NCBI GenBank assembly: GCA_045633625.1
Contig: JAZQYP010000025.1
Coordinates: 19,313-83,312 of the forward strand
Reading direction: 5' to 3'
Source: Eubacteriales bacterium
GTDB lineage: Bacteria > Bacillota > Clostridia > Oscillospirales > CAG-272
DNA: 64,000 bases
In this document: piece after piece, positions 1 to 64,000 of the stretch
Position numbering within the stretch: the stretch's first letter is position 1
How the letters are laid out: every line of letters begins with the position of its first letter
The notes under the pieces: generated by a model
Database searches by the model: none
The model's input: the letters and a program-made list of their open reading frames with translations, nothing else
What the model was told of the DNA's origin: nothing
Position numbers and translations under genes: made by a program

Positions 1-786
1 GTCGTGTCCGCTGCCTTTGCATACGACGGTTGGATAATTGCAACGTCAATTAACGCAGAGCTTCACAACCCCAAGAAAAATCTTCCCATTGCACTCACTG
101 TCGGCGCACTTATAGTAGCCGCTATCTATATTTTCTACTTCATCGCGGTTGTCGGCGTTACGTCGGTCGACGTTATTATCGAAAAGGGCTCTAACGCAGC
201 CTTCACAACGCTCTTCGGCAACGTGGCGGGAACGATACTCAACGTGTTTATTGCCGTTGCCTGCCTTGGCACTCTCAACGGTGTCTCCATTGCAAATTCA
301 CGCGGACTTTACGCTATCGCAGTTCGCGGCAGAGGACCTGCGCCCGACGTGCTTTCAACCATTGATGCAAAGTCAAATATGCCTACGAATTCAGGCCTTG
401 TCGGACTTCTCCTTGCGGGATTCTGGTATTTCTATTTCTATGCGGCAAACCTTGACAGCGTTATGGGTATCTTCAGCTTCGACTCGTCCGAGCTTCCCAT
501 AATCACCCTTTATGCTATGTACATTCCGATATTCGCTATGTTTATGGTAAAGGACGGCAAAAAGAGCTTTGTGCGCAACACACTCGTTCCGATAATTGCA
601 ATTCTCGCATCTGCCTTTATGGCATTCTCTGCATTCTACGCACACGGAATCAAGCCCTTCCTTACGGCACAGGCAGAAGGAAAATTCTCCTGCCCCGCTC
701 TTATCTATCTTGCAGTTTTCGCGGTAGATATCGTAATAGGACTTCTCTTTTATAAGAAAACTCAAAAAACCGAGCTCGAAATATAA
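1..786 (+). CDS. Amino acid permease (APC-type), C-terminal part; gene continues upstream of the window
   Basis: The ORF is open to the window edge. It encodes a polytopic hydrophobic protein (FAYDGWIIATSINAEL, NLPIALTVGALIVAAIYIFYF) and is followed by a hairpin terminator. Confidence 0.65.
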   Translation, partial: VVSAAFAYDGWIIATSINAELHNPKKNLPIALTVGALIVAAIYIFYFIAVVGVTSVDVIIEKGSNAAFTTLFGNVAGTILNVFIAVACLGTLNGVSIANSRGLYAIAVRGRGPAPDVLSTIDAKSNMPTNSGLVGLLLAGFWYFYFYAANLDSVMGIFSFDSSELPIITLYAMYIPIFAMFMVKDGKKSFVRNTLVPIIAILASAFMAFSAFYAHGIKPFLTAQAEGKFSCPALIYLAVFAVDIVIGLLFYKKTQKTELEI

Positions 787-806
787 ACGGACTTGATATA
801 AAAAAA

Positions 807-830
807 GCATCTGCGGCATGCCGCAGATGC
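807..830. terminator. Bidirectional intrinsic terminator between convergent genes
   Basis: Perfect palindrome gcatctgcggca/tgccgcagatgc, with an A-run just upstream and a T-run (831-836) downstream. Confidence 0.75.
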
Positions 831-854
831 TTTTTTGTTTCAAATTTTGATGTA

Positions 855-1220
855 TCAATCAACAATAACAGACTCGTTAATACCATCGTCGCCGACGAGT
901 GTCATACTGAATATCTTATGGAAGGACGCGGGATAGGTCTCCTGAATCATACCGTCATGCTCGATTATTATAATATCCCCCTTCTTCACACGCGATTCAA
1001 AGTAATTCGGCACGTAGAAGCGGTCGGATGAGCGAGCCTCAGGCGCGTCAGCATTTGCAGGCTCGACAAGGAGTGATTTCCCCTCAACCTTTACCACGCG
1101 GGCAGCAAATCCCTCACCGTCATATTCGAATACTGTCTCCTCGCGAAGAGCGCACGACACACAGCCACATACCATCACCGTAACAAAAACTAAAGACAAA
1201 ACTATTCTCAAAATCTTCAT
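855..1220 (-). CDS. Small secreted/anchored protein, DUF3221(YobA)-like
   Basis: N-terminal hydrophobic signal/anchor (LSLVFVTVMVCGCVSC). The C-terminal KKGDIIIIEHDGMIQETYPA segment resembles DUF3221 proteins (recalled, not searched). Confidence 0.45.
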   Translation of the reverse strand: MKILRIVLSLVFVTVMVCGCVSCALREETVFEYDGEGFAARVVKVEGKSLLVEPANADAPEARSSDRFYVPNYFESRVKKGDIIIIEHDGMIQETYPASFHKIFSMTLVGDDGINESVIVD

Positions 1221-1266
1221 AGCTTTTCACCTCCGATTTATATGTCGTAAGATCGTCAAAAAAGTT

Positions 1267-2025
1267 TCAAAATAATGCAAAAATTACACTTAAAATCCAC
1301 AAAACAAGCATATGTGCGGGATAAAAGGCATAGCAGAAATACTTAAACGTCTGCGATGAATGTCCCTTTCTGCCGCGATAGAGCCATATTGGGATAAGAG
1401 AAAGAAGGGCAAGTCCCTGATAGCCGAGGAAAAAGGTGTGTCCAAAGAGCGTCACGTCAGCGCCAAGTCCGCCAAGGATCTGCGTATTGAGGAACCAAAG
1501 TGCCGCAATCTGACCGATGAGGCACCACCATTTTCTCTTTCGCAGAAAATAGAAGGCAAGCACCGTAACAACGCCCACGCCATAGTAGTCAAGAAACAAA
1601 ACGTATCCCGCAACAAAGCCGAGAAGTGTGGTTCCCGCTCCTATGAGAATACGAACCCACAAACGTCTTCCCTTTTGTCTTGCGCGCTCGTTAAGGTGAA
1701 TGAGCACAAGACCGAGAAGGAGCGTCCACAGCACGTTCTGGTGCAAGGGATAGAAAATACCTCCACCCGTCATAAGATTGAAGGGTATCTCGGATATAAG
1801 CGCAAAGAAAAGCATTCTCAGCGCATATTTCTTCACGCTTCGGGTACGAAAATACCCCTCTGCGATAAGAAAAGCAAAGATAGGAAACGTGAGTCTGCCT
1901 ATCGCCGTCAGCCACTGATGGTCCCCGGGTATGACGGTTGCCCACAAGTGATCGCACAGCATAAATATCATAGCGAGAATATGAAGCCCCGCCGAGCTTA
2001 TGTCAAAACGCCTCTTTTCTTCCAT
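1267..2025 (-). CDS. TraX family membrane protein
   Basis: Polytopic membrane protein. The N-terminal LHILAMIFMLCDHLWATV matches the TraX-family hydrophobic-DH signature. Confidence 0.65.
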   Translation of the reverse strand: MEEKRRFDISSAGLHILAMIFMLCDHLWATVIPGDHQWLTAIGRLTFPIFAFLIAEGYFRTRSVKKYALRMLFFALISEIPFNLMTGGGIFYPLHQNVLWTLLLGLVLIHLNERARQKGRRLWVRILIGAGTTLLGFVAGYVLFLDYYGVGVVTVLAFYFLRKRKWWCLIGQIAALWFLNTQILGGLGADVTLFGHTFFLGYQGLALLSLIPIWLYRGRKGHSSQTFKYFCYAFYPAHMLVLWILSVIFALF

Positions 2026-2136
2026 AGTTATTCATCCCCTCCTATACAAAGATGCACCGTCATATTAGCTTGCACTGTAAAACGGTCTTTCGTAAAATCA
2101 TTGCCTTTTATCTTTTGAGCTCACCCCGAAAGCACC

Positions 2137-3009
2137 TTATCGCTTTTTTAGTGGGATCTCGTTGAGAAGCGTAAAGCCGAGTATCAAAGCGCCGCCTATG
2201 ACCTGCATAAGCGTCATAGACTCGTCAAGCACCGTCACCGAAACGATCACCGCGACAAGCGGGTCGGCATAGCAAAGTATCGCCGCCTTCTGCCCGGGAA
2301 GCTCCTTGAGCGTGGGAAGATACATACAGTAGGTTATTCCCGTGTGAATCACACCAACAATCATAAGATTCACCCAGCCCACACCGTTCATATTTGAAAG
2401 GGTCACTCCGCTTGTCAGGAGAACGTACGGCACAAGAACAACGATGGCGGCAAGGAATTGAAAAAACGTGCGATGTATGCCCTCGACGTTTTTGATGAAC
2501 TTATTGAGCAGCACAACGGTGGCGTAGAACAAAGCCGCACCAAGACCGAAGAGTATGCCGACAAGGTCGCTTCCACCACCCACGTCTCCTATTCCCGTGA
2601 TCAAGATAAGACCGATCGTTGACATTGAGAAGCAAACTATTTGCTTTGCCGTCAGCCTTTCACGAAACAAGATGGGAGAGACAACGGTGACGATAACAGG
2701 GGCAAAATAATAACTGAGCGTAGCAACAGATACTGTGGTGTACTTGTAGGCTTCAAACAGAAGCACCCAGTTTATTCCCATCGCCATACCCGAGGCAAGG
2801 AGCAACACTATCTCCTTTTTGATATTCGCAAAACGTATCTTTTGCTTGGTCAGCACCAAAACGCCCGCTATTAAAATCGACGCAAGTATGGCGCGATAAA
2901 GCGCGATCTCCCCCGAGGAGAGCGGAATATTTCGCACGAAAATGCCGATCGTGCCGAATATCGTCATTGCGCCAATCAACCTAAAACGCGGATTCTTAAA
3001 TATTTTCAT
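2137..3009 (-). CDS. EamA/DMT family transporter
   Basis: 290 aa, about 10 predicted TM helices in two EamA-like halves, with typical DMT composition. Confidence 0.7.
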   Translation of the reverse strand: MKIFKNPRFRLIGAMTIFGTIGIFVRNIPLSSGEIALYRAILASILIAGVLVLTKQKIRFANIKKEIVLLLASGMAMGINWVLLFEAYKYTTVSVATLSYYFAPVIVTVVSPILFRERLTAKQIVCFSMSTIGLILITGIGDVGGGSDLVGILFGLGAALFYATVVLLNKFIKNVEGIHRTFFQFLAAIVVLVPYVLLTSGVTLSNMNGVGWVNLMIVGVIHTGITYCMYLPTLKELPGQKAAILCYADPLVAVIVSVTVLDESMTLMQVIGGALILGFTLLNEIPLKKR

Positions 3010-3119
3010 AAGACATCTCTCTGTATTCGATCATAATTTGTATCTATTGAGGAAATTATATCACTTTTGCAAACGGTAGTCAACAACAAGAATAATTTTT
3101 ACCTTTATAAATAAAAAGC

Positions 3120-3146
3120 CCGAAGCTCCTTTTATCGAAGCTTCGG
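3120..3146. terminator. Hairpin terminator downstream of the ankyrin gene (usable on both strands)
   Basis: ccgaagct (3120-3127) pairs with agcttcgg (3139-3146). An A-run lies upstream and a T-run downstream. Confidence 0.55.
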
Positions 3147-3283
3147 ACGTTTTTATTATTCCCACTCGAAAGTTGTCTTTTATATGGACTCTCTTAAACG
3201 TGTTTTGTAGTGGTTTGTTAGCTATATTCTACCCCTTCGACCGCCAAAGTGTTGTCAAAAGTGTTGTCACGAAAGAAGGTGAT

Positions 3284-3736
3284 TTATGTATCATAAGCTT
3301 CTAATAACTTGATGAATTCAAATCTATAATCCGACTGCATACCCTCATCTTCACCCCAGTTTGATAGTGCCCATTGAAGCAAATCCTCACCTTCAACTTT
3401 GATATGCGGATTTGCACCATTCTCTAAAAGCAGCATAACGATAGATAATCTGATTTTATCTTCCTCGATATCATCTGATGAATATTGCAAATCCCACAAA
3501 GCATTTTCTTCATGGAGCTTTTTTCCGTAAACCAAGTTGGGATTTGCTCCGCTTGCTAATAAAAGCTCAGCCATATCATAGTTTGCTTCTTCTGTGGCAC
3601 GAGTTAATAGTGTTGTGTCCAAGGCAAAACGCGAAGATTTGAACACTTGATTGACGTCAATTTGACAGATTATTTGCTTGGCTTTTACTTTGTCAAAATC
3701 TTTTTGCAAACACATTTTTTCAAGCTCGTATATCAT
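3284..3736 (-). CDS. Ankyrin-repeat protein
   Basis: Two clear ANK motifs (MAELLLASGANPNL, VMLLLENGANPHI). The start at MIYELEK is preceded by GGAGGAcact. Confidence 0.6.
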   Translation of the reverse strand: MIYELEKMCLQKDFDKVKAKQIICQIDVNQVFKSSRFALDTTLLTRATEEANYDMAELLLASGANPNLVYGKKLHEENALWDLQYSSDDIEEDKIRLSIVMLLLENGANPHIKVEGEDLLQWALSNWGEDEGMQSDYRFEFIKLLEAYDT

Positions 3737-3763
3737 AGTGTCCTCCTTCCTTGGCAAAATTGC

Positions 3764-3792
3764 ATTTTAAGCTGTTGTCAAATTGTTGTCAC
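3764..3792 (-). promoter_or_regulatory. Candidate sigma-A promoter for the ankyrin gene
   Basis: On the minus strand GTGACA - 17 nt - TAAAAT, about 28 nt upstream of the start codon. It overlaps a tandem tgttgtca motif. Confidence 0.4.
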
Positions 3793-3858
3793 ACAAAATT
3801 GCCAAATTTGCAAAAAGTGGCTTGGAATAAGGCTTACAAACCACTTAACCTTATTGGA

Positions 3859-4209
3859 TTATTTGCTTTTCAGCGTAGTTACCGTTGAAACAAGCATTCT
3901 ACGAAGTTCAATACATTTACCTTGAAATTCTTTGAATTCTGCTTCTGCGAGTAAATTAGTATCATAAAGTAATTCAAGCCAATATTCGCTTTCGTTACAT
4001 TCCTTGAGGGCAATTTCAAACTTGGAAATGAAATCTTTTGTTCCTTGAGCGTACTGTGCTTCGTGAATGTTTGCTCCAACCGAAGTTCCGCAACGGAGTA
4101 GTTGGTTTGTCAAAGCGGATTCCACTCCGTCTTGTTTAAGTTTTCGACAAAGAAAAACAATATCTTTCGCAAATTCCTTTGATTTTGTTCTTAATACACT
4201 ATCTGCCAT
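3859..4209 (-). CDS. Four-helix-bundle protein (the family annotated as 23S rRNA intervening-sequence protein)
   Basis: About 116 aa and all-helical. GTSVGANIHEAQ and KECNESEYWLELL are the motifs I associate with this family. The start at MADSVL is preceded by AGAGGAaattgat. Confidence 0.6.
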   Translation of the reverse strand: MADSVLRTKSKEFAKDIVFLCRKLKQDGVESALTNQLLRCGTSVGANIHEAQYAQGTKDFISKFEIALKECNESEYWLELLYDTNLLAEAEFKEFQGKCIELRRMLVSTVTTLKSK

Positions 4210-4232
4210 ATCAATTTCCTCTAAATTCAAAC

Positions 4233-4400
4233 TTGGCGAAGCCAATCATAACTTGCCGTAGGCAATCATAACTGATAACTCGTTTCGCAAAGGAGCAACG
4301 AGAAGTTATGAGTTTAGAGTTATGAATTTGGCTTCGCCAAATGTTATGATATGACCGTTTCTGCGAAACGATCATAGTTGATTTTCGCTACGCGAAAATC
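4233..4400. repeat. Cluster of short triloop hairpins nested in a roughly 108-nt imperfect palindrome
   Basis: Tandem 20-mers ttggcgaagccaatcataac and ttgccgtaggcaatcataac differ by compensatory stem changes. An inverted partner gttatgaatttggcttcgccaa sits at 4319-4340. Extra hairpins are cgtttc-tgc-gaaacg and gattttcgc-tac-gcgaaaatc. Confidence 0.55.
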
Positions 4401-4672
4401 ATTCCCACTCTATTTTAGGACTTGTTCCTTAAATAGTAAGTGGTGCCTTTCGTCTAAATTATGTCAGAAATCTCTCACCTCTCAAGCTGTTTTTGTTATA
4501 TGAAAAACTGCTGTGTACTTTTTATGTACTTCAAAATCAGGTATCTCACATATCTCAATTTGATGATGATGCCGAAAAAATCTCACAAATTAGTTTCGGA
4601 GGTGGTCAATCAAGACATTTAATTATATCACACTTTTTCAAAAAAATCAACTACTTTACAAAAAATTCCTGT

Positions 4673-4710
4673 GGTGCAGAATTTCATTTCGAAGTTCTGC
4701 ACCTTTTTTA
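4673..4710 (+). terminator. Intrinsic terminator immediately upstream of the RBS of the 4726 gene
   Basis: ggtgcagaa (4673-4681) pairs with ttctgcacc (4695-4703), followed by TTTTTT. Confidence 0.6.
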
Positions 4711-4725
4711 TTTGGAGGAAAAGCA

Positions 4726-5817
4726 ATGTCAGAATACCAATTAGAAATAAAGCAAATTGTGGACTATCCGCGCTGCCGAATTTATCGGCAGTTCGTTCAG
4801 TCCCTAATAGCAGATAGAAATATCCGTACAAACGGTGGCTCGGGTCTTTTCTTTTACACCGTGTTGTCGAGCTATGCTAATTTCCGCACATCGTATAAAC
4901 GGATCGGCGGCATAAACTACACAGTCTACCCCGGTGAGTGGCTCTGTGAACTAAAAGAGCTGACCGAGTGGTTTCACTTTCGCTTTGGGAGACAAGCCAT
5001 TTCAGTATTGAACGACTTACAGGGGCGCCATCTTATTACTTACGAGCTTATTGGAAACGGTAGGCTTATTAAATATAAAATTGTAGGATGGCATAAACAC
5101 AACCGCGTACTTGAATATAATGCTCCCTGCCAAAAGGATACGGGATTTTTCTTTCTCCCTATCTGTATAGCAAATGAAATTATAGGAACAAGGCGGCCGT
5201 CAGAAATGGATATTCTTTTGGACCTATGGTTGAACACCGTATATAACGATGAGCAAGTACAGGGATCAGACGTGGCTCCAGTTGTATATATAAGAAACGG
5301 AAGCGGAAATCCTCTCATAAGCTATGCGGAGCTTGCTCAGAGATACAACGTCTCGAAGGCAACCATAGGTCGTTATCTTAAAAAGTTTGAGGAGCTTGAA
5401 TTGATTTCAATCAGTTCATTCCCCGGCACTCACGGAACGGTGATTTCTTTACGTAATTACCTTTCCACGATGTTTCAAATATCCGACGTTATGCTTGATA
5501 AGGAGGAGATTGCAATGGCGTTACACATAACTATCAATTTGCCCGAAAGCGTTGCAAACGACGCATCTACCGTTTCAGAATTACGCAAGGAAGTGATCAT
5601 GCAGAAAGTCGAGAAAATCCTTATGTCACAAGGGTTTTCGTGCTTTGACTGCTCGAATTTCCGATATAAGTTATTAGAGTTATCCGATTGCCAAGGAACG
5701 GTATTAACGGAGAGATCTGATACACATAAGAGACGGTTGAGATACAGTCTGAAATTACTCTGCGGTGAGCAGAAAGAAATAGCGCAATTTGAACTTATAC
5801 TTACACCTGCCAATTGA
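4726..5817 (+). CDS. Hypothetical protein with an HTH segment (possible replication/regulatory protein)
   Basis: RBS GGAGGaaaagca-ATG. HTH-like ISYAELAQRYNVSKATIGRYLKKFEEL. No family recognised. Confidence 0.4.
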   Translation: MSEYQLEIKQIVDYPRCRIYRQFVQSLIADRNIRTNGGSGLFFYTVLSSYANFRTSYKRIGGINYTVYPGEWLCELKELTEWFHFRFGRQAISVLNDLQGRHLITYELIGNGRLIKYKIVGWHKHNRVLEYNAPCQKDTGFFFLPICIANEIIGTRRPSEMDILLDLWLNTVYNDEQVQGSDVAPVVYIRNGSGNPLISYAELAQRYNVSKATIGRYLKKFEELELISISSFPGTHGTVISLRNYLSTMFQISDVMLDKEEIAMALHITINLPESVANDASTVSELRKEVIMQKVEKILMSQGFSCFDCSNFRYKLLELSDCQGTVLTERSDTHKRRLRYSLKLLCGEQKEIAQFELILTPAN

Positions 5818-5831
5818 AAGGAGATCAAAAA

Positions 5832-6356
5832 ATGAAAACGAAAAAAGAACTTGACGTATCCGAAAACCCGTTGTACCACGACACCTGGACATTGCTCCGT
5901 AAATACCGTGATGTCGTATGGAGTCTTGAATTGTCTGTCCAAAGAGTTCGCAGACAGTTTCAAGTGGAATATGGAAGCAGCATTGAAGATTTTTTGGAGT
6001 CCATATATATTGCCGGTGTGGATTTCAATGACACGGGCATCGAAGAACAGGCAAAGTGCATCGAGCGAAGCCACAAGATGCTGAAGCTCGTAGATGCTTC
6101 TGTCAATCTTCTTCGTGAAAAGCACAAAAACGGCGAGGATTACTATTGGATCCTATTTTACAGCTTCCTCTCTCCCCAACAGAGCAAGACAGCAGAGGCA
6201 ATCGTCGAACTCCTTCAACCGCATATTCCCGAGATCAGCTATCGGACCTACTATCGCAAACGTAAGGAAGCCATCGATGCTCTTTCATCGGTCCTGTGGG
6301 GCTACACTTCCAAGGACAGCTTAGCAATTTTGGAGCAGTTTTTTCCAAAAAAATGA
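5832..6356 (+). CDS. Hypothetical protein, possible small transcription regulator (sigma/ArpU-like tail)
   Basis: RBS AAAGGAGatcaaaaa-ATG. The C-terminal YRTYYRKRKEAIDALSSVLWGY resembles sigma region-4-like regulators of mobile elements (weak). Confidence 0.3.
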   Translation: MKTKKELDVSENPLYHDTWTLLRKYRDVVWSLELSVQRVRRQFQVEYGSSIEDFLESIYIAGVDFNDTGIEEQAKCIERSHKMLKLVDASVNLLREKHKNGEDYYWILFYSFLSPQQSKTAEAIVELLQPHIPEISYRTYYRKRKEAIDALSSVLWGYTSKDSLAILEQFFPKK

Positions 6357-6406
6357 CGTCGCACGAAATTGGCAGAGAATCGCACTGTATTGTCACAGTT
6401 TTGCTA

Positions 6407-6435
6407 TTGCAACGTAAAAGCGGATGTGGTATAAT
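6407..6435 (+). promoter_or_regulatory. Sigma-A type promoter upstream of the T4SS/Tad block
   Basis: TTGCAA - 17 nt - TATAAT with an extended TGg. Confidence 0.6.
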
Positions 6436-6475
6436 TAGTATGCTCAAAACTATATCAAGCGCCACTTGGCGACAC

Positions 6476-6507
6476 AAACACCATTTTGTCCGATGGTGTT
6501 TTTTTGT
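6476..6507 (+). terminator. Leader terminator/attenuator between the promoter and the first T4SS gene
   Basis: aaacaccat / atggtgttt stem with an 8-nt loop, followed by a T-run. It lies about 65 nt downstream of the predicted TSS and before the RBS at 6533. Confidence 0.55.
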
Positions 6508-6545
6508 TGCTCAAAATCAAGAAATACAAACAAGGAGGTATTTAT

Positions 6546-6932
6546 TTGAAAAAGGAAATCACACCACAGACTCCCAAAAAGCCAAGGCTGCATATTGAAT
6601 GGGGCAAATTCCTTTATATGGGCTTTCTGTGTGCTATTATGCTGGTAGCGATGAGCATACCCGCATTTGCAGCGACACCGACTATTTGGGAAAAAGCTAC
6701 TGAAATTATGAAGGATGTATATAATCAAGTCCTTCTTATTTCAACGATTGCTGCGGTTGTAACCGCTGCTGTGGCTCTGCTTTTAATGAACTTTTCAAAA
6801 AGCGGAAAAACAGTAGATGAGTCAAGAGCGTGGCTCAAACGTATCATCATTACTTGGGCGATCCTGAACAGCCTTGGCTTCATTATGGCATATGTCACAC
6901 CCTTCTTCACGGATGGTAAGTGGAACGGATAG
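6546..6932 (+). CDS. VirB2/TrbC-like (Maff2-like) small T4SS membrane protein
   Basis: AAGGAGGtatttat-TTG start. Long signal peptide ending SIPAFA/ATPT, then two hydrophobic helices, as in VirB2-type subunits of Firmicutes elements. Confidence 0.5.
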   Translation: MKKEITPQTPKKPRLHIEWGKFLYMGFLCAIMLVAMSIPAFAATPTIWEKATEIMKDVYNQVLLISTIAAVVTAAVALLLMNFSKSGKTVDESRAWLKRIIITWAILNSLGFIMAYVTPFFTDGKWNG

Positions 6933-7009
6933 CCGTTTTCTAAAATCAGAAAGGATGTGATGATATCGGTATATTAGATGGTATTGTTGAATGGGTAGCC
7001 GAACAGGTT

Positions 7010-7675
7010 ATGCACGGACTGGATCTAATCAGTTCATCGGTTTTGGGCGCGCTTGGCTGTAATATGGATACCTTTTTGCGATACTTTCCCGCTGCCGACA
7101 CCATGTATAAGGTGTTCGTTGCTCTTGCAATCGGACTTATCCTTTTGAATTGGGTTTGGCAGTTGTTCAAAAACTTTGGATTGGGTATAGGCATTGAAGC
7201 AGAAGACCCCGTGAAGCTCAGTATTCGCTCTATTCTCTTCATTCTCCTTGCCTATTATGCACGGGATATTGTAAACATAGTTCTTGACATTGGCGGAACC
7301 CCTTATCATTGGATATTAAATTCCGAGTTACCTCCGCTGAATTTTGCAAACTTTAATTCAGTATTCCTTACCATTTTGGGTGTTTGTGCAAGCGGCGCCG
7401 TGTCCATCATAGCCCTCATACTTGTACTTATCCTTGCATGGAACTATATCAAGCTCCTTTTCGAAGCGGCTGAAAGATATGTTCTGCTTGGTGTTCTGGT
7501 CTTTACCGCTCCCGTTGCTTTCTCAATGGGCGCATCTCAAACAACAAGCAACATCTTCAAGAGTTGGTGCCGAATGTTTGGCGGTCAGATCTTCCTTCTT
7601 TTGATGAATGCTTGGTGCTTAAGACTCTTTACATCAATGGTAGGTGCCTTCCTCTCCAATCCCTTATCGCTGTAA
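7010..7675 (+). CDS. VirB6/TrbL-like polytopic T4SS channel protein (true start may lie upstream at a non-canonical codon, 6965/6971)
   Basis: Five or six TM helices. ERYVLLGVLVFTAPVAFSMG resembles TrbL/VirB6-like proteins of Gram-positive elements. The frame is open from 6944. Confidence 0.55.
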   Translation: MHGLDLISSSVLGALGCNMDTFLRYFPAADTMYKVFVALAIGLILLNWVWQLFKNFGLGIGIEAEDPVKLSIRSILFILLAYYARDIVNIVLDIGGTPYHWILNSELPPLNFANFNSVFLTILGVCASGAVSIIALILVLILAWNYIKLLFEAAERYVLLGVLVFTAPVAFSMGASQTTSNIFKSWCRMFGGQIFLLLMNAWCLRLFTSMVGAFLSNPLSL

Positions 7676-7685
7676 AGGAGGCAGT

Positions 7686-8600
7686 ATGAAAAAAAGAAAT
7701 AAAATACTATTTGTGATAGCCGTCACGCTGATTATGGTCTCCATTTGCAGTGTGCCGGCTTTTGCTTTGACCGAGGAAGAGGTCGAAGCGGCAGTTAACG
7801 CTCAAGGCAGAGATGCCGTTACGGGAAATATTTTCGTTTGGTTTCTTTGTGCTATTGCCTTCTTAAAGGTAAGCCAGAAGATAGACAGCTTTCTCGCGGG
7901 ACTCGGCATCAACGTAGGACACACGGGCGGTTCAATGATGGCAGAAGCTCTCATTGCTACAAGAGGTGCTTTTATGGCAAAGCAGTTTGCAGGCAGAGCC
8001 GGTGGCACAGGAGGAAAAGGCGCGTCCTCCGGTGGCGGTGGTGGCTTTATGAAAGGCGGTCTTGCAGGTGTTGTTAGCCGTAACTTTTCTAACAATGCCG
8101 TTAAGAAGGCTACGGGCAACGGTGGGGGCGGTCTTGGCGGAAAAGCCTTTACTTCCTCGGTCAGCAAAGGCGGCAGCTTTGCCAATAGCGTTATCGGTCG
8201 AGTAGCAACAGGAAACATTTCCTCAATGGGAACGATTTCAGGAGCAGGTTCAAGTGAGGCTTTAATGTCCTATCTTGGATATACGGCTCTCGGTGAGGAC
8301 GCAGAGGACGTTCCTTCCTACTCTAATGTAGAAATCGGAGGAGGCAGAATTATGGCGACCGAAACATCTGCCGACAATCCCGGTGGAATTGATGTGGGTA
8401 TGTATAATACCGAGCAATATATGGCTCCTTCCGGTGAGCATACAACGATTACGGCTGCCGATGGAACAAGCTGGTATAAGCAATACGCTCAGGATTCCGT
8501 AGAAAGAACTCCGTACAAAGCTCCCAACGGTGCCATTGGGTATCACGAAAACATTGTGAAGAAACTGCCTGATCCTCCTCGAAGAAAGGATAAGGTCTGA
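7686..8600 (+). CDS. Secreted glycine-rich protein, conjugation-associated, unknown function
   Basis: AAAGGAGGcagt-ATG. Signal peptide MKKRNKILFVIAVTLIMVSICSVPAFA, Gly-rich centre (GGTGGKGASSGGGGGF). Confidence 0.4.
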   Translation: MKKRNKILFVIAVTLIMVSICSVPAFALTEEEVEAAVNAQGRDAVTGNIFVWFLCAIAFLKVSQKIDSFLAGLGINVGHTGGSMMAEALIATRGAFMAKQFAGRAGGTGGKGASSGGGGGFMKGGLAGVVSRNFSNNAVKKATGNGGGGLGGKAFTSSVSKGGSFANSVIGRVATGNISSMGTISGAGSSEALMSYLGYTALGEDAEDVPSYSNVEIGGGRIMATETSADNPGGIDVGMYNTEQYMAPSGEHTTITAADGTSWYKQYAQDSVERTPYKAPNGAIGYHENIVKKLPDPPRRKDKV

Positions 8601-9430
8601 TGGCAGAAAACAACAATCCCGCTTCTGAACCTCTACAAAAAGGAGCTCAAGCGGCAAATGCAGTACGAGGAGCTGTTAAAACAGGAAAAGCCATAGCCGC
8701 AGCTGCAAAAGGTGCATCTGCGGGTGGTTTATATGGTGCGATTGCCGCATTTGCGTGGGAAAACAGAGGGCTTATCCTCAAGATCATCATAGCGGCAACC
8801 GCAGTATTTCTGATCCCCGTTATTATTATTTGTATGTTACCCTCTGTCATTTGGGGCGGTATCAAGGACGCATTTTCACCAAACAATCCTGATGTTCCTA
8901 TCCTCAATGACAGTACGGTAATTTCGACCAATTTAAGTGATATATCCTCATCCATCGGAACGATCATGTCCGAAGCGATGGCAGATATACTCACCCAAAT
9001 AGATTTAGACTTTGGAAACTCAAGCGCTACTCATAAGGAGATTATAAATCCCTACGATAGTACAACGAATTACAGCACTGCATCTTTTGTATCTCAATAC
9101 TCCGCATCTAAAAATACCGACTATCAATCGGTATCTATTCCGGATATGGAGCGTGTTCTGCGTGATAACAAAGACAAGCTCTATTCCTATACAAAGGTCT
9201 TTGAGAACAGAACAAGAACTGTTGAAACCGTTTACGTGGATGAAGAAACCGGTGAGGAATATGTCATAGAAACCGAGGTCACGGAAACGTGGGCAGTTTA
9301 TACCATTTCATACAATGGCGAGGAATACTTTGCAGATCATGTATTCGGTCTTTCGGAGGAACAAAAAAGGCTGGCTGAGGACTACACAAGCAATCTGAAT
9401 CTATTTTTGAGTGATGATACATTCAACTGA
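8600..9430 (+). CDS. Single-pass membrane protein, possible VirB8-like/scaffold component
   Basis: Start overlaps the upstream stop (TGATG). One TM helix (LILKIIIAATAVFLIPVIIICML) plus an extracytoplasmic domain of about 190 aa. No family recognised. Confidence 0.3.
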   Translation: MAENNNPASEPLQKGAQAANAVRGAVKTGKAIAAAAKGASAGGLYGAIAAFAWENRGLILKIIIAATAVFLIPVIIICMLPSVIWGGIKDAFSPNNPDVPILNDSTVISTNLSDISSSIGTIMSEAMADILTQIDLDFGNSSATHKEIINPYDSTTNYSTASFVSQYSASKNTDYQSVSIPDMERVLRDNKDKLYSYTKVFENRTRTVETVYVDEETGEEYVIETEVTETWAVYTISYNGEEYFADHVFGLSEEQKRLAEDYTSNLNLFLSDDTFN

Positions 9431-9502
9431 TTTTCAAGGAGGTGGTGATATATATGATTCGGCTATAATGCTCTCACAAGTCTTACGAACAGGAGGTAAA
9501 AT

Positions 9503-9742
9503 GTGAAACGGTTATTCAAAAAAGCAATCGATGTTTTGGATAACAAACGTGGAGACGGCTATATTGACGTAGCGGTAAAAATGATAATTGCCGTTGTCAT
9601 CGGAGCATTACTGCTTGGCGGTCTCTATTATTTGTTCAACAACATCGTCCTGCCGGGACTTGCAGAGCGAATTCAAGATATGTTCGGCTCTCCCGGTGGA
9701 AGCGGAAATGATGGCGGTGGCGGCGGCATCATTCTTCTTTAA
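9503..9742 (+). CDS. Tad/Flp-like pilin paralog 1 (Gly-rich C-terminus)
   Basis: AGGAGGtaaaat-GTG. Basic leader, then RGDG-YIDVAVKMIIAVVIGALLLGGLYYLF, a class III signal-like architecture. Confidence 0.5.
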   Translation: MKRLFKKAIDVLDNKRGDGYIDVAVKMIIAVVIGALLLGGLYYLFNNIVLPGLAERIQDMFGSPGGSGNDGGGGGIILL

Positions 9743-9788
9743 CAAGCACGCTAAATAAAAATCAAAGAAAGATACGAGGTAAACTTTT

Positions 9789-10031
9789 ATGAAAAAGCTT
9801 TTCAAAAACATTCAGAACAAGGCAAACGCTCTCGCAATCAAGGCAAAGTGTGCTCTTGATAACGCAAAGGCAGAGGGTTACATCGACACAGGTGTAAAAA
9901 TCATCATCGGCGTCGTAGTCGGCGCAGTCATTCTCGCAGGTCTCTACGCCCTCTTCGATGGCGTAATTCTTCCCACTCTCGAAGGCAGAATCGACGGAAT
10001 GTTCGATTACTCCGGCGCTCCCACAACCTAA
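9789..10031 (+). CDS. Tad/Flp-like pilin paralog 2
   Basis: 80 aa; AKAEG-YIDTGVKIIIGVVVGAVILAGLYALF. A near-duplicate of the next gene. Confidence 0.55.
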   Translation: MKKLFKNIQNKANALAIKAKCALDNAKAEGYIDTGVKIIIGVVVGAVILAGLYALFDGVILPTLEGRIDGMFDYSGAPTT

Positions 10032-10083
10032 TAGCAGGTTAACAAGCAAAACAAAATAAATTATTTGAAAGGAATAACATAAT

Positions 10084-10314
10084 ATGAAAAAATTCTTTAA
10101 GAAGCTTCAGGACAAGGCAAATTCTCTCGCAATCAAGGCAAAGTGTGCTGTGGAAAGCACCAAGGGCGAAGGTTACATCGATACAGGTGTAAAAATTATC
10201 ATCGGCGTCGTAGTCGGTGCGGTTATCCTCGCAGGACTGTACGCCCTCTTTGATAACGTCATTCTCCCTCGTCTCAACACCGAGATCACGAATATGTTCA
10301 ACTACACTGCTTAA
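10084..10314 (+). CDS. Tad/Flp-like pilin paralog 3
   Basis: 76 aa; TKGEG-YIDTGVKIIIGVVVGAVILAGLYALF. Confidence 0.55.
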   Translation: MKKFFKKLQDKANSLAIKAKCAVESTKGEGYIDTGVKIIIGVVVGAVILAGLYALFDNVILPRLNTEITNMFNYTA

Positions 10315-10337
10315 GTTCTTAGGCGGTGTTTTTTGTT

Positions 10338-10364
10338 GGGGGGCGGGTCCGCTCGCCCCCCGTT
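10338..10364 (+). terminator. GC-rich hairpin after the pilin genes (partial terminator/attenuator)
   Basis: ggggggcg / cgcccccc 8-bp stem followed by only a short GTTT. Confidence 0.4.
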
Positions 10365-10384
10365 TCAAATAAAAGGAGGAAAAA

Positions 10385-10978
10385 GTGGAAATACTATTTC
10401 AATTTTTAACCCTTTTCGGTCTGCTTCTCGCGGTGTGCGGAATAACGTGTATTCTTAACTACTATATGAGAAAACGAGGATTCTCCGTCAATGCTCTTGC
10501 GAATCATCTTATCGTTGTTCTCGTTACCGTTGCGCTTTATGTGTTTGGCGGACTAAGTATTTGGACTGCAAAGGGTGTGATTATGTTGCTTGTCTTACTG
10601 TATGCGTCCGTACAGGACATTTCCACCCACGAAGCTGACGACTCACTTTGGGTAATGCTTCTGATACTCGCCCTTGTAGGTTTTGGCGATGTTGGTATTT
10701 GGTCAATGGTGATGGGCGGTCTGCTCGTCTTTATTCCGCAGATGGCAATCGCCATGTTTACGAACGGCAACGGAATTGGCGGTGCCGATATCAAGATCTC
10801 TACTGCGGCGGCTGTCTTGCTTGGTTTATTCGGCGGGGTTCTCGGATACGTGATAGGTCTTACTTTTGCCGTGATATTTAACCTTATTTACAATAAAGTC
10901 AAAAAACAAGCCTCAAATAAGGCGTTTGCCTTGCTTCCTTTCATATCGGCAGGTCTTATGGTAGGTTATTTCATTTAA
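10385..10978 (+). CDS. tadV: A24-family prepilin peptidase (TadV/CpaA-like)
   Basis: GTG start after AAAGGAGG. Polytopic, with the two Asp motifs VQDISTHEADD and GIGGADIK. Confidence 0.7.
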   Translation: MEILFQFLTLFGLLLAVCGITCILNYYMRKRGFSVNALANHLIVVLVTVALYVFGGLSIWTAKGVIMLLVLLYASVQDISTHEADDSLWVMLLILALVGFGDVGIWSMVMGGLLVFIPQMAIAMFTNGNGIGGADIKISTAAAVLLGLFGGVLGYVIGLTFAVIFNLIYNKVKKQASNKAFALLPFISAGLMVGYFI

Positions 10979-10993
10979 CAGGAGGAAAACAAA

Positions 10994-11803
10994 ATGAGTT
11001 TTGGAAATCAAACCCAAACAAAAGAACCAAGAGCAGAAAAAAAGCCCAGGGGTACAGGTAAAAGTGTCTTTTCTTCACGTACCGTTATCGGTATTGTCTG
11101 TATCGTGCTTGCACTGCTCATTACATTCGGCGTAGCTCCGCTTGTCAACCGTTTTTCCGACCAAAAGGTTGACATTATAAGACTCAAGGCTAACGTGCCG
11201 CGCGGACAGGTCATCACAGCCGAACATCTTGAGGTCGCAAGCGTCGGTGCTCACAATCTTCCCAGCGGTATTATTAAGGACGGAAACGCTATTGTCGGGA
11301 AATATGCTGCAACCGATTTATTTGCAGGAGATTATCTTTTTCCTGCAAAAATTTCCGCTGATAACAAGAGTGCAGACGACGTACTGCTTGGTCTTGACGG
11401 AACCAAGGTTGCAATCAGTGTTACCATCGGAAACTTTGCACAAGGTCTTTCTAATAAACTTGAAAACGGGGATATTGTCAGCGTAATCATATATGACAAG
11501 GATAAGTATATGTCCTATACTCCGGATGAGCTTCAGTATGTCAGAGTAATCACCGCCACCACAAGTGACGGCATTGACAAAGACGAAGCAGAAAACGGAA
11601 AATCTGCAACTGTTACGGTGTTAGTTACTCCGGAGCAGGCAGAACTGCTTGCACAGTATAATAGCGTTACATCTCTTCACTTTGCCCTTGTATACCGCGG
11701 AGATAAGGAAAAGGCAGATGCCTTTATTAAGGTTCAAGACGATTATTTGAAAAACAATCCCATCGTCAATGAGCCGACCGAGGAGGCAGAAGCAAATGAG
11801 TAA
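10994..11803 (+). CDS. cpaB: Flp pilus assembly protein CpaB (SAF/RcpC-like)
   Basis: N-terminal TM anchor and a SAF-like segment (LKANVPRGQVITAEHLEV ... DLFAGDYLFPAKI). Confidence 0.65.
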   Translation: MSFGNQTQTKEPRAEKKPRGTGKSVFSSRTVIGIVCIVLALLITFGVAPLVNRFSDQKVDIIRLKANVPRGQVITAEHLEVASVGAHNLPSGIIKDGNAIVGKYAATDLFAGDYLFPAKISADNKSADDVLLGLDGTKVAISVTIGNFAQGLSNKLENGDIVSVIIYDKDKYMSYTPDELQYVRVITATTSDGIDKDEAENGKSATVTVLVTPEQAELLAQYNSVTSLHFALVYRGDKEKADAFIKVQDDYLKNNPIVNEPTEEAEANE

Positions 11804-12536
11804 AATGATAGCAGTATGGGGCGCGCCGAATTGTGGTAAGACCACGTTTTCGGTAAAACTCGCCGAAACAATTTATAGAAGTTCCGGAGGAAAAAGTGCT
11901 GTTATCGTTGTATTTGCTGATAGTCTGACGCCCACGCTTCCCGTTGTCTTTCCAAATCACAAGAGCGAGGAGGTGTTCTCTGTGGGGGCAATTCTTTCAA
12001 AACCCGATTTCTTTGCAGATGATGTGGTTTCCAATATCGTTATGTTGAAAAACAAAATGAATCTCGGCTTCCTTGGTTATAAGGAAGGAGAAAACATTCA
12101 TTCTTATCCAACCTATACAGAAGCCAAGGCAAACTATTTCTACGATACGTTGCTCGGCATCACCGACTATATTATTGTGGATTGTATGTCAGATCCCGAT
12201 GGAAACCATCTTACGCGAGTTGCGCTTGAGCGAGCTGATAGTACTGTTAGATTATCGGCACCCGATCTCAAATGTATCAGTTATCAGATGTCCCAGCAAA
12301 TGATATTTGCGGCGGCAGGTCTTATGAAGGCGGGAGATCTTCTTGTAATGAATATCCCCCGTGAAGAACTGAACATGGCGGCACAGGACGCTAAGCATCA
12401 TCTCGGCAGAATTACTGCGACACTTCCGTTCAGTCCTGCACTTGCGGAACAATATATGGAAGGAAATATGGTTTTGCCGCTTAAAGACAAAAGGTATACA
12501 CAAGCATTGAAAGAGATTGCGGAAAGGTTGGTGTAA
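11796..12536 (+). CDS. tadZ: ParA/MinD-like P-loop ATPase (TadZ/CpaE-like)
   Basis: MIAVWGAPNCGKTTFSVKLA deviant Walker A. The start overlaps the cpaB stop by 8 nt. Confidence 0.5.
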   Translation: MSKMIAVWGAPNCGKTTFSVKLAETIYRSSGGKSAVIVVFADSLTPTLPVVFPNHKSEEVFSVGAILSKPDFFADDVVSNIVMLKNKMNLGFLGYKEGENIHSYPTYTEAKANYFYDTLLGITDYIIVDCMSDPDGNHLTRVALERADSTVRLSAPDLKCISYQMSQQMIFAAAGLMKAGDLLVMNIPREELNMAAQDAKHHLGRITATLPFSPALAEQYMEGNMVLPLKDKRYTQALKEIAERLV

Positions 12537-12539
12537 GCT

Positions 12540-13853
12540 ATGGCAGTTATCGAATTATCCTCGCTTGTACCGCTGTGTCAAAGCTTCATTGCTCGGAATT
12601 ACTCCGCAGCAATCATCGATAAAAGCAAAACCGAGGAATTGAAGGCGTATATAGGCAAATATCTTTACGATACAGATTATTCGGTTGTTGGCTTCGATAC
12701 AAAAGAGCTTGTGGAAAGACTCTTTGAAGAAATGGCGGAATATTCGATTCTGACAAAACATCTTGCCGATCCCGATATAGAGGAAATCAACATTAACGGT
12801 TGGGACGATGTGGCTTTAACACATCTTGACGGAAGAATTGAAAAAGCAAATGAGCATTTCTTTTCCCCGACACACGCAATTGACATCGTAAAAAAATTGC
12901 TTCAGCATTCCGGAATGATCATTGATAATGCCGCACCTATCGCTCAAGGTCATCTTCCAAACAATACCCGTGTAACAGCACTCAAAGAACCTATTGTGGA
13001 TGCTAATCGAGGAATAGCGGTGTCTATTCGTATGCTTCACCCGCAACGAGTGGATCGTGAAAGTCTGCTTCAAACAGAATCACTTACCGAAGAAATGTTG
13101 TATTTTCTTGAGGTATGCTTGCGGTACGGAGTGTCATTTGTCGTGGCAGGAAGAACCTCGTCCGGCAAAACTACTCTTCTTAACAGCTTGCTTGGCTCAA
13201 TTCCTGACGGTAAGCGTATCTACACAATTGAAAGCGGTGCCCGTGAATTGTCTTTGATAAAGAGAGACCAAAACGGCAAGGTAGTCAATAACGTAGTTCA
13301 CACCTTGTCTCGTCCCTCCGACAAAGAAGCGTATGACATATCACAAGAAGATCTTGTAATGGCAGCGCTCAGATTTGACCCTGATATTATTTGTGTCGGT
13401 GAGATGAGAGACGCAGAGGCGCATTCCGCGGTAGAAGCAAGCTCAACCGACCACACTGTTGTAACTACCGTTCACGGTGGCGGCGGCAGATATGCCCATC
13501 GCAGAATCGCGTTCTTGTCTCAGCGCAGATTTCCTATAGATATGAAAATATCAATGCAACAAGCGGCGCTTGCCTTTCCCGTGGTCGTGTTTGCCCATAA
13601 GCTCGAAGACAATAGCCGTAAGGTAATGGACATTTCAGAATGTGTAGTACACGACGATGGCGAGCTTGAGTATCGAACCTTATATCGTTACAAGATCAAC
13701 AGCAATGAGTATAAGGATGGGCGTTTCCATATCATAGGTGAATTTATCAAAGAAAATACTCCCTCGGACTACCTCTGCACGAAGCTGTTGCGTGGCGGCA
13801 TTCCACAAGAAATTCTCCAAAAATTCAATAAAGAAGGAGGAAATACAACTTGA
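12540..13853 (+). CDS. tadA: CpaF/TadA secretion ATPase
   Basis: Walker A GRTSSGKTTLLNSL, Walker B/Asp box DPDIICVGEMRDAEA, His box HTVVTTVHG. Confidence 0.85.
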   Translation: MAVIELSSLVPLCQSFIARNYSAAIIDKSKTEELKAYIGKYLYDTDYSVVGFDTKELVERLFEEMAEYSILTKHLADPDIEEININGWDDVALTHLDGRIEKANEHFFSPTHAIDIVKKLLQHSGMIIDNAAPIAQGHLPNNTRVTALKEPIVDANRGIAVSIRMLHPQRVDRESLLQTESLTEEMLYFLEVCLRYGVSFVVAGRTSSGKTTLLNSLLGSIPDGKRIYTIESGARELSLIKRDQNGKVVNNVVHTLSRPSDKEAYDISQEDLVMAALRFDPDIICVGEMRDAEAHSAVEASSTDHTVVTTVHGGGGRYAHRRIAFLSQRRFPIDMKISMQQAALAFPVVVFAHKLEDNSRKVMDISECVVHDDGELEYRTLYRYKINSNEYKDGRFHIIGEFIKENTPSDYLCTKLLRGGIPQEILQKFNKEGGNTT

Positions 13854-14776
13854 TTGCTTTATATATTATTGCCTTTGTTCTGGCAGTCATCGGCATCATA
13901 TTTGTTTTGAAGATCACACCGGAGCAAATAAACAACGACATTACGGATCTGTTCGGCAAAGAGGAAACGCTGAAGGATAAATCGCTGAGCGCACGTGGCA
14001 AGAAAAAGAAAAGCAAAATTTTACTTGAGCTTGAGCACTTGCATCGAGCGTTAAAGGAAACGGGAAAAGAAAAGCAATTTTCATTTGCTTGTGCGCTGTC
14101 GGCACTTTTAATGGTTGCCGGCTGTGTAATTGCAATTGCGATTGATAACGTTTTCTTGATTCCTGTACTTGCTGTGGCGTTTGCGATATTACCGTTTGCA
14201 TATCTTCACAAAGCCATTGCAATCTATGAGGAAAGAGTCAAGACCGAGCTTGAATCGGCGCTTTCTCTTATTACAAGCTCCTATATCAGAAGCGAAAATC
14301 TTGTTGCAGCAGTTGAGGATTCCATTCCTAATCTGCATCCACCGCTGAAAAGTGTATTTGAGAGCTTTTTGACCGAGGCATCTGTAATTTCTCCCGATAT
14401 ACGTCAAGCGATTTATCATATGAAGGATAAAGTCAAGAACGATATATTTAAGGAATGGTGTGATGCTTTAATTGCTTGTCAAAACGACAGAGTTTTGATT
14501 GACATTCTTCACCCCATCACCAAAAAGCTGAACGAGGAGCGTGTCGTAAATAACTCGCTTCGCACAATGCTTTCCGAGGCACGCCGAGAATATTGGATGA
14601 TGGTAATGCTCGTTCTTGCAAACATCCCACTCCTTTACTGTATCAATAAGAGTTGGTACGATTCTCTGATGCACACTACCTTTGGCAAAATCGTTCTTGC
14701 CATCAGCGGCGTGATGATTATTATAACGGCAATCCGTATGAACAAGCTTACAAAGCCCATAGAATACAAACGCTAA
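13850..14776 (+). CDS. tadB: TadB-like platform protein (T2SS-F family)
   Basis: TTG start overlapping the tadA stop. It has an N-terminal TM, a central soluble T2SSF-like segment and C-terminal TMs. Confidence 0.6.
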   Translation: MIALYIIAFVLAVIGIIFVLKITPEQINNDITDLFGKEETLKDKSLSARGKKKKSKILLELEHLHRALKETGKEKQFSFACALSALLMVAGCVIAIAIDNVFLIPVLAVAFAILPFAYLHKAIAIYEERVKTELESALSLITSSYIRSENLVAAVEDSIPNLHPPLKSVFESFLTEASVISPDIRQAIYHMKDKVKNDIFKEWCDALIACQNDRVLIDILHPITKKLNEERVVNNSLRTMLSEARREYWMMVMLVLANIPLLYCINKSWYDSLMHTTFGKIVLAISGVMIIITAIRMNKLTKPIEYKR

Positions 14777-14788
14777 GGAGGACTGATT

Positions 14789-15661
14789 ATGGTAATACTT
14801 CAAATTATGATCGGTCTTTTTGTTGCAATAGGCGTTGCGTTCGTTTGGGCAGACGTTGTAAAGCTCCCCACGATGAAGGCGTCAAAGGCGGCAAACAACC
14901 TTGGAAAAAAAGGAAACAAAAAAACAAGCACCATTGACATCTACCTAAAAAACATTTCGGCAAAGCTGGCTGAAAAGATAAGGCTTAACGAATACAAAAA
15001 AGACCAACTCGCAACTGATCTTAAAACAGCGGGACTTAACATTACTCCCGAGGCGTATGTATCGGATGCGATTGTAAAGTCTGTAGCAATAGGTCTGCTT
15101 GCAATTCCCGCGTTCTTTATTGTTAAAATTCTTGGCTTATTTATCATTTTTGTGGCTGTTGTAATGTATTTCAGCGAAATGAAAAAGGTCAGCAAGATGA
15201 TTATCAAAAAGAAAAAGAAGATTGAGTATGAGCTGCCACGTATGGTTTCTTCCATAGAAAAAACGATGAAGCACCAAAAAGGCGTTGTTTATGCTCTTGA
15301 AGCGTTCAAAGATACGACTTGCCCCGAGTTAAAGGAAGAGCTTGAAATCACAATTGCGGATATGCGTTCCGGCAGTGAGTTTGATGCCCTTTCGAGACTT
15401 GAAAGCAGAGTTGGTTCACACGATATGCTTCTTGTAACCAAAGGATTGCGCGGAGCTTTGTACGGAGATGATATGTCTGTCTATTGGGCAACGATCTCTC
15501 TCCAACTATCTGCCGCACAGCAAGAAAAGCTCAAGGAACAAGCCCTCGGAGTTCCCAGAAAGGTGCGCAAGCTTTCTATGGCACTTTTATTCTGCTTCAT
15601 ACTCATATACGTAGCCGTGCTCGGTCAAGTTTTGCTTGGCTCAATGGGCACGCTGTTCTGA
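14789..15661 (+). CDS. tadC: TadC-like platform protein (T2SS-F family)
   Basis: Same architecture as tadB (ELPRMVSSIEKTM..., C-terminal TM pair). Confidence 0.6.
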   Translation: MVILQIMIGLFVAIGVAFVWADVVKLPTMKASKAANNLGKKGNKKTSTIDIYLKNISAKLAEKIRLNEYKKDQLATDLKTAGLNITPEAYVSDAIVKSVAIGLLAIPAFFIVKILGLFIIFVAVVMYFSEMKKVSKMIIKKKKKIEYELPRMVSSIEKTMKHQKGVVYALEAFKDTTCPELKEELEITIADMRSGSEFDALSRLESRVGSHDMLLVTKGLRGALYGDDMSVYWATISLQLSAAQQEKLKEQALGVPRKVRKLSMALLFCFILIYVAVLGQVLLGSMGTLF

Positions 15662-15674
15662 CGGAGGTGAGCAT

Positions 15675-16085
15675 ATGATAAAAGCACTAAAAAACAAAAA
15701 AGCTGAGGGTTATATCGACATAGCGGTGGCGGTTCTCGTCATCGCTTTTATATTGGTGATCGTCATTAGTATTTGGTCGATGGTAACTCTCAAGCAGGAT
15801 ATGAATTATATGTGCAACGAGCTTCTTGAAATTGCCACAGTCACGGGAAAGATCGGGCCGGAGGTAGAGGCAAGATTTGTTGAACTGTGTGCTGAGGTTG
15901 GCTTTACCCCAACGGTAGCTTTTTCGGCAAACTATTTTGAAACAGCGTCAGGAAAGGTACAGCTCGGCGAAGTAATTTCCTGCACCCTTTCAACCGAAAT
16001 GACCTTTATGGGCTTTGGGGGCTTTGAGCTCCCATTCGATGTAACGGTCACTCAATCGGGATTATCCCGAATTTATTGGAAATGA
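15675..16085 (+). CDS. TadE-like pseudopilin
   Basis: GGAGGTGagcat-ATG. MIKALKNKKAEG-YIDIAVAVLVIAFILVIV shares the pilin leader motif. Confidence 0.5.
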   Translation: MIKALKNKKAEGYIDIAVAVLVIAFILVIVISIWSMVTLKQDMNYMCNELLEIATVTGKIGPEVEARFVELCAEVGFTPTVAFSANYFETASGKVQLGEVISCTLSTEMTFMGFGGFELPFDVTVTQSGLSRIYWK

Positions 16086-16086
16086 G

Positions 16087-16569
16087 GTGGTTATTATTAA
16101 CGCTCTCAGAAACAAAAAAGGATTTAGCTACATCCTTGTATGCGTCATTATTATTTTTGTAGTAATGGTCGTATTCGTAGCTATGCAATACGCTTATGTT
16201 TATCATATCGCAGAGGAACAGAAAAACGAAACACAACTAAAGCTGGATGGCTTTGTCACAAGAACGGCGGTGGAACAATACGATGCGCTGAAACAAGGTG
16301 AGGCGTGGGTAGATTACGTTGACAGAAACGATCTTGTTGACGGAGCCTATTACTTGCTCGGCTTCCCAACGATCATTACCTTGGAATACCGAGAGCCAAT
16401 CGCCGTTGCAGGCAAATATTATATGTCAAGACCGACAATATATGCCCTTGCGGGAGATGCCTTCGGTGTCTACGTTCAATATGAGATTGAAATACCGTAT
16501 GATCTGTTCGGGCGTGAGTTTTCTGTTGTTGTTCCCATTGAAATGGTAAGCAGATATGTAGTCAAATAA
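16087..16569 (+). CDS. TadF-like pseudopilin
   Basis: GTG start; NALRNKKG-FSYILVCVIIIFVVMVVFV prepilin-like N-terminus. Confidence 0.45.
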   Translation: MVIINALRNKKGFSYILVCVIIIFVVMVVFVAMQYAYVYHIAEEQKNETQLKLDGFVTRTAVEQYDALKQGEAWVDYVDRNDLVDGAYYLLGFPTIITLEYREPIAVAGKYYMSRPTIYALAGDAFGVYVQYEIEIPYDLFGREFSVVVPIEMVSRYVVK

Positions 16570-16579
16570 AGGAGGAAAT

Positions 16580-16909
16580 ATGAGTAGAACGCAAAAAATC
16601 ATTTTCTGTGTTGTGGGTTTGCTCGGTGCTGTTGCCATCATAATCGGCGGAATAGTTTTATCGTCGGATGATGATAAAACTCCCGATGAAACCGATCCCC
16701 CTGCAATTTCAGATACAAACGACGAGACAAGCGCTCCCGTCGTTCCAGATATCAGACCAAATACCAATGACGATAAAGAACAGCACCAAGACCGTCCCGG
16801 TGATATTCATATCGACATTGAAGAAAAGAACGAAGAATCTACAAGGAATGAGGATCCTGCCGTTGAAGGTGAGGTAGTAATCATTCCGGGTGTTAAGGAG
16901 GACGACTAA
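16580..16909 (+). CDS. Membrane-anchored acidic, probably disordered protein
   Basis: One N-terminal TM (IIFCVVGLLGAVAIIIGGIVL) followed by a D/E/P/T-rich tail. Its stop overlaps the adhesin start (TAATG). Confidence 0.4.
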   Translation: MSRTQKIIFCVVGLLGAVAIIIGGIVLSSDDDKTPDETDPPAISDTNDETSAPVVPDIRPNTNDDKEQHQDRPGDIHIDIEEKNEESTRNEDPAVEGEVVIIPGVKEDD

Positions 16910-25844: not shown

Positions 25845-26978
25845 ATGCCTTACCCCGTCAAACTCCCCGACAAACGGACAATGGCTTATGAACTGCTTCA
25901 GCTCATAGCCATTTTAGGTGAATTACCAAGCCATCAACTCTCCCGTCTGCCGGGTGGAGACAGATACAAAGAACGGCTGCTTACCGATCTGAAAAAGCAG
26001 AAGCTTATCCGTACATACTACCGTGATGAGATGCGCGGACACAGGCTGACGGCAAAAGCAAAAGCACTTTTGCTTGACGGTAATCCTTCTCGTTTTTCCT
26101 CTTGTCTTGCCAAGTATGCAGATACCAATCACGTACAAAGCGAACCCCTCCGTCGTGAACGGTTATGGCGAATAGCCGAGGCAACCGTCACGATGAAAAA
26201 TGCAGATATATCCGTTTTCCCCGACGAACACCCGAGAGCCTTTTTGAGAGCTTGGGACGGTGCTGACGAAATCGAAACAGCTTCCTTTTATCCTTCAAGA
26301 GAGGTCACTGCTTACGGCAATGAATTTGTGAGGGCTAAAGGCGCACGATTTATCGGCGTCCTGCTAACGGATACGCGAGCTTACATTGCGTATAACTTGG
26401 GAGATTCCCTTATGAAATGGGCATACAAAAGCGAGATGAGAACCAAAGCACAGGTCAGCGACATTCTATGCCGCGAACGCTATCCCGATCAGTATACTCC
26501 CGATGACGTGCGCGGAATGATATTCGCAAACAAAATGGAGCTTGCCTATGAAATACTATCCAATTCCGGTAACAAGCAGTATTTTATTTTGGATGGAAGC
26601 TATGAGAATTTTTACTATGTTACCAACGACCAAAAAGGCGAGCTTCTTTTGAGATTTCTATGTGATGCAGAGCTGCGAGAGGAACTCGACGAGCTTGTGA
26701 TAGGACATCTTGATCCATCAAATAATCGACTGCTGTTTGAACACGATGCTCTTTTAGAGGACGGTACGCCGGTCCTTCTTGCGTATGATTGCGACCTCAG
26801 ACGAATCAGCAAGTTTACGTCTATGCTCAACCTACAAGAAAGACACGGAGTGCTTATGTGCTTTGATTATCAAGCGGATACGCTTGGCAGATTTTGCGGA
26901 GAGCGTGTTACGTTAAAAACCATTGACTACGAAAAAGTGAAAAGGAGGTTTTTCGAAAATAAACAAGAAACTGATTAA
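25845..26978 (+). CDS. Hypothetical protein with an N-terminal winged-helix-like segment (possibly replication-relaxation-like)
   Basis: AYELLQLIAILGELPSHQLSRL...LKKQKLIRTY looks like a wHTH. The gene sits directly upstream of, and overlaps, the coupling-protein gene. Confidence 0.3.
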   Translation: MPYPVKLPDKRTMAYELLQLIAILGELPSHQLSRLPGGDRYKERLLTDLKKQKLIRTYYRDEMRGHRLTAKAKALLLDGNPSRFSSCLAKYADTNHVQSEPLRRERLWRIAEATVTMKNADISVFPDEHPRAFLRAWDGADEIETASFYPSREVTAYGNEFVRAKGARFIGVLLTDTRAYIAYNLGDSLMKWAYKSEMRTKAQVSDILCRERYPDQYTPDDVRGMIFANKMELAYEILSNSGNKQYFILDGSYENFYYVTNDQKGELLLRFLCDAELREELDELVIGHLDPSNNRLLFEHDALLEDGTPVLLAYDCDLRRISKFTSMLNLQERHGVLMCFDYQADTLGRFCGERVTLKTIDYEKVKRRFFENKQETD

Positions 26979-27000
26979 AATACTGTGCGTAGGACCGCCA

Positions 27001-28800
27001 TTGTTATTTGCCTTGCTCTATGGCGGTGGATATATAGCGCAGTTTATCCGTAACTATACCGAATGGCAAAATTCGGGAGCTGTTATGGGAGACGGCACCT
27101 CTCCGCAAATGCCAACATTCGCTATCGGCGAGTGCTTTCGAGCTATGTTTACAATGCCGTATGGAATCATCGGCATTGCGATATGTGTGCTCGTGCTTGG
27201 ACTTCTCGTATTTATGGTTATGCGTATGGGCTTTGGCGACAAGGGAGAGTACGACAGAAACCGAAATCTCATCTACTCCAACAAAGGTACTTACGGTACA
27301 GCGGGCTTTATGCCCGAAAAAGAAATAGCCGAGGTGCTTGATGTTGTGGGCGACGTGCGAAAGCACACGGGCACGATTCTCGGAAAGTTAAACGGCAAAG
27401 CAATTTGTGTTCCGAAGGAAACAAGATTAAATGCCAATATTGCCGTTTACGGAGCCAGCGGCTCAATGAAAACAAGAGCGTTTTGCATCAACCGCATTTT
27501 GCAAAGTGCGGCACGCGGAGAGTCGCTTATCATAACAGATCCAAAGTCCGAGCTATACGAGAAAACAAGCGAGTATCTACGGTCGAAGGGATACGTGGTT
27601 AAGGTCTTCAATTTGGTATCACCCGAAAGTTCCGATTCTTGGAACTGCTTGTGCGAGATTGAGGGAGACGAACTTATGGCGCAGCTATTTTGCGATGTCA
27701 TTATCAAGAACACGGGCTCGGAACGGGGCGATCATTTTTGGGATAACGCAGAAATGAATCTGCTCAAGGCGTTAGTTCTCTACGTGGAACAAGGTTATCC
27801 TCCCGATAGGAAGAACATTGGCGAGGTATATAGGCTTCTGACGTTGAATTCAGAAAATGAACTTAACACCTTATTTGACAAGCTGCCCATTTCGCATCCC
27901 GCAAAAGCGCCTTATGTAATTTTCAAGCAAGCGTCCGAAACGGTGCGGACAGGCGTTATCATTGGGCTTGGCTCCCGCCTTCAGGTATTTCAGAACAGTA
28001 AGGTCAAGAGCATAACAGCCTATGACGAGATCGACCTTGAGCTGCCGGGAAAGCAACCGTGTGCATACTACTGCATCACAAGCGATCAGGACAGCACCTT
28101 TGACTTCTTATCCTCGCTCTTTTTATCCTTTGTATTCATCAAGCTTGTAAGGTACGCAGATAAAAACTGCGAAGGCGGTAAGCTTCCCGTTCCCGTTCAC
28201 GTGCTTGGAGAAGAGTTGACCGCCTGCGGTGTCATTCCCGACCTCAGCCGAAAAATATCGGTAATCAGGTCCCGTAATATTTCAATGTCCTGCGTATTCC
28301 AGAATCTTGCAGGACTTCAAAACCGCTATCCGTACAACCAATGGCAAGAAATACTCGGCAATTCAGATATTCAGCTTTTCCTCGGATGTGTGGATGAGCT
28401 GACCGCAAAATATATCAGCGACCGAGCCGGCGAGGTTTCTATCGCTGTTACGAGCAAGGCAAAGCAGCTTGGTACTTGGCGCGTCAGCGACTATACACCG
28501 GAATATAGGGAGACAAGCGGTGTCGGAAAGCGAAAGCTGCTCACGATGGACGAAGTTTTGCGCCTTCCCATCAACCAAGCATTGATCATCATTCGAGGAA
28601 GAAAGGTACTCCAAGTAGATAAATACGATTACACCTGTCACCCCGAAGCAGACAAATTGGTTATGTGTAAGGCATCTGAACACATACCCGAATGGGTCAA
28701 GCGTCCTAAAACCACAGAAAAAGAAACACAAGAACAACCGCCAAAAAAGGAAAAGAAAAAAGTAGTCCCGACCGGGAAGGACTCGGTAATGTCAGATTAG
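27001..28800 (+). CDS. virD4: VirD4/TraG-type type IV coupling protein (probable real start upstream, ATA at 26959)
   Basis: Walker A-like VYGASGSMKTRA, then IITDPKSELYE. Two N-terminal TM helices are present only if translation starts upstream of the TTG. Confidence 0.85.
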   Translation: MLFALLYGGGYIAQFIRNYTEWQNSGAVMGDGTSPQMPTFAIGECFRAMFTMPYGIIGIAICVLVLGLLVFMVMRMGFGDKGEYDRNRNLIYSNKGTYGTAGFMPEKEIAEVLDVVGDVRKHTGTILGKLNGKAICVPKETRLNANIAVYGASGSMKTRAFCINRILQSAARGESLIITDPKSELYEKTSEYLRSKGYVVKVFNLVSPESSDSWNCLCEIEGDELMAQLFCDVIIKNTGSERGDHFWDNAEMNLLKALVLYVEQGYPPDRKNIGEVYRLLTLNSENELNTLFDKLPISHPAKAPYVIFKQASETVRTGVIIGLGSRLQVFQNSKVKSITAYDEIDLELPGKQPCAYYCITSDQDSTFDFLSSLFLSFVFIKLVRYADKNCEGGKLPVPVHVLGEELTACGVIPDLSRKISVIRSRNISMSCVFQNLAGLQNRYPYNQWQEILGNSDIQLFLGCVDELTAKYISDRAGEVSIAVTSKAKQLGTWRVSDYTPEYRETSGVGKRKLLTMDEVLRLPINQALIIIRGRKVLQVDKYDYTCHPEADKLVMCKASEHIPEWVKRPKTTEKETQEQPPKKEKKKVVPTGKDSVMSD

Positions 28801-28803
28801 AAA

Positions 28804-28826
28804 GGGCTACGGAAAGCCCGTAGCCC
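28804..28826. terminator. Hairpin between convergent virD4 and the AAA ATPase gene
   Basis: gggctacgg / ccgtagccc 9-bp stem. The U-tracts are weak. Confidence 0.45.
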
Positions 28827-28831
28827 TAAAA

Positions 28832-30040
28832 TCAGGTGTTCAACAAAAAATCTATAATGTTGTAATGCTTGATGCCGTTGCGTGAAAAATCAAATTTGTC
28901 GGCAGAAATGACGTACTTGGGATAATTGTCTTGAATATACGAAAACGGACGAAATTCTCTTTCGATAGTAGATTCATCGGACAGTAGGTAAGCAACCTGG
29001 ATATAGATTTTTTCTTTGTCTCGGTTGTAACAAATAAAATCGATTTCGTATTCGCCAACCTTACCTACGTTGATTTCATACCCACGGGAGAGCATTTCAA
29101 GATAAACCACGTTCTCAAATAGCTTGCTGAAATCAATCTGTTCGCTGCTTTTGATGTGATTACGGATTCCCAAATCGACACTGTAATATTTTTCGTTAGT
29201 CGAAAGCAATGCCTTTCCCTTGGTGTCGTAACGCTTGACGGAGCAAATTACAAGTGCTTTCAGGATATAAGCAATATAAGAAACAACGGTATTAACAGTT
29301 GTTTGGATTCCCTCGTTCTTCAATGCCTTACAAATTGAATTGGCGGAAAATGGATTGCCGATATTATCAAGCAAAAATACGATAAGACGCTTTAACAGAT
29401 CGATGTCACTGATTTTGTTTCTCTCCACAATATCGTTGACAACGATAGTATTAAAGATATCTTCCAGATAAGTTTGCTTTGATTGCTTTTCGGGAAGTGA
29501 GCAGCACTGAGGAAGTCCGCCGAATTCAAGATATTCGTCAAACAATTCTTCATCTGTAAGAGTTCTATTCAATTCTTTTGCGTATGCCTTGATCTCGGCT
29601 AAAGTAAAAGGATAGATGTCGAAGTGTACGTGTCGTCCGGCGATATGTGTTGCGAGTTCACCCGATAGCAGCTTGGAGTTGGAGCCGGTGATATAAATAT
29701 CGCAATTGATATCAACAAGGAACGAAGCTAAAACCTTTTCCCATTCTGAAACATCCTGTATTTCATCAAAGAACAGATAGATTTTTCGACCCTCAGTGCT
29801 TGAGGCTTTATCCATTACATATTGATACAAGACCTCACCGTTGAGATATTTTTTGTATGCATAGGATTCGAAATTGATATACAGGATTTGATTTTCAGCG
29901 ACACCGTTTTCAAGCAAATACTCTTTGAGTTGTGTCAACAATACGGTTTTACCGCTACGTCTGACACCTACCAAAGCCTTAATCAAAGGCTTATCAATGA
30001 ACGGAACGATTTTGTCCAAATATTTTGTTCTCTTTATCAT
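28832..30040 (-). CDS. AAA-type ATPase with a DUF4143-like C-terminal domain
   Basis: KALVGVRRSGKTVLLTQL P-loop, LFFDEIQ Walker B. The overall layout is that of the AAA_14/DUF4143 family. Confidence 0.7.
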   Translation of the reverse strand: MIKRTKYLDKIVPFIDKPLIKALVGVRRSGKTVLLTQLKEYLLENGVAENQILYINFESYAYKKYLNGEVLYQYVMDKASSTEGRKIYLFFDEIQDVSEWEKVLASFLVDINCDIYITGSNSKLLSGELATHIAGRHVHFDIYPFTLAEIKAYAKELNRTLTDEELFDEYLEFGGLPQCCSLPEKQSKQTYLEDIFNTIVVNDIVERNKISDIDLLKRLIVFLLDNIGNPFSANSICKALKNEGIQTTVNTVVSYIAYILKALVICSVKRYDTKGKALLSTNEKYYSVDLGIRNHIKSSEQIDFSKLFENVVYLEMLSRGYEINVGKVGEYEIDFICYNRDKEKIYIQVAYLLSDESTIEREFRPFSYIQDNYPKYVISADKFDFSRNGIKHYNIIDFLLNT

Positions 30041-30179
30041 AACAAAACCACCTTTCTGTAATTTGTTAAATTATATCATATATTTTTTGATTTGTCAATG
30101 GTTTTATGTAAAGCAAAAATATAAAATTTGCAAAATCGTGTCGAATTTTTAATTAAACCATATAAAGGAGGAATATTTT

Positions 30180-31349
30180 ATGGCAAAAAAGAAAAATGAA
30201 GAAACTATGATTTCAAGCGAAGCCGTTGAGAACAACACGGAAATGGAGGAGATTATTGATGTATCCGAAGAAAAGACCGTATCCGCTGATGAAAGCACGG
30301 CTGCACTTGAAGAACCCATTGCACCCAAAAAGAAGCGTGCAACAAAAAAGAAGATCGAGGCAGAGGCAGCGGAGGTACCCGAAGTATCTGAAGCCGAAAT
30401 GGAAGAAGAACCGACACCCAAAAGAAAGCGTGTGCCAAAGGAGGCTCCTATCTTAACGATTGACGTGGACGGTGATGTGGAAACGGAGGAACAGCTTGCT
30501 GAAATAGCTTGGCATGAGATTCGCAATGCCTACCGTACACGAAGGATCCTGACAGGTATGCTCGGCGGTATTGAGCAGACCGACAACGGAAAGACAGTAG
30601 CTATTGTTGAATACAAGGGCTACCGTATCATTATTCCTCTTAGAGAAATGGTGGTCAACTTTCCGAACAACGTATCGGGAGACGACTACAAGGATCTTGT
30701 TGTGCGACACCACAAGCTTGTAAGCAATATGCTCGGCGCTGAAATCGATTTTCTTGTAAAAGGAATCGACTCCAAGACACGAAGCGTTGTGGCAAGCCGC
30801 CGCGAAGCTATGCTCAAGAAGCGTCAAACCTTTTATATGGAAACAGACAATAGCGGTACATATAAAATTTATGACGGCCGCATTGTCCAGGCGCGCGTTA
30901 TTGCGGTTGCCGAAAAAGCAATTCGTATTGAAGCGTTCGGCGTGGAATGCTCCATTATGGCGAGAGATCTTTCTTGGGATTGGATAGGCGACGCTCACGA
31001 CCGATATTCTGTTGGTGACCAGATCGTTGTCCGTATTCTTTCGGTTAAGAGGGATAATGTTGAGGAGCTCTCTATCAAAGCGGACGTAAAGAGCGTCAGC
31101 GACAATAACAAGCGGACCAACCTCAGCCAATGCCGTATCCAAAGCAAATATGCCGGAAAGGTCACCGACGTTCACAAGGGCGTTGTCTATGTCCGTCTGA
31201 CAAACGGAGTGAATGCCGTTGCTCATTCGTGTTACGACAGACGAATGCCCGGCAAGAAGGATGACGTCAGCTTTGCCGTAACGCACATCGACGAGGAAAA
31301 AGGCGTTGCGGTCGGCATTATTACCCGTATTATCAAGCAGAATCTTTAA
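30180..31349 (+). CDS. S1 RNA-binding-domain protein with an acidic/lysine-rich N-terminal tail
   Basis: AAAGGAGGaatatttt-ATG. S1-like segments (GRIVQARVIAVAEKAIRIEAFGVECSIMARDLSW, VGDQIVVRILSV, AGKVTDVHKGVVYVRL). Confidence 0.6.
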   Translation: MAKKKNEETMISSEAVENNTEMEEIIDVSEEKTVSADESTAALEEPIAPKKKRATKKKIEAEAAEVPEVSEAEMEEEPTPKRKRVPKEAPILTIDVDGDVETEEQLAEIAWHEIRNAYRTRRILTGMLGGIEQTDNGKTVAIVEYKGYRIIIPLREMVVNFPNNVSGDDYKDLVVRHHKLVSNMLGAEIDFLVKGIDSKTRSVVASRREAMLKKRQTFYMETDNSGTYKIYDGRIVQARVIAVAEKAIRIEAFGVECSIMARDLSWDWIGDAHDRYSVGDQIVVRILSVKRDNVEELSIKADVKSVSDNNKRTNLSQCRIQSKYAGKVTDVHKGVVYVRLTNGVNAVAHSCYDRRMPGKKDDVSFAVTHIDEEKGVAVGIITRIIKQNL

Positions 31350-31357
31350 TTCAAACT

Positions 31358-31396
31358 ATCGGAGCATTACCTTTTGAGTAGTGCTCCGATTTTTTC
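31358..31396 (+). terminator. Intrinsic terminator
   Basis: atcggagca / tgctccgat stem followed by TTTTTT. Confidence 0.7.
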
Positions 31397-31411
31397 ACGA
31401 AAGGAGTTAAT

Positions 31412-31504
31412 ATGGCAGCACTTTGGTTCTTTATAGGTCTTTGGATTGGCGGCATTGTAGGCGTTGTTACAATGTGTATTTTCCAAGTTTCAAAGTCCAA
31501 GTAA
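31412..31504 (+). CDS. 30-aa hydrophobic peptide (DUF3789-like); not in the supplied ORF track
   Basis: AAAGGAGttaat-ATG. The peptide MAALWFFIGLWIGGIVGVVTMCIFQVSKSK has one TM helix. Such mini-proteins are common in Firmicutes conjugative elements (recalled). Confidence 0.45.
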   Translation: MAALWFFIGLWIGGIVGVVTMCIFQVSKSK

Positions 31505-31538
31505 AAATATTCGAAAAATTTGCAAAGGGGGATCTGAT

Positions 31539-31919
31539 TTGAAAAATAGTATAATGATAGTGAGACCGAAAGATGAAACCTCTCGGGACTTCAAAAAGCA
31601 GGATATACAGGAGCTTTACTCCTTTATGACGCTTGTGCAAGGCAATCATCGTAATTGCATCTATATCAAGTGTCAACACGGTATCGAGTATATGATGGTT
31701 GCAGACCGCGATGCTCACCCCATCCTCTTCCCAATCAAAAAGTTTTATGAAATGACCGGTGTGCTTCCTGAAAAAGATGAGTGCATTGGCAGTATGAGCT
31801 ATCACGCTTTTGGAGCTATATATGCTCGGTGGTTGGATTGGAATACAGAGAGTAAGGATGAGTGCGGAGTTTGCAGCATGTATCAAGAGCAAATAAAAAA
31901 AGATAAAACGGAGGTGTAA
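31539..31919 (+). CDS. Hypothetical protein
   Basis: AAGGGGGatctgat-TTG. A soluble protein of about 126 aa. Confidence 0.4.
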   Translation: MKNSIMIVRPKDETSRDFKKQDIQELYSFMTLVQGNHRNCIYIKCQHGIEYMMVADRDAHPILFPIKKFYEMTGVLPEKDECIGSMSYHAFGAIYARWLDWNTESKDECGVCSMYQEQIKKDKTEV

Positions 31920-31929
31920 AAAGACACAA

Positions 31930-32340
31930 ATGAAAAAGAACAACAAAAAAGTATATTGCCCCTATTGCGGAGCTGAAGCGAAGATTCGCCCGGCAAGCGT
32001 AGTCTATAAAGAAAACACTTTACATAGTGACGGTTTCTTGTTCGTATGCGACAGGTATCCCAAATGCGATGCTTACGTCGGAGCTCACAAGGAGTCACGA
32101 AAGCCGATGGGCACTCTTGCAAACGGTGACCTCAGAAACAAACGAATTCAAGCTCACAAGGTTTTCGACCGAATGTGGCAAAGCGGACTTATGACCAAAT
32201 GGGAGGCTTACAAGTGGATGCAAGCGACGTTTTGCCTTAACGAGAGCCAAGCACATATTGCGATGTTCAGCGAATATATGTGTGATAGGCTGATCGAGGC
32301 GTGTAACGAAGTATATAAAAAGGCTTGCGTCCTTGCATAA
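31930..32340 (+). CDS. Zinc-finger protein (DUF3268-like)
   Basis: CPYCG ... CDRYPKCDAYV four-Cys motif at the N-terminus, helical C-terminus. Confidence 0.5.
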   Translation: MKKNNKKVYCPYCGAEAKIRPASVVYKENTLHSDGFLFVCDRYPKCDAYVGAHKESRKPMGTLANGDLRNKRIQAHKVFDRMWQSGLMTKWEAYKWMQATFCLNESQAHIAMFSEYMCDRLIEACNEVYKKACVLA

Positions 32341-32435
32341 ACAAAAAATGAAAACAGTTGAAGAATTTGATACCTCTTGATGCTATTTATATAGTGAGAG
32401 GAGAAAATAAAAAATATAGAAAAGGAAACAAAACA

Positions 32436-33128
32436 ATGATGAAAAAACTTTATACCGCAACAGGAATTTTGAAACAGAGGCACGGTTCGGGCGGCAGGAC
32501 CTATCCCTACGTCTCTCTTGGAAATCAAGAGTACGTTTTGAATATGCAGGAAATGGTTCTTTGGACGATTCTTAATTGGCGTATTCTTTCGGAGGATGAG
32601 ATCAAGGCGCTGTATGACAAGAAAACCAAAGAACTCGGAATTGATTATCACCGAAGCGTAGAAGCTTGCCAATATTACTTGGTACAGCGCGGTCTTATTG
32701 CCGAAGGCTGTGGTGAGACGGGTGCAGATGCACTTTACGACCTTATTTCCTCACTTTACGTTGTGCCGATCTCCGAGAATATTTTTCTCCGCTTTTTCTC
32801 CTTTATCAAGCTTACCTTCATAAAGGGTGTTCCTTTCTCTGTTACACGAAAGATCTTGTTCAGTGATAAGCGCAGCGAGGGCGAGAAAAAGGTAATGCGA
32901 CTTGCAAAGCAAGCAAGGTTTTCAACTGCGGAGATCATCAAGTGTGTCGAGAAAAACAAAATCAATTTTGCAAATGATGAAGAAATCCTTGATACGATTT
33001 ATGACGATGAGGATACGACCAGCGATAACATTGCCTATGCGGTAAGAAGCTTATCTGCTTGCCGTCCTGTTCTGACCGACGTAGCCAATCTGTATCTGAG
33101 GCAAAACATCGTGTTTGAGAGGGCTTGA
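32436..33128 (+). CDS. Hypothetical protein
   Basis: An ORF of about 230 aa with consistent coding bias. No motif recognised. Confidence 0.4.
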   Translation: MMKKLYTATGILKQRHGSGGRTYPYVSLGNQEYVLNMQEMVLWTILNWRILSEDEIKALYDKKTKELGIDYHRSVEACQYYLVQRGLIAEGCGETGADALYDLISSLYVVPISENIFLRFFSFIKLTFIKGVPFSVTRKILFSDKRSEGEKKVMRLAKQARFSTAEIIKCVEKNKINFANDEEILDTIYDDEDTTSDNIAYAVRSLSACRPVLTDVANLYLRQNIVFERA

Positions 33129-33129
33129 T

Positions 33130-33600
33130 ATGGAAAAATGGAAAGCTGCACCGGCACCTCTGAAGAAAAAGATTCTTTTGACGGGGCTTGTGGGAATTGG
33201 GTGCTTACTTGTCGGTATTGCGCTATGCGTGTTCTCAAAGGATACCATAATGTTATTCTTAAGTCTTGGTGTATTTGGTTTTAGTGCATATAAGGCGTTT
33301 TCCATCTACCGACTTATTGCTAAAAACGAGTATGAGGTCGTCGAGGGCACTTGTGTGGGCATTGTTCCCAAAATGCTTGGCAGATACCGCAAGATCAAGA
33401 TAATGGACGACGAGGCAAACGAGTCCACGCTGCTCCTCGATAAGCAGTCTAAAATCAAGATTGGCGACAGATATCGCTTCTATTTCAAGAAAACAACGAG
33501 AGTTACTCTCGGAAACGAGTATTTTGATACGGCACTTGCATCGGATTGTTTTCTTGGGTACGAAGCGGTAGAAGCTTTTGATTCGGAGCAAGTTGAATAA
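33130..33600 (+). CDS. Hypothetical two-TM membrane protein
   Basis: ILLTGLVGIGCLLVGIALCVF and IMLFLSLGVFGFSAYKAF helices. The gene abuts the upstream stop. Confidence 0.4.
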   Translation: MEKWKAAPAPLKKKILLTGLVGIGCLLVGIALCVFSKDTIMLFLSLGVFGFSAYKAFSIYRLIAKNEYEVVEGTCVGIVPKMLGRYRKIKIMDDEANESTLLLDKQSKIKIGDRYRFYFKKTTRVTLGNEYFDTALASDCFLGYEAVEAFDSEQVE

Positions 33601-33745
33601 TATCAAATTGCTTAAACAAACAACCTCAAATCACTAAAATAAAATACCTCAAATTACTAAAACGATGATTGTGAATGGTTTTATTGTGGTATTAAAAGTT
33701 TATAGTTAAATCACAGATAAAATACTATATATTGTGAAAATAGAC

Positions 33746-33774
33746 TTGACAAAATCAATATATCGTGGTATAAT
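33746..33774 (+). promoter_or_regulatory. Consensus sigma-A promoter
   Basis: TTGACA - 17 nt - TATAAT. Confidence 0.7.
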
Positions 33775-33863
33775 ACTACTGTAATTGATATTTTGTGCTT
33801 GTCCGATAGGACTTTTCGTGAGAAAACAGCTCACATTGCACACGTTGTTAAGTTTGTATTCAA

Positions 33864-33924
33864 AGTGCCGAGTATTACGGTTTTTGCCCTTATGGGATAA
33901 AACTGTTTTGTCGGCACTTTTTTA
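33864..33924 (+). terminator. Long imperfect hairpin plus U-tract in the leader upstream of ssb
   Basis: agtgccga (33864-33871) pairs with tcggcact (33911-33918). Inner pairings are acggtttt/aaaactgt and ccc/ggg. A T-run follows at 33919-33924. Confidence 0.6.
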
Positions 33925-33960
33925 TATAGATATTTTAGCCGGCAGGCAGAAAGGAGTAGT

Positions 33961-34374
33961 ATGGCGCAAATCAGTGTAGATGGTCAGGTTATTTCAGACA
34001 TTGAACTCAAGACCTCTGCAAGAAATCACCCCTATGTTCGTTTCGAATTTGTTGAGTACATCGGCAATGGAGAAAAGCAACGAGCACAGTATTTTCACGT
34101 ATGCGCTTTTGCCGAGAATGCACTTGGTATAGTTAACGCAGGTATCGGTAAAGGAAGCCACATACAGCTTTACGGAAAGCTCGAAGTAGAAACCTACGGA
34201 AAGCGTGACGGAAAAGGTGTCGGAAAACGAATGAAGATCATGCTCAAGGATTGGGGGTCCATTCCTATCGGAGCGTCCAAGGAACGGAAGTCTTTGGACA
34301 AAGCACCTCCCGAAATGGTGATGCCACACGAGGTAATCGAAATTGACGGAGACAAAGAACCCATGCCGAAATAA
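33961..34374 (+). CDS. ssb: Single-stranded DNA-binding protein (OB fold)
   Basis: GAAAGGAGtagt-ATG. YVRFEFVE...YFHVCAFAENA...GSHIQLYGKLEVETY is an OB-fold SSB pattern. The tail is not the canonical acidic DDDIPF type. Confidence 0.65.
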   Translation: MAQISVDGQVISDIELKTSARNHPYVRFEFVEYIGNGEKQRAQYFHVCAFAENALGIVNAGIGKGSHIQLYGKLEVETYGKRDGKGVGKRMKIMLKDWGSIPIGASKERKSLDKAPPEMVMPHEVIEIDGDKEPMPK

Positions 34375-34385
34375 TTCGGCGACAA

Positions 34386-34442
34386 AGAGGAACTGTTAGA
34401 TGTTTTTCAAAGGAAGAAAACGTCGGCAGTTCCTCTTTTTTT
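34386..34442 (+). terminator. Intrinsic terminator after ssb
   Basis: agaggaactg / cagttcctct 10-bp stem (31-nt loop) followed by T7. Confidence 0.55.
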
Positions 34443-34480
34443 GTTTTCAAATCAAAAACAGAAAGGATGAACAAAAAAGA

Positions 34481-35287
34481 ATGAAAAAGAAGCAAACCTT
34501 ATGGAACGGTGTGTCCGTCCTCATCGTAGCAGTGCTGGGTATAACGGCATTTGTCAGAGGCGATGCACAGCTTTGGCTCAACGCTACCGCATTTATTGTA
34601 TGGGCGATTTGGGCAACGGTAAAATTCCTTGTACCGTATATCGATCAAAAGCTCGCAGAACAGGAAGCTCGTGAGATCCGCGAGATGTATGAAGAAGAGG
34701 AACGCTTGATGCAAGACAACAGCAATCCCGAAACTACGGGTATCGTGCTGCTTCGTCACGTTAATCATCGCATTTCAGCGTATCTCAAATCGGCGTATCC
34801 CGATGCAACTTGGGAGTGGCGTGAGGACTATCCCGAAGACATTGTATCTCAAGGCGGAACAGGACGAATCCAGGTTTATGGAGTTGCAGATTTTAACTAT
34901 GCAGATGTAACGGTAAACAAAAATGCCGAGATCAAATGTGAAATGCTTAAAATCGTTCCTATGACCGAGATCCAGAGAAAAGCTCCAACCGCAGAAGATA
35001 ATCCCAAGCCTACTCCGCAGAACCCCGTTGACCCGCAGATTTGGTATGAGAAAAAAGGTCGAGTTGTCCTTGAAAACCTCATCACCGATCTGAACTCACG
35101 CGGTCACAGCAGTCTGACAATAACTGCAAACGGAGAGGTCCTTATCGAGCAAGCGGACTGTAAGGTAAAGCAAGCCACCCTTGAGAGTATGCCCGATAAA
35201 ATGTATTGGACACGTCTTTCCAAGGTGTTTCAGAGCGAAGGACTCGCCACCGACATCACGGAAGATTCTATGGTGCTCTCATGGTAA
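34481..35287 (+). CDS. Hypothetical membrane-anchored protein
   Basis: MKKKQTLWNGVSVLIVAVLGITAF plus a second TM, with a soluble C-terminal domain. This start lies beyond the terminator. Confidence 0.4.
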   Translation: MKKKQTLWNGVSVLIVAVLGITAFVRGDAQLWLNATAFIVWAIWATVKFLVPYIDQKLAEQEAREIREMYEEEERLMQDNSNPETTGIVLLRHVNHRISAYLKSAYPDATWEWREDYPEDIVSQGGTGRIQVYGVADFNYADVTVNKNAEIKCEMLKIVPMTEIQRKAPTAEDNPKPTPQNPVDPQIWYEKKGRVVLENLITDLNSRGHSSLTITANGEVLIEQADCKVKQATLESMPDKMYWTRLSKVFQSEGLATDITEDSMVLSW

Positions 35288-35320
35288 AGCCGCGAGAACT
35301 ACGGAAAGGAGTGATGTCAG

Positions 35321-36394
35321 ATGAAGGCGGGCCTTGCAATCGAAGAATTGGCAGCCGAAATAATGCGCCAAAATGAAATCAAAGAGGACTATGTGGTAAA
35401 CAGTAACAGCCTTTTAATGGAAGCCTTTGATTCGGAGCTGTACCTTCGTGTAATGGATGAGAATATGTCTGACCGACTTGAACCTCTCGCCATTTCCGAG
35501 AATGCCCATAGGCAGATCAGCGCCAGACTCAGCATCCCTATCAAGTATTATAACAGAATGCTTGAGGAAGGACAGACACTTTTAACACAGAACGTCAACC
35601 ACTGGTTTTCAAGGAATCCCGAACAGCGTATGCTTCGTGTGATGGAGGGCAAGGTTCGAGCGTTTTTGAGCAATCGTTATCTTCGCATTGACAATCACGA
35701 GGTTGTCTGCGCGGTTATGCCTGTTATGGGAGAGATACCCGACGTCAATTTTGTGAGTAACCAAATTACAGATAATCATCTGTATATTAAGGCGGTAAAT
35801 CCGAATATGACTCGTGAGCTTTCCCCCGGGAAAACCGTTCAAGCAGGCATCGTTATATGCAATAGCGAAACAGGTCTCGGCACGTTTTACGTATCCCCGA
35901 TGATTTATTGTCCGGAATTGAACTTCGGTATGATTTCGGATATGGGAAAGGTCAAACGCACACATATGGGACCGACCTACAGAACCAGTGAGCATTTTCT
36001 ACTTCGTCCCGAACAATTCCTTATGGCAGACGATAACGCTTTCCTTGAAAGGATTCGAGGTTCTGTCAGAGAGGCACTTGATGAAGAGAGCTTCGAGCAG
36101 ACTGTAAATACAATGCAGGAAGCAATGGAGGCTCAAATCAATCAAGATAATGTCCCGCAGGTAGTAAATGCAGCCGCAGATGCTTTCGGCATCACGGACA
36201 CAGAACAGGAAGGCGTATTGCAGCACCTGATTGAGAGCGAGGATATGACTCGGTTTGGTCTTGCAAACGCGGTAACAAGGCAAAGCGCTGACAGCGAAAG
36301 CTATGAACGCGCAACTGACCTTGAGGAGATCAGCTATCGAATGCTGACAATGCCCACTAACCAATGGGAAAGAATGAATCAATTAGCAGCTTAA
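35321..36394 (+). CDS. DUF932-family protein (phage/plasmid-associated)
   Basis: 357 aa. The segments LSNRYLRIDNHEV, VQAGIVICNSETGLGTFYVSP match what I recall of DUF932. Confidence 0.6.
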   Translation: MKAGLAIEELAAEIMRQNEIKEDYVVNSNSLLMEAFDSELYLRVMDENMSDRLEPLAISENAHRQISARLSIPIKYYNRMLEEGQTLLTQNVNHWFSRNPEQRMLRVMEGKVRAFLSNRYLRIDNHEVVCAVMPVMGEIPDVNFVSNQITDNHLYIKAVNPNMTRELSPGKTVQAGIVICNSETGLGTFYVSPMIYCPELNFGMISDMGKVKRTHMGPTYRTSEHFLLRPEQFLMADDNAFLERIRGSVREALDEESFEQTVNTMQEAMEAQINQDNVPQVVNAAADAFGITDTEQEGVLQHLIESEDMTRFGLANAVTRQSADSESYERATDLEEISYRMLTMPTNQWERMNQLAA

Positions 36395-36440
36395 CGCTGA
36401 CTACACACAAAATTTTTAATTAACAAGGAGTAATAAGAAT

Positions 36441-37289
36441 ATGTATAACAACAATGAAAACGCAATGGTAGAAAAGAAGAACTTTATGCTTCCCGAAATG
36501 CTTGAGGGTGAATTCACAAGCGAAGAGCTTGCCGATGACTATGACGGATTGCAGCTCAGCTTTCAGCGAGTAAAGATCCCTGCGGGCGGTGCTTTGCAGT
36601 TTGAGATTCCCGGCGACGATCCCGAGAACCCCGATTACACCAAGTATATCGAGGGTGTTATTTTGCACTCTCATCAGACCGGTGCATATTGGCCCGAAGG
36701 ATCTGAGTACGATGATTCCGTCACCCCTCTTTGCTCGTCTGTTGACGGCAAGATCGGCTGCGGAACTCCCGGAGGCTCTTGCGCTCTTTGTGAGCTGAAT
36801 CAGTACGGAACCGCAACGGACAGCAAGGGCAATCAAGCCAAGGGTAAGGCGTGCAAGAATATGCGTCACTTGTATATTCTCCGTGATGGCGAATATATGC
36901 CGATTCTTCTCGCACTTCCTCCCACAAGCCTTCGTCCTTATTCCGACTTCATCAATGCCTGCTTTGTAACGCGCCGCCGTCCTACTTACGCCAGCGTAGT
37001 ACAGATCGGACTTAAGAGAATTGAGGGTGCTAACACTTACAGCGTGGCAACCTTCAAGAAGGTCTGTGATTTTACAGGCGAGGAGCTTGCAAAGGTCAAG
37101 GCGTATGCTACCGGCTTCCGTGAGCAGATCAAGGGAATGCTTCAGGCACGTGCCGCTGATGCGATGAGCCGTTCGGATGCAGAGCCGCTTTATGAGGACT
37201 CTACCTATCAGACACGAGAGAATGGCAATCATTTTGAGATTTCCAGCAATGATGTCATTGACGGAGATAAAGATGAACTGCCTCTCTAA
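36441..37289 (+). CDS. Hypothetical protein (Cys cluster CSSVDGKIGCGTPGGSCALCEL)
   Basis: 282-aa ORF followed by a strong terminator. No family recognised. Confidence 0.4.
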   Translation: MYNNNENAMVEKKNFMLPEMLEGEFTSEELADDYDGLQLSFQRVKIPAGGALQFEIPGDDPENPDYTKYIEGVILHSHQTGAYWPEGSEYDDSVTPLCSSVDGKIGCGTPGGSCALCELNQYGTATDSKGNQAKGKACKNMRHLYILRDGEYMPILLALPPTSLRPYSDFINACFVTRRRPTYASVVQIGLKRIEGANTYSVATFKKVCDFTGEELAKVKAYATGFREQIKGMLQARAADAMSRSDAEPLYEDSTYQTRENGNHFEISSNDVIDGDKDELPL

Positions 37290-37329
37290 AAGATAATGCT
37301 TTGTAAGACCTACATAGCATAAGAAATCA

Positions 37330-37370
37330 GGGATACCGTTAGCCGCTTGGCAAACGGTATCCCTTTTTTC
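37330..37370 (+). terminator. Strong intrinsic terminator directly upstream of the sigma-factor RBS
   Basis: gggataccgtt / aacggtatccc 11-bp stem followed by TTTTTT. Confidence 0.75.
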
Positions 37371-37388
37371 AGTTTGGAGGAAAGGAAT

Positions 37389-37928
37389 ATGGATATACGC
37401 CCATTAACGAAAAAGCATCAACAGTTTGCAGAAGAAAATCACGATTTGGTGTATGCCTTTCTGAACAAAAAGAAGCTGCCCGAAACCGTTTTTTACGACG
37501 TGATCATTTTCGGTTATCTTCGTGCCGTGCAGGAATTTTGCGATTGTCCGCGTCTCCACAATTACAAGTTTTCAACTCTTGCGTGGAAACGTATGCAAAG
37601 CTCTCTGTCAAACTACTATTCCTATCTGAACAGCGAAAAAAGAAATGCACACGTTATCAGTCTTGACGAACCTGTTGGGAGTGAGGACGGTCTGTTATGG
37701 GAAGATATCGTTTGCTATCAAAGCAACATGATGGAAGAGTTTGAAATGGAGCTTCTGCTGCACGACTTGGCTACGGCTTTACCGGAACGCGAGATGCGTA
37801 TCATACGTATGAAGGTGGACGGCAAGCGAATGCACGAAATTGCAAAGGCAGAGCATCTGACGTTTCGCCAAATCAATTCGATCTTGCTCGATGCTTACCC
37901 AACGATAATAAAAACTCTCTACGGTTAG
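37389..37928 (+). CDS. Sigma-70 family (ECF/region 2+4 only) sigma factor
   Basis: GGAGGaaaggaat-ATG. Region-2-like IIFGYLRAVQEF and region-4 HTH EREMRIIRMKVDGKRMHEIAKAEHLTFRQINSIL. Confidence 0.65.
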   Translation: MDIRPLTKKHQQFAEENHDLVYAFLNKKKLPETVFYDVIIFGYLRAVQEFCDCPRLHNYKFSTLAWKRMQSSLSNYYSYLNSEKRNAHVISLDEPVGSEDGLLWEDIVCYQSNMMEEFEMELLLHDLATALPEREMRIIRMKVDGKRMHEIAKAEHLTFRQINSILLDAYPTIIKTLYG

Positions 37929-37956
37929 TATGTAGAGGGATTGGAGGTTAAACAGA

Positions 37957-38187
37957 ATGAAAAAGACAATATCTATCACCGGACAAGTCGTATTTCCACT
38001 CAGAGAGGGTTCAAGAGCGATCATTGCCTACGGCGGTGACTTTATTTATACCTCTCGTGTGGTAGATATTATTGAAGTGAGTGAAGATTTTGCTCACTTT
38101 GAAACAATGAACTCTGTATATAAGGTGGCGTTCGTGCCGCAAACCACATTTGCACCGTTGCCAATACCGTTGGCTAAATGTGCATAG
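37957..38187 (+). CDS. Hypothetical small protein
   Basis: 76-aa ORF in the co-directional array. Confidence 0.35.
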   Translation: MKKTISITGQVVFPLREGSRAIIAYGGDFIYTSRVVDIIEVSEDFAHFETMNSVYKVAFVPQTTFAPLPIPLAKCA

Positions 38188-38201
38188 AAAGGAAAACTGC
38201 T

Positions 38202-38588
38202 ATGAGTAAAACAGCCCCTTGGCAAATAAGAAACAGCGTATTTCTGGATTGGTTTCAGCTTAAGGAACTGCTTGAATATCGCATAGAGGCTCTGATCGGA
38301 CGAAATATACGCCCCGTGCCGTTTCAAGACGGTGATTATTGGGACGTGAGGACCGACGATTACACGGAGCAAGAAATCAAGCTGCTGATCGAGGCTGCCA
38401 ACGGAGACGAATACGACCAAGAAAACCATCCCGTTGATATAGACGGTATGGGAAACGGGTTAAACGACACCTTGGCACGAAAGCTTATTGCTGTTGAATT
38501 GCCCTTTGAAATCGACAGAACCTTGGTCGGCGAAACGGGAGTGTATTTTCTCAGCAACGAAGAACTCTACACAAAGGTTTATAAGTAA
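38202..38588 (+). CDS. Hypothetical protein
   Basis: GAAAGGAAAactgct-ATG; about 128 aa. Confidence 0.35.
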   Translation: MSKTAPWQIRNSVFLDWFQLKELLEYRIEALIGRNIRPVPFQDGDYWDVRTDDYTEQEIKLLIEAANGDEYDQENHPVDIDGMGNGLNDTLARKLIAVELPFEIDRTLVGETGVYFLSNEELYTKVYK

Positions 38589-38640
38589 AATCCAAGGCAC
38601 AGCCGCCAAAGCGACTGTGCCAAGCAAAGGAGATGATATT

Positions 38641-38937
38641 TTGAAAAAGAATGAAAACGATTTTAAGATCAGCGTAAGCTACCGAGGCAAGGTTTACCTG
38701 TTTGACTACGGTTCTCAGGCTTACATATTCCACACGGGTATCTACAACGATATTCCAAAGAAATATGGACTCAAAGGGCTGAGGGAGTACACAAACTTAG
38801 TTCACACCTGTTACGTTGAAGATAGCAACAGAACACCGCTTGGTGAGCTTTCGGATTACGTCGCGCAGCGCTGGAAAAAGATGCGAAAAATGCCCACGGA
38901 CGAAATACTTGCCGAGTTTTATAACTATGCGATGTAG
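38641..38937 (+). CDS. Hypothetical protein
   Basis: AAAGGAGatgatatt-TTG; about 98 aa. Confidence 0.35.
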   Translation: MKKNENDFKISVSYRGKVYLFDYGSQAYIFHTGIYNDIPKKYGLKGLREYTNLVHTCYVEDSNRTPLGELSDYVAQRWKKMRKMPTDEILAEFYNYAM

Positions 38938-38948
38938 GAGGAAAAGAA

Positions 38949-39836
38949 ATGAGTTTACTTGATAAGTTATCAGCGATAGAAATCAAACCCGATACCCGTA
39001 TTTCAGAAGCGGATCGTGAGTTTTGTCAGAAACATCAAAAGGCATACCTTGAGGCAAGAGATGCCCTCATATCAATTAAAAAGCAGTGGAAAACTATCTA
39101 CGATGCTCAAATGGCTGTTATGGAGCAAATATCCGGCAGTGAATATACAAAGGATCGGTACATTAAAGTTGAGGGGCTTTCCACGAGTAGCTTGAGCAAT
39201 AAGATCGAGCTGTTACCGGAGCTGTTCATTACTTCGCTCGTTACGTATTTCAACGATAAATACCACGTTTCCGTAAGTGTTGAGGCAGCAAAGAAGGCAT
39301 TACTGCCCGAGTCACCCAAGTATGACTGGGAAAAGAGCCGCACAAAGGAGTATCACGAAAAGATGCGTGATTTCATCTTGCGCTATGAGGACGTGGTGGA
39401 GCAGATATTCGTTCAGCTCGGAGGACGCACGTTTGAGCAACGCGCACTTGACGAGCTAAAGGAAAAGTGCCACAAATTTGCGTGGAATCTATATCATAGC
39501 AAAGCTGAGTTTGAGGTCAGAAATGACACGATACAGTTCACAGGCTATGCTTGCAGCTATGACTCCTGGTTGAGCCGTTGTGTATGGAAATTCAATGACG
39601 GTATGAGAGACGTTCTTCGTGGTCTTGCCCACTTTGAAACAAGACAGCTTGGTTATCTTCCCAAGGATATTGCGTTTCTTGTGAGCTATGACGACAAATG
39701 CTCATCCTCGTATGAGTTTGACTATGAGAAGCTCAAAAAGATCCGTATGTTTAAGAATCACCGTGTAGACGTCAAGTTCGCAAGCAAGGAGATTGCCCAT
39801 CAATTCGCCGAGCAGTACCTCGGACTTGTAGCGTAG
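38949..39836 (+). CDS. Hypothetical protein
   Basis: GGAGGaaaagaa-ATG; 295 aa, helical. No motif recognised. Confidence 0.4.
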   Translation: MSLLDKLSAIEIKPDTRISEADREFCQKHQKAYLEARDALISIKKQWKTIYDAQMAVMEQISGSEYTKDRYIKVEGLSTSSLSNKIELLPELFITSLVTYFNDKYHVSVSVEAAKKALLPESPKYDWEKSRTKEYHEKMRDFILRYEDVVEQIFVQLGGRTFEQRALDELKEKCHKFAWNLYHSKAEFEVRNDTIQFTGYACSYDSWLSRCVWKFNDGMRDVLRGLAHFETRQLGYLPKDIAFLVSYDDKCSSSYEFDYEKLKKIRMFKNHRVDVKFASKEIAHQFAEQYLGLVA

Positions 39837-39849
39837 GAGGTGATATATT

Positions 39850-42800
39850 GTGAAGTATATTGCCCGAGACGAACGCATTCCGCAGGATAGGCGCCGCGAG
39901 CTGAATGACAAGATCCTATACTTGATAGATGCCGATCTGGCAGAAGCATCAGGAGTTTCCCGTGAGGATATCTACAATGCTTACACGGGGGATGGCGGAC
40001 TCCACGGTTTACAGCGTTCGGACTACGACAGCTATTCCGATTATAGTGACGCTAAGAAAGAGATCGAGAACGGACAATTCTTCACGCCACCGAGTATATG
40101 TCAAATGGTAGCCAAGTGTATCGGTATGGGAAAAGGTGATCTTATCGCAGATTTGACCTGCGGTATAGGCAACTTCTTCAATTTTATGCCTACGGAAAAT
40201 AATCTGTACGGCTGTGAGTTGGACAATAAAGCCTATAAGGTCGCTCGTTACCTATATCCCGATGCCAATATCGTTAATCAGGATATCCGACTGTATCAGC
40301 CGGGTATCCTCTTTGATTATGTGCTCGGCAATCCACCCTTTAATCTGAAATGGTGGATCGAAGGCAGCAAGGAAATTAAGTCCCAGCTTTATTACTGTAT
40401 CAAGGCACACGAGCTGCTAAAGCCCTGCGGTATTATGGCAATCGTTGTTCCGAGCTCGTTCCTTTCGGACGATTTTATTGATGGCAACGTAATTGCGGAT
40501 ATGAACGCTAAATTCCGCTTTCTCGGTCAGTTTTCTTTACCCGAAAACGCCTTTAGCCCTATGGGTGTGCAGTCGTTTCCCACAAAGCTTCAATTCTGGC
40601 AGAAAAGAAATGACGCTGAAGACGTTTCTATGCCGTACAGCGCCGACTGCCCCACCTCTATTACTTATGAGCTTACAGAGCGAATAAACGAGGCTAAGAA
40701 GGCACTTTCGGATAGCAGAATGGACATTCTGAAGGCAACGGCGCAAAACAAGGAGACGTCGGCAAGCTTTGCGTATCAAGTGGACAAAATGCTCTATCAG
40801 ATAAGGGTGCATCCTCGCATTTCCTCGGAGCATTCTCGCTGCTGCGCATACGTTCACCGCTTCTATACCGAGAAGCAGCCCGAAAGTATGCCATATGCTG
40901 AATGGTGCCGTGTGAGGTTGACCGAGGCAAAGGTGCTTTCCTATCTCAAAAAGGTGCTCAAAAAGCAAAATGAGCGACCGCCGGAGGACAGGATCGCACT
41001 TGTAAAGCGAGATTATGATTTCGTTTATAAGGGATATTCCTATGCTTCAAGCCGTCAGATCAGCGACCAAATGAAAAAGCCCGTGCCGATGTATCTTTTA
41101 GCCTCCTCGGACGGAGATAACGGATTTACGCCATACTCCAAGCTGATTGAAAGAAAGCAGCGTGAATATGCGATACAGAATCAGCAGTTCTCGGATATGG
41201 CGCTTGATGAAAACATCTCTCGCGCTCTTGACGAATTTACCATATGGGATTCGGAGAACGAGGAAGAAATACACCTTAACGAAAAGCAAAAGAAGGATAT
41301 CAATCTGATGCTTCAAAAGCGATACGGACTGCTTCAATGGGAGCAGGGCTGCGGTAAGACGCTTGCCGGAATTGCCGTTGGTCTCTACCGTATGCAATAT
41401 CAGAACGTGCATCACACTTGGGTGATATCCTCGGCAATCTCCATCCGTAACAATTGGGATATCGTTTTGAAGAATTACGGGCTTTCCTACGTGTTCGTTG
41501 AAGAGCTTTCCGACTTTGACCGTATCCAAAAGGGCGATTTCGTAATCATCACATTGAATGCTTTGAGAAAGTACCAAAAGCAGATCAAGCGTTGGGTACG
41601 CATACACAACGAAAAGCTTCAGCTAATATTTGATGAGAGCGACGAGATATCCAACGCATCGGGAGCGACGACCAAGGCGTGCCTTGATTGCTTCCGCCGC
41701 GTAAAATATAAGCTGTTGGAAACAGGAACGAGTACACGAAACAATATCTCTGAGTTTGCTCCGCAGATGGAACTGCTCTACAACAATTCCTACAATATGA
41801 TCTCTTGGTGCGACCGCATATACAAGAGGGATAAGGAAACCGGAGATTTGAATTCTGAGGAAAATGATTATTTCGGTATGCCGATTCCCGCATACAAGCG
41901 AGGGTATTCCTTGTTTTCCGCTTCTCACTTGCCTGAAAAGATAACCGTTTTCGGTGTTGGGCAACGAACACAAGACATCTACAATGCCGACGTTCTAAGC
42001 GAGATACTTGGCAAGACCGTCATAACGAGAACCTTTGAGGAAATTACGGGCAAGGACATACGGCGTATCCATCAAGTACCCGTCAAATTCAGTGAAGCGG
42101 AGAAAGCTGTGTATCAGCAAGCCATTGAGAAATTCTATGAAATGCGTTGGAACTATTTTCAGTCCACCGGCAATTCCCGAAAGGACTCTATGATGATTCT
42201 GATGCAACAGATCCTCACGCTTCTTCGTATCAGCGCGGCACCAAGCTCTATGAGCGAATACGCAGGCGATACTCCCGTGAAGATCCAAAAGGTACTTTCT
42301 ATGGTAGAAGAATGGGACGATGAGATCGTGGCTATCGGCGTGCGGCATATTCCCGTGCTTGATGAATACCGAAAAGCAATCGAGGAAGCGTTTCCCGACA
42401 GACCCTTATTCGTTGTTACGGGCGGCAATACCACCTTTGCCAAGCGCAGAGCGCTCCGCAAAACTCTCAAGGAGAGCGGAAACGGAATTCTGCTTTGCAC
42501 ACAGCAGAGCTTGCCGAGCAGTGTCAACTTCGAGTACGTCAACAAGATCGTCATTCCCGAACTCCACTACAACAATTCTCGTATGAGTCAGTTCTATATG
42601 CGCTTCGTGCGATATACCTCTACCGAATGGAAAGACATCTATTTCGTCACCTATGCCGGAAGCATTGAATCCAATCTTATGCAGATGGTTATGGCAAAGG
42701 AAAAGCTTAATCTCTTTATGAAGGGACAGGATGCAGACCTTGACGAGATCTACGAGAAGTTCGGCGTTGACTACAATCTGCTCTCGCTTCTGATGAGGCG

Positions 42801-42858
42801 CGAGGCGGACAGCGAAGGAAAGCTCCACATACGTTGGGGAGAGCAAAATATAGCGTAA
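39850..42858 (+). CDS. Fusion protein: N6-adenine DNA methyltransferase domain + SNF2/DEAD-like helicase domain
   Basis: GTG start after AGGAGGTG. MTase motif I DLTCGIGNFF and motif IV GNPPFN. Helicase Walker A EQGCGKTLAG, DESDE box, C-terminal helicase lobe. Confidence 0.8.
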   Translation: MKYIARDERIPQDRRRELNDKILYLIDADLAEASGVSREDIYNAYTGDGGLHGLQRSDYDSYSDYSDAKKEIENGQFFTPPSICQMVAKCIGMGKGDLIADLTCGIGNFFNFMPTENNLYGCELDNKAYKVARYLYPDANIVNQDIRLYQPGILFDYVLGNPPFNLKWWIEGSKEIKSQLYYCIKAHELLKPCGIMAIVVPSSFLSDDFIDGNVIADMNAKFRFLGQFSLPENAFSPMGVQSFPTKLQFWQKRNDAEDVSMPYSADCPTSITYELTERINEAKKALSDSRMDILKATAQNKETSASFAYQVDKMLYQIRVHPRISSEHSRCCAYVHRFYTEKQPESMPYAEWCRVRLTEAKVLSYLKKVLKKQNERPPEDRIALVKRDYDFVYKGYSYASSRQISDQMKKPVPMYLLASSDGDNGFTPYSKLIERKQREYAIQNQQFSDMALDENISRALDEFTIWDSENEEEIHLNEKQKKDINLMLQKRYGLLQWEQGCGKTLAGIAVGLYRMQYQNVHHTWVISSAISIRNNWDIVLKNYGLSYVFVEELSDFDRIQKGDFVIITLNALRKYQKQIKRWVRIHNEKLQLIFDESDEISNASGATTKACLDCFRRVKYKLLETGTSTRNNISEFAPQMELLYNNSYNMISWCDRIYKRDKETGDLNSEENDYFGMPIPAYKRGYSLFSASHLPEKITVFGVGQRTQDIYNADVLSEILGKTVITRTFEEITGKDIRRIHQVPVKFSEAEKAVYQQAIEKFYEMRWNYFQSTGNSRKDSMMILMQQILTLLRISAAPSSMSEYAGDTPVKIQKVLSMVEEWDDEIVAIGVRHIPVLDEYRKAIEEAFPDRPLFVVTGGNTTFAKRRALRKTLKESGNGILLCTQQSLPSSVNFEYVNKIVIPELHYNNSRMSQFYMRFVRYTSTEWKDIYFVTYAGSIESNLMQMVMAKEKLNLFMKGQDADLDEIYEKFGVDYNLLSLLMRREADSEGKLHIRWGEQNIA

Positions 42859-42872
42859 AGAAAGGAATGAAA

Positions 42873-43136
42873 ATGAATACGAATGAATTAAAAGTAGGCG
42901 ACGTAGTTACCTACGAGTTTGTAACGCGAGAGGGCGGTCTTTGCTCCGCAATCGTCGAGATTTTAGAGCTGAAGCTTCAAAAGCACGATAATCGTCCAAT
43001 TGCTAACGTAAGGTTTCGCAAATCAATTTCCGACCATACGGGTAATAATTTTTTTGATTATCTTGCAAGGATCGGAGGAACTATGTGGGCGAGCCAAGAA
43101 TATCTCCATAAAATAACGGAGGTGCAGAATGGCTAA
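42873..43136 (+). CDS. Hypothetical small protein
   Basis: AAAGGAatgaaa-ATG; 87 aa. The stop overlaps the next start. Confidence 0.35.
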   Translation: MNTNELKVGDVVTYEFVTREGGLCSAIVEILELKLQKHDNRPIANVRFRKSISDHTGNNFFDYLARIGGTMWASQEYLHKITEVQNG

Positions 43137-43329
43137 GATCAATAAGCAACACAAATGGGACACCTGCATTCACGCTCTCTGTCCGTTTGGCAGAGGCTTT
43201 GCACTATGCAGCTACGGAATGGATATCCGTGGCAAAGACCTTTCTGCACGTGACTTTCCTATCTGTATGCAGAATGGAAAGTGTCTTAAGGAAGAGGCTG
43301 AAAAGAACAAAGAGGTGAATCCCAAATGA
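43129..43329 (+). CDS. Hypothetical Cys-rich small protein
   Basis: 66 aa with 5 Cys, translationally coupled on both sides. Confidence 0.3.
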   Translation: MAKINKQHKWDTCIHALCPFGRGFALCSYGMDIRGKDLSARDFPICMQNGKCLKEEAEKNKEVNPK

Positions 43330-44282
43330 TGAATAAGAGTGGTATTCCTTGGTGTGATTTTTCGTGGAATCCGATAACGGGCTGCAAGAAAAAATGCAAC
43401 GACTGCTTTGCACATAAAATTGCAAAGAGATTGTCCGGCTCGATACGGATAAATATTGGAAGTCCTGATATTCAAAAGGATCTGAAAAACAGATTGTTTG
43501 TTCTTGAGAAGCCCTTCCATTCCGAAAGAGGTACTGTGTCATTGTTTCCCGCAGGCTTTGATCCCACGTTTCACCGATACAGGCTTGGTATGATTTCATA
43601 TAAGCAAAAGCCCGCCAATATTTTTGTCGGAAGTATCGGAGATATGTTTGACGCATCTGTTCCAACGGAATGGATAACAGAGGTGTTTGAGGCATGTAAA
43701 AAAGCGTCCTGGCACAATTACCTATTTATGACGTGTAATCCTGAACGCTATACCGAGCTTGCCGAGCAAGAGCTGCTGCCAACAGGGGACAACTTTTGGT
43801 ACGGCAGTAGAATTGACTGCAACCAAGAAGTATTTTGCCGAGAGGGCTATCACACGTTTATTTGGATAGAACCGATAGAACGGTATGTGATTCCCGATGA
43901 GCTTCCACACTCTGAGTGGATAATCATTGGTTGCCAACCTCTGCTTCCGAGCAAGCGAAATATAGCCGACAAAGAACACATTCAGCAATTCATAAGCAAG
44001 ATCGGTGATGTTCCGTTGTTTATGAAAAGCAATGACAATATTAAGGCAGTATGGAAGGATAAATTGATATGTGAATACCCTATCCTTCTTAAGCGACCTC
44101 CCGATAAGCCTATCCCCCATTGCAACGAATGTAAGTATTGTCACAAGCTGCAAGAAGGAAAACGTGGAATAAGACACACCTGCACACACAGAAAAATATT
44201 ATCAAAGCATAAGGAAACAGGTGGACTTCATATTGATGGGCGTTATGCACGCACATCACCGCCCTGGTGTCCGAGAAGATAA
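43326..44282 (+). CDS. DUF5131 (phage Gp37/Gp68-like) protein
   Basis: The N-terminal GIPWCDFSWNPITGCKKKCNDCFAHK matches the family hallmark (IxW.d.tWNp.tGC....C..CyA). An extra Cys/His-rich tail is present. Confidence 0.6.
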   Translation: MMNKSGIPWCDFSWNPITGCKKKCNDCFAHKIAKRLSGSIRINIGSPDIQKDLKNRLFVLEKPFHSERGTVSLFPAGFDPTFHRYRLGMISYKQKPANIFVGSIGDMFDASVPTEWITEVFEACKKASWHNYLFMTCNPERYTELAEQELLPTGDNFWYGSRIDCNQEVFCREGYHTFIWIEPIERYVIPDELPHSEWIIIGCQPLLPSKRNIADKEHIQQFISKIGDVPLFMKSNDNIKAVWKDKLICEYPILLKRPPDKPIPHCNECKYCHKLQEGKRGIRHTCTHRKILSKHKETGGLHIDGRYARTSPPWCPRR

Positions 44283-44295
44283 GGAAAGGATTAAA

Positions 44296-44583
44296 ATGAG
44301 AAACATATTAGATGAATTATGGTATGGCAATATTACCCCATATTCTCAATGCAAAGTGAACACTCCCGAAATGAAAGAGCTTGCCGAGCTTATATCGCGG
44401 CATGAAGAGAGTTTTGAGAAAACTTTAAGCACTGAACAGAAAGAGGTATATGAAAAATACCACGAGTGTATGGATGATCTCAATTCAAAGTTCATTATTC
44501 AGGCGTTCAAATACGGCTTTCGACTTGGCTCAAGGCTGACGGCTGACGCATTATCACCTAAACCGCTTGAGCGAGAGGGATAA
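44296..44583 (+). CDS. Hypothetical helical protein
   Basis: AAGGAAAGGattaaa-ATG; 95 aa. Confidence 0.4.
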   Translation: MRNILDELWYGNITPYSQCKVNTPEMKELAELISRHEESFEKTLSTEQKEVYEKYHECMDDLNSKFIIQAFKYGFRLGSRLTADALSPKPLEREG

Positions 44584-44587
44584 GTAA

Positions 44588-45073
44588 ATGAGAACATATA
44601 CAACCCCCGAAGCGAACGGTTACTTAACAGAGGCAAAAGCGTGTGGCAAAATCGTAAAAGAGCTTGACAGACTGATCGACAAATACAAAAAAGCAGTCAA
44701 ACGTGAGGAAGCTGCCCGCAATGCAGAATTTGAGGAAGTTATGGGCTATCGAAGCGAGTATGAGATTCAGGAGGCATATGGCTGGGAGTTTATAACCGAG
44801 GCACAATATGACCGTTACCTTGAACTCTTCCGTAAAGGAAAGGCTGCGCTTGAGGACCACGAAAAGACGGTCAACGAACTAACGCTCTCTATTCTCGAAA
44901 AAATGAGAGGAGATCTTCGCACGGACCAAGCTCAATGGGAGTTTGAAGCCCTTACTCCGGAACAACAAGCTGCGGAGCGGAAACGGGCTGAGGAAAGCCA
45001 AAAGGCTTGGAAAAAGAAAATTGCCGAGCTTAAGGAAAAGCGCGGCGAAATAGAGTCGGACGTATCTGCTTGA
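44588..45073 (+). CDS. Hypothetical coiled-coil protein
   Basis: 161 aa, E/K-rich with a heptad-like pattern. Confidence 0.4.
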   Translation: MRTYTTPEANGYLTEAKACGKIVKELDRLIDKYKKAVKREEAARNAEFEEVMGYRSEYEIQEAYGWEFITEAQYDRYLELFRKGKAALEDHEKTVNELTLSILEKMRGDLRTDQAQWEFEALTPEQQAAERKRAEESQKAWKKKIAELKEKRGEIESDVSA

Positions 45074-45098
45074 AAAATCCGATAAAATGTGCTATAAT
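45070..45098 (+). promoter_or_regulatory. Sigma-A promoter for the HU gene
   Basis: TTGAAA - 17 nt - TATAAT with an extended TGc. Confidence 0.65.
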
Positions 45099-45129
45099 AT
45101 TTATACCAAATCTGAAAGGAGATCTTACT

Positions 45130-45405
45130 ATGAACAAGACTGATTTGATCAATGTAGTTGCTGCCAATGCAGGCGTTTCAAAAAAAGACGCCGAGGCTGT
45201 TATCAAAGCGACACTTGATGCGATCACTACCGCTATGACAAACGGTGAAAGTGTTCAGCTTCTCGGCTTCGGAGCCTTTGAGGTTCGTGAACGTGCGGAA
45301 CGTACAGGACACAACCCCAAAACAGGCGAGGCAGTTAAGATTGCCGCGTGCAAAATACCCGTATTTAAGCCGGGTAAGCCATTAAAGGATGCCGTAAATA
45401 AATAA
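45130..45405 (+). CDS. hup: HU-family DNA-binding protein
   Basis: MNKTDLINVVA...GFGAFEVRERAERTGHNPKTGEAVKIAACKIPVFKPGKPLKDAV is canonical HU. Confidence 0.85.
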   Translation: MNKTDLINVVAANAGVSKKDAEAVIKATLDAITTAMTNGESVQLLGFGAFEVRERAERTGHNPKTGEAVKIAACKIPVFKPGKPLKDAVNK

Positions 45406-45420
45406 TTACACCAATCAAAA

Positions 45421-45465
45421 ATCCCCTTGGCAGTTAATTTCGAACTGTTCAAGGGGATGTTTTTA
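45421..45465. terminator. Bidirectional terminator between HU and XRE genes
   Basis: atccccttg / caaggggat outer stem with an inner cagtt/aactg stem. GTTTTTA follows on the + strand and an A-run precedes it. Confidence 0.65.
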
Positions 45466-45774
45466 TTACTTTTGTAAGCCTTTTGCCAAAGAAATCAGGT
45501 TGTCCAACTGTTCACTTGATAAGTGCTTTGCTATTTCAAACAATTCGTTAGCCTTGGACGGATTAGCGGAGTCCAGATCAAAGAATTCACTTGGAGTTAT
45601 TCCCAAATACTCGCAAATAAAGAAGATTCCCTCCAAAGAAGGCTTTGATTTGCCTGTTTCGATGTTATTTATATAACCCGGATTCTGACCGATTGACAAA
45701 CTCATATCACGAGCAGAAACGCCCTTCTTTTCGCGTAACCGAGCAAGCCTTAAAGCAACGTCTTTCTCATCCAT
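45466..45774 (-). CDS. XRE-family HTH transcriptional regulator
   Basis: GAGGTGatgat-ATG. LRLARLREKKGVSARDMSLSIGQNPGYINNIETGKSKPSLEGIFFICEYLGITPSEFF. Confidence 0.75.
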   Translation of the reverse strand: MDEKDVALRLARLREKKGVSARDMSLSIGQNPGYINNIETGKSKPSLEGIFFICEYLGITPSEFFDLDSANPSKANELFEIAKHLSSEQLDNLISLAKGLQK

Positions 45775-45852
45775 ATCATCACCTCGCAACCTTTTTATAA
45801 TATTATACCCCACACACCAGCGAAAAATATTTGTTGTTGGGCTTTAATTCTG

Positions 45853-45881
45853 TTGAAATATTGGTTAAAAAGTGATATAAT
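45853..45881 (+). promoter_or_regulatory. Consensus sigma-A promoter for the SLOG-like gene
   Basis: TTGAAA - 17 nt - TATAAT. Confidence 0.6.
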
Positions 45882-45918
45882 GGATAAAATATTAGAAATC
45901 AACCCACAAGGAGTAAGT

Positions 45919-46389
45919 ATGAAACCATATACAGTATCTTTGTTCGGGCATAGGGATTTTTACGGACACAGACAGTTGGAACAACGGCTGATACCGATAC
46001 TCCGAGAGATAATTCGCAAACATGAGTTTATAGAGATCTATATAGGTCGTGACGGCGAATTTGATACCTATGCTGCCACTATTGTGAAGCGTGTTCAACG
46101 AGATTATGACGATTTTCACGCCATAGAATTCAATCTTATTCTTCCATACCCTAAAAAGGATATGGATGCCTTTGAAAAATACTATGACAGAGTGAATATT
46201 CCGATCAGCGCACACCCGAAGCTCGCTATTACGAAAAGAAACGAATGGATGGCAGAACAGTCGGACCTTATACTCTGTTATATCGAGCGTGAAAGCGGCG
46301 GAGCATATAGAGCCATACAGTATGCCAAGAAATTAGGAAAGGAGGTAATCAACCTTGCTGAAGAAACCCAACAAGATGAAATGGAATAG
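45919..46389 (+). CDS. SLOG/DUF1273 (YpsA-like) family protein
   Basis: AAGGAGtaagt-ATG. The layout SLFGHRDF...YIGRDGEFDTYAA...LILPYP...RNEWMAEQSDLILCY...GGAYRAIQYAKKLGKEV parallels B. subtilis YpsA as I recall it. Confidence 0.45.
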   Translation: MKPYTVSLFGHRDFYGHRQLEQRLIPILREIIRKHEFIEIYIGRDGEFDTYAATIVKRVQRDYDDFHAIEFNLILPYPKKDMDAFEKYYDRVNIPISAHPKLAITKRNEWMAEQSDLILCYIERESGGAYRAIQYAKKLGKEVINLAEETQQDEME

Positions 46390-46783
46390 TAAACAGGTCA
46401 AGCGAGACGTGCTTACCGCTTATCGTCGAATTACTTGGAAAATATGGGTGTATCTCAAAGCAAATCCTGACGTACTTGCTGAGAATAACAATCAAGAAGT
46501 TTTTGATGAAGTTGCAAGAATTCAAACCGAGATCTATCAGCGACGTAATCCTGATCAGACACGCGATGAAGCATTCAGTACTCAGGACTTCATTTCGGAC
46601 TTAGAGGCTAAGTACAATGCTGATGATTATTACTTTGAACAAGAGCTGATGGACTTGTTCAGACCGAGCGTAGAACATAATAAAGCATGGGGCACAAGAA
46701 TGTTCTTGGAACTGTTCTTTTATGCGGGTATGCCAGAGAGCTATACGAAATCGGTGCACCAAATGATAATTGATGAAGAATAA
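46355..46783 (+). CDS. Hypothetical protein
   Basis: AAGGAGGtaatcaacc-TTG. It overlaps the upstream gene by 35 nt; 142 aa. Confidence 0.4.
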   Translation: MLKKPNKMKWNSKQVKRDVLTAYRRITWKIWVYLKANPDVLAENNNQEVFDEVARIQTEIYQRRNPDQTRDEAFSTQDFISDLEAKYNADDYYFEQELMDLFRPSVEHNKAWGTRMFLELFFYAGMPESYTKSVHQMIIDEE

Positions 46784-46945
46784 ATATAGAGACATGATTA
46801 TGTAGGGGGGATTGTACATAGGAACAAGAAACCAATAAAAAACATTTGTGCGGTATAAAACTCTGTCTGTATCGGAGGTTTAGGGATTATTCGCAAAGAT
46901 TTGGTAAAATAATAGTACCAAGACCTAACGTAAGGAGAGTTTTTT

Positions 46946-47785
46946 ATGAAAAGAATTATAACTTCAAAAAGAATCAAAGACTTTGAAATCTATTTAAGAA
47001 ACGAAGAAAGGAGTAAAGCAACGATAGAAAAATATATGCGAGATGTGAGATATTTCACGTCATATGTTGGTGATGCAGAAATTGAAAAACAGAAAGTTCT
47101 TGATTATAAAAGTAAACTTATCGATGAATATGCTGTGGCAAGTGCCAATTCTATGATAGCGGCATTAAATTGTTTTCTTCGCTTTTGCGGTTGGCATAAT
47201 TTATGTGTTAAGCAATTCAAAATACAAAGAACTGTTTACTGTCCCGAAGAAAAGGAACTTACCCGTGAAGAGTATATTCGTTTGCTTGATGCGGCAAGCA
47301 AAAAGAACAACAAGAGATTAAATCTTATCATTCAGACAATTTGCGGAACTGGCATTCGTGTAAGTGAACTTGAATATATCACTGTTGAGGCGGTGCAAAA
47401 GAGCGAGGCTACAGTTAATTGTAAAGGAAAGAATAGAAAAATATTTATTGTCCCCGAATTAAGAAAAAAACTGCTCCGTTATGCAAAGGAGCAGGGGATA
47501 TGTGTTGGAACTCTATTTATAACGAGAGGTGGGAAACCAGTCAGTAGACATCATATTTGGAAAGAAATGAAGGCTCTTTGTAAGCAGGCAAATGTATCGC
47601 CAAGTAAAGTGTTTCCACATAATCTTCGCCATCTGTTCGCACGCACTTTTTATGGTATAGAAAAAGACATTGCCAAACTCGCAGACATACTGGGACACGC
47701 AAGCATTAACACGACACGTATTTATATAGTAACCACTGGTGCGGAGCATAAGCGCAAAATGGAGCACATGAGGCTCATCATATAA
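46946..47785 (+). CDS. Tyrosine site-specific recombinase (short, XerC/D-like, no arm-binding domain)
   Basis: Catalytic pattern GTGIRVSEL (R), HNLRHLFAR (HxxR), LGHASINTTRIY (H..Y); 279 aa. Confidence 0.85.
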   Translation: MKRIITSKRIKDFEIYLRNEERSKATIEKYMRDVRYFTSYVGDAEIEKQKVLDYKSKLIDEYAVASANSMIAALNCFLRFCGWHNLCVKQFKIQRTVYCPEEKELTREEYIRLLDAASKKNNKRLNLIIQTICGTGIRVSELEYITVEAVQKSEATVNCKGKNRKIFIVPELRKKLLRYAKEQGICVGTLFITRGGKPVSRHHIWKEMKALCKQANVSPSKVFPHNLRHLFARTFYGIEKDIAKLADILGHASINTTRIYIVTTGAEHKRKMEHMRLII

Positions 47786-47822
47786 AGAAAAAATCCCGAT
47801 GCGAGCACACCGAGACCAAAAA

Positions 47823-47842
47823 CAACATAACGAGAGTTATGT
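47823..47842 (+). repeat. Recombinase-type core site copy A
   Basis: caACATAACgagaGTTATGT: 7-bp inverted arms around an asymmetric gaga spacer. Confidence 0.7.
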
Positions 47843-47854
47843 ACTTTCGAAAAT

Positions 47855-47874
47855 CAACATAACGAGAGTTATGT
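47855..47874 (+). repeat. Core site copy B (direct repeat of A, 32 bp downstream)
   Basis: A 20-mer identical to copy A. Confidence 0.7.
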
Positions 47875-47911
47875 GATATTAGGTATCCGACAAATTCCAG
47901 ATACATAAGTA

Positions 47912-47940
47912 ATTATACCACAAAAGCACGTAAAAATCAA
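47912..47940 (-). promoter_or_regulatory. Near-consensus promoter inside the IR-flanked segment, currently pointing left (away from the TetR/SipW operon)
   Basis: Minus strand: TTGATT (47940-47935) - 17 nt - TATAAT (47917-47912) with an extended TGg. Confidence 0.55.
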
Positions 47941-48013
47941 TAGGTTCAGCACAATTTATAAGCTCACTATAAAATTTTATTGAAATTGATATAAAAAATT
48001 GCATGACAAAAAC

Positions 48014-48061
48014 GCCTTTCGTATAAATTTTTCAAAAAATTATGGCGAAAGGCTTTTTTTG
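48014..48061. terminator. Bidirectional hairpin terminator inside the IR-flanked segment
   Basis: gcctttcg (48014-48021) pairs with cgaaaggc (48046-48053). T7 lies downstream and an A-run upstream; the loop is AT-rich and 24 nt long. Confidence 0.5.
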
Positions 48062-48118
48062 TTGCGCTCATTTTTATTCTGCTTCATTGTTTTTTTGCAA
48101 CGATTACCACTTTTATTA

Positions 48119-48136
48119 ACATAACTCTCGTTATGT
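48119..48136 (-). repeat. Core site copy C (inverted relative to A/B)
   Basis: acataacTCTCgttatgt is the reverse complement of the 18-bp core of A/B. Confidence 0.7.
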
Positions 48137-48280
48137 CGCTTTTTTACTCAGTGGACGGCATATTTTTAAGCTTCCTATGCAGATAGGATTTTTTTAGGAA
48201 TGTTTTGTAGTGTTCACTAATAGCCTTCTTGTTTTGAACAAAGTTTATCGGTTGCTGATGAAATGGAGGGGGATAACCGA

Positions 48281-48895
48281 ATGAGGTACGAGGCGGAAAT
48301 AAAAGAACTTCTAATTGAAAATGCAATACATCTTATTGCCGAAGGCGGCTTTGAAAAAGCGACAACCAAGGAACTTACTCACAGTGGAGGGCAATTGCCC
48401 GATTTCAAAATGAACGAGGTCTATATTTACCGTTTATTTGGTAGTAAAGAAAAGTTGTACGAAACAGCTTTCGTCCGTTTGGATGCAGAACTCTTACAAG
48501 CATTTAAGAATGGCGTAGAGCTTGTCGGCGGTTTTGATGGTGAACGTAAGAAAAAACTGAGCGAGTTTTTTATATTGGCTTGGAATTATATCTTGGGTAA
48601 CGAAGAGCGTTGCCGTTGTTACGTCAGATATTACTATTCGATCTATTTCAAGGGCGATTCCCGCAGATCTCATAAGAGACTTTTTGAGGGAATTATAACC
48701 GAAATGACTCCGATCTTCAAGGAAGAAGCGGATGTCGAAGCTATATTACACAGCGTTTTTACTGCGATGTTTGACTTTGCCATTCGTGTGTATAATGGTG
48801 AGCTTGAGGATAGTGATATTAACAGACCCCATATCTTCAACGTGCTCTACTGCATGATGGCGACATACTTCAAGGAGTCGGTAAAAGCGTCGTAG
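48281..48895 (+). CDS. TetR/AcrR-family transcriptional regulator
   Basis: N-terminal HTH LIENAIHLIAEGGFEKATTKELTHSGG with an all-helical remainder. An alternative start lies at 48263. Confidence 0.75.
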   Translation: MRYEAEIKELLIENAIHLIAEGGFEKATTKELTHSGGQLPDFKMNEVYIYRLFGSKEKLYETAFVRLDAELLQAFKNGVELVGGFDGERKKKLSEFFILAWNYILGNEERCRCYVRYYYSIYFKGDSRRSHKRLFEGIITEMTPIFKEEADVEAILHSVFTAMFDFAIRVYNGELEDSDINRPHIFNVLYCMMATYFKESVKAS

Positions 48896-48913
48896 ATTAC
48901 GTAGGAGATCGAA

Positions 48914-49153
48914 TTGAAAAATCAAAAAGAAGCAAAGAAAATTGAACAAAAAATTGAGAACAAGGTCGTGTATGTTGCTACGAGCACAAATACCTGTATT
49001 TCTTGTGGTAGAGAGATACCTGAAGGTATGCTCGTTTGTATGATGTGTGATAATGGGGTGTCATGTCCACGATGTGTATGCTGTGATGCACCCTTGCATA
49101 ACGGTCAATCTGTTTGTGCTAAATGCAGCGAGATCTTTCTGAAAAGAAGATAA
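48914..49153 (+). CDS. Small zinc-ribbon protein
   Basis: AGGAGatcgaa-TTG. CISCG...CMMCDNGVSCPRCVCCD...CAKC. Confidence 0.4.
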   Translation: MKNQKEAKKIEQKIENKVVYVATSTNTCISCGREIPEGMLVCMMCDNGVSCPRCVCCDAPLHNGQSVCAKCSEIFLKRR

Positions 49154-49201
49154 AGATAAATATCCTTAATATGTATGTGATTTTAAGAGAGGAGGATAAC
49201 G

Positions 49202-50881
49202 ATGCCAAAAAACAAAAAAGACTCTGAAAATCGATTGATAAAAGGCATTATGATTGCAGGGGAAGCCGTGGCGGGCTTCTTTGCCCTTGTCGGACAAAGG
49301 ATATGCAGCAGTGTAAAATTTGAAAAGGTGATTGGTAAGGACGATCCTAACGCCATAGGAAAACGCATCAATAATATGAAGCGAATTGCCGCAATGATCG
49401 GGCTGCTGATCATTGTCCTCATTATTATAATATTGTCGCTCCGCGGTTGCCAAGGCGGCGAATTGCCGCATGGTTCGGTGGATATCCCGGGCAACGTCAT
49501 CGACCCGATACCGTCCGTTGTTACTCCGAAAGCTGATTTGGAGTTTAACAACAGTAACGCCGAAGAAAACATTCCGTTTGAGGTGGAAGGTATGAACGGC
49601 GGAGATAGTGAGTGCATTCTTTACCGCGTAGTGGCTACATACAATTCGGATTTCGTTTTGAAATACGATATGACGATCCGTGAGGATGAGGAATTTCAAA
49701 AGCTTGCTGAAATACTGAAAATTAAGGTTGAGCTTGTGAAAACAGATGGTGAGGCGCTTTTGTATGACGGTCTGCTTACCGATATGTCGGCAGTTGAAAT
49801 AGATTTGAACGCCGACAAGGATACTACGACCGAGTATCTGTTCCGTATCACTATGTACCTTGATGCTCCGCTTAGTGAGCAGTATTACGGTCAAAAGTTG
49901 ATAGCCGATATGTCTTGGTGGATCGAAGAGCAGGACAATATTTCGATTGCCAACAATGAATTCACTACCATTTCAAAGACAATACCGCCCGATCCGCCTG
50001 CCATAATACCGAATTTGAGCTTTATTACGAAAAATGAAGGCGATAACACCGCATTTGATATGCGGCATATTATGAACAGCGATCGTCAGACAAGGTATTT
50101 TGCCTTTGAGGTGACTCACGGTGAAGATGTTAAGATGGCTATTACGAACGCCATCGTGACCGACAGCAAGCTGAAAGAGGTGCTGAAAGTCAAGGTCGAG
50201 CTTGTGGGTGAGAATGGAAACACCATCCTCTACGAAGGTCTGCTCAAAGATCTCAACGTAGAGCACACTCTCACTAAAAACGACAACAATAAAACAGCAG
50301 TTTATTATAAGGTTACTGTCATTGCTGACGGTTTGACGGAAGATTATTGCGAAACCAAACTTGTATGCGATCTCTCGTGGACGCTTGACGGCACGAGTGA
50401 ACAGCTTAAAGTGCCCAGCAACAGCTTTGTTGCCTACGATAAGCCTGTAACACCGCCCGATCCTCCTACACCGCCCGAGGTGGCAACGTCCATCGAATTA
50501 ACGGCGAAGGACGGATATGATAATGTTCCGTTTTCGGTTGACAATATGCTCCCCGGCGACAACGCAACGCAATATTACTGTGTTTCGGTCACACACGACA
50601 GCACCGAGACTGTCCGCTTCTATATCAACGTGGACACGGCGCAAAACCTAACCGCAGTAATGCGCGTGAAGGTCGAGCAGCTTATACCCGATGCAGAAGA
50701 TAAGATTCTTTACGACGGACTCATGAAGGACTGCACCGCTGTTGACGTAAGCGTTACGGCAAGCTCTGAGACCGTCACACCCATCTACTACCGCATAACC
50801 GTTTATACCAATGGAGCCGAGGTCGGAAACGAATACGTGGGCGAAAGCCTTACCGCCGATTTCTCGTGGCAATTACAGTAA
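49202..50881 (+). CDS. Membrane-anchored protein with three tandem TasA/camelysin-like domains
   Basis: GAGGAGGataacg-ATG. TM IAAMIGLLIIVLIIIILSL. Three repeats of about 125 aa are separated by PPDPP linkers, each with the signature LK(V/I)KVE(L)V...(I/L)LY(D/E)GL(L/M).D ... (L/F)SW. Confidence 0.5.
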   Translation: MPKNKKDSENRLIKGIMIAGEAVAGFFALVGQRICSSVKFEKVIGKDDPNAIGKRINNMKRIAAMIGLLIIVLIIIILSLRGCQGGELPHGSVDIPGNVIDPIPSVVTPKADLEFNNSNAEENIPFEVEGMNGGDSECILYRVVATYNSDFVLKYDMTIREDEEFQKLAEILKIKVELVKTDGEALLYDGLLTDMSAVEIDLNADKDTTTEYLFRITMYLDAPLSEQYYGQKLIADMSWWIEEQDNISIANNEFTTISKTIPPDPPAIIPNLSFITKNEGDNTAFDMRHIMNSDRQTRYFAFEVTHGEDVKMAITNAIVTDSKLKEVLKVKVELVGENGNTILYEGLLKDLNVEHTLTKNDNNKTAVYYKVTVIADGLTEDYCETKLVCDLSWTLDGTSEQLKVPSNSFVAYDKPVTPPDPPTPPEVATSIELTAKDGYDNVPFSVDNMLPGDNATQYYCVSVTHDSTETVRFYINVDTAQNLTAVMRVKVEQLIPDAEDKILYDGLMKDCTAVDVSVTASSETVTPIYYRITVYTNGAEVGNEYVGESLTADFSWQLQ

Positions 50882-50896
50882 AGGAGACAATGGTAT

Positions 50897-51445
50897 ATGA
50901 ATGAACAAAATCTAAAGAAGAAGTTAACCGTGATGATCGTAACCGTCGTACTCCTTTCATTGGGACTTGCGATTACCAGCTTTGCCTTGGCAAGCTCTAT
51001 CGTCAGCATACGGAACAACCGTTTTACCATGAGTATGGGAGTTGATCTTACGATTAACGATGGAAAACCCATTGTTGACGTAACCGATATGGTTTATGAG
51101 CCCGGTGGAACCTATACAAGCGAATTTCCCATTGCTAACCTCGGCACGTTTGATGTGTGGTATCGTGTTTATCTTACGGGTGTGGACGGTGAATTAAAGG
51201 ACGATATTACCGTCACCATCAAGGAAAAGGACGGAACTGTTCTCGGCAAGGGTACGATGAACCAATTGACCGCCGATAAGGCAATGACAGGCAGTCTTGC
51301 CGCAGGAGAAGAAAAAACGCTTATCATTGAATTCTATTTCTCCCCCGATGCCGATAACAGTGCGCAGGGTCAAACCGTGTCTTTTAATATCACGGCAGAC
51401 GCAACGCAGAAGAAAAACAATCCCGACAAGGATTTCGGTAATTGA
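50897..51445 (+). CDS. Small TasA/camelysin-family protein
   Basis: Signal/anchor LTVMIVTVVLLSLGLAITSFALASS, then a single beta-rich domain ending ADATQ...DKDFG, like the junction motif of the large paralogs. Confidence 0.55.
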   Translation: MNEQNLKKKLTVMIVTVVLLSLGLAITSFALASSIVSIRNNRFTMSMGVDLTINDGKPIVDVTDMVYEPGGTYTSEFPIANLGTFDVWYRVYLTGVDGELKDDITVTIKEKDGTVLGKGTMNQLTADKAMTGSLAAGEEKTLIIEFYFSPDADNSAQGQTVSFNITADATQKKNNPDKDFGN

Positions 51446-51456
51446 GGGAGGACAGT

Positions 51457-52182
51457 ATGAAAAAAGCATTACAAATAACAAAGACCGTATTGGTTTGGCT
51501 TGTAGTCGCCATTGCGGTCGGTATGATGATATTTACGCTGATCTCGGTCAGTACATTCGATAAGACCGACAGAAACATATTCGGCTTCAAGTTCTTTATC
51601 GTCACGAGTGATTCGATGGCAGCCACTGACTTTGACGCAGGCGATATTGCGATATCGAAGAATGTTGACCCCAAAACGTTGAAAGAGGGCGACATAATTA
51701 CCTTCTTGTCGCAAGACCACGATAACTTCGGCGAGGTGGTTACGCATAAGATCAGAAGATTGACGACCGATGCAAACGGACGTCCCGGATTCGTTACCTA
51801 CGGTACTACGACTGATACCGATGACAGAACTGTTGTAACACATGAATACGTTGTCGGACAGTACGTTGGCAGAATACCGAAGGTGGGTTCGTTCTTTATG
51901 TTTCTTAAAACGACGCCCGGTTATATTCTTTGTATTCTTCTTCCTTTTCTGCTTCTTATTCTGTCTCAGGGACTTAATTGTATCCGTTTGTTCCGTCAAT
52001 ACAAAAAGGAACAAATGGACGAAATGAAGGCAGAAAGAGAAAAGATCGAGCAAGAACGCGCTGAAAGTCAGCGTATGATGGCAGAGCTGCTGGAGCTCAA
52101 AGCCCAGCTTGCCAAACAAGACGGTGGGGCAACGTCTCCCGCCGATCCTGCGTCCGAGGATATCACAACGGACGAAGCATAA
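51457..52182 (+). CDS. sipW: SipW-type (ER/archaeal-type) signal peptidase I with a C-terminal TM and coiled-coil tail
   Basis: GAGGGAGGacagt-ATG. Catalytic-Ser box FIVTSDSMAAT, GDIITF, VVTHKI His box. Confidence 0.8.
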   Translation: MKKALQITKTVLVWLVVAIAVGMMIFTLISVSTFDKTDRNIFGFKFFIVTSDSMAATDFDAGDIAISKNVDPKTLKEGDIITFLSQDHDNFGEVVTHKIRRLTTDANGRPGFVTYGTTTDTDDRTVVTHEYVVGQYVGRIPKVGSFFMFLKTTPGYILCILLPFLLLILSQGLNCIRLFRQYKKEQMDEMKAEREKIEQERAESQRMMAELLELKAQLAKQDGGATSPADPASEDITTDEA

Positions 52183-52254
52183 TAGGTGTTTAGCGGAAAA
52201 GCCGCTTTACATAGTTAGTCTGACAAAAATATACCAAGAAGGAGGTTAAACAAA

Positions 52255-54366
52255 ATGACTAACACAAGATCCACAAAGCGCGCACTTCTCGCAAGCTTCA
52301 TGGCACTGCTCCTTTGCTTTTCCATGCTGCTTAGCACGACGTTCGCGTGGTTTACCGACTCTGTAACGAGCGGAAACAACATTATCCAATCCGGTAATCT
52401 TGACATAGAGCTTGAATACTGGAACGGAACCGCTTGGGCGGATGTAAAAGATGCTTCTGACATCCTTACCAACACCCTTTGGGAGCCCGGCGTAACCGAG
52501 GTTGCATACCTCAGAGTTGCCAACGCAGGTTCTCTCGCACTCAAGTATCAGCTTGGGATCAACATTCTCAACGAGCTTGAGGGCAAAAACCAGAAAGAAG
52601 AGACTTTCAAGCTCTCCGATTACATTATGTTCGGCGTAATTGAGGGCGTAAATGGTGAGACCACACCTTACCCCAAGGATGACGCAGGCAGAGCCGCAGC
52701 TATCACTGCTGTAACCGATGCTAAGATCATTTCTGCTGGCTACACCAAGGCATCTACCATGAATCCCGATGACGAGCTTTATCTCGCACTGGTAGTTTAT
52801 ATGCCTACAGATACTAATGATGTTGCTAACCACAACGGCACCGACATTCCTCAGATCGATCTTGGTATCAACGTATTTGCTACTCAGGTTGAAGCAGATC
52901 TTGAGACTGATAGCTTCGGTCCCGACTACGATAAGGACGCTTCGGCTTTTGTTTCTTCTGCTGATGAGCTGAGAGCGGCCATTGCAAATGTTAAGGATGG
53001 TGGCACGGTTTATGTAAATGATGGAACTTATAACATCAACAGCCAGCTCACCATTCCTGGAAAATCTGTTAACATCGTTGGTGTTGGTGAAAATGCAGTC
53101 ATTCATATGACCGACACAAGAGTTAACTACAACAAGATTTTCTACATTTACGGAAGTGCTGACGGTGAGGATGTAACTGTTAATATTAGCAATGTTACTT
53201 TGACCGCAGACATCGCTACCAAGTCTGACATTTGGATCAGAACCGATGGACCGAATGGTGAGAAGGTTAACGGCAATGTTACCGTAAATCTTGATAACGT
53301 TACTTGCGCTTCTATTATTTGCGACAACAACTACGTTGACGGTGATACTGTTAATCTTAAGATTGCGAACAGTAACGTTAAGAAGGTCGCTTTGGATGCA
53401 TCTCCGTTCAATGGTAATGGTCTCAATACCTACACAAACTTGACCTATAATGCTACAAGAATTGATAGCATAACCATTAGCTCTTTGGTTGAAGATCTTA
53501 CTCACATCACGATAAATGGTGTTAACCCCACTGCGACCGGTGAGCAGCAGACTCTGACATATGTTGATACTGCTGAGGAACTGCAAAGTGCTTTGGACAA
53601 TGCGGTTGACGGCGACGTCATCGTTCTCGGCGCTGACATTACGGGTGATGTAATGGCTACTCAGAAGCCTGATGTGAAGATTACTGTTGACGGTAACGGT
53701 CATGAGTTCAACGGAGTGTTCACTGTTAACGGTAAGAGCGCAGCTTATGCCACCGCTGCAATTACAATTCAAAATGTGAATTTCAATGCTGAAGGCATTT
53801 CCAAAGATGCGAGCATCAGATTTGGTGGAGACAACTCGATGCTTTACGTAGCGAACGTAACCGTTAAAAACTGTACTTTCACAGGCAATCTTGCAGATGA
53901 AAAGGTTGGCGTTAAGTCCTATACGGGCGGCGATAAAAATATTACCATTACTGGCTGTACGGCAACCGGAATGCACTCCTTGGCTCAGCTTTATGTTACC
54001 GAGGGCGTGACCATCACTGATTGTGAGATAGACAACAGTAAGAGCGGAATCAGTGTGCGTTCTTCTACAAATGTACTTATTTCAGATTGCAATATCAATA
54101 CAACAGTTTATGGTATCCGTGCTGACGGTGGTGCTTGCACACAGACCATCAAGAACAATACTATTACTGCAAAGCAGCCCATTGTTGTTCGCAAACTCAC
54201 TTCTGCTGGATACGTGCTTAACCTTGAAGGCAACACCTTGACAACTACATCCACAGACGGCTATCAGGTTATCCTGACAACCGGTGATGATGAAGCGGCA
54301 TACGTTGCTCCCGATGCCGGTAACTACACAGTTAACGGTCAGTCTGAGTTGAACTTCTTCAAATAA
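52255..54366 (+). CDS. SipW-dependent secreted protein 1: TasA-like N-domain + right-handed beta-helix (PbH1-type) C-domain
   Basis: Signal KRALLASFMALLLCFSMLLSTTFAWFTDSVTSGNNII. PbH1-like repeats (ITITGCTATG..., VTITDCEIDNSKSGISV, VLISDCNINTTVYGIRA). Confidence 0.7.
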   Translation: MTNTRSTKRALLASFMALLLCFSMLLSTTFAWFTDSVTSGNNIIQSGNLDIELEYWNGTAWADVKDASDILTNTLWEPGVTEVAYLRVANAGSLALKYQLGINILNELEGKNQKEETFKLSDYIMFGVIEGVNGETTPYPKDDAGRAAAITAVTDAKIISAGYTKASTMNPDDELYLALVVYMPTDTNDVANHNGTDIPQIDLGINVFATQVEADLETDSFGPDYDKDASAFVSSADELRAAIANVKDGGTVYVNDGTYNINSQLTIPGKSVNIVGVGENAVIHMTDTRVNYNKIFYIYGSADGEDVTVNISNVTLTADIATKSDIWIRTDGPNGEKVNGNVTVNLDNVTCASIICDNNYVDGDTVNLKIANSNVKKVALDASPFNGNGLNTYTNLTYNATRIDSITISSLVEDLTHITINGVNPTATGEQQTLTYVDTAEELQSALDNAVDGDVIVLGADITGDVMATQKPDVKITVDGNGHEFNGVFTVNGKSAAYATAAITIQNVNFNAEGISKDASIRFGGDNSMLYVANVTVKNCTFTGNLADEKVGVKSYTGGDKNITITGCTATGMHSLAQLYVTEGVTITDCEIDNSKSGISVRSSTNVLISDCNINTTVYGIRADGGACTQTIKNNTITAKQPIVVRKLTSAGYVLNLEGNTLTTTSTDGYQVILTTGDDEAAYVAPDAGNYTVNGQSELNFFK

Positions 54367-54510
54367 GAAATCCGTAATAGCTGTTCTTCCGAATTTCTCG
54401 GTGATTGAATAGTAAAACGCTCATAGGCTGAGGTGATGGTTACACAGTTACCACGAAGCCGAAAGCACAACAAACGACTGCTCTCGTAGCAGATGTCACA
54501 AACAAAGTCA

Positions 54511-54577
54511 CCCAACTCCTTCGGGAGTTGGGCGGCAATTAAAGAGCATAAATCCGTTTGTGTTTTTTAATTGCTGA
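54511..54577 (+). terminator. GC hairpin plus U-tract terminator module (copy 1 of a 55-nt repeat)
   Basis: cccaactcc-ttcg-ggagttggg, then agcata..tgtgtt followed by TTTTTT. The stretch 54523-54577 is nearly identical to 62877-62931. Confidence 0.55.
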
Positions 54578-54816
54578 GAGATATAAATTCAAGGCAAGAA
54601 ATTCCGAGCTGAAAGGAGAAATTGAATTATAAAACAAGCTCAAAAAGCAAAATGCACAACATTTGGGATGTGTTTTTGCAAGATTGTGCAATAACCAACT
54701 CTCACAAAGACAAGGTTAAAGACGACAAATAATCGTTTTCGATTTGCGTTTTGCCGATATGGTCGAATAACGATTCCGAAACACATATTGGCAAAATCAA
54801 ACAGGAGGTCATTGGA

Positions 54817-56910
54817 ATGATGAAAAGAAACACAAAATCCGCTTTGCTTTCAAGTGTTCTTGCTTTGTTTCTTTGTTTCACGATGTTGCTGGGGACGACA
54901 TTCGCCTGGTTTACAGACAGCGTGACAAGTGCAAACAACCTGATCCGTTCCGGTAATCTTGACGTTGAGCTTGATTATTGGGACGCTGAAAACAGTGAGT
55001 GGAAAACCATTGAGGGAACCAGCTCTCTCTTTGCTAACAACCTTTGGGAGCCCGGTCACACCGAAGTTGTGTACCTCAAGCTCTCTAACCTTGGTTCTCT
55101 TGCTCTCAAATATCAGCTCAGCATCAACGTGCTGTCCGAAACTGAGGGTACAAATAAAGAAGGTGATACCTTTAAGCTTTCCGAGTACATTCAGATGGGT
55201 GTTAAAGAAGGTATTAACGGCGAGACTAATGCTTATGCTGACCGTGCAACAGCTGTTGAAGCTGTAAAGGATGCATCCGGTATCATCGGTGATGGCTACG
55301 CCAAGTCTGGTGAAATGATTGCTGATGCCGACGAGCTTTATATGGCTGTTGTAGTCTATATGCCGGAGACAGTTGACAACGAAGCAAATGCTATGACAGA
55401 CACCGACCTTCCCACCATCAACCTCGGCTTACAGGTGCTCGCAACGCAGTATGAGGCAGAGGATGATAGCTTTGATAATCAATACGATACAGGTCTTGAT
55501 CCAACAACAAGTTATATGTTCTCGGGAGCAGATCTACACAATTCTACTACGAGGTCCGGTAATTTCAAATTGTCTGAAGACATTAAAACCTCTGAAAGCA
55601 CTGCCCGTTATGGTTGGGGATATGAGTACATCATCAGAAATGGTGCTGACTACACTTTAGATCTGAATGGCAAAACAATCGTTCACGACACCATCAATGA
55701 AAATGCAAACAATAATGCACTCACCTATCTGTTTGTAGCTAACCACGCAGGCACCAAGCTGACTATCAACGGAGAAGGAAAAATCTACTCCAATAATAGT
55801 GCGGGTTGGACTTGTGCAGTACAAGGTAAGGATGGCACATTAGTTACCATTAACGGAGGAGATTTTGAAGTAGATAATGGTATTGCCGTTTGGGCTGGTG
55901 CAGGCTCCCATATTATTATCAATGGCGGTAGTTATGTCAACGGCAACGCAAATACGGATCACGAGCTTGTCTATTCCAGTGGCGGCGTGATCGATATTTA
56001 TGGCGGCTTCTTCCACAATACAGATGGCAATTATACCTTGAATGTTGAAGACAGAAACCGCGCAACCTCTGCTATCAACGTATACGGCGGCACCTTTGTG
56101 AACTTCGATCCCTCCACAGGCGGTCAGGATCCCGATCAGATCAAGGTTGCAGACGGTTATATGGTGAAAGAAAAAGCTCAGGAAAACGGTGACGTTTGGT
56201 ACACTGTAGTTCCGATTCCCGAGGGAACTGAAACCGTGTCCTCTTATGAGTCGCTTACGGATGCGAGCGGTACAAGCGGAGATCACGTTTTGGTTGGAGA
56301 TGTGGTTGCGACCGACAAGGTTTACTTTGGCGATAACACTACCAACACCATCGATTTGAACGGTAAATCCGTTTCCGCTACGGGAGACTATCTCTTTGCA
56401 ACAAGCGGTGAGAATTGTGTGTTAACCATCAACGGTGAGGGCGATATTTCTGCTAATGCCAGTTTCGCGGGCTTTGCGAACAACAGTGGTGAACTGAATA
56501 TTAACGGTGGTACATATCAACTTGGGGAAACCACGAAAACAGCACATTTTTATTCGCAGAATTCAGGCACAATAGTAATCAATGACGGCACCTTTATTTC
56601 TACTGATTCGGATACGCCGATTGTGTACTGCATAAATGGATTTATTGAAATCAATGGTGGATTCTTCCAAAACACCGCAAATCCCAATGCTGCACTTATC
56701 AGTATGGGTAACAATCTCAATTATGTTAACAACCAAAAGGTTACGCTTAGTGGTGGAACCTTCGTAAACTGGAATCCTGTAGTTGACAGTGCATTTGCTT
56801 ACGATTGGCCGCAATGTCCTGCACTGATCGTTCTTGCTGATGGATATCAGATGATTTCCGAAACACAGGCGAACGGGGACGTTTGGTATATGGTTGTTCC
56901 GATTGACTGA
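54817..56910 (+). CDS. SipW-dependent secreted protein 2: TasA-like N-domain + beta-helix-like C-domain
   Basis: AGGAGGtcattgga-ATG. KSALLSSVLALFLCFTMLLGTTFAWFTDSVTSANNLI. The ING(G/E)G...F motifs and the ADGY..(K/E)..ENGDVWY.VVPI element are each repeated twice. Confidence 0.7.
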   Translation: MMKRNTKSALLSSVLALFLCFTMLLGTTFAWFTDSVTSANNLIRSGNLDVELDYWDAENSEWKTIEGTSSLFANNLWEPGHTEVVYLKLSNLGSLALKYQLSINVLSETEGTNKEGDTFKLSEYIQMGVKEGINGETNAYADRATAVEAVKDASGIIGDGYAKSGEMIADADELYMAVVVYMPETVDNEANAMTDTDLPTINLGLQVLATQYEAEDDSFDNQYDTGLDPTTSYMFSGADLHNSTTRSGNFKLSEDIKTSESTARYGWGYEYIIRNGADYTLDLNGKTIVHDTINENANNNALTYLFVANHAGTKLTINGEGKIYSNNSAGWTCAVQGKDGTLVTINGGDFEVDNGIAVWAGAGSHIIINGGSYVNGNANTDHELVYSSGGVIDIYGGFFHNTDGNYTLNVEDRNRATSAINVYGGTFVNFDPSTGGQDPDQIKVADGYMVKEKAQENGDVWYTVVPIPEGTETVSSYESLTDASGTSGDHVLVGDVVATDKVYFGDNTTNTIDLNGKSVSATGDYLFATSGENCVLTINGEGDISANASFAGFANNSGELNINGGTYQLGETTKTAHFYSQNSGTIVINDGTFISTDSDTPIVYCINGFIEINGGFFQNTANPNAALISMGNNLNYVNNQKVTLSGGTFVNWNPVVDSAFAYDWPQCPALIVLADGYQMISETQANGDVWYMVVPID

Positions 56911-56919
56911 TTAAAAATC

Positions 56920-56949
56920 CTTCCTAACTCCTTTCGGGGAGTTAGGAAG
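56920..56949 (+). other. GC hairpin of the same family (no U-tract)
   Basis: cttcctaactcc-tttcgg-ggagttaggaag. Confidence 0.5.
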
Positions 56950-56975
56950 AACAGCGAAAAACGAGGTTATTACAA

Positions 56976-59375
56976 ATGACAAAAATGAAAACAACAAAAA
57001 GCGCTCTTGTTTTGAGCATAGTATCACTGTTCCTTTGTTTTACAATGCTCATCGGGACGACATTCGCTTGGTTCACCGACAGTGTGACGAGTGCAAATAA
57101 CATTATCAAGTCGGGTAATCTTGATATCGAGCTTTATCATACCGATGATAAAGCCGACCGCGTAAAGGTTGATAGTGATACAGTGCTATTTGATGATGTT
57201 TCCCTTTGGGAGCCCGGCGCAGTCGTTTACGAAACTTTTGAGGTTGTGAACGAGGGTGATCTCGCACTCAAATATCAGCTTTCTGTTAACGTAGCGAATG
57301 CAACAGCAAACGCTAATGGCAACACACTTTCCGATATTTTGAAGGTGGGCGTTATTGAAGGTGGTACGACCATCACCGACCGCACTGCTTTAATCGGTTG
57401 TGTAGCGGAATGGAAAGCACTTTCTTCATTCGTTGAGGCAGGTAATCTTGTCGAGAAAAATGAAAATGACATATACACAATCGTTATCTATTGGGAACCG
57501 AGTGAATACGATAACGATTACAATATGAACAACGGCGAAGGTGCTCCCCTTACGCTTGATATTGGGGTAACACTCTTTGCAACTCAGCTCACTGCGGAAA
57601 TGGATTCCTTTGGTGATGATTATGACGAATTCAGTGCAGTTACTACTGTTGCTGAGGCTGAAGCAATAATGGCACAAAACAAGGACGTTACCCTTGCAGG
57701 TTGCAACGAGCCTGATGGTGTCTTAAATATTCCTGCTGATTACACAGGTACATTGACTTTGGCGAATACTACTATTAAATCCGTGCAGGCTGAAAAGAAT
57801 GCGAATATTGTTATTCTTGGTAATGTAACAGTTGATGCTAACGGTAGCGGTATAGCTATGATGTCGTTGAACGAGGAAGCGTTTGATGGTTCTGCTATCA
57901 CCGCAAACGGCGAGTTGAATATTTCCGGTAGCGGAGCACTTACCGCCATTGCTGCTGATGTGACCGGCGCCTTCGGTATCGGCGGTATGAACGTAACTAA
58001 GCTTACGGTTAAAGATGTTCATATTGTAGACGTAAAGGGTAGCTTTGTCCAGCCTTTGTTCGTAAGCGATACAAAATATGGAAAGAGCGAGCCCGAGGGC
58101 GGAGCAGCAATCGGTTCTGGTTTTAACGGTGCGGAAATCAATCTGATTAACGTAACGATTGACAATGCACAAGGTGGCTCTAAGGCAGCAGGCATCGGTG
58201 CTCGTTATTGGACGGGTGTAACAATTAACATAATCGATTCTATCATTAAAAACGTAGAGGGCGGTAACGCTTCTGCCGGTATCGGTAGTAGCCGTGTAAG
58301 TGGTGATGCAACCGAGTCGGGCACGACGATCAGCATCACAAATTCCATCATAACCGCAAAAGGCGGTCAAGCGGGTGCGGGCATTGGCTCGGGATATGAT
58401 ACTCACTGCGGTTCCAATCAACCTATGTGTACAATCAACATTGCTGATTCCGCTATCAACGCTGAAGGCGGCAAGTATGCGGCAGGCGTTGGTACGGGTT
58501 ATCACAATGCAGCACTTAACGGTGAGATCAAGAATAGCACCGTAAATGCAAAGCCCGGTGAAGAATTTTACAAGGATTCTTACACTCTCGCTATGGACGT
58601 GGGCTTTGGTGTTATAGATCCTGCGCGTGAGGGTCAGCAGATCGATAGTAAGTTGATTTATAATGGCGTCGAAATCCGCCTCCCCTCCTGTGTAGTCGTT
58701 GCTAATGGCACAGAGCTTTCAGCCGCACTTGCGGAGGGTAAGAGCGTTATCCTCACCGATAATGTGGTTCTTGACGAGGCTCTCACTATTACGAAATCTG
58801 CTGTGATCCAGCTTAATGGCAAAACGCTGACCTCCAATGGACTTGATTTCCAAGCCGGTGCTACGATCAAGAACGGTGTCATTACGAGTGGTGGAAACAC
58901 TAATATGACTCCTCACATCAAAGTGTCTGGTGGCACATTGAATATGTATGATGTCACGGTAGACGTAAACCATCACCTGAACGCTAATGTATATTGGGCT
59001 GAGGCTACGGGCATTGAGGTGTGTAACGCATCCGCTATGTTTAATGACTGCCATATTAAGATTGATAATCCTACGGGAGCGCAGTGGGTTTACAGCTACG
59101 GTATCGGCTTGAATAATGCAACAGTAACGATGAACGGCGGTTCTATTACCGCAGATTGTGCAGAAGGAACTGCCGCAGAAGGACCTACCAATCCTAACGC
59201 AATTAGCTCTATGGGTGAATGTACCATAACACTTAACAGCGTAAATGTTGATGCTACCTATTACGCCACTACTGTTAATGGACATCTTACCATCAATACA
59301 ACGGATAAAAACATAACAAGTTCAGATGTTGTTGATAACAGCGGTGGTAGCCATACTCTGAACTATATTGACTGA
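56976..59375 (+). CDS. SipW-dependent secreted protein 3: TasA-like N-domain + Gly-rich beta-helix (GG.AAGIG repeats)
   Basis: KSALVLSIVSLFLCFTMLIGTTFAWFTDSVTSANNII. Repeats GGAAIGSG / GGSKAAGIG / GGNASAGIG / GGQAGAGIG / GGKYAAGVG. Confidence 0.7.
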   Translation: MTKMKTTKSALVLSIVSLFLCFTMLIGTTFAWFTDSVTSANNIIKSGNLDIELYHTDDKADRVKVDSDTVLFDDVSLWEPGAVVYETFEVVNEGDLALKYQLSVNVANATANANGNTLSDILKVGVIEGGTTITDRTALIGCVAEWKALSSFVEAGNLVEKNENDIYTIVIYWEPSEYDNDYNMNNGEGAPLTLDIGVTLFATQLTAEMDSFGDDYDEFSAVTTVAEAEAIMAQNKDVTLAGCNEPDGVLNIPADYTGTLTLANTTIKSVQAEKNANIVILGNVTVDANGSGIAMMSLNEEAFDGSAITANGELNISGSGALTAIAADVTGAFGIGGMNVTKLTVKDVHIVDVKGSFVQPLFVSDTKYGKSEPEGGAAIGSGFNGAEINLINVTIDNAQGGSKAAGIGARYWTGVTINIIDSIIKNVEGGNASAGIGSSRVSGDATESGTTISITNSIITAKGGQAGAGIGSGYDTHCGSNQPMCTINIADSAINAEGGKYAAGVGTGYHNAALNGEIKNSTVNAKPGEEFYKDSYTLAMDVGFGVIDPAREGQQIDSKLIYNGVEIRLPSCVVVANGTELSAALAEGKSVILTDNVVLDEALTITKSAVIQLNGKTLTSNGLDFQAGATIKNGVITSGGNTNMTPHIKVSGGTLNMYDVTVDVNHHLNANVYWAEATGIEVCNASAMFNDCHIKIDNPTGAQWVYSYGIGLNNATVTMNGGSITADCAEGTAAEGPTNPNAISSMGECTITLNSVNVDATYYATTVNGHLTINTTDKNITSSDVVDNSGGSHTLNYID

Positions 59376-59397
59376 TTTAAAAGGAGGTTATAACAGA

Positions 59398-60909
59398 ATG
59401 AAAAAGATAAAAAGCACTAAATCTGCTTTGATTTCCAGTGTTTTGGCACTGCTCCTTTGCTTCACAATGTTGCTTGGGACGACGTTCGCGTGGTTTACCG
59501 ACTCTGTAACGAGCGGAAACAACATTATCAAGTCCGGAAATCTTGACATTGAACTTGAATACTGGAATGGTACTGAATGGACAGATGTAAAGGACGCATC
59601 CGATATTCTCACCAATTCGCTTTGGGAACCCGGCGTAACCGAGGTAGCATACCTCAGAGTTGCAAATGCAGGCTCACTTGCTTTGAAGTATCAGCTTGGT
59701 GTAAATATTCTTTCCGAGAAAGAAGGAATCAACAAGGCTGGTGTCCCCCTCAAGCTTTCCGATTATATTATGTTCGGAGTCGTTGAAGGTGTGGACGGTT
59801 CGAGTGATGCTTATACCAAGGATGACGCAGGCAGAGCCGCAGCTATCGCTGCTGTAACCGACGCAAAGAAGATCTCTGCCGGATACACCAAGGAGGCAAC
59901 TATGGTCCCCGATGACGAGCTTTATCTCGCATTGGTGGTTTATATGCCTACCGACGTTAATGACGATGCTAATCACAACGGTGTCACTGTTCCTCAGATT
60001 GATCTCGGTATCACCATACTTGCTACCCAGTTTACTTATGAAAACGATAGCTTCGGTGATCAGCACGATAAAGATGCAAAGTATCCTGTAGTGTATGATT
60101 ATAAAGTCGACACTTTGGATGAATTAAAGGAAGCTTTTGCAAAAGGCGGCAATGTAATTCTTACCGATGATATTGAATTTGAGAAGCTGACTGCAATTGA
60201 ACCCGGCGCAGATGTTTATCTGAACCTGAACGGTAAAACAATTACCGTTGATGAAAACACTACGAGCAATACGCTTATCTGGGTTAAAGAGGGCGCAAAG
60301 CTTACCGTTGACGGTAATGGCACCATCGATTTGGGTAGCGTTTCCACAATGGCTATCTTTGCTCCCTACGGTGAGCTTGTAATTGAAAACGGCACCTTCA
60401 TCAGAGATGAGGTAACTGTCGTTACAAATTCTACAACCGGTCTTTTTATGGGTTGTAAGACCACTGCTTCCAATGTAACCATCAACGGTGGTTACTTTGA
60501 TCCCGGTTATTATGATGAAAACGCTGCAAATATAGAAGATATTCTCGCAGGTACTGCTGAATTTACCGAAACTGCGGATGATATTGCTAAGCGCGGCAAT
60601 TCTAAGGATGCTAACCTCGTTCGTGTAGCAGTTAAGGACAATATCTCTGTTATACTGAATCACTCCGGTTACGGTTCGTTCAAGGTTTATGGTGGCACCT
60701 TCGTGGGTGCTAACCCTGCGTGGGGTGATGAAGGTTGTATGCTTCCTACCACTCCCAACTATCTCCGTCCTTGGTCCTATTATCAGGGTGCTCTTCTTGA
60801 CGGTCAGACATTCAACGAGAACGAAATCGTTATTCCCGAAGGTTACACTATCACTAAGGGAACCACCGCTGATGGCGTACCTACTTATACGGTAGAGTAC
60901 AACAAGTAA
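59398..60909 (+). CDS. SipW-dependent secreted protein 4: N-domain nearly identical to protein 1, with a different C-domain
   Basis: AAAGGAGGttataacaga-ATG, 22 nt after the stop of protein 3. A 51-nt identity run links 59479-59529 to 52336-52386. Confidence 0.7.
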   Translation: MKKIKSTKSALISSVLALLLCFTMLLGTTFAWFTDSVTSGNNIIKSGNLDIELEYWNGTEWTDVKDASDILTNSLWEPGVTEVAYLRVANAGSLALKYQLGVNILSEKEGINKAGVPLKLSDYIMFGVVEGVDGSSDAYTKDDAGRAAAIAAVTDAKKISAGYTKEATMVPDDELYLALVVYMPTDVNDDANHNGVTVPQIDLGITILATQFTYENDSFGDQHDKDAKYPVVYDYKVDTLDELKEAFAKGGNVILTDDIEFEKLTAIEPGADVYLNLNGKTITVDENTTSNTLIWVKEGAKLTVDGNGTIDLGSVSTMAIFAPYGELVIENGTFIRDEVTVVTNSTTGLFMGCKTTASNVTINGGYFDPGYYDENAANIEDILAGTAEFTETADDIAKRGNSKDANLVRVAVKDNISVILNHSGYGSFKVYGGTFVGANPAWGDEGCMLPTTPNYLRPWSYYQGALLDGQTFNENEIVIPEGYTITKGTTADGVPTYTVEYNK

Positions 60910-60923
60910 GCGATCATCTATGT

Positions 60924-60954
60924 CCACCCACTCCCCTTTTTGTGGAGTGGGCGG
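60924..60954 (+). other. GC hairpin of the same family
   Basis: ccacccactcc-cctttttgt-ggagtgggcgg. Confidence 0.5.
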
Positions 60955-60993
60955 CAAAGATTGCTAACACGATGTTGATATGAGGTAAAAAAT

Positions 60994-64000: not shown

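What the first reader, a model, noticed from the sequence alone, without database searches (positions are those of the whole stretch)
46946..48262. Candidate invertible promoter switch: short tyrosine recombinase, 18-bp inverted core sites and an outward-facing consensus promoter
**Seen:** Immediately after the 279-aa XerC/D-like recombinase lie three copies of ACATAAC-gaga-GTTATGT. Copies A (47823-47842) and B (47855-47874) are direct; copy C (48119-48136) is inverted, with a tctc spacer. The roughly 260-bp B-C segment contains three elements:
- a near-consensus promoter on the minus strand (TTGATT - 17 nt - TATAAT with TGg, 47940-47912), which currently fires toward the recombinase 3' end
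- a bidirectional hairpin terminator (48014-48061)
- a weaker + strand promoter candidate (TTGCAT - 17 nt - TATAAA, about 47999-48027)

**Established:** This layout, with IRs flanking a promoter beside a dedicated recombinase, is the classic inverton/fimS-type phase switch.

**Inference:** In this assembly the switch is OFF. B x C inversion would place the strong promoter about 190 bp upstream of the TetR/SipW/TasA-like operon and move the terminator behind it.
Basis: partly seen in the sequence, partly recalled or inferred. Interest (0 to 1): 0.8.

Follow-up and report, generated by a model that had tools for sequence, protein, structure and literature searches.

The report
Invertible promoter switch beside its recombinase
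This is a real flip-switch: a 244-bp DNA segment carrying a promoter, next to its own recombinase gene, that probably turns a secreted-fibre (SipW/TasA-like) operon on and off in a gut Clostridia bacterium; it is a new example of a well-known kind of switch.

Summary
Three exact copies of ACATAACGAGAGTTATGT lie just after a 279-aa Xer-like tyrosine recombinase: two direct and one inverted. They bracket a 244-bp segment that holds a near-consensus extended -10 promoter and a bidirectional terminator.

- Of 154 related loci with enough downstream sequence, 135 have the same layout.
- These loci use 32 different central spacers, and the left and right spacers are always reverse complements of each other.
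- The promoter segment occurs in both orientations. This includes contigs that encode the same relative recombinase: flanks 99-100% identical, core 98-99.6% identical but flipped.
- In this strain's own lineage, a 14-bp spacer plus site has moved from the left side to the right side and is reverse-complemented. That needs two inversions.

The recombinase stays linked to the downstream TetR-like/SipW/TasA-like operon, not to the upstream conjugative element, so the sites are not that element's att sites.

In the window the promoter faces the recombinase (OFF). All roughly 20 contigs of this strain are OFF, and no read-level data were available.

Verdict: a genuine inverton, a new member of a known kind. 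It belongs to a very large, unnamed family in gut Clostridia.

The parts
46946..47785 (+). Dedicated Xer-like tyrosine recombinase (279 aa), the presumed invertase
   Evidence: Pfam Phage_integrase E 1e-25 plus a SAM-like N-terminal domain. The closest solved relative is an archaeal XerA-like protein, 4a8e, E 2e-18. Catalytic motifs are present: R138, K160/K162, H225-x-x-R228, H251, Y260. In 148 of 154 related loci a recombination site lies within 130 bp of the stop codon.
47792..47817 (-). Terminator hairpin that forms only in minus-strand RNA. It would stop OFF-state transcripts before they enter the recombinase gene.
   Evidence: Terminator scan. Folding gives -12.5 kcal/mol (z -4.3) on the minus strand against -1.2 on the plus strand. 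It is conserved in relatives at 74% identity or more, and 3 of 8 pairs show compensatory changes. Its function is inferred.
47825..47842 (+). Recombination site A (ACATAAC-GAGA-GTTATGT), the outer left copy
   Evidence: Exact match. The A/C inverted repeat extends to 35 nt at 83%. The outer flank shows a conserved AAAnCR.
47843..47856 (+). 14-bp spacer ACTTTCGAAAATCA between sites A and B. Together with a site it moves between the two sides of the switch.
   Evidence: In L004, L007, L008, L010 and L192 the same spacer lies to the right of the core and is reverse-complemented (TGATTTTCGAAAGT).
47857..47874 (+). Recombination site B, the inner left copy, a direct repeat of A
   Evidence: Exact match. 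The number of copies on each side varies among contigs that carry the identical recombinase: 1-3 on the left and 1-3 on the right.
47875..48118 (.). Invertible core segment (244 bp)
   Evidence: Found in both orientations in related loci with collinear flanks. An alignment of 27 oriented cores shows conserved terminator and promoter blocks.
47912..47940 (-). Main switch promoter, TTGATT-17-TGgTATAAT, currently facing the recombinase gene (OFF for the operon)
   Evidence: Promoter scan, 10 of 12 matches plus TG. It is conserved at the same place, 35-49 nt from one end of the core, in nearly all family members and in either orientation. Activity was not tested.
47883..47904 (-). Short inverted repeat GTATCTG-N8-CGGATAC just downstream of the -10. 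It could be a 5' stem-loop of the switch transcript or a protein-binding palindrome.
   Evidence: Conserved block in the core alignment. Of the cells counted, 88.5% are paired, and 4 of 6 pairs have changes on both sides; partners slid by 1-3 columns give 19-51%. RNAalifold alone predicted nothing.
48008..48059 (.). Bidirectional intrinsic terminator inside the core. In either orientation it blocks read-through from the recombinase gene.
   Evidence: Folding gives -22.7 and -21.5 kcal/mol on the two strands, with flanking A and T runs. GCCTTTCG...CGAAAGGC is the most conserved block of the core.
47999..48027 (+). Weak + strand promoter candidate, TTGCAT-17-TATAAA; doubtful
   Evidence: Present as described. 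It is not listed by the scan, and its -10 is not kept in relatives.
48119..48136 (-). Recombination site C, inverted (central TCTC on the + strand)
   Evidence: Exact match on the minus strand.
48281..48895 (+). First gene of the controlled operon: a TetR-like HTH protein (204 aa)
   Evidence: Pfam TetR_N E 1.4e-4, which is below the gathering score. It was called as 204 aa in other contigs. It is conserved downstream of recombinases at 66-100% identity.
48914..50881 (+). Zinc-ribbon protein (79 aa) and a 559-aa protein of unknown family
   Evidence: Weak double-zinc-ribbon hits; no family for the 559-aa protein. Both are syntenic in relatives.
50897..52182 (+). TasA/camelysin-like protein (182 aa) and SipW-type signal peptidase (246 aa)
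   Evidence: Peptidase_M73 E 7e-10. TIGR02228 signal peptidase I scores 65 bits, above its cut-off of 51.85, and the SipW model gives E 7e-22.
52255..62847 (+). Five large secreted proteins with SipW-dependent-type signal peptides (703, 719, 799, 513 and 617 aa)
   Evidence: TIGR04088 cognate_SipW domain at or above its 19-bit cut-off in each.

Best explanation
**What it is.** This is a phase-variation switch of the inverton type. The 279-aa Xer-like tyrosine recombinase recognises 18-bp sites. Each site has palindromic ACATAAC/GTTATGT arms around an asymmetric GAGA centre. Sites lie on both sides of a 244-bp segment, in opposite orientation.

**How it flips.** Recombination between a left site (A or B) and the right site (C) inverts the segment.

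**What the segment carries.**
- A strong sigma-A-type promoter (TTGATT-17-TGgTATAAT) sits near one end.
- A bidirectional terminator sits in the middle. It keeps recombinase read-through out of the operon in both states.

**OFF state (as assembled).** The promoter points at the recombinase gene. Its transcript would be stopped by a minus-strand-only terminator just before the recombinase stop codon.

**ON state.** After inversion the promoter lies about 190 nt upstream of the TetR-like gene. It would transcribe the operon that encodes the SipW signal peptidase, a TasA/camelysin-like protein and five large SipW-dependent secreted proteins. Cells would then switch heritably and reversibly between making and not making these surface or matrix proteins.

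**Extra site copies.** They let different site pairs recombine, so spacer-plus-site units migrate from one side of the switch to the other.

**Shown and inferred.**
- Shown: the anatomy, its conservation, and the existence of both orientations in relatives.
- Inferred: that this recombinase is the invertase, that the promoter and terminators are active, and that operon expression depends on orientation.
For: **Sites.** Three exact sites, with none expected by chance.

**Recombinase.** It has the tyrosine-recombinase fold and catalytic motifs.

**Conserved architecture.** Of 154 related loci with at least 600 bp downstream, 148 have a left site within 130 bp of the stop codon. Of these, 135 have a right site whose central 6-mer is the exact reverse complement. 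There are 32 different central 6-mers across lineages.

**Both orientations exist.**
- L091, L092, L094, L095, L098 and L118 are flipped relative to the window, while L099, L100, L108, L110, L122 and L157 are not.
- Contigs encoding the identical relative recombinase differ in orientation. For P0045, L172, L175 and L176 are OFF and L174, L178, L179 and L180 are ON. For P0038, L185 and L189 are OFF and L182-L184 and L186-L188 are ON.
- In those pairs the inversion is clean: flanks 99-100% identical, core 98-99.6% identical and reverse-complemented.
- L046 and L038 show the same in a group about 63% identical to the window's recombinase.

**Footprint in this strain's lineage.** The spacer-plus-site unit is transposed and reverse-complemented, and site copy numbers vary, among contigs with a 100% identical recombinase.

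**Conserved internal parts.** The promoter and terminator blocks are the conserved parts of the core. The strand-specific terminator shows compensatory changes.

**Linkage.** The recombinase is linked to the downstream operon, not to upstream genes.

**Operon content.**

**Assembly breaks.** Several contigs end or start exactly at a site, as expected where assemblies meet mixed orientations: L005, L106, L121, L192, L194 and L196.
Against: - No inverted (ON) copy was found for this exact strain. All roughly 20 contigs carrying the identical recombinase or TetR-like protein are OFF.
- An exact search for the one-left-site ON junction in the metagenome collection found nothing.
- No sequencing reads could be examined, so switching within a population is not shown.
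- The promoter and terminators are consensus or folding predictions. The count of promoter-like hits in the region is not above chance.
- The link between recombinase and sites rests on association only.
- The enrichment of contig ends at the switch is modest: 23 downstream ends against 15 upstream ends in the first 350 bp.
- The TetR assignment is below Pfam's threshold.
- Internal promoters within the 14-kb operon were not examined.
Confidence: 0.85

Rival explanations
1. The recombinase is the integrase of the upstream conjugative element of about 43 kb, and the repeats are its attachment sites or remnants of them.
For: - The gene lies at the right-hand edge of a block of conjugation genes: a coupling protein, a VirB4/TraG-like ATPase, a VirB11-like ATPase and an adhesin.
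- No other integrase was identified among the 20 larger ORFs upstream of 44.3 kb that were scanned.
- Relatives also sit next to mobile-element genes such as TnpV, DUF6809 and a resolvase.
Against: - All three sites lie within 310 bp on one side of the gene, and no copy exists at the other end of the element or anywhere else in the 64 kb.
- Relatives at 74-83% identity keep the downstream TetR-like/SipW operon but have unrelated upstream genes.
- The segment between the sites is seen inverted, not excised.
- At 279 aa the protein has no arm-binding domain of the kind found in lambda-type integrases (own knowledge).
Confidence: 0.03
2. It is a Xer/dif-like multimer-resolution system. The recombinase resolves replicon dimers at a palindromic dif-like site, and the extra copies are incidental.
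For: - The best family and structure matches are Xer recombinases: XerA, XerD, XerC and XerH.
- Like dif sites, the site has two inverted arms around a short central region (own knowledge).
Against: - Scores are far below every Xer equivalog cut-off: 143 against 220 for XerA, and 117 against 330 for XerD.
- The sites come as inverted pairs that bracket a conserved promoter and terminator.
- Both orientations are observed.
- Some genomes carry three such cassettes about 20 kb apart, each with a different central spacer.
Confidence: 0.03
3. It is a two-output switch rather than ON/OFF. In the present orientation the weak + strand promoter (47999-48027) gives low operon expression, while the strong promoter makes an RNA antisense to the recombinase region and so sets the switching rate.
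For: - TTGCAT-17-TATAAA is present and would start inside the terminator loop, so its transcript could escape termination.
- The TTGCAT-like -35 is partly conserved.
- In the group about 63% identical to the window's recombinase, there is no room for a terminator between the left site and the recombinase stop codon.
Against: - The -10 of the second promoter is not conserved; it reads TACTTT or TACATT in many relatives.
- A conserved minus-strand terminator stands between the strong promoter and the recombinase gene. This argues that antisense transcription is prevented rather than used.
Confidence: 0.08
4. The repeats are static regulatory palindromes, for example operators for the TetR-like protein. 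The orientation differences between genomes are old, one-off rearrangements rather than active switching.
For: - Each site is itself a 7-bp palindrome, as many operators are.
- All contigs of this exact strain show one orientation.
Against: - Contigs with the identical relative recombinase and 99-100% identical flanks differ by a precise inversion.
- Site units move between sides within this strain's lineage.
- The central spacers of left and right sites always stay reverse-complementary across 32 variants. This is the signature of a crossover region, not of an operator.
- The sites accompany the recombinase even where the downstream genes include no TetR-like protein.
Confidence: 0.03

Closest known systems
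E. coli fimS switch with FimB/FimE (type 1 fimbriae)
   Same: - A short invertible segment (296 bp in E. coli, as quoted in PMC5903667) contains only a promoter and is bounded by short inverted repeats.
- It is flipped by tyrosine recombinases encoded next to it.
- It controls an operon for a secreted surface fibre.
   Different: - The recombinase here is a 279-aa two-domain Xer-like protein. The NCBIfam 'tyrosine-type DNA invertase' models score only 23-26 bits against cut-offs of about 221, so it is not a FimB/FimE family member.
- The sites are 18-bp palindromic cores present in tandem copies, not single 9-bp repeats (own knowledge for fim).
- The segment carries its own bidirectional terminator.
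- The host is a Gram-positive anaerobe.
Clostridioides difficile RecV-dependent switches (cwpV, flgB, cmrRST, pdcB)
   Same: - The host belongs to the class Clostridia.
- A tyrosine recombinase drives the inversion.
- The inversions gate surface proteins and regulators (PMC2784873, PMC7446863, PMC5903667, PMC9286219).
   Different: - RecV is a single master recombinase encoded away from most of its targets, whose inverted repeats are mostly unrelated (PMC5903667).
- Several of those switches act after transcription initiation, through terminator formation or Rho, rather than by promoter orientation (PMC7446863 abstract, PMC2784873).
- Here each switch has its own adjacent recombinase, a shared arm sequence and an internal promoter.
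'Inverton group 139' with 'invertase group 35' in a defined human gut community (PMC11892184)
   Same: - That group has 33 invertons, 32 of them from Clostridia, spread over 17 strains.
- Nearly every one has a tyrosine recombinase nearby.
- The examples given have 205-227 bp between inverted repeats of 14-26 bp, similar to the 220-245-bp cores here.
- Orientation ratios shifted during passaging and with surface attachment.
- It is probably the same family.
   Different: - Identity could not be tested, because the repeat motif and the sequences are not in the text held.
- That study is a survey. It describes neither the site anatomy, the terminators, the tandem sites, nor a SipW/TasA-type target.
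Bacteroides promoter invertons (capsule, fimbriae, outer-membrane proteins)
   Same: - These are gut commensals with many promoter inversions in front of surface-structure operons.
- Relatives of this cassette also precede capsule-type loci. One example is three cassettes in Clostridium symbiosum in front of genes that look, by eye only (not scanned), like CpsB-type phosphatase and Wzz chain-length genes.
   Different: The phylum, promoter type, repeat motifs and recombinase families all differ (PMC11892184; Jiang et al. 2019 as cited there).
Xer recombinases and dif sites
   Same: - This is the closest protein relationship found: XerA, XerD, XerC and XerH by profile and PDB sequence search.
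- The core site has two inverted arms around a short central region.
   Different: - Scores are below every Xer equivalog cut-off.
- The sites are paired in inverted orientation around a promoter, and the reaction observed is inversion.

Membership tests
Invertible promoter switch (inverton) | A short DNA segment bounded by inverted repeats | tested here: met
   Exact 18-bp sites at 47825 and 47857 (+) and at 48119 (-). The repeat extends to 25-35 nt.
Invertible promoter switch (inverton) | The segment is found in both orientations relative to fixed flanks | tested here: met
   Met in relatives, including contigs that share the identical relative recombinase. For this exact strain only an indirect footprint was found, the transposed spacer-plus-site unit. 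No inverted copy was seen.
Invertible promoter switch (inverton) | A promoter lies inside the segment and faces outward | tested here: met
   TTGATT-17-TGgTATAAT. It is conserved in position across the family in either orientation. This is sequence evidence only.
Invertible promoter switch (inverton) | Expression of the adjacent genes depends on orientation | not testable with these tools
   This needs RNA-seq, reporter fusions or locked mutants.
Invertible promoter switch (inverton) | Inversion is catalysed by a site-specific recombinase | tested here: inconclusive
   There is strong association: 148 of 154 loci have a site within 130 bp of the recombinase stop codon. There is no functional test.
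Tyrosine recombinase superfamily | Catalytic domain with the R-K-H-R-H/W-Y residues | tested here: met
   Pfam PF00589 scores 90.9 bits against a cut-off of 27.1. Alignment to XerA-like 4a8e covers GIRVSE, HNLRH, GHASI and RIY.
XerC/XerD/XerA/XerS orthologues | Score above the NCBIfam equivalog cut-off | tested here: not met
   XerA scores 143 against 220, XerD 117 against 330, XerC 111 against 335 and XerS 60 against 267.
FimB/FimE-type 'tyrosine-type DNA invertase' | Score above the NCBIfam subfamily cut-off | tested here: not met
   NF007370 scores 26 bits against 221, and NF007371 scores 23 bits against 222.
Integrase with att sites of a mobile element | Sites lie at the two ends of the element, and the recombinase is inherited with the element | tested here: not met
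   No site occurs elsewhere in the 64 kb. Relatives at 74-83% identity have unrelated upstream genes but the same downstream operon.
Inverton group 139 / invertase group 35 (PMC11892184) | Shared inverted-repeat motif and recombinase cluster | not testable with these tools
   Size, taxon and an adjacent tyrosine recombinase all agree. The motif and sequences are not in the held text.
SipW/TasA-type secretion operon (the controlled genes) | A SipW-type signal peptidase together with substrates carrying the cognate signal peptide | tested here: met
   TIGR02228 scores 65 bits against a cut-off of 51.85. TIGR04088 is at or above its 19-bit cut-off in five proteins. Peptidase_M73 gives E 7e-10.

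The most novel reading that the evidence does not exclude
**Reading.** The cassette (recombinase, sites, terminator, promoter) is a portable, self-insulated phase-variation module.

**Spacers as addresses.** The lineage-specific central spacers (32 variants seen) may work as natural heterospecific 'addresses'. Several paralogous recombinase/switch pairs with identical arms could then coexist in one genome without recombining with each other. Three cassettes about 20 kb apart in Clostridium symbiosum, C. transplantifaecale and UMGS1015 each have a different spacer.

**More than two states.** The tandem extra sites may make the switch multi-state rather than binary. Each inversion through a different site pair changes how many palindromic sites lie in the 5' leader of the operon transcript.
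Probability: 0.3. Interest if true: 0.65.

Novelty: new member of a known kind. Interest (0 to 1): 0.45.

Why it matters
**New target for a known mechanism.** It adds a SipW/TasA-type matrix or fibre operon to the list of surface structures put under DNA-inversion control. The host is an uncultured gut Clostridia lineage. No paper linking invertons to SipW or TasA turned up.

**A large family.**
- In the loci examined, the cassette sits in front of varied genes. Some were identified by family or similarity searches: DNA methyltransferase-like genes by ORF listing, and SipW/TasA-type genes by tblastn and profile scans.
- Others were named only by reading the translations, without a family scan: capsule-type genes, collagen-like proteins, anchored surface proteins and signalling proteins.
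- The family may therefore be a Clostridial counterpart of the Bacteroides invertons.

**Practical uses.**
- The defined site consensus, ACATAAY-N4-RTTATGT next to a recombinase of about 280 aa, gives a simple rule for finding such switches without reads.
- The spacer variants may be useful as orthogonal recombination sites.

Tried and rejected
1. **Exact search for an ON junction of this strain.** I searched the metagenome collection for left flank + site + reverse-complemented core end. It gave 0 hits. It covers only the state with one left site.
2. **Look-ups of contigs carrying the identical recombinase or TetR-like protein.** All were OFF.
3. **Contig ends at the switch as a sign of mixed orientations.** Several contigs stop exactly at a site. 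The enrichment over the upstream control is modest, 23 against 15, so I use it only as a hint.
4. **The second, + strand promoter.** Its -10 is not conserved, so I do not count it as part of the mechanism.
5. **RNAalifold on the short repeat after the -10.** It predicted no structure. A pair count on a structure I specified gave moderate support.
6. **Rfam scan of 46700-48500.** No match at E up to 1, so there is no known riboswitch or leader.
7. **Plasmid collection search.** Only one 101-bp weak match, in a Subdoligranulum variabile plasmid record.
8. **Literature.** The Jiang et al. 2019 paper was not held. A broad term search gave nothing useful. The hsdS 'epigenetic inverton' papers concern a different kind of inversion. 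The supplementary tables of PMC11892184 with repeat motifs were not available.
9. **Integrase/att and Xer/dif readings.** Both were considered and rejected; see the rival explanations.
Full report
**1. The observation**

- The 18-mer ACATAACGAGAGTTATGT occurs three times in the 64-kb window and nowhere else, even when three mismatches are allowed. The copies are at 47825-47842 and 47857-47874 on the + strand and at 48119-48136 on the - strand. Shuffled sequence gives 0.07 matches on average.
- Each copy has a 7-bp palindromic arm pair around an asymmetric GAGA centre, so only the centre gives a copy its direction.
- The complementarity between left and right copies extends outward, to 25 nt (92%) for B/C and 35 nt (83%) for A/C.
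- The ORF at 46946-47785 encodes a 279-aa protein with the Pfam Phage_integrase domain and a SAM-like N-terminal domain.
- The minus-strand promoter TTGATT-17-TATAAT, preceded by TG, is at 47940-47912.
- The hairpin at 48008-48059 folds equally well on both strands, at -22.7 and -21.5 kcal/mol, with U-runs on both sides.

The count of promoter-like matches in the region is not above chance. The promoter's weight therefore comes from conservation (section 2), not from the match itself.

**2. Evidence from related sequences: the layout is conserved**

I collected 196 loci that encode this recombinase, relatives of it, or the window's TetR-like protein. They came from metagenomes and from one-genome-per-species bacterial contigs. 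The hosts are gut Clostridia: Eubacteriales, Oscillospiraceae and Acutalibacteraceae MAGs from sheep, deer and humans. More distant relatives, 50-58% identical, occur in Clostridium symbiosum, C. transplantifaecale and Faecalicatena contorta.

Of the 154 loci with at least 600 bp downstream of the recombinase gene:
- 148 have an ACATAAY-N4-RTTATGT site within 130 bp of the stop codon.
- 135 have, 220-400 bp further on, a second site whose central six bases are the exact reverse complement of the first.
- Thirty-two different central 6-mers occur across lineages, while the arms stay the same.

Tyrosine recombinases require the crossover region of two partner sites to be identical but do not read its sequence (established knowledge). 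Free variation between lineages, with strict matching within a locus, is what a crossover region should show. An operator or a chance palindrome should not behave this way.

**3. Evidence from related sequences: the segment is found in both orientations**

*Relatives at 77-91% recombinase identity.* Measured against the window core, the segment is reverse-complemented in L091, L092, L094, L095, L098 and L118. It is collinear in L099, L100, L108, L110, L122 and L157.

*L091 in detail.* This MAG has a recombinase 91% identical to the window's. Window 47701-47842 and 48119-48320 align collinearly with it, while window 47818-48136 aligns in reverse at 91% identity over 322 bp.

*Contigs encoding one and the same relative recombinase.* This is the strongest case.
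- For P0045, L172, L175 and L176 have the promoter facing the recombinase, and L174, L178, L179 and L180 have it facing the operon.
- For P0038, L185 and L189 face the recombinase, and L182-L184 and L186-L188 face the operon.
- L172 against L179: left flank 100% identical over 189 nt, right flank 99%, core 99.6% identical over all 245 nt but inverted.

*A more distant group.* In a human-gut group whose recombinases are about 63% identical to the window's, L046 and L038 differ by a clean inversion of a 234-bp core.

*This strain's own lineage.* The window has two left sites separated by ACTTTCGAAAATCA and one right site. L004, L007, L008, L010 and L192 carry the 100% identical recombinase or TetR-like protein. 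They have one left site and two right sites separated by TGATTTTCGAAAGT, the reverse complement, and their core has the same orientation as the window's. The simplest path between these states is A x C inversion followed by inversion between A and the relocated B. Other contigs carry 1 to 3 sites on each side.

*What was not found.* I found no contig of this exact strain with the core inverted.

**4. Anatomy of the core**

I aligned 27 diverse cores, each oriented by its promoter. Three conserved blocks appear.
- The terminator, GCGCAAC-AAAAAGCCTTTCG...CGAAAGGCGTTTTTG.
- The promoter, TTGATTTT...TTTGTGgTATAAT, an extended -10. It lies 35-49 nt from one end of the core in nearly all loci.
- A short inverted repeat, GTATCTG-N8-CGGATAC, just after the -10. 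In a pair count, 88.5% of cells are paired and four of six pairs change on both sides; slid controls give 19-51%.

Outside the core, between site A and the recombinase stop codon, there is a hairpin plus U-run that forms only in minus-strand RNA. It folds at -12.5 kcal/mol, against -1.2 on the + strand, because it relies on G-U pairs. It is conserved in relatives at 74% identity or more, with compensatory changes in three of eight pairs.

I infer three things from this anatomy.
- In the OFF state, the strong promoter makes only a short transcript of about 110 nt that stops before the recombinase gene.
- In both states, the internal bidirectional terminator stops read-through from the recombinase gene.
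- The operon therefore depends on the orientation of the one promoter.

**5. What the switch controls**

- Downstream lie a TetR-like HTH gene (weak Pfam hit) and a zinc-ribbon protein.
- Next come a 559-aa protein of unknown family and a TasA/camelysin-like protein.
- These are followed by a SipW-type signal peptidase, which scores above the NCBIfam cut-off.
- Last are five proteins of 513-799 aa with the SipW-dependent signal peptide.
- This gene set follows the recombinase in relatives down to about 63-74% identity. The three genes immediately upstream are shared only by the closest relatives, at 91% or more.
- The region upstream, 4.7-46.8 kb, is a conjugative element. The switch is not tied to it.
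- B x C inversion would put the -10 at 48076-48081, about 190 nt before the ATG at 48281.

**6. Rival readings**

- *Integrase with att sites.* The sites are all on one side, there is no second locus in the 64 kb, the synteny is with the operon, and inversion rather than excision is observed.
- *Xer/dif resolution.* Scores are far below all Xer equivalog cut-offs. The sites are paired, inverted and wrapped around a promoter.
- *Static operators.* This is contradicted by near-isogenic contigs that differ by a precise inversion and by the spacer covariation.
- *A dual-output switch.* This cannot be excluded, but the conserved minus-strand terminator and the unconserved second -10 argue against it.

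**7. Comparison with what is known**

- *How it works.* It works like the E. coli fim switch, which is a short segment containing only a promoter (296 bp, as quoted in PMC5903667) with recombinases encoded alongside.
- *Not a FimB/FimE member.* The recombinase scores 23-26 bits against cut-offs of about 221 on those models. Its nearest relatives are Xer-type proteins.
- *Unlike the C. difficile RecV system.* There, one remote recombinase serves several switches with unrelated repeats, and several of those switches act after transcription initiation (PMC5903667, PMC7446863, PMC2784873).
- *Probably the same family as a published survey group.* A survey of a defined human gut community reported 'inverton group 139'. 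It has 33 invertons, 32 from Clostridia across 17 strains, with cores of about 205-227 bp, and is tightly linked to a tyrosine 'invertase group 35' (PMC11892184). I could not retrieve its motif to test this.
- *No prior link to SipW or TasA.* No paper connecting invertons with SipW or TasA was found.
- *Family size.* The recombinase family is large and carries only generic names.

**8. Verdict**

- It is an inverton with a dedicated Xer-like tyrosine recombinase.
- In the window it is in the orientation that should leave the SipW/TasA-like operon silent.
- It is a new member of a known kind, not a new mechanism.

The less ordinary features are:
- its self-insulating terminators;
- its lineage-specific crossover spacers, with three differently addressed cassettes side by side in some genomes;
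- its tandem site copies, which migrate between the two sides.

Confidence:
- About 0.95 that the segment inverts in nature.
- About 0.8 that the adjacent recombinase does it.
- About 0.75 that orientation gates the operon.
- 0.85 for the explanation as a whole.

Noticed in passing
L144, L149, L150 (Clostridium symbiosum ATCC 14940 scaffold580); L143, L148, L154 (C. transplantifaecale); L145, L146, L153 (UMGS1015): Three paralogous recombinase-plus-switch cassettes lie about 20 kb apart on one contig. Each has a different central spacer (TGTGGA, TATAGA, TAGTGA). In the three C. symbiosum loci examined (L144, L149, L150), each cassette stands in front of genes that look, by eye, like a capsule locus (CpsB-type phosphatase; a Wzz-like protein in two of the three). 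These downstream proteins were not scanned against any family library, and the downstream genes in the other two species were not examined. The arrangement resembles the multiple capsule invertons of Bacteroides.
   Followed up: partly
L046 3858-4109 versus L038 (human-gut group, recombinase about 63% identical): Here the same kind of switch precedes a pair of DNA-methyltransferase-like genes (261 and 500 aa). In the orientation with the promoter facing downstream, an ATG inside the invertible core opens an ORF that reads through the right-hand site into the first gene. Inversion may therefore supply a start codon as well as a promoter.
   Followed up: no
L171 and L177 (about 150 bp after the recombinase stop); L173 (about 230 bp after it): These are naturally broken switches. 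In L171 and L177 the core is cut just before the terminator and is followed by a TnpV-DUF6809 block and a Na+/H+ exchanger gene. In L173 an IS element with an rve transposase sits inside the core just upstream of the promoter. Both would lock the switch or destroy it.
   Followed up: partly
L005, L106, L121 (contig ends); L192, L194, L196 (contig starts): Several assembled contigs end or begin exactly at, or within 4 nt of, an 18-bp site. This is expected if the sample holds mixed orientations or mixed site numbers and the assembly graph branches there. The overall enrichment of contig ends is modest, 23 against 15 in the control.
   Followed up: partly
window 4726-46783: Upstream of the switch is a conjugative element of about 42 kb, with genes almost all on one strand. 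It encodes:
- a VirB11-like ATPase (12540-13853);
- a 1318-aa adhesin with Listeria-Bacteroides repeats (16909-20865);
- a VirB4/TraG-like ATPase (21992-24487);
- a coupling protein (27001-28800);
- a 1002-aa methylase-SNF2 helicase fusion (39850-42858);
- DUF5131, DUF6809 and HU proteins.

No integrase was seen among the ORFs scanned.
   Followed up: partly
window 47883-47904 (minus strand): A conserved 6-7-bp inverted repeat, GTATCTG-N8-CGGATAC, lies at the very start of the predicted switch transcript. G-U pairs are frequent and there are some compensatory changes. It may be a stabilising 5' stem-loop or a binding site for a regulator such as the TetR-like protein.
   Followed up: partly
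window 49202-50881: By eye, the 559-aa protein with no family match seems to contain three similar modules, each ending in a motif like ADxSWxL. It also has an N-terminal membrane segment. It may be a triple TasA-like domain protein. This was not analysed.
   Followed up: no
L001, L002, L097, L012, L174 and others: A second spacer type, CGCCTTCAAAA(A/T)A of 13 bp, recurs between tandem sites on either side of the switch in many lineages. In L001 it is present on both sides at once, in mirror orientation. How extra site copies arise was not worked out; unequal exchange between sister chromosomes is one possibility.
   Followed up: no

What the first reader, a model, noticed from the sequence alone, without database searches (positions are those of the whole stretch)
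49202..50881. Membrane-anchored triple TasA-like-domain protein as a possible fibre anchor or nucleator
**Seen:** The protein has an N-terminal cytoplasmic segment and TM helices. These are followed by three domains of about 125 aa separated by PPDPP(A/T) linkers. The domains share:
- F.V..M..GD near their start
- LK(I/V)KVELV...LY(D/E)GL(L/M).D in the middle
- (L/F)SW at their end

This is the same beta-rich pattern as the small TasA-like protein 50897-51445. The gene sits in the position that tapA occupies relative to sipW and tasA in B. subtilis.

**Inference:** This may be an anchor or nucleator that presents acceptor domains at the membrane for the secreted subunits.
Basis: inference. Interest (0 to 1): 0.55.

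Follow-up and report, generated by a model that had tools for sequence, protein, structure and literature searches.

The report
Tandem TasA-like base protein for fibres
This gene encodes a protein with an N-terminal membrane segment and three linked copies of the TasA biofilm-fibre fold, and it most likely acts as the cell-attached base from which a phase-variable surface fibre is built in an uncultured gut Clostridia bacterium.

Summary
ORF 49202-50881 (+) encodes 559 aa: a variable cytoplasmic tail, one strong hydrophobic helix, and three beta-sandwich repeats. The repeats are 30-32% identical pairwise (E 1e-19 to 1e-24) and are separated by PPDPP linkers.

The "TasA-like" label is supported only at profile level. 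Pfam, NCBIfam and BLASTP see nothing. hhalign against the small TasA-like family gives 96% and 86% probability (P 5e-9 and 5e-6); reversed controls give <1%.

Each unit keeps a relic of TasA's N-terminal donor strand (beta0). In units 2 and 3, beta0 follows the previous unit's last strand (beta9) after a 3-residue turn. This mimics, within one chain, the beta0/beta9 pairing of TasA filaments. The last unit ends 3 residues after its beta9 tryptophan in nearly all of 70 homologs.

Related loci carry 1-, 3-, 4- or 5-unit versions, and the terminal unit and the juxtamembrane motif are kept in all of them. The domain belongs to a large unnamed family (733 clusters), mostly single-domain proteins with sortase anchors. 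These are encoded immediately upstream of a small TasA-like gene and sipW, and sometimes fused to the small gene.

Best reading: a cell-anchored base for a SipW-dependent donor-strand fibre. Binding and polarity are untested. It is a new variant of a known kind.

The parts
49202..50881 (+). Target ORF, 559 aa plus stop codon.
   Evidence: 74 homologs were found, 71 of them close (48-95% identity).
49202..49372 (+). Cytoplasmic N-terminal tail (aa 1-57). It is basic, with a low-confidence helix at aa 9-37. Its length varies from about 12 to 60 aa among homologs.
49373..49444 (+). Single strong hydrophobic helix (aa ~58-81). It is either a signal-anchor or an uncleaved or cleaved signal peptide. 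It does not match the SipW-cognate signal model.
   Evidence: Kyte-Doolittle hydrophobicity peaks at 3.3. AlphaFold2 models a helix at aa 51-82. TIGR04088 is not matched, whereas the three large paralogs tested do match it.
49445..49513 (+). Juxtamembrane segment RGCQGGELPHGSVDIPGNVIDPI (aa 82-104). It is the most conserved stretch of the protein and is modelled as disordered. SVDIPGNVID (aa 92-101) is the beta0-like donor-strand motif of unit 1.
   Evidence: P96, G97, N98 and D101 are invariant (family view). pLDDT is <50. A matching motif, (S/T)VxVPDNIITP, occurs ~12 aa after the membrane helix in 88/139 single-domain family members, against 6% of shuffles. hhalign aligns it to the TasA-like beta0 segment.
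49529..49930 (+). Unit 1 core (r1 type, aa 110-243), a TasA-like beta-sandwich. The PGD interface motif is degenerate here (GMNGGD).
49931..49972 (+). beta0-like strand of unit 2 (QDNISIANNEFTTI, aa 244-257). It follows the beta9 strand of unit 1 after a 3-residue turn.
   Evidence: AlphaFold2 strands 232-241 and 245-256. It is the top hit in 2 of 4 PSSM scans built from TasA-like beta0 segments and the second hit in the other 2. hhalign aligns it to beta0.
49973..50005 (+). Pro-rich linker 1 (SKTIPPDPPAI). It is an insertion relative to TasA-like proteins, lying between beta0 and the core.
50006..50398 (+). Unit 2 core (r2 type, aa 269-399). It is the least conserved unit and the one whose copy number varies (0-3 copies in homologs).
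50399..50437 (+). beta0-like strand of unit 3 (EQLKVPSNSFVAY, aa 400-412).
   Evidence: AlphaFold2 strands 386-395 and 401-411. hhalign alignment to beta0.
50438..50482 (+). Pro-rich linker 2 (DKPVTPPDPPTPPEV).
50483..50878 (+). Unit 3 core (r3 type, aa 428-559). It is the most conserved unit, keeps NMLPGD, and ends 3 residues after the beta9 tryptophan (ADFSWQLQ*). It is the only unit retained in the 1-unit homologs and is the candidate acceptor site.
   Evidence: 24 invariant columns, against 17 in r1 and 5 in r2. Conserved C-terminus. One-unit homologs are 74-81% identical to r3. pLDDT 95.
50897..51445 (+). Small TasA/camelysin-like protein (182 aa). It is the conserved neighbour and the probable partner.
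   Evidence: Pfam PF12389 at 7e-10. The family profile's best PDB hits are TasA 8AUR and 5OF1. Synteny.
51442..52182 (+). SipW-type (archaeal/ER-type) signal peptidase I. Its start overlaps the small gene's stop.
   Evidence: TIGR02228 scores 65 bits, above its cut-off of 51.85. NF046067 (SipW) E = 7e-22.
52255..62847 (+). Five large secreted paralogs (52255-54366, 54751-56910, 56976-59375, 59368-60909, 60994-62847). Each has a SipW-type signal, a TasA-like N-domain and a variable C-terminal region; beta-helix-type matches were seen only in the first paralog and are weak.
46946..48136 (.). Tyrosine recombinase gene (46946-47785, + strand) and an invertible ~240-bp promoter segment. The segment is bounded by the 18-bp sites at 47825, 47857 and 48119. 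This is a phase-variation switch for the operon.
48263..49153 (+). A TetR-like regulator (48263-48895) and a 79-aa double zinc-ribbon protein (48914-49153). Both are conserved upstream of the target in most loci.

Best explanation
The protein is the cell-attached base of a SipW-dependent, TasA-type donor-strand fibre or display system.

**Proposed architecture.** An N-terminal hydrophobic helix holds the protein in the membrane. Outside the cell it forms a short stalk of TasA-like beta-sandwich units. Each unit retains the TasA N-terminal donor strand (beta0), separated from its own core by a rigid Pro-rich linker. The beta0 of unit n+1 follows directly after the last strand (beta9) of unit n and pairs with it. 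Units 1 and 2 are therefore complemented within one polypeptide, forming a covalent mini-filament.

**Proposed function.** The terminal r3 unit has no following strand and keeps the conserved TasA interface motif (NMLPGD). It is proposed to accept the beta0 of a SipW-processed secreted subunit, most likely the co-encoded 182-aa small TasA-like protein. The five large TasA-fusion proteins would then chain onto that subunit by the same mechanism. The number of r1/r2 units (0 to 4 in homologs) would set the stalk length.

**Shown:** homology to TasA-like modules, the repeat anatomy, the beta0 relics, the conserved C-terminal end, strict synteny, gene fusions, and the swap between anchor types.

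**Inferred:** the in-chain beta9/beta0 pairing, retention of the membrane helix, the acceptor role of r3, and the identity of the partner.

**Confidence breakdown:** about 0.6 that this is an anchoring or base component working through donor-strand contacts; about 0.35-0.4 for the specific model in which r3 is the acceptor. The overall figure of 0.5 reflects both.
For: **Homology to TasA-like modules**
- hhalign of the domain family against the small TasA-like family gives 95.9% probability, P 5e-9, over 115 columns. Reversed controls give <1%.
- The built-in tool gives 86% (P 4.9e-6).
- The TasA-like family profile's best PDB hits are TasA 8AUR and 5OF1. The printed alignments place its N-terminal segment on TasA I32-G42 (beta0) and its C-terminal motif on QNKYQGNSIKLQFSFEATQ (beta9).

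**beta0 relics and in-chain pairing**
- In TasA filaments beta0 pairs antiparallel with beta9, and G42 contacts the NLKPGD segment of the neighbouring subunit (PMC10151520; PMC9674648).
- hhalign aligns all three pre-linker segments of the target to beta0 and treats the Pro-rich linker as an insertion of 15-16 aa (P 4e-5 to 9e-5; reversed controls P 0.03-0.68).
- AlphaFold2 places strands 245-256 and 401-411 three residues after the beta9-equivalent strands.
- The beta2-equivalent segment is a strand in units 1 and 2 but coil in unit 3.

**The terminal unit is the conserved business end**
- Of the 70 homologs examined, 68 end ...F/L-x-W-x-x-x*; one has one extra residue and one is a fragment.
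- r3 is the most conserved unit.
- r3 is the only unit kept in the 1-unit homologs found in identical synteny.

**Linkage to the fibre genes**
- The order target, small TasA-like, SipW is conserved in 7/7 loci found through the target.
- It holds in all 7 places from 4 reverse look-ups through the small protein.
- Five distant family members checked have a small TasA-like module directly downstream (four as a separate gene, one as an in-frame fusion) followed by sipW; a sixth, P0073, has sipW upstream instead.
- At least 8 cluster representatives are in-frame fusions of the domain, a sorting signal and a Peptidase_M73 module. Of three fusion sequences read, two start with an ordinary signal peptide and show no beta0-like motif (P0129, P0155), so in those only the small module could donate a strand; a third (P0123) does carry a beta0-like segment.

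**Anchoring is the family's common theme**
- 95/148 representatives show an xPxTG or similar xxxTG motif within the last 50 residues, followed by a hydrophobic C-terminal segment.
- TIGR01167 (LPXTG anchor) scores above its cut-off in the two single-domain members where it was detected.
- The target subfamily instead has only the N-terminal helix.

**Structural neighbours**
- The nearest PDB neighbours of the single domain are donor-strand fibre subunits: FimA, FimG, the PapG pilin domain, cannulae, archaeal bundling pilus 7UEG and the Sulfolobus thread 7PNB.
Against: - No model coordinates were available. The beta9/beta0 pairing is inferred only from the DSSP strings and the 3-residue turn.
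- Foldseek matches are weak (TM 0.37-0.50, E ~1e-3 to 3e-4), and TasA itself is not among the top 50.
- The beta0 assignment is only moderately significant. The PSSM scan reached about the 99th percentile only for the 1-to-2 junction and only with the pooled matrix.
- The juxtamembrane motif contains prolines, which is unusual for a donor strand.
- Unit 3 folds confidently on its own (pLDDT 95), so it may be self-sufficient rather than an open acceptor.
- The hydrophobic helix could be a cleavable signal. SipW substrates have long hydrophobic regions, and TapA has a 43-aa signal peptide.
- In C. perfringens a bsaB mutant still makes BsaA oligomers (PMC11580942). If BsaB is a relative, such proteins are not required for polymerisation.
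- No interaction of any kind was tested.
Confidence: 0.5

Rival explanations
1. A TapA-like donor or nucleator. Here the functional element is the invariant juxtamembrane beta0-like motif (SVDIPGNVID). Because unit 1 is already complemented by unit 2's strand, unit 1's own beta0 is permanently free. It invades the first secreted TasA-like monomer at the membrane surface and starts donor-strand exchange, either while tethered or after signal cleavage. The three domains then serve mainly as a pre-activated seed. This reading is not mutually exclusive with the acceptor model.
For: - The motif is the most conserved part of the protein.
- It is shared with 63% of the distant single-domain family, at a fixed distance of ~12 aa from the membrane helix.
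- It has the V-x-V-x-x-N-x-I-x-T pattern of beta0.
- It is modelled as disordered, as expected for a strand awaiting a partner.
- TasA logic states that a complemented subunit extends its own donor strand, and that TapA works by donating its N-terminus (PMC9674648, PMC10151520).
Against: - Prolines flank the 5-residue core of the motif.
- At least two of the fused family members read lack any beta0-like motif on the domain part (P0129, P0155) yet keep the association with the small TasA-like module.
- The alignment of unit 1's motif to beta0 is the weakest of the three.
- The motif could instead be a processing or recognition site.
Confidence: 0.25
2. A secreted building block. The hydrophobic helix is a cleaved signal peptide, and the protein is itself a fibre subunit. 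As a pre-linked trimer it would polymerise head-to-tail, with its free beta0 entering the r3 unit of the next molecule. Alternatively it caps fibres.
For: - It has both a free beta0-like strand and an uncomplemented terminal unit.
- The 1-unit homologs look like ordinary TasA-like proteins with a different signal peptide.
- L-R-G/A precedes the conserved region and could serve as a -3/-1 signal peptidase site.
Against: - There is no SipW-cognate signal match, unlike the three large paralogs tested.
- Most homologs have a long and partly conserved cytoplasmic tail (KFEK...KRINNMKR).
- The rest of the family is covalently wall-anchored. This argues that cell attachment is the conserved property.
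Confidence: 0.12
3. A generic Ig-like stalk or adhesin that merely shares an operon with the fibre genes and has no role in fibre assembly.
For: - Full-length Foldseek hits are generic tandem Ig-like proteins such as Antigen I/II, integrin legs and RbmA.
- No Pfam or NCBIfam family matches the protein.
Against: - Profile-level homology to the TasA-like module.
- Retained beta0 and interface motifs.
- Strict adjacency to the small TasA-like gene and sipW, overlapping start and stop codons, and repeated gene fusion with the small TasA-like protein across distant lineages.
Confidence: 0.06

Closest known systems
TasA / CalY (camelysin, Pfam PF12389) fibre subunits of Bacillus. They assemble by donor-strand exchange (PDB 8AUR, 5OF1).
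   Same: - Homologous beta-sandwich core at profile level.
- A beta0-like strand N-terminal to each core.
- The beta9 motif (N-x-Y-x-G-x-x-L-x-x-x-F-x-W, compared with NKYQGNSIKLQFSF in TasA).
- The PGD interface motif, retained in unit 3.
- Genetic linkage to SipW.
   Different: - Not detected by PF12389, and no SipW-cognate signal.
- Three units lie in one chain.
- A Pro-rich linker is inserted between beta0 and the core.
- Each beta0 is fused directly after the previous unit's beta9.
- It has an N-terminal cytoplasmic tail and a membrane helix.
- The core is smaller (~130 aa, against ~200 aa in TasA).
TapA (YqxM, TIGR04087) of B. subtilis, the minor anchoring and nucleating protein.
   Same: - A minor, operon-encoded accessory protein proposed to link fibres to the cell.
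- It may provide or receive the first strand.
- It has a long N-terminal signal region.
   Different: - No sequence relationship was detected.
- TapA has a complete V-set Ig fold and acts only as a donor.
- TapA lies directly upstream of sipW, whereas here the small TasA-like gene occupies that place.
- TapA has no tandem TasA-like units.
The LPXTG-bearing BsaB-like proteins of the Clostridium perfringens sipW-bsaA operon. PMC11580942 speculates that they anchor BsaA oligomers. In strain 13, two bsaB genes are fused into one.
   Same: - The same logic applies as in the wider family found here. A TasA-like protein with a sortase signal is encoded next to a second TasA-like gene in a SipW operon.
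- Natural fusions of the two genes occur.
   Different: - Membership of BsaB in this domain family was not tested, because no sequence was at hand.
- The target has an N-terminal membrane helix instead of LPXTG.
- The target has tandem units.
Chaperone-usher pilins, and engineered donor-strand-complemented fusions such as CfaB-CfaB (3F84) and self-complemented FimA or FimG.
   Same: - They are the nearest structural neighbours of the single domain.
- The natural arrangement of last strand, short turn, then donor strand is the design used to make self-complemented pilins.
   Different: - There is no evolutionary relationship, and no chaperone or usher is present.
- The host is Gram-positive.
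- TM-scores are only 0.37-0.44.
Archaeal bundling pili AbpA (7UEG) and Sulfolobus threads (7PNB).
   Same: - They are donor-strand-complemented beta-sandwich filaments.
- Both appear among the top fold hits.
- Böhning et al. (PMC9674648), citing Wang et al., describe some archaeal donor-strand fibres as structurally related to TasA.
   Different: - The matches are weak (TM 0.43-0.44).
- These are single-unit secreted subunits.

Membership tests
TasA/camelysin superfamily (Peptidase_M73, PF12389) | Match to Pfam PF12389. | tested here: not met
   There was no PF12389 hit for the full protein. None of 44 isolated repeat units matched it either, even at E <= 10.
TasA/camelysin superfamily (Peptidase_M73, PF12389) | Profile-level homology of the core to bona fide PF12389 modules. 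| tested here: met
   hhalign gives 95.9% probability and P 5e-9, with reversed controls <1%. The built-in tool gives 86.2% and P 4.9e-6. An earlier test with a thin alignment gave only 2.8%.
TasA/camelysin superfamily (Peptidase_M73, PF12389) | An N-terminal donor strand (beta0) preceding the core. | tested here: inconclusive
   All three pre-linker segments align to beta0 in hhalign (P ~5e-5). The independent PSSM scan is only marginal. The juxtamembrane motif is conserved across the family.
TasA/camelysin superfamily (Peptidase_M73, PF12389) | A SipW-cognate signal peptide (TIGR04088). | tested here: not met
   The target shows no hit. Three large paralogs score 21.9-22.2 bits against a cut-off of 19.
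TasA/camelysin superfamily (Peptidase_M73, PF12389) | Fold similarity to the solved TasA structure. | tested here: inconclusive
   Foldseek top hits are donor-strand pilins and archaeal TasA-related pili at TM 0.37-0.50. TasA is not in the top 50 shown. A sequence profile of the domain finds no PDB chain.
TasA/camelysin superfamily (Peptidase_M73, PF12389) | Encoded beside a SipW-type signal peptidase. | tested here: met
TapA / YqxM (TIGR04087) | Sequence membership. | tested here: not met
   The NCBIfam scan of the target returned only a spurious hit at E = 0.019 to a mycoplasma pilin-like family, located in the membrane-helix region.
TapA / YqxM (TIGR04087) | Gene immediately upstream of sipW and overlapping it. 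| tested here: not met
   That position is held by the small TasA-like gene (50897-51445, which overlaps sipW at 51442). The target lies one gene further upstream.
TapA / YqxM (TIGR04087) | Donates its N-terminal strand to nucleate fibres. | not testable with these tools
   This needs a multimer prediction or biochemistry.
Sortase-anchored single-domain family (unnamed; 733 clusters) | Presence of the ~130-aa domain. | tested here: met
   P0072-P0074 were found at E 8e-15 to 6e-12 with the target as query. The domain profile retrieves 733 clusters.
Sortase-anchored single-domain family (unnamed; 733 clusters) | A C-terminal (S/P)PxTG sorting signal, followed by a membrane helix and a basic tail. 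| tested here: not met
   The target and nearly all its close homologs end 3 residues after the beta9 tryptophan, with no C-terminal extension.
Bacterial lipoprotein | A lipobox [LVI][ASTVI][GAS]C at the end of the signal peptide. | tested here: not met
   LRGC, LHGC and LRSC carry R or H at position -2. The Cys is missing in some homologs (P0053, and the L018 variant, which reads LRAQ). The N-terminal region reaches up to 60 aa.
Chaperone-usher pilins | An incomplete Ig fold complemented by a neighbour's N-terminal extension, together with chaperone and usher genes. | tested here: not met
   The resemblance is structural only. No chaperone or usher was seen among the locus genes scanned against Pfam or NCBIfam. 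The assembly context is SipW.

The most novel reading that the evidence does not exclude
The protein is a natural, covalently concatenated TasA-type mini-filament. Successive units would be joined both by the peptide chain and by in-chain donor-strand complementation. This is the same design that protein engineers use to make self-complemented pilins.

Rooted in the membrane, its variable number of spacer units (0-4) would tune how far the single open acceptor unit is held across the cell wall. A 1:1, translationally coupled small TasA-like adaptor would dock there. A changing set of large proteins would then be displayed by donor-strand chaining, each carrying a TasA-like N-domain fused to a variable passenger region.

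This would be a phase-variable, non-covalent surface-display system. It would run parallel to sortase pili and cellulosome scaffolds.
Probability: 0.35. Interest if true: 0.75.

Novelty: new variant of a known kind. Interest (0 to 1): 0.6.

Why it matters
**An open question made testable.** How TasA-type fibres are attached to the cell remains unresolved. TapA's anchoring role in B. subtilis is unclear. In C. perfringens, BsaA oligomers are membrane-anchored by an unknown route.

**What this locus offers.**
- It points to a large, unannotated family (733 clusters at 50% identity; no Pfam or NCBIfam model) of cell-anchored TasA-like cores.
- These are genetically welded to a small TasA-like protein and SipW.
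- The target is a tandem, membrane-rooted variant of that family.

**Concrete experiments it suggests.**
- Test whether r3 binds the beta0 peptides of the secreted subunits.
- Make truncations with different unit numbers.
- Swap the membrane helix for a sortase signal and vice versa.

**Two further points.**
- It supplies a natural example of in-chain donor-strand complementation.
- Such fibres in gut Clostridia appear to be phase-variable.

Tried and rejected
**Searches that found nothing**
- Pfam and NCBIfam scans of the full protein and of 44 isolated repeat units gave no family.
- BLASTP of the repeats against the small TasA-like protein found nothing.
- An hmmsearch of the domain profile against PDB sequences returned 0 hits.

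**Tests that were uninformative or superseded**
- The first hhalign used a thin alignment of six window paralogs and gave 2.8%. Richer alignments superseded it.
- Foldseek with the full-length model gave only generic tandem-Ig hits at TM <0.2, a multi-domain artefact.
- The PSSM scan for beta0-like strands clearly picked out only the 1-to-2 junction. The other two sites were not significant on their own.

**Hypotheses rejected or corrected**
- Lipoprotein, suggested by LRGC: rejected because of R or H at position -2 and because some homologs lack the Cys.
- A second membrane helix at aa 12-31: rejected as not conserved.
- The PF12389 label on distant hit P0074: this lies in the fused C-terminal module, not in the shared domain.
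- The recombinase as part of the conjugative element: revised. It belongs to an invertible switch that travels with the operon, including in loci flanked by arginine- or proline-biosynthesis genes.

**Not possible with the tools available**
- Linking the family to C. perfringens BsaB, because no sequence was at hand.
Full report
**1. What is there**

The ORF at 49202-50881 (+) is real and encodes 559 aa. It sits in a co-directional gene row:
- tyrosine recombinase, 46946-47785
- TetR-like regulator, 48263-48895
- 79-aa double zinc-ribbon protein, 48914-49153
- the target
- 182-aa Peptidase_M73 (TasA/camelysin-like) protein, 50897-51445 (Pfam 7e-10)
- SipW-type signal peptidase, 51442-52182 (TIGR02228 above its cut-off)
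- five large proteins, each with a SipW-cognate signal (tested in three of them), a TasA-like N-domain and a variable C-terminal region; weak beta-helix-type matches were seen only in the first

The target has one strong hydrophobic helix (aa ~58-81), PPDPP at aa 262 and 418, and three repeats. The repeats are 30-32% identical pairwise, with BLASTP E values of 4e-20, 4e-24 and 8e-19. A second hydrophobic stretch (aa 12-31) is weak and is not conserved among homologs.

**2. Structure**

AlphaFold2 with 41 homologs gives mean pLDDT 83.5. It models helices at aa 9-37 (low confidence) and 51-82, a disordered segment at aa 82-104, and three beta-sandwiches whose cores are mostly above pLDDT 90. Unit 3 modelled alone, using a 44-sequence repeat alignment, reaches pLDDT 95.2 and pTM 0.88.

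Units 1 and 2 each have a tenth strand (aa 245-256 and 401-411). It starts three residues after the last core strand and lies just before the PPDPP linker. Unit 3 simply ends at its last core strand. The PFxVx segment is a strand in units 1 and 2 (aa 127-131, 286-290) but coil in unit 3, in both models.

Foldseek with the whole model gave only generic tandem-Ig hits at TM <0.2. With the single domain, all hits were weak (E 3e-4 to 2e-3, TM 0.37-0.50). Nine of the top ten were donor-strand-complemented fibre subunits:
- FimA (9FW9)
- Pyrodictium cannulae (9H8B)
- the PapG pilin domain (3ME0, 2WMP)
- FimG (5IQO, 3BFQ, 5IQM)
- the archaeal bundling pilus (7UEG)
- the Sulfolobus thread (7PNB)

TasA was not among the 50 hits shown.

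**3. Is it TasA-like?**

Pfam, NCBIfam, BLASTP and a profile search of PDB sequences all say nothing. A first hhalign against the six window paralogs was non-significant (2.8%).

The picture changed with better alignments. I compared 154 repeat units from the wider family with 20 small TasA-like modules from which the membrane helix had been removed.
- hhalign gave 95.9% probability, P 5e-9, over 115 aligned columns.
- Comparisons with one side reversed gave 0.3-0.6% probability.
- The built-in tool on A2 versus A4 gave 86.2% and P 4.9e-6.

The TasA-like profile (A4) finds TasA itself as its best PDB hits: 8AUR at E 0.007 and 5OF1 at E 0.009. The printed alignments place its N-terminal segment "vtvennifqtg" on TasA I32-G42. 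They place "NeaqnetvsfnikadAtQ" on QNKYQGNSIKLQFSFEATQ.

So the repeats are remote homologs of the TasA-like core.

**4. Donor-strand relics**

Two papers define the TasA filament.
- The mature N-terminal strand (residues 28-38, or 31-41, called beta0) completes the next subunit (PMC9674648).
- It pairs antiparallel with beta9 (N220-A230) and inserts between beta9 and beta2. G42 contacts N59 and L60 of the NLKPGD segment (PMC10151520).
- TapA only donates its N-terminus.

I extended each target unit to include the preceding segment and compared it with the TasA-like family including beta0.
- hhalign aligned HGSVDIPGNV, QDNISIANNEFTT and EQLKVPSNSFVAY to the beta0 consensus v-x-V-x-x-N-x-F-x-t-g.
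- It treated the Pro-rich linker as an insertion of 15-16 residues.
- P values were 4e-5 to 9e-5; reversed controls gave P 0.03-0.68.

An independent PSSM scan put aa 244 first in two of the four matrices and second in the other two. It was significant (about the 99th percentile) only when the matrices were pooled. The other two sites were weak.

The target's last core strand (..L-x-A-D-x-S-W) aligns to the TasA-like beta9 motif. The AlphaFold2 arrangement of beta9, a 3-residue turn, then the next unit's beta0 therefore reproduces the filament's beta9/beta0 pairing within one chain.

This inference rests on secondary-structure strings and homology.

**5. Family and context**

The close family has 71 members at 48-95% identity, all from uncultured gut Clostridia or Eubacteriales MAGs from sheep colon or faeces.

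Unit number varies:
- three units in most members
- four units in P0006
- five units in P0001-P0004 and in L018/L019 (r1, three r2 copies, r3)
- one unit in L016/L017, L020/L021 and L022 (225-239 aa); this unit is always r3-type and is 74-81% identical to the target's unit 3

Conservation also differs between units. r3 has 24 invariant columns, against 17 for r1 and 5 for r2. r3 keeps NMLPGD, whereas r1 (GMNGGD) and r2 (IMNSD) are degenerate. Of the 70 homologs examined, 68 end three residues after the beta9 tryptophan; one has an extra residue and one is a fragment. The juxtamembrane stretch LLRGCQGGxPPHG(S/T)VDIPGNVIDP is the most conserved part of the protein, while the cytoplasmic tail varies from about 12 to 60 aa.

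Synteny (recombinase, TetR, optional zinc-ribbon gene, target, small TasA-like, SipW, variable large paralogs) held in 7/7 loci with enough sequence. It also held in all 7 places returned by 4 reverse look-ups that started from the small protein.

**6. The wider domain family**

An exhaustive profile search found 733 clusters at 50% identity (602 at E <= 1e-10). Most are single-domain proteins of 220-340 aa.
- Among the 148 best, 95 have an N-terminal helix, an xPxTG or similar xxxTG motif in the last 50 residues, and a hydrophobic C-terminal segment.
- TIGR01167 (LPXTG anchor) is above its cut-off in two of them.
- 88/139 carry (S/T)V(V/T)VPDN(I/V)ITP about 12 residues after the helix (interquartile range 10-13), against 6% of shuffles. 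A low-complexity linker of median 44 aa follows before the core.

The target's SVDIPGNVIDP is the same motif.

At least eight representatives are in-frame fusions of the domain, a sorting signal and membrane helix, and a Peptidase_M73 module.

Contexts of six distant members were examined:
- P0072, P0079, P0095 and P0110 are followed, with overlapping stop and start codons, by a 181-189-aa small TasA-like gene. For three of them that gene is 39-42% identical to the window's small protein, and the sipW that follows is 58-67% identical to the window's.
- P0074 is a fusion and is followed by sipW.
- P0073 carries an extra FctA pilin-like domain and has sipW upstream.

The association of an anchored TasA-like core, a small TasA-like protein and SipW is therefore ancient. 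It is independent of how the core is anchored.

**7. Mechanism**

The best-supported reading is a cell-attached base for a SipW-dependent donor-strand fibre or display chain.
- Units 1 and 2 are in-chain-complemented spacers.
- The terminal r3 unit keeps the TasA interface motif and an unpaired beta9.
- r3 is the likely docking site for the beta0 of a secreted subunit, most plausibly the translationally coupled small TasA-like protein.
- The large TasA-fusion proteins could then chain onto that subunit.

Of three fusion sequences read, two (P0129, P0155) have an ordinary signal peptide and no beta0-like motif on the domain part, so in them only the small module can donate a strand; a third (P0123) does carry a beta0-like segment. 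This mildly favours the acceptor polarity.

The main rival is a TapA-like donor role for the invariant juxtamembrane motif. The two roles could coexist.

Three things were not established:
- whether the hydrophobic helix is retained, although it does not match the SipW-cognate model
- whether r3 is truly open, since it models confidently on its own
- any physical interaction

My confidence is about 0.6 that this is an anchoring or base component working through donor-strand contacts. It is about 0.35-0.4 for the specific model in which r3 is the acceptor.

**8. Comparison with known systems, and novelty**

The protein belongs to the TasA superfamily by profile homology and genomic context. It fails PF12389 and the SipW-cognate signal model. 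It is not a TapA family member.

The idea that an LPXTG-bearing TasA-like protein anchors fibres has been raised speculatively for BsaB-like proteins of C. perfringens, including a natural fusion of two bsaB genes (PMC11580942). Whether BsaB belongs to this domain family was not tested.

Four things appear new:
- the tandem, apparently in-chain-complemented architecture with a variable unit number
- the N-terminal membrane root replacing the sortase signal
- the size and tight linkage of the unannotated family
- the conserved juxtamembrane beta0-like motif

I classify it as a new variant of a known kind.

**9. Side findings**

*Invertible switch.* The operon has an invertible switch.
- Perfectly conserved 18-bp sites flank a ~240-bp segment: ACATAACGAGAGTTATGT at 47825 and 47857, and ACATAACTCTCGTTATGT at 48119.
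- Relative to fixed flanks, the segment has the window's orientation in L002, L006 and L009. It is inverted in L001, L004, L007, L008, L011, L020 and L021.
- In the window, a strong promoter-like site inside the segment points away from the operon (47940-47912, minus strand).
- The adjacent tyrosine recombinase is therefore probably a phase-variation recombinase.

*Conjugative element.* Upstream of about 46 kb the window encodes conjugation-type genes: a VirB4/TraG-like ATPase, a VirD4-type coupling protein, a T2SSE ATPase and a 1318-aa adhesin.

Noticed in passing
window 47825-48136 (sites at 47825, 47857, 48119), with the recombinase gene at 46946-47785: This is an invertible ~240-bp promoter segment bounded by perfectly conserved 18-bp palindromic sites. 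Relative to fixed flanks, it has the window's orientation in 3 related loci and is inverted in 7. A TG-extended sigma70-like promoter inside it (47940-47912, minus strand) points away from the operon in the window. This suggests that the whole TasA-like operon is phase-variable and that the window is in the OFF orientation.
   Followed up: yes
window ~10000-44300: This region encodes conjugation-type genes:
- a T2SSE ATPase (12540-13853)
- a 1318-aa adhesin with Listeria-Bacteroides repeats and MucBP (16909-20865)
- a VirB4/TraG-like ATPase (21992-24487)
- a VirD4-type coupling protein (27001-28800)
- an N6-methylase-SNF2 fusion (39850-42858)
- a DUF5131 protein (43326-44282)

The fibre operon lies at the element's edge. 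In other genomes the operon sits next to arginine- or proline-biosynthesis genes, so the linkage may be incidental.
   Followed up: partly
window 52255-62847: Five paralogous large proteins (513-799 aa) share a SipW-type signal and a TasA-like N-domain of about 220 aa. Their C-terminal regions differ; the first paralog gave weak, below-cut-off matches to NosD, a para-beta-helix repeat and PglA. Their number and C-terminal regions differ between related loci. They look like interchangeable cargo or adhesin subunits of a heteropolymeric fibre.
   Followed up: partly
Proteins P0074, P0078, P0111, P0123, P0129, P0155, P0166, P0189; locus L014: In other lineages the sortase-anchored single-domain protein and the small TasA-like protein are fused in one reading frame. 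The order is domain, xPxTG motif, membrane helix, basic loop, second membrane helix (signal), then the TasA-like module. This arrangement is topologically coherent. It parallels the bsaB fusion described for C. perfringens strain 13.
   Followed up: yes
window 49445-49456 (aa 82-85, RGCQ): A near-invariant cysteine follows the membrane helix in a lipobox-like L-R/H-G/S-C context. It fails the canonical lipobox because of R or H at position -2, and a few homologs lack it. Its role is unexplained.
   Followed up: partly
window 50579-50581 and 50732-50734 (C460, C511 in unit 3): Two cysteines are invariant across the family in the terminal unit. They could form a disulfide that stabilises the proposed acceptor domain. 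This was not examined.
   Followed up: no
window 51990-52182 (SipW aa ~185-246): This SipW carries a charged extension of about 60 aa after its last hydrophobic segment (KKEQMDEMKAEREKIEQERAESQRMMAELLELKAQLAK...). Its sequence looks coiled-coil-like by eye; this was not tested. B. subtilis SipW is shorter (the NCBIfam model is 189 positions). SipW is also the most conserved gene of the module across distant loci (58-67% identity where the anchor protein is ~35%).
   Followed up: no
window 48263-49153: A TetR-like regulator and a 79-aa double zinc-ribbon protein lie between the switch and the target. TetR is conserved in nearly all related loci. The zinc-ribbon gene is present in most loci but missing in some (L001, L008-L011).
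   Followed up: partly
locus L012 2317-3528 (P0073): One distant family member combines the TasA-like domain with an FctA/Spy0128-type isopeptide pilin domain (PF12892), a Ser/Thr-rich stalk and a sorting signal. It sits next to sipW. It is a hybrid of sortase-pilus and TasA-type modules.
   Followed up: partly
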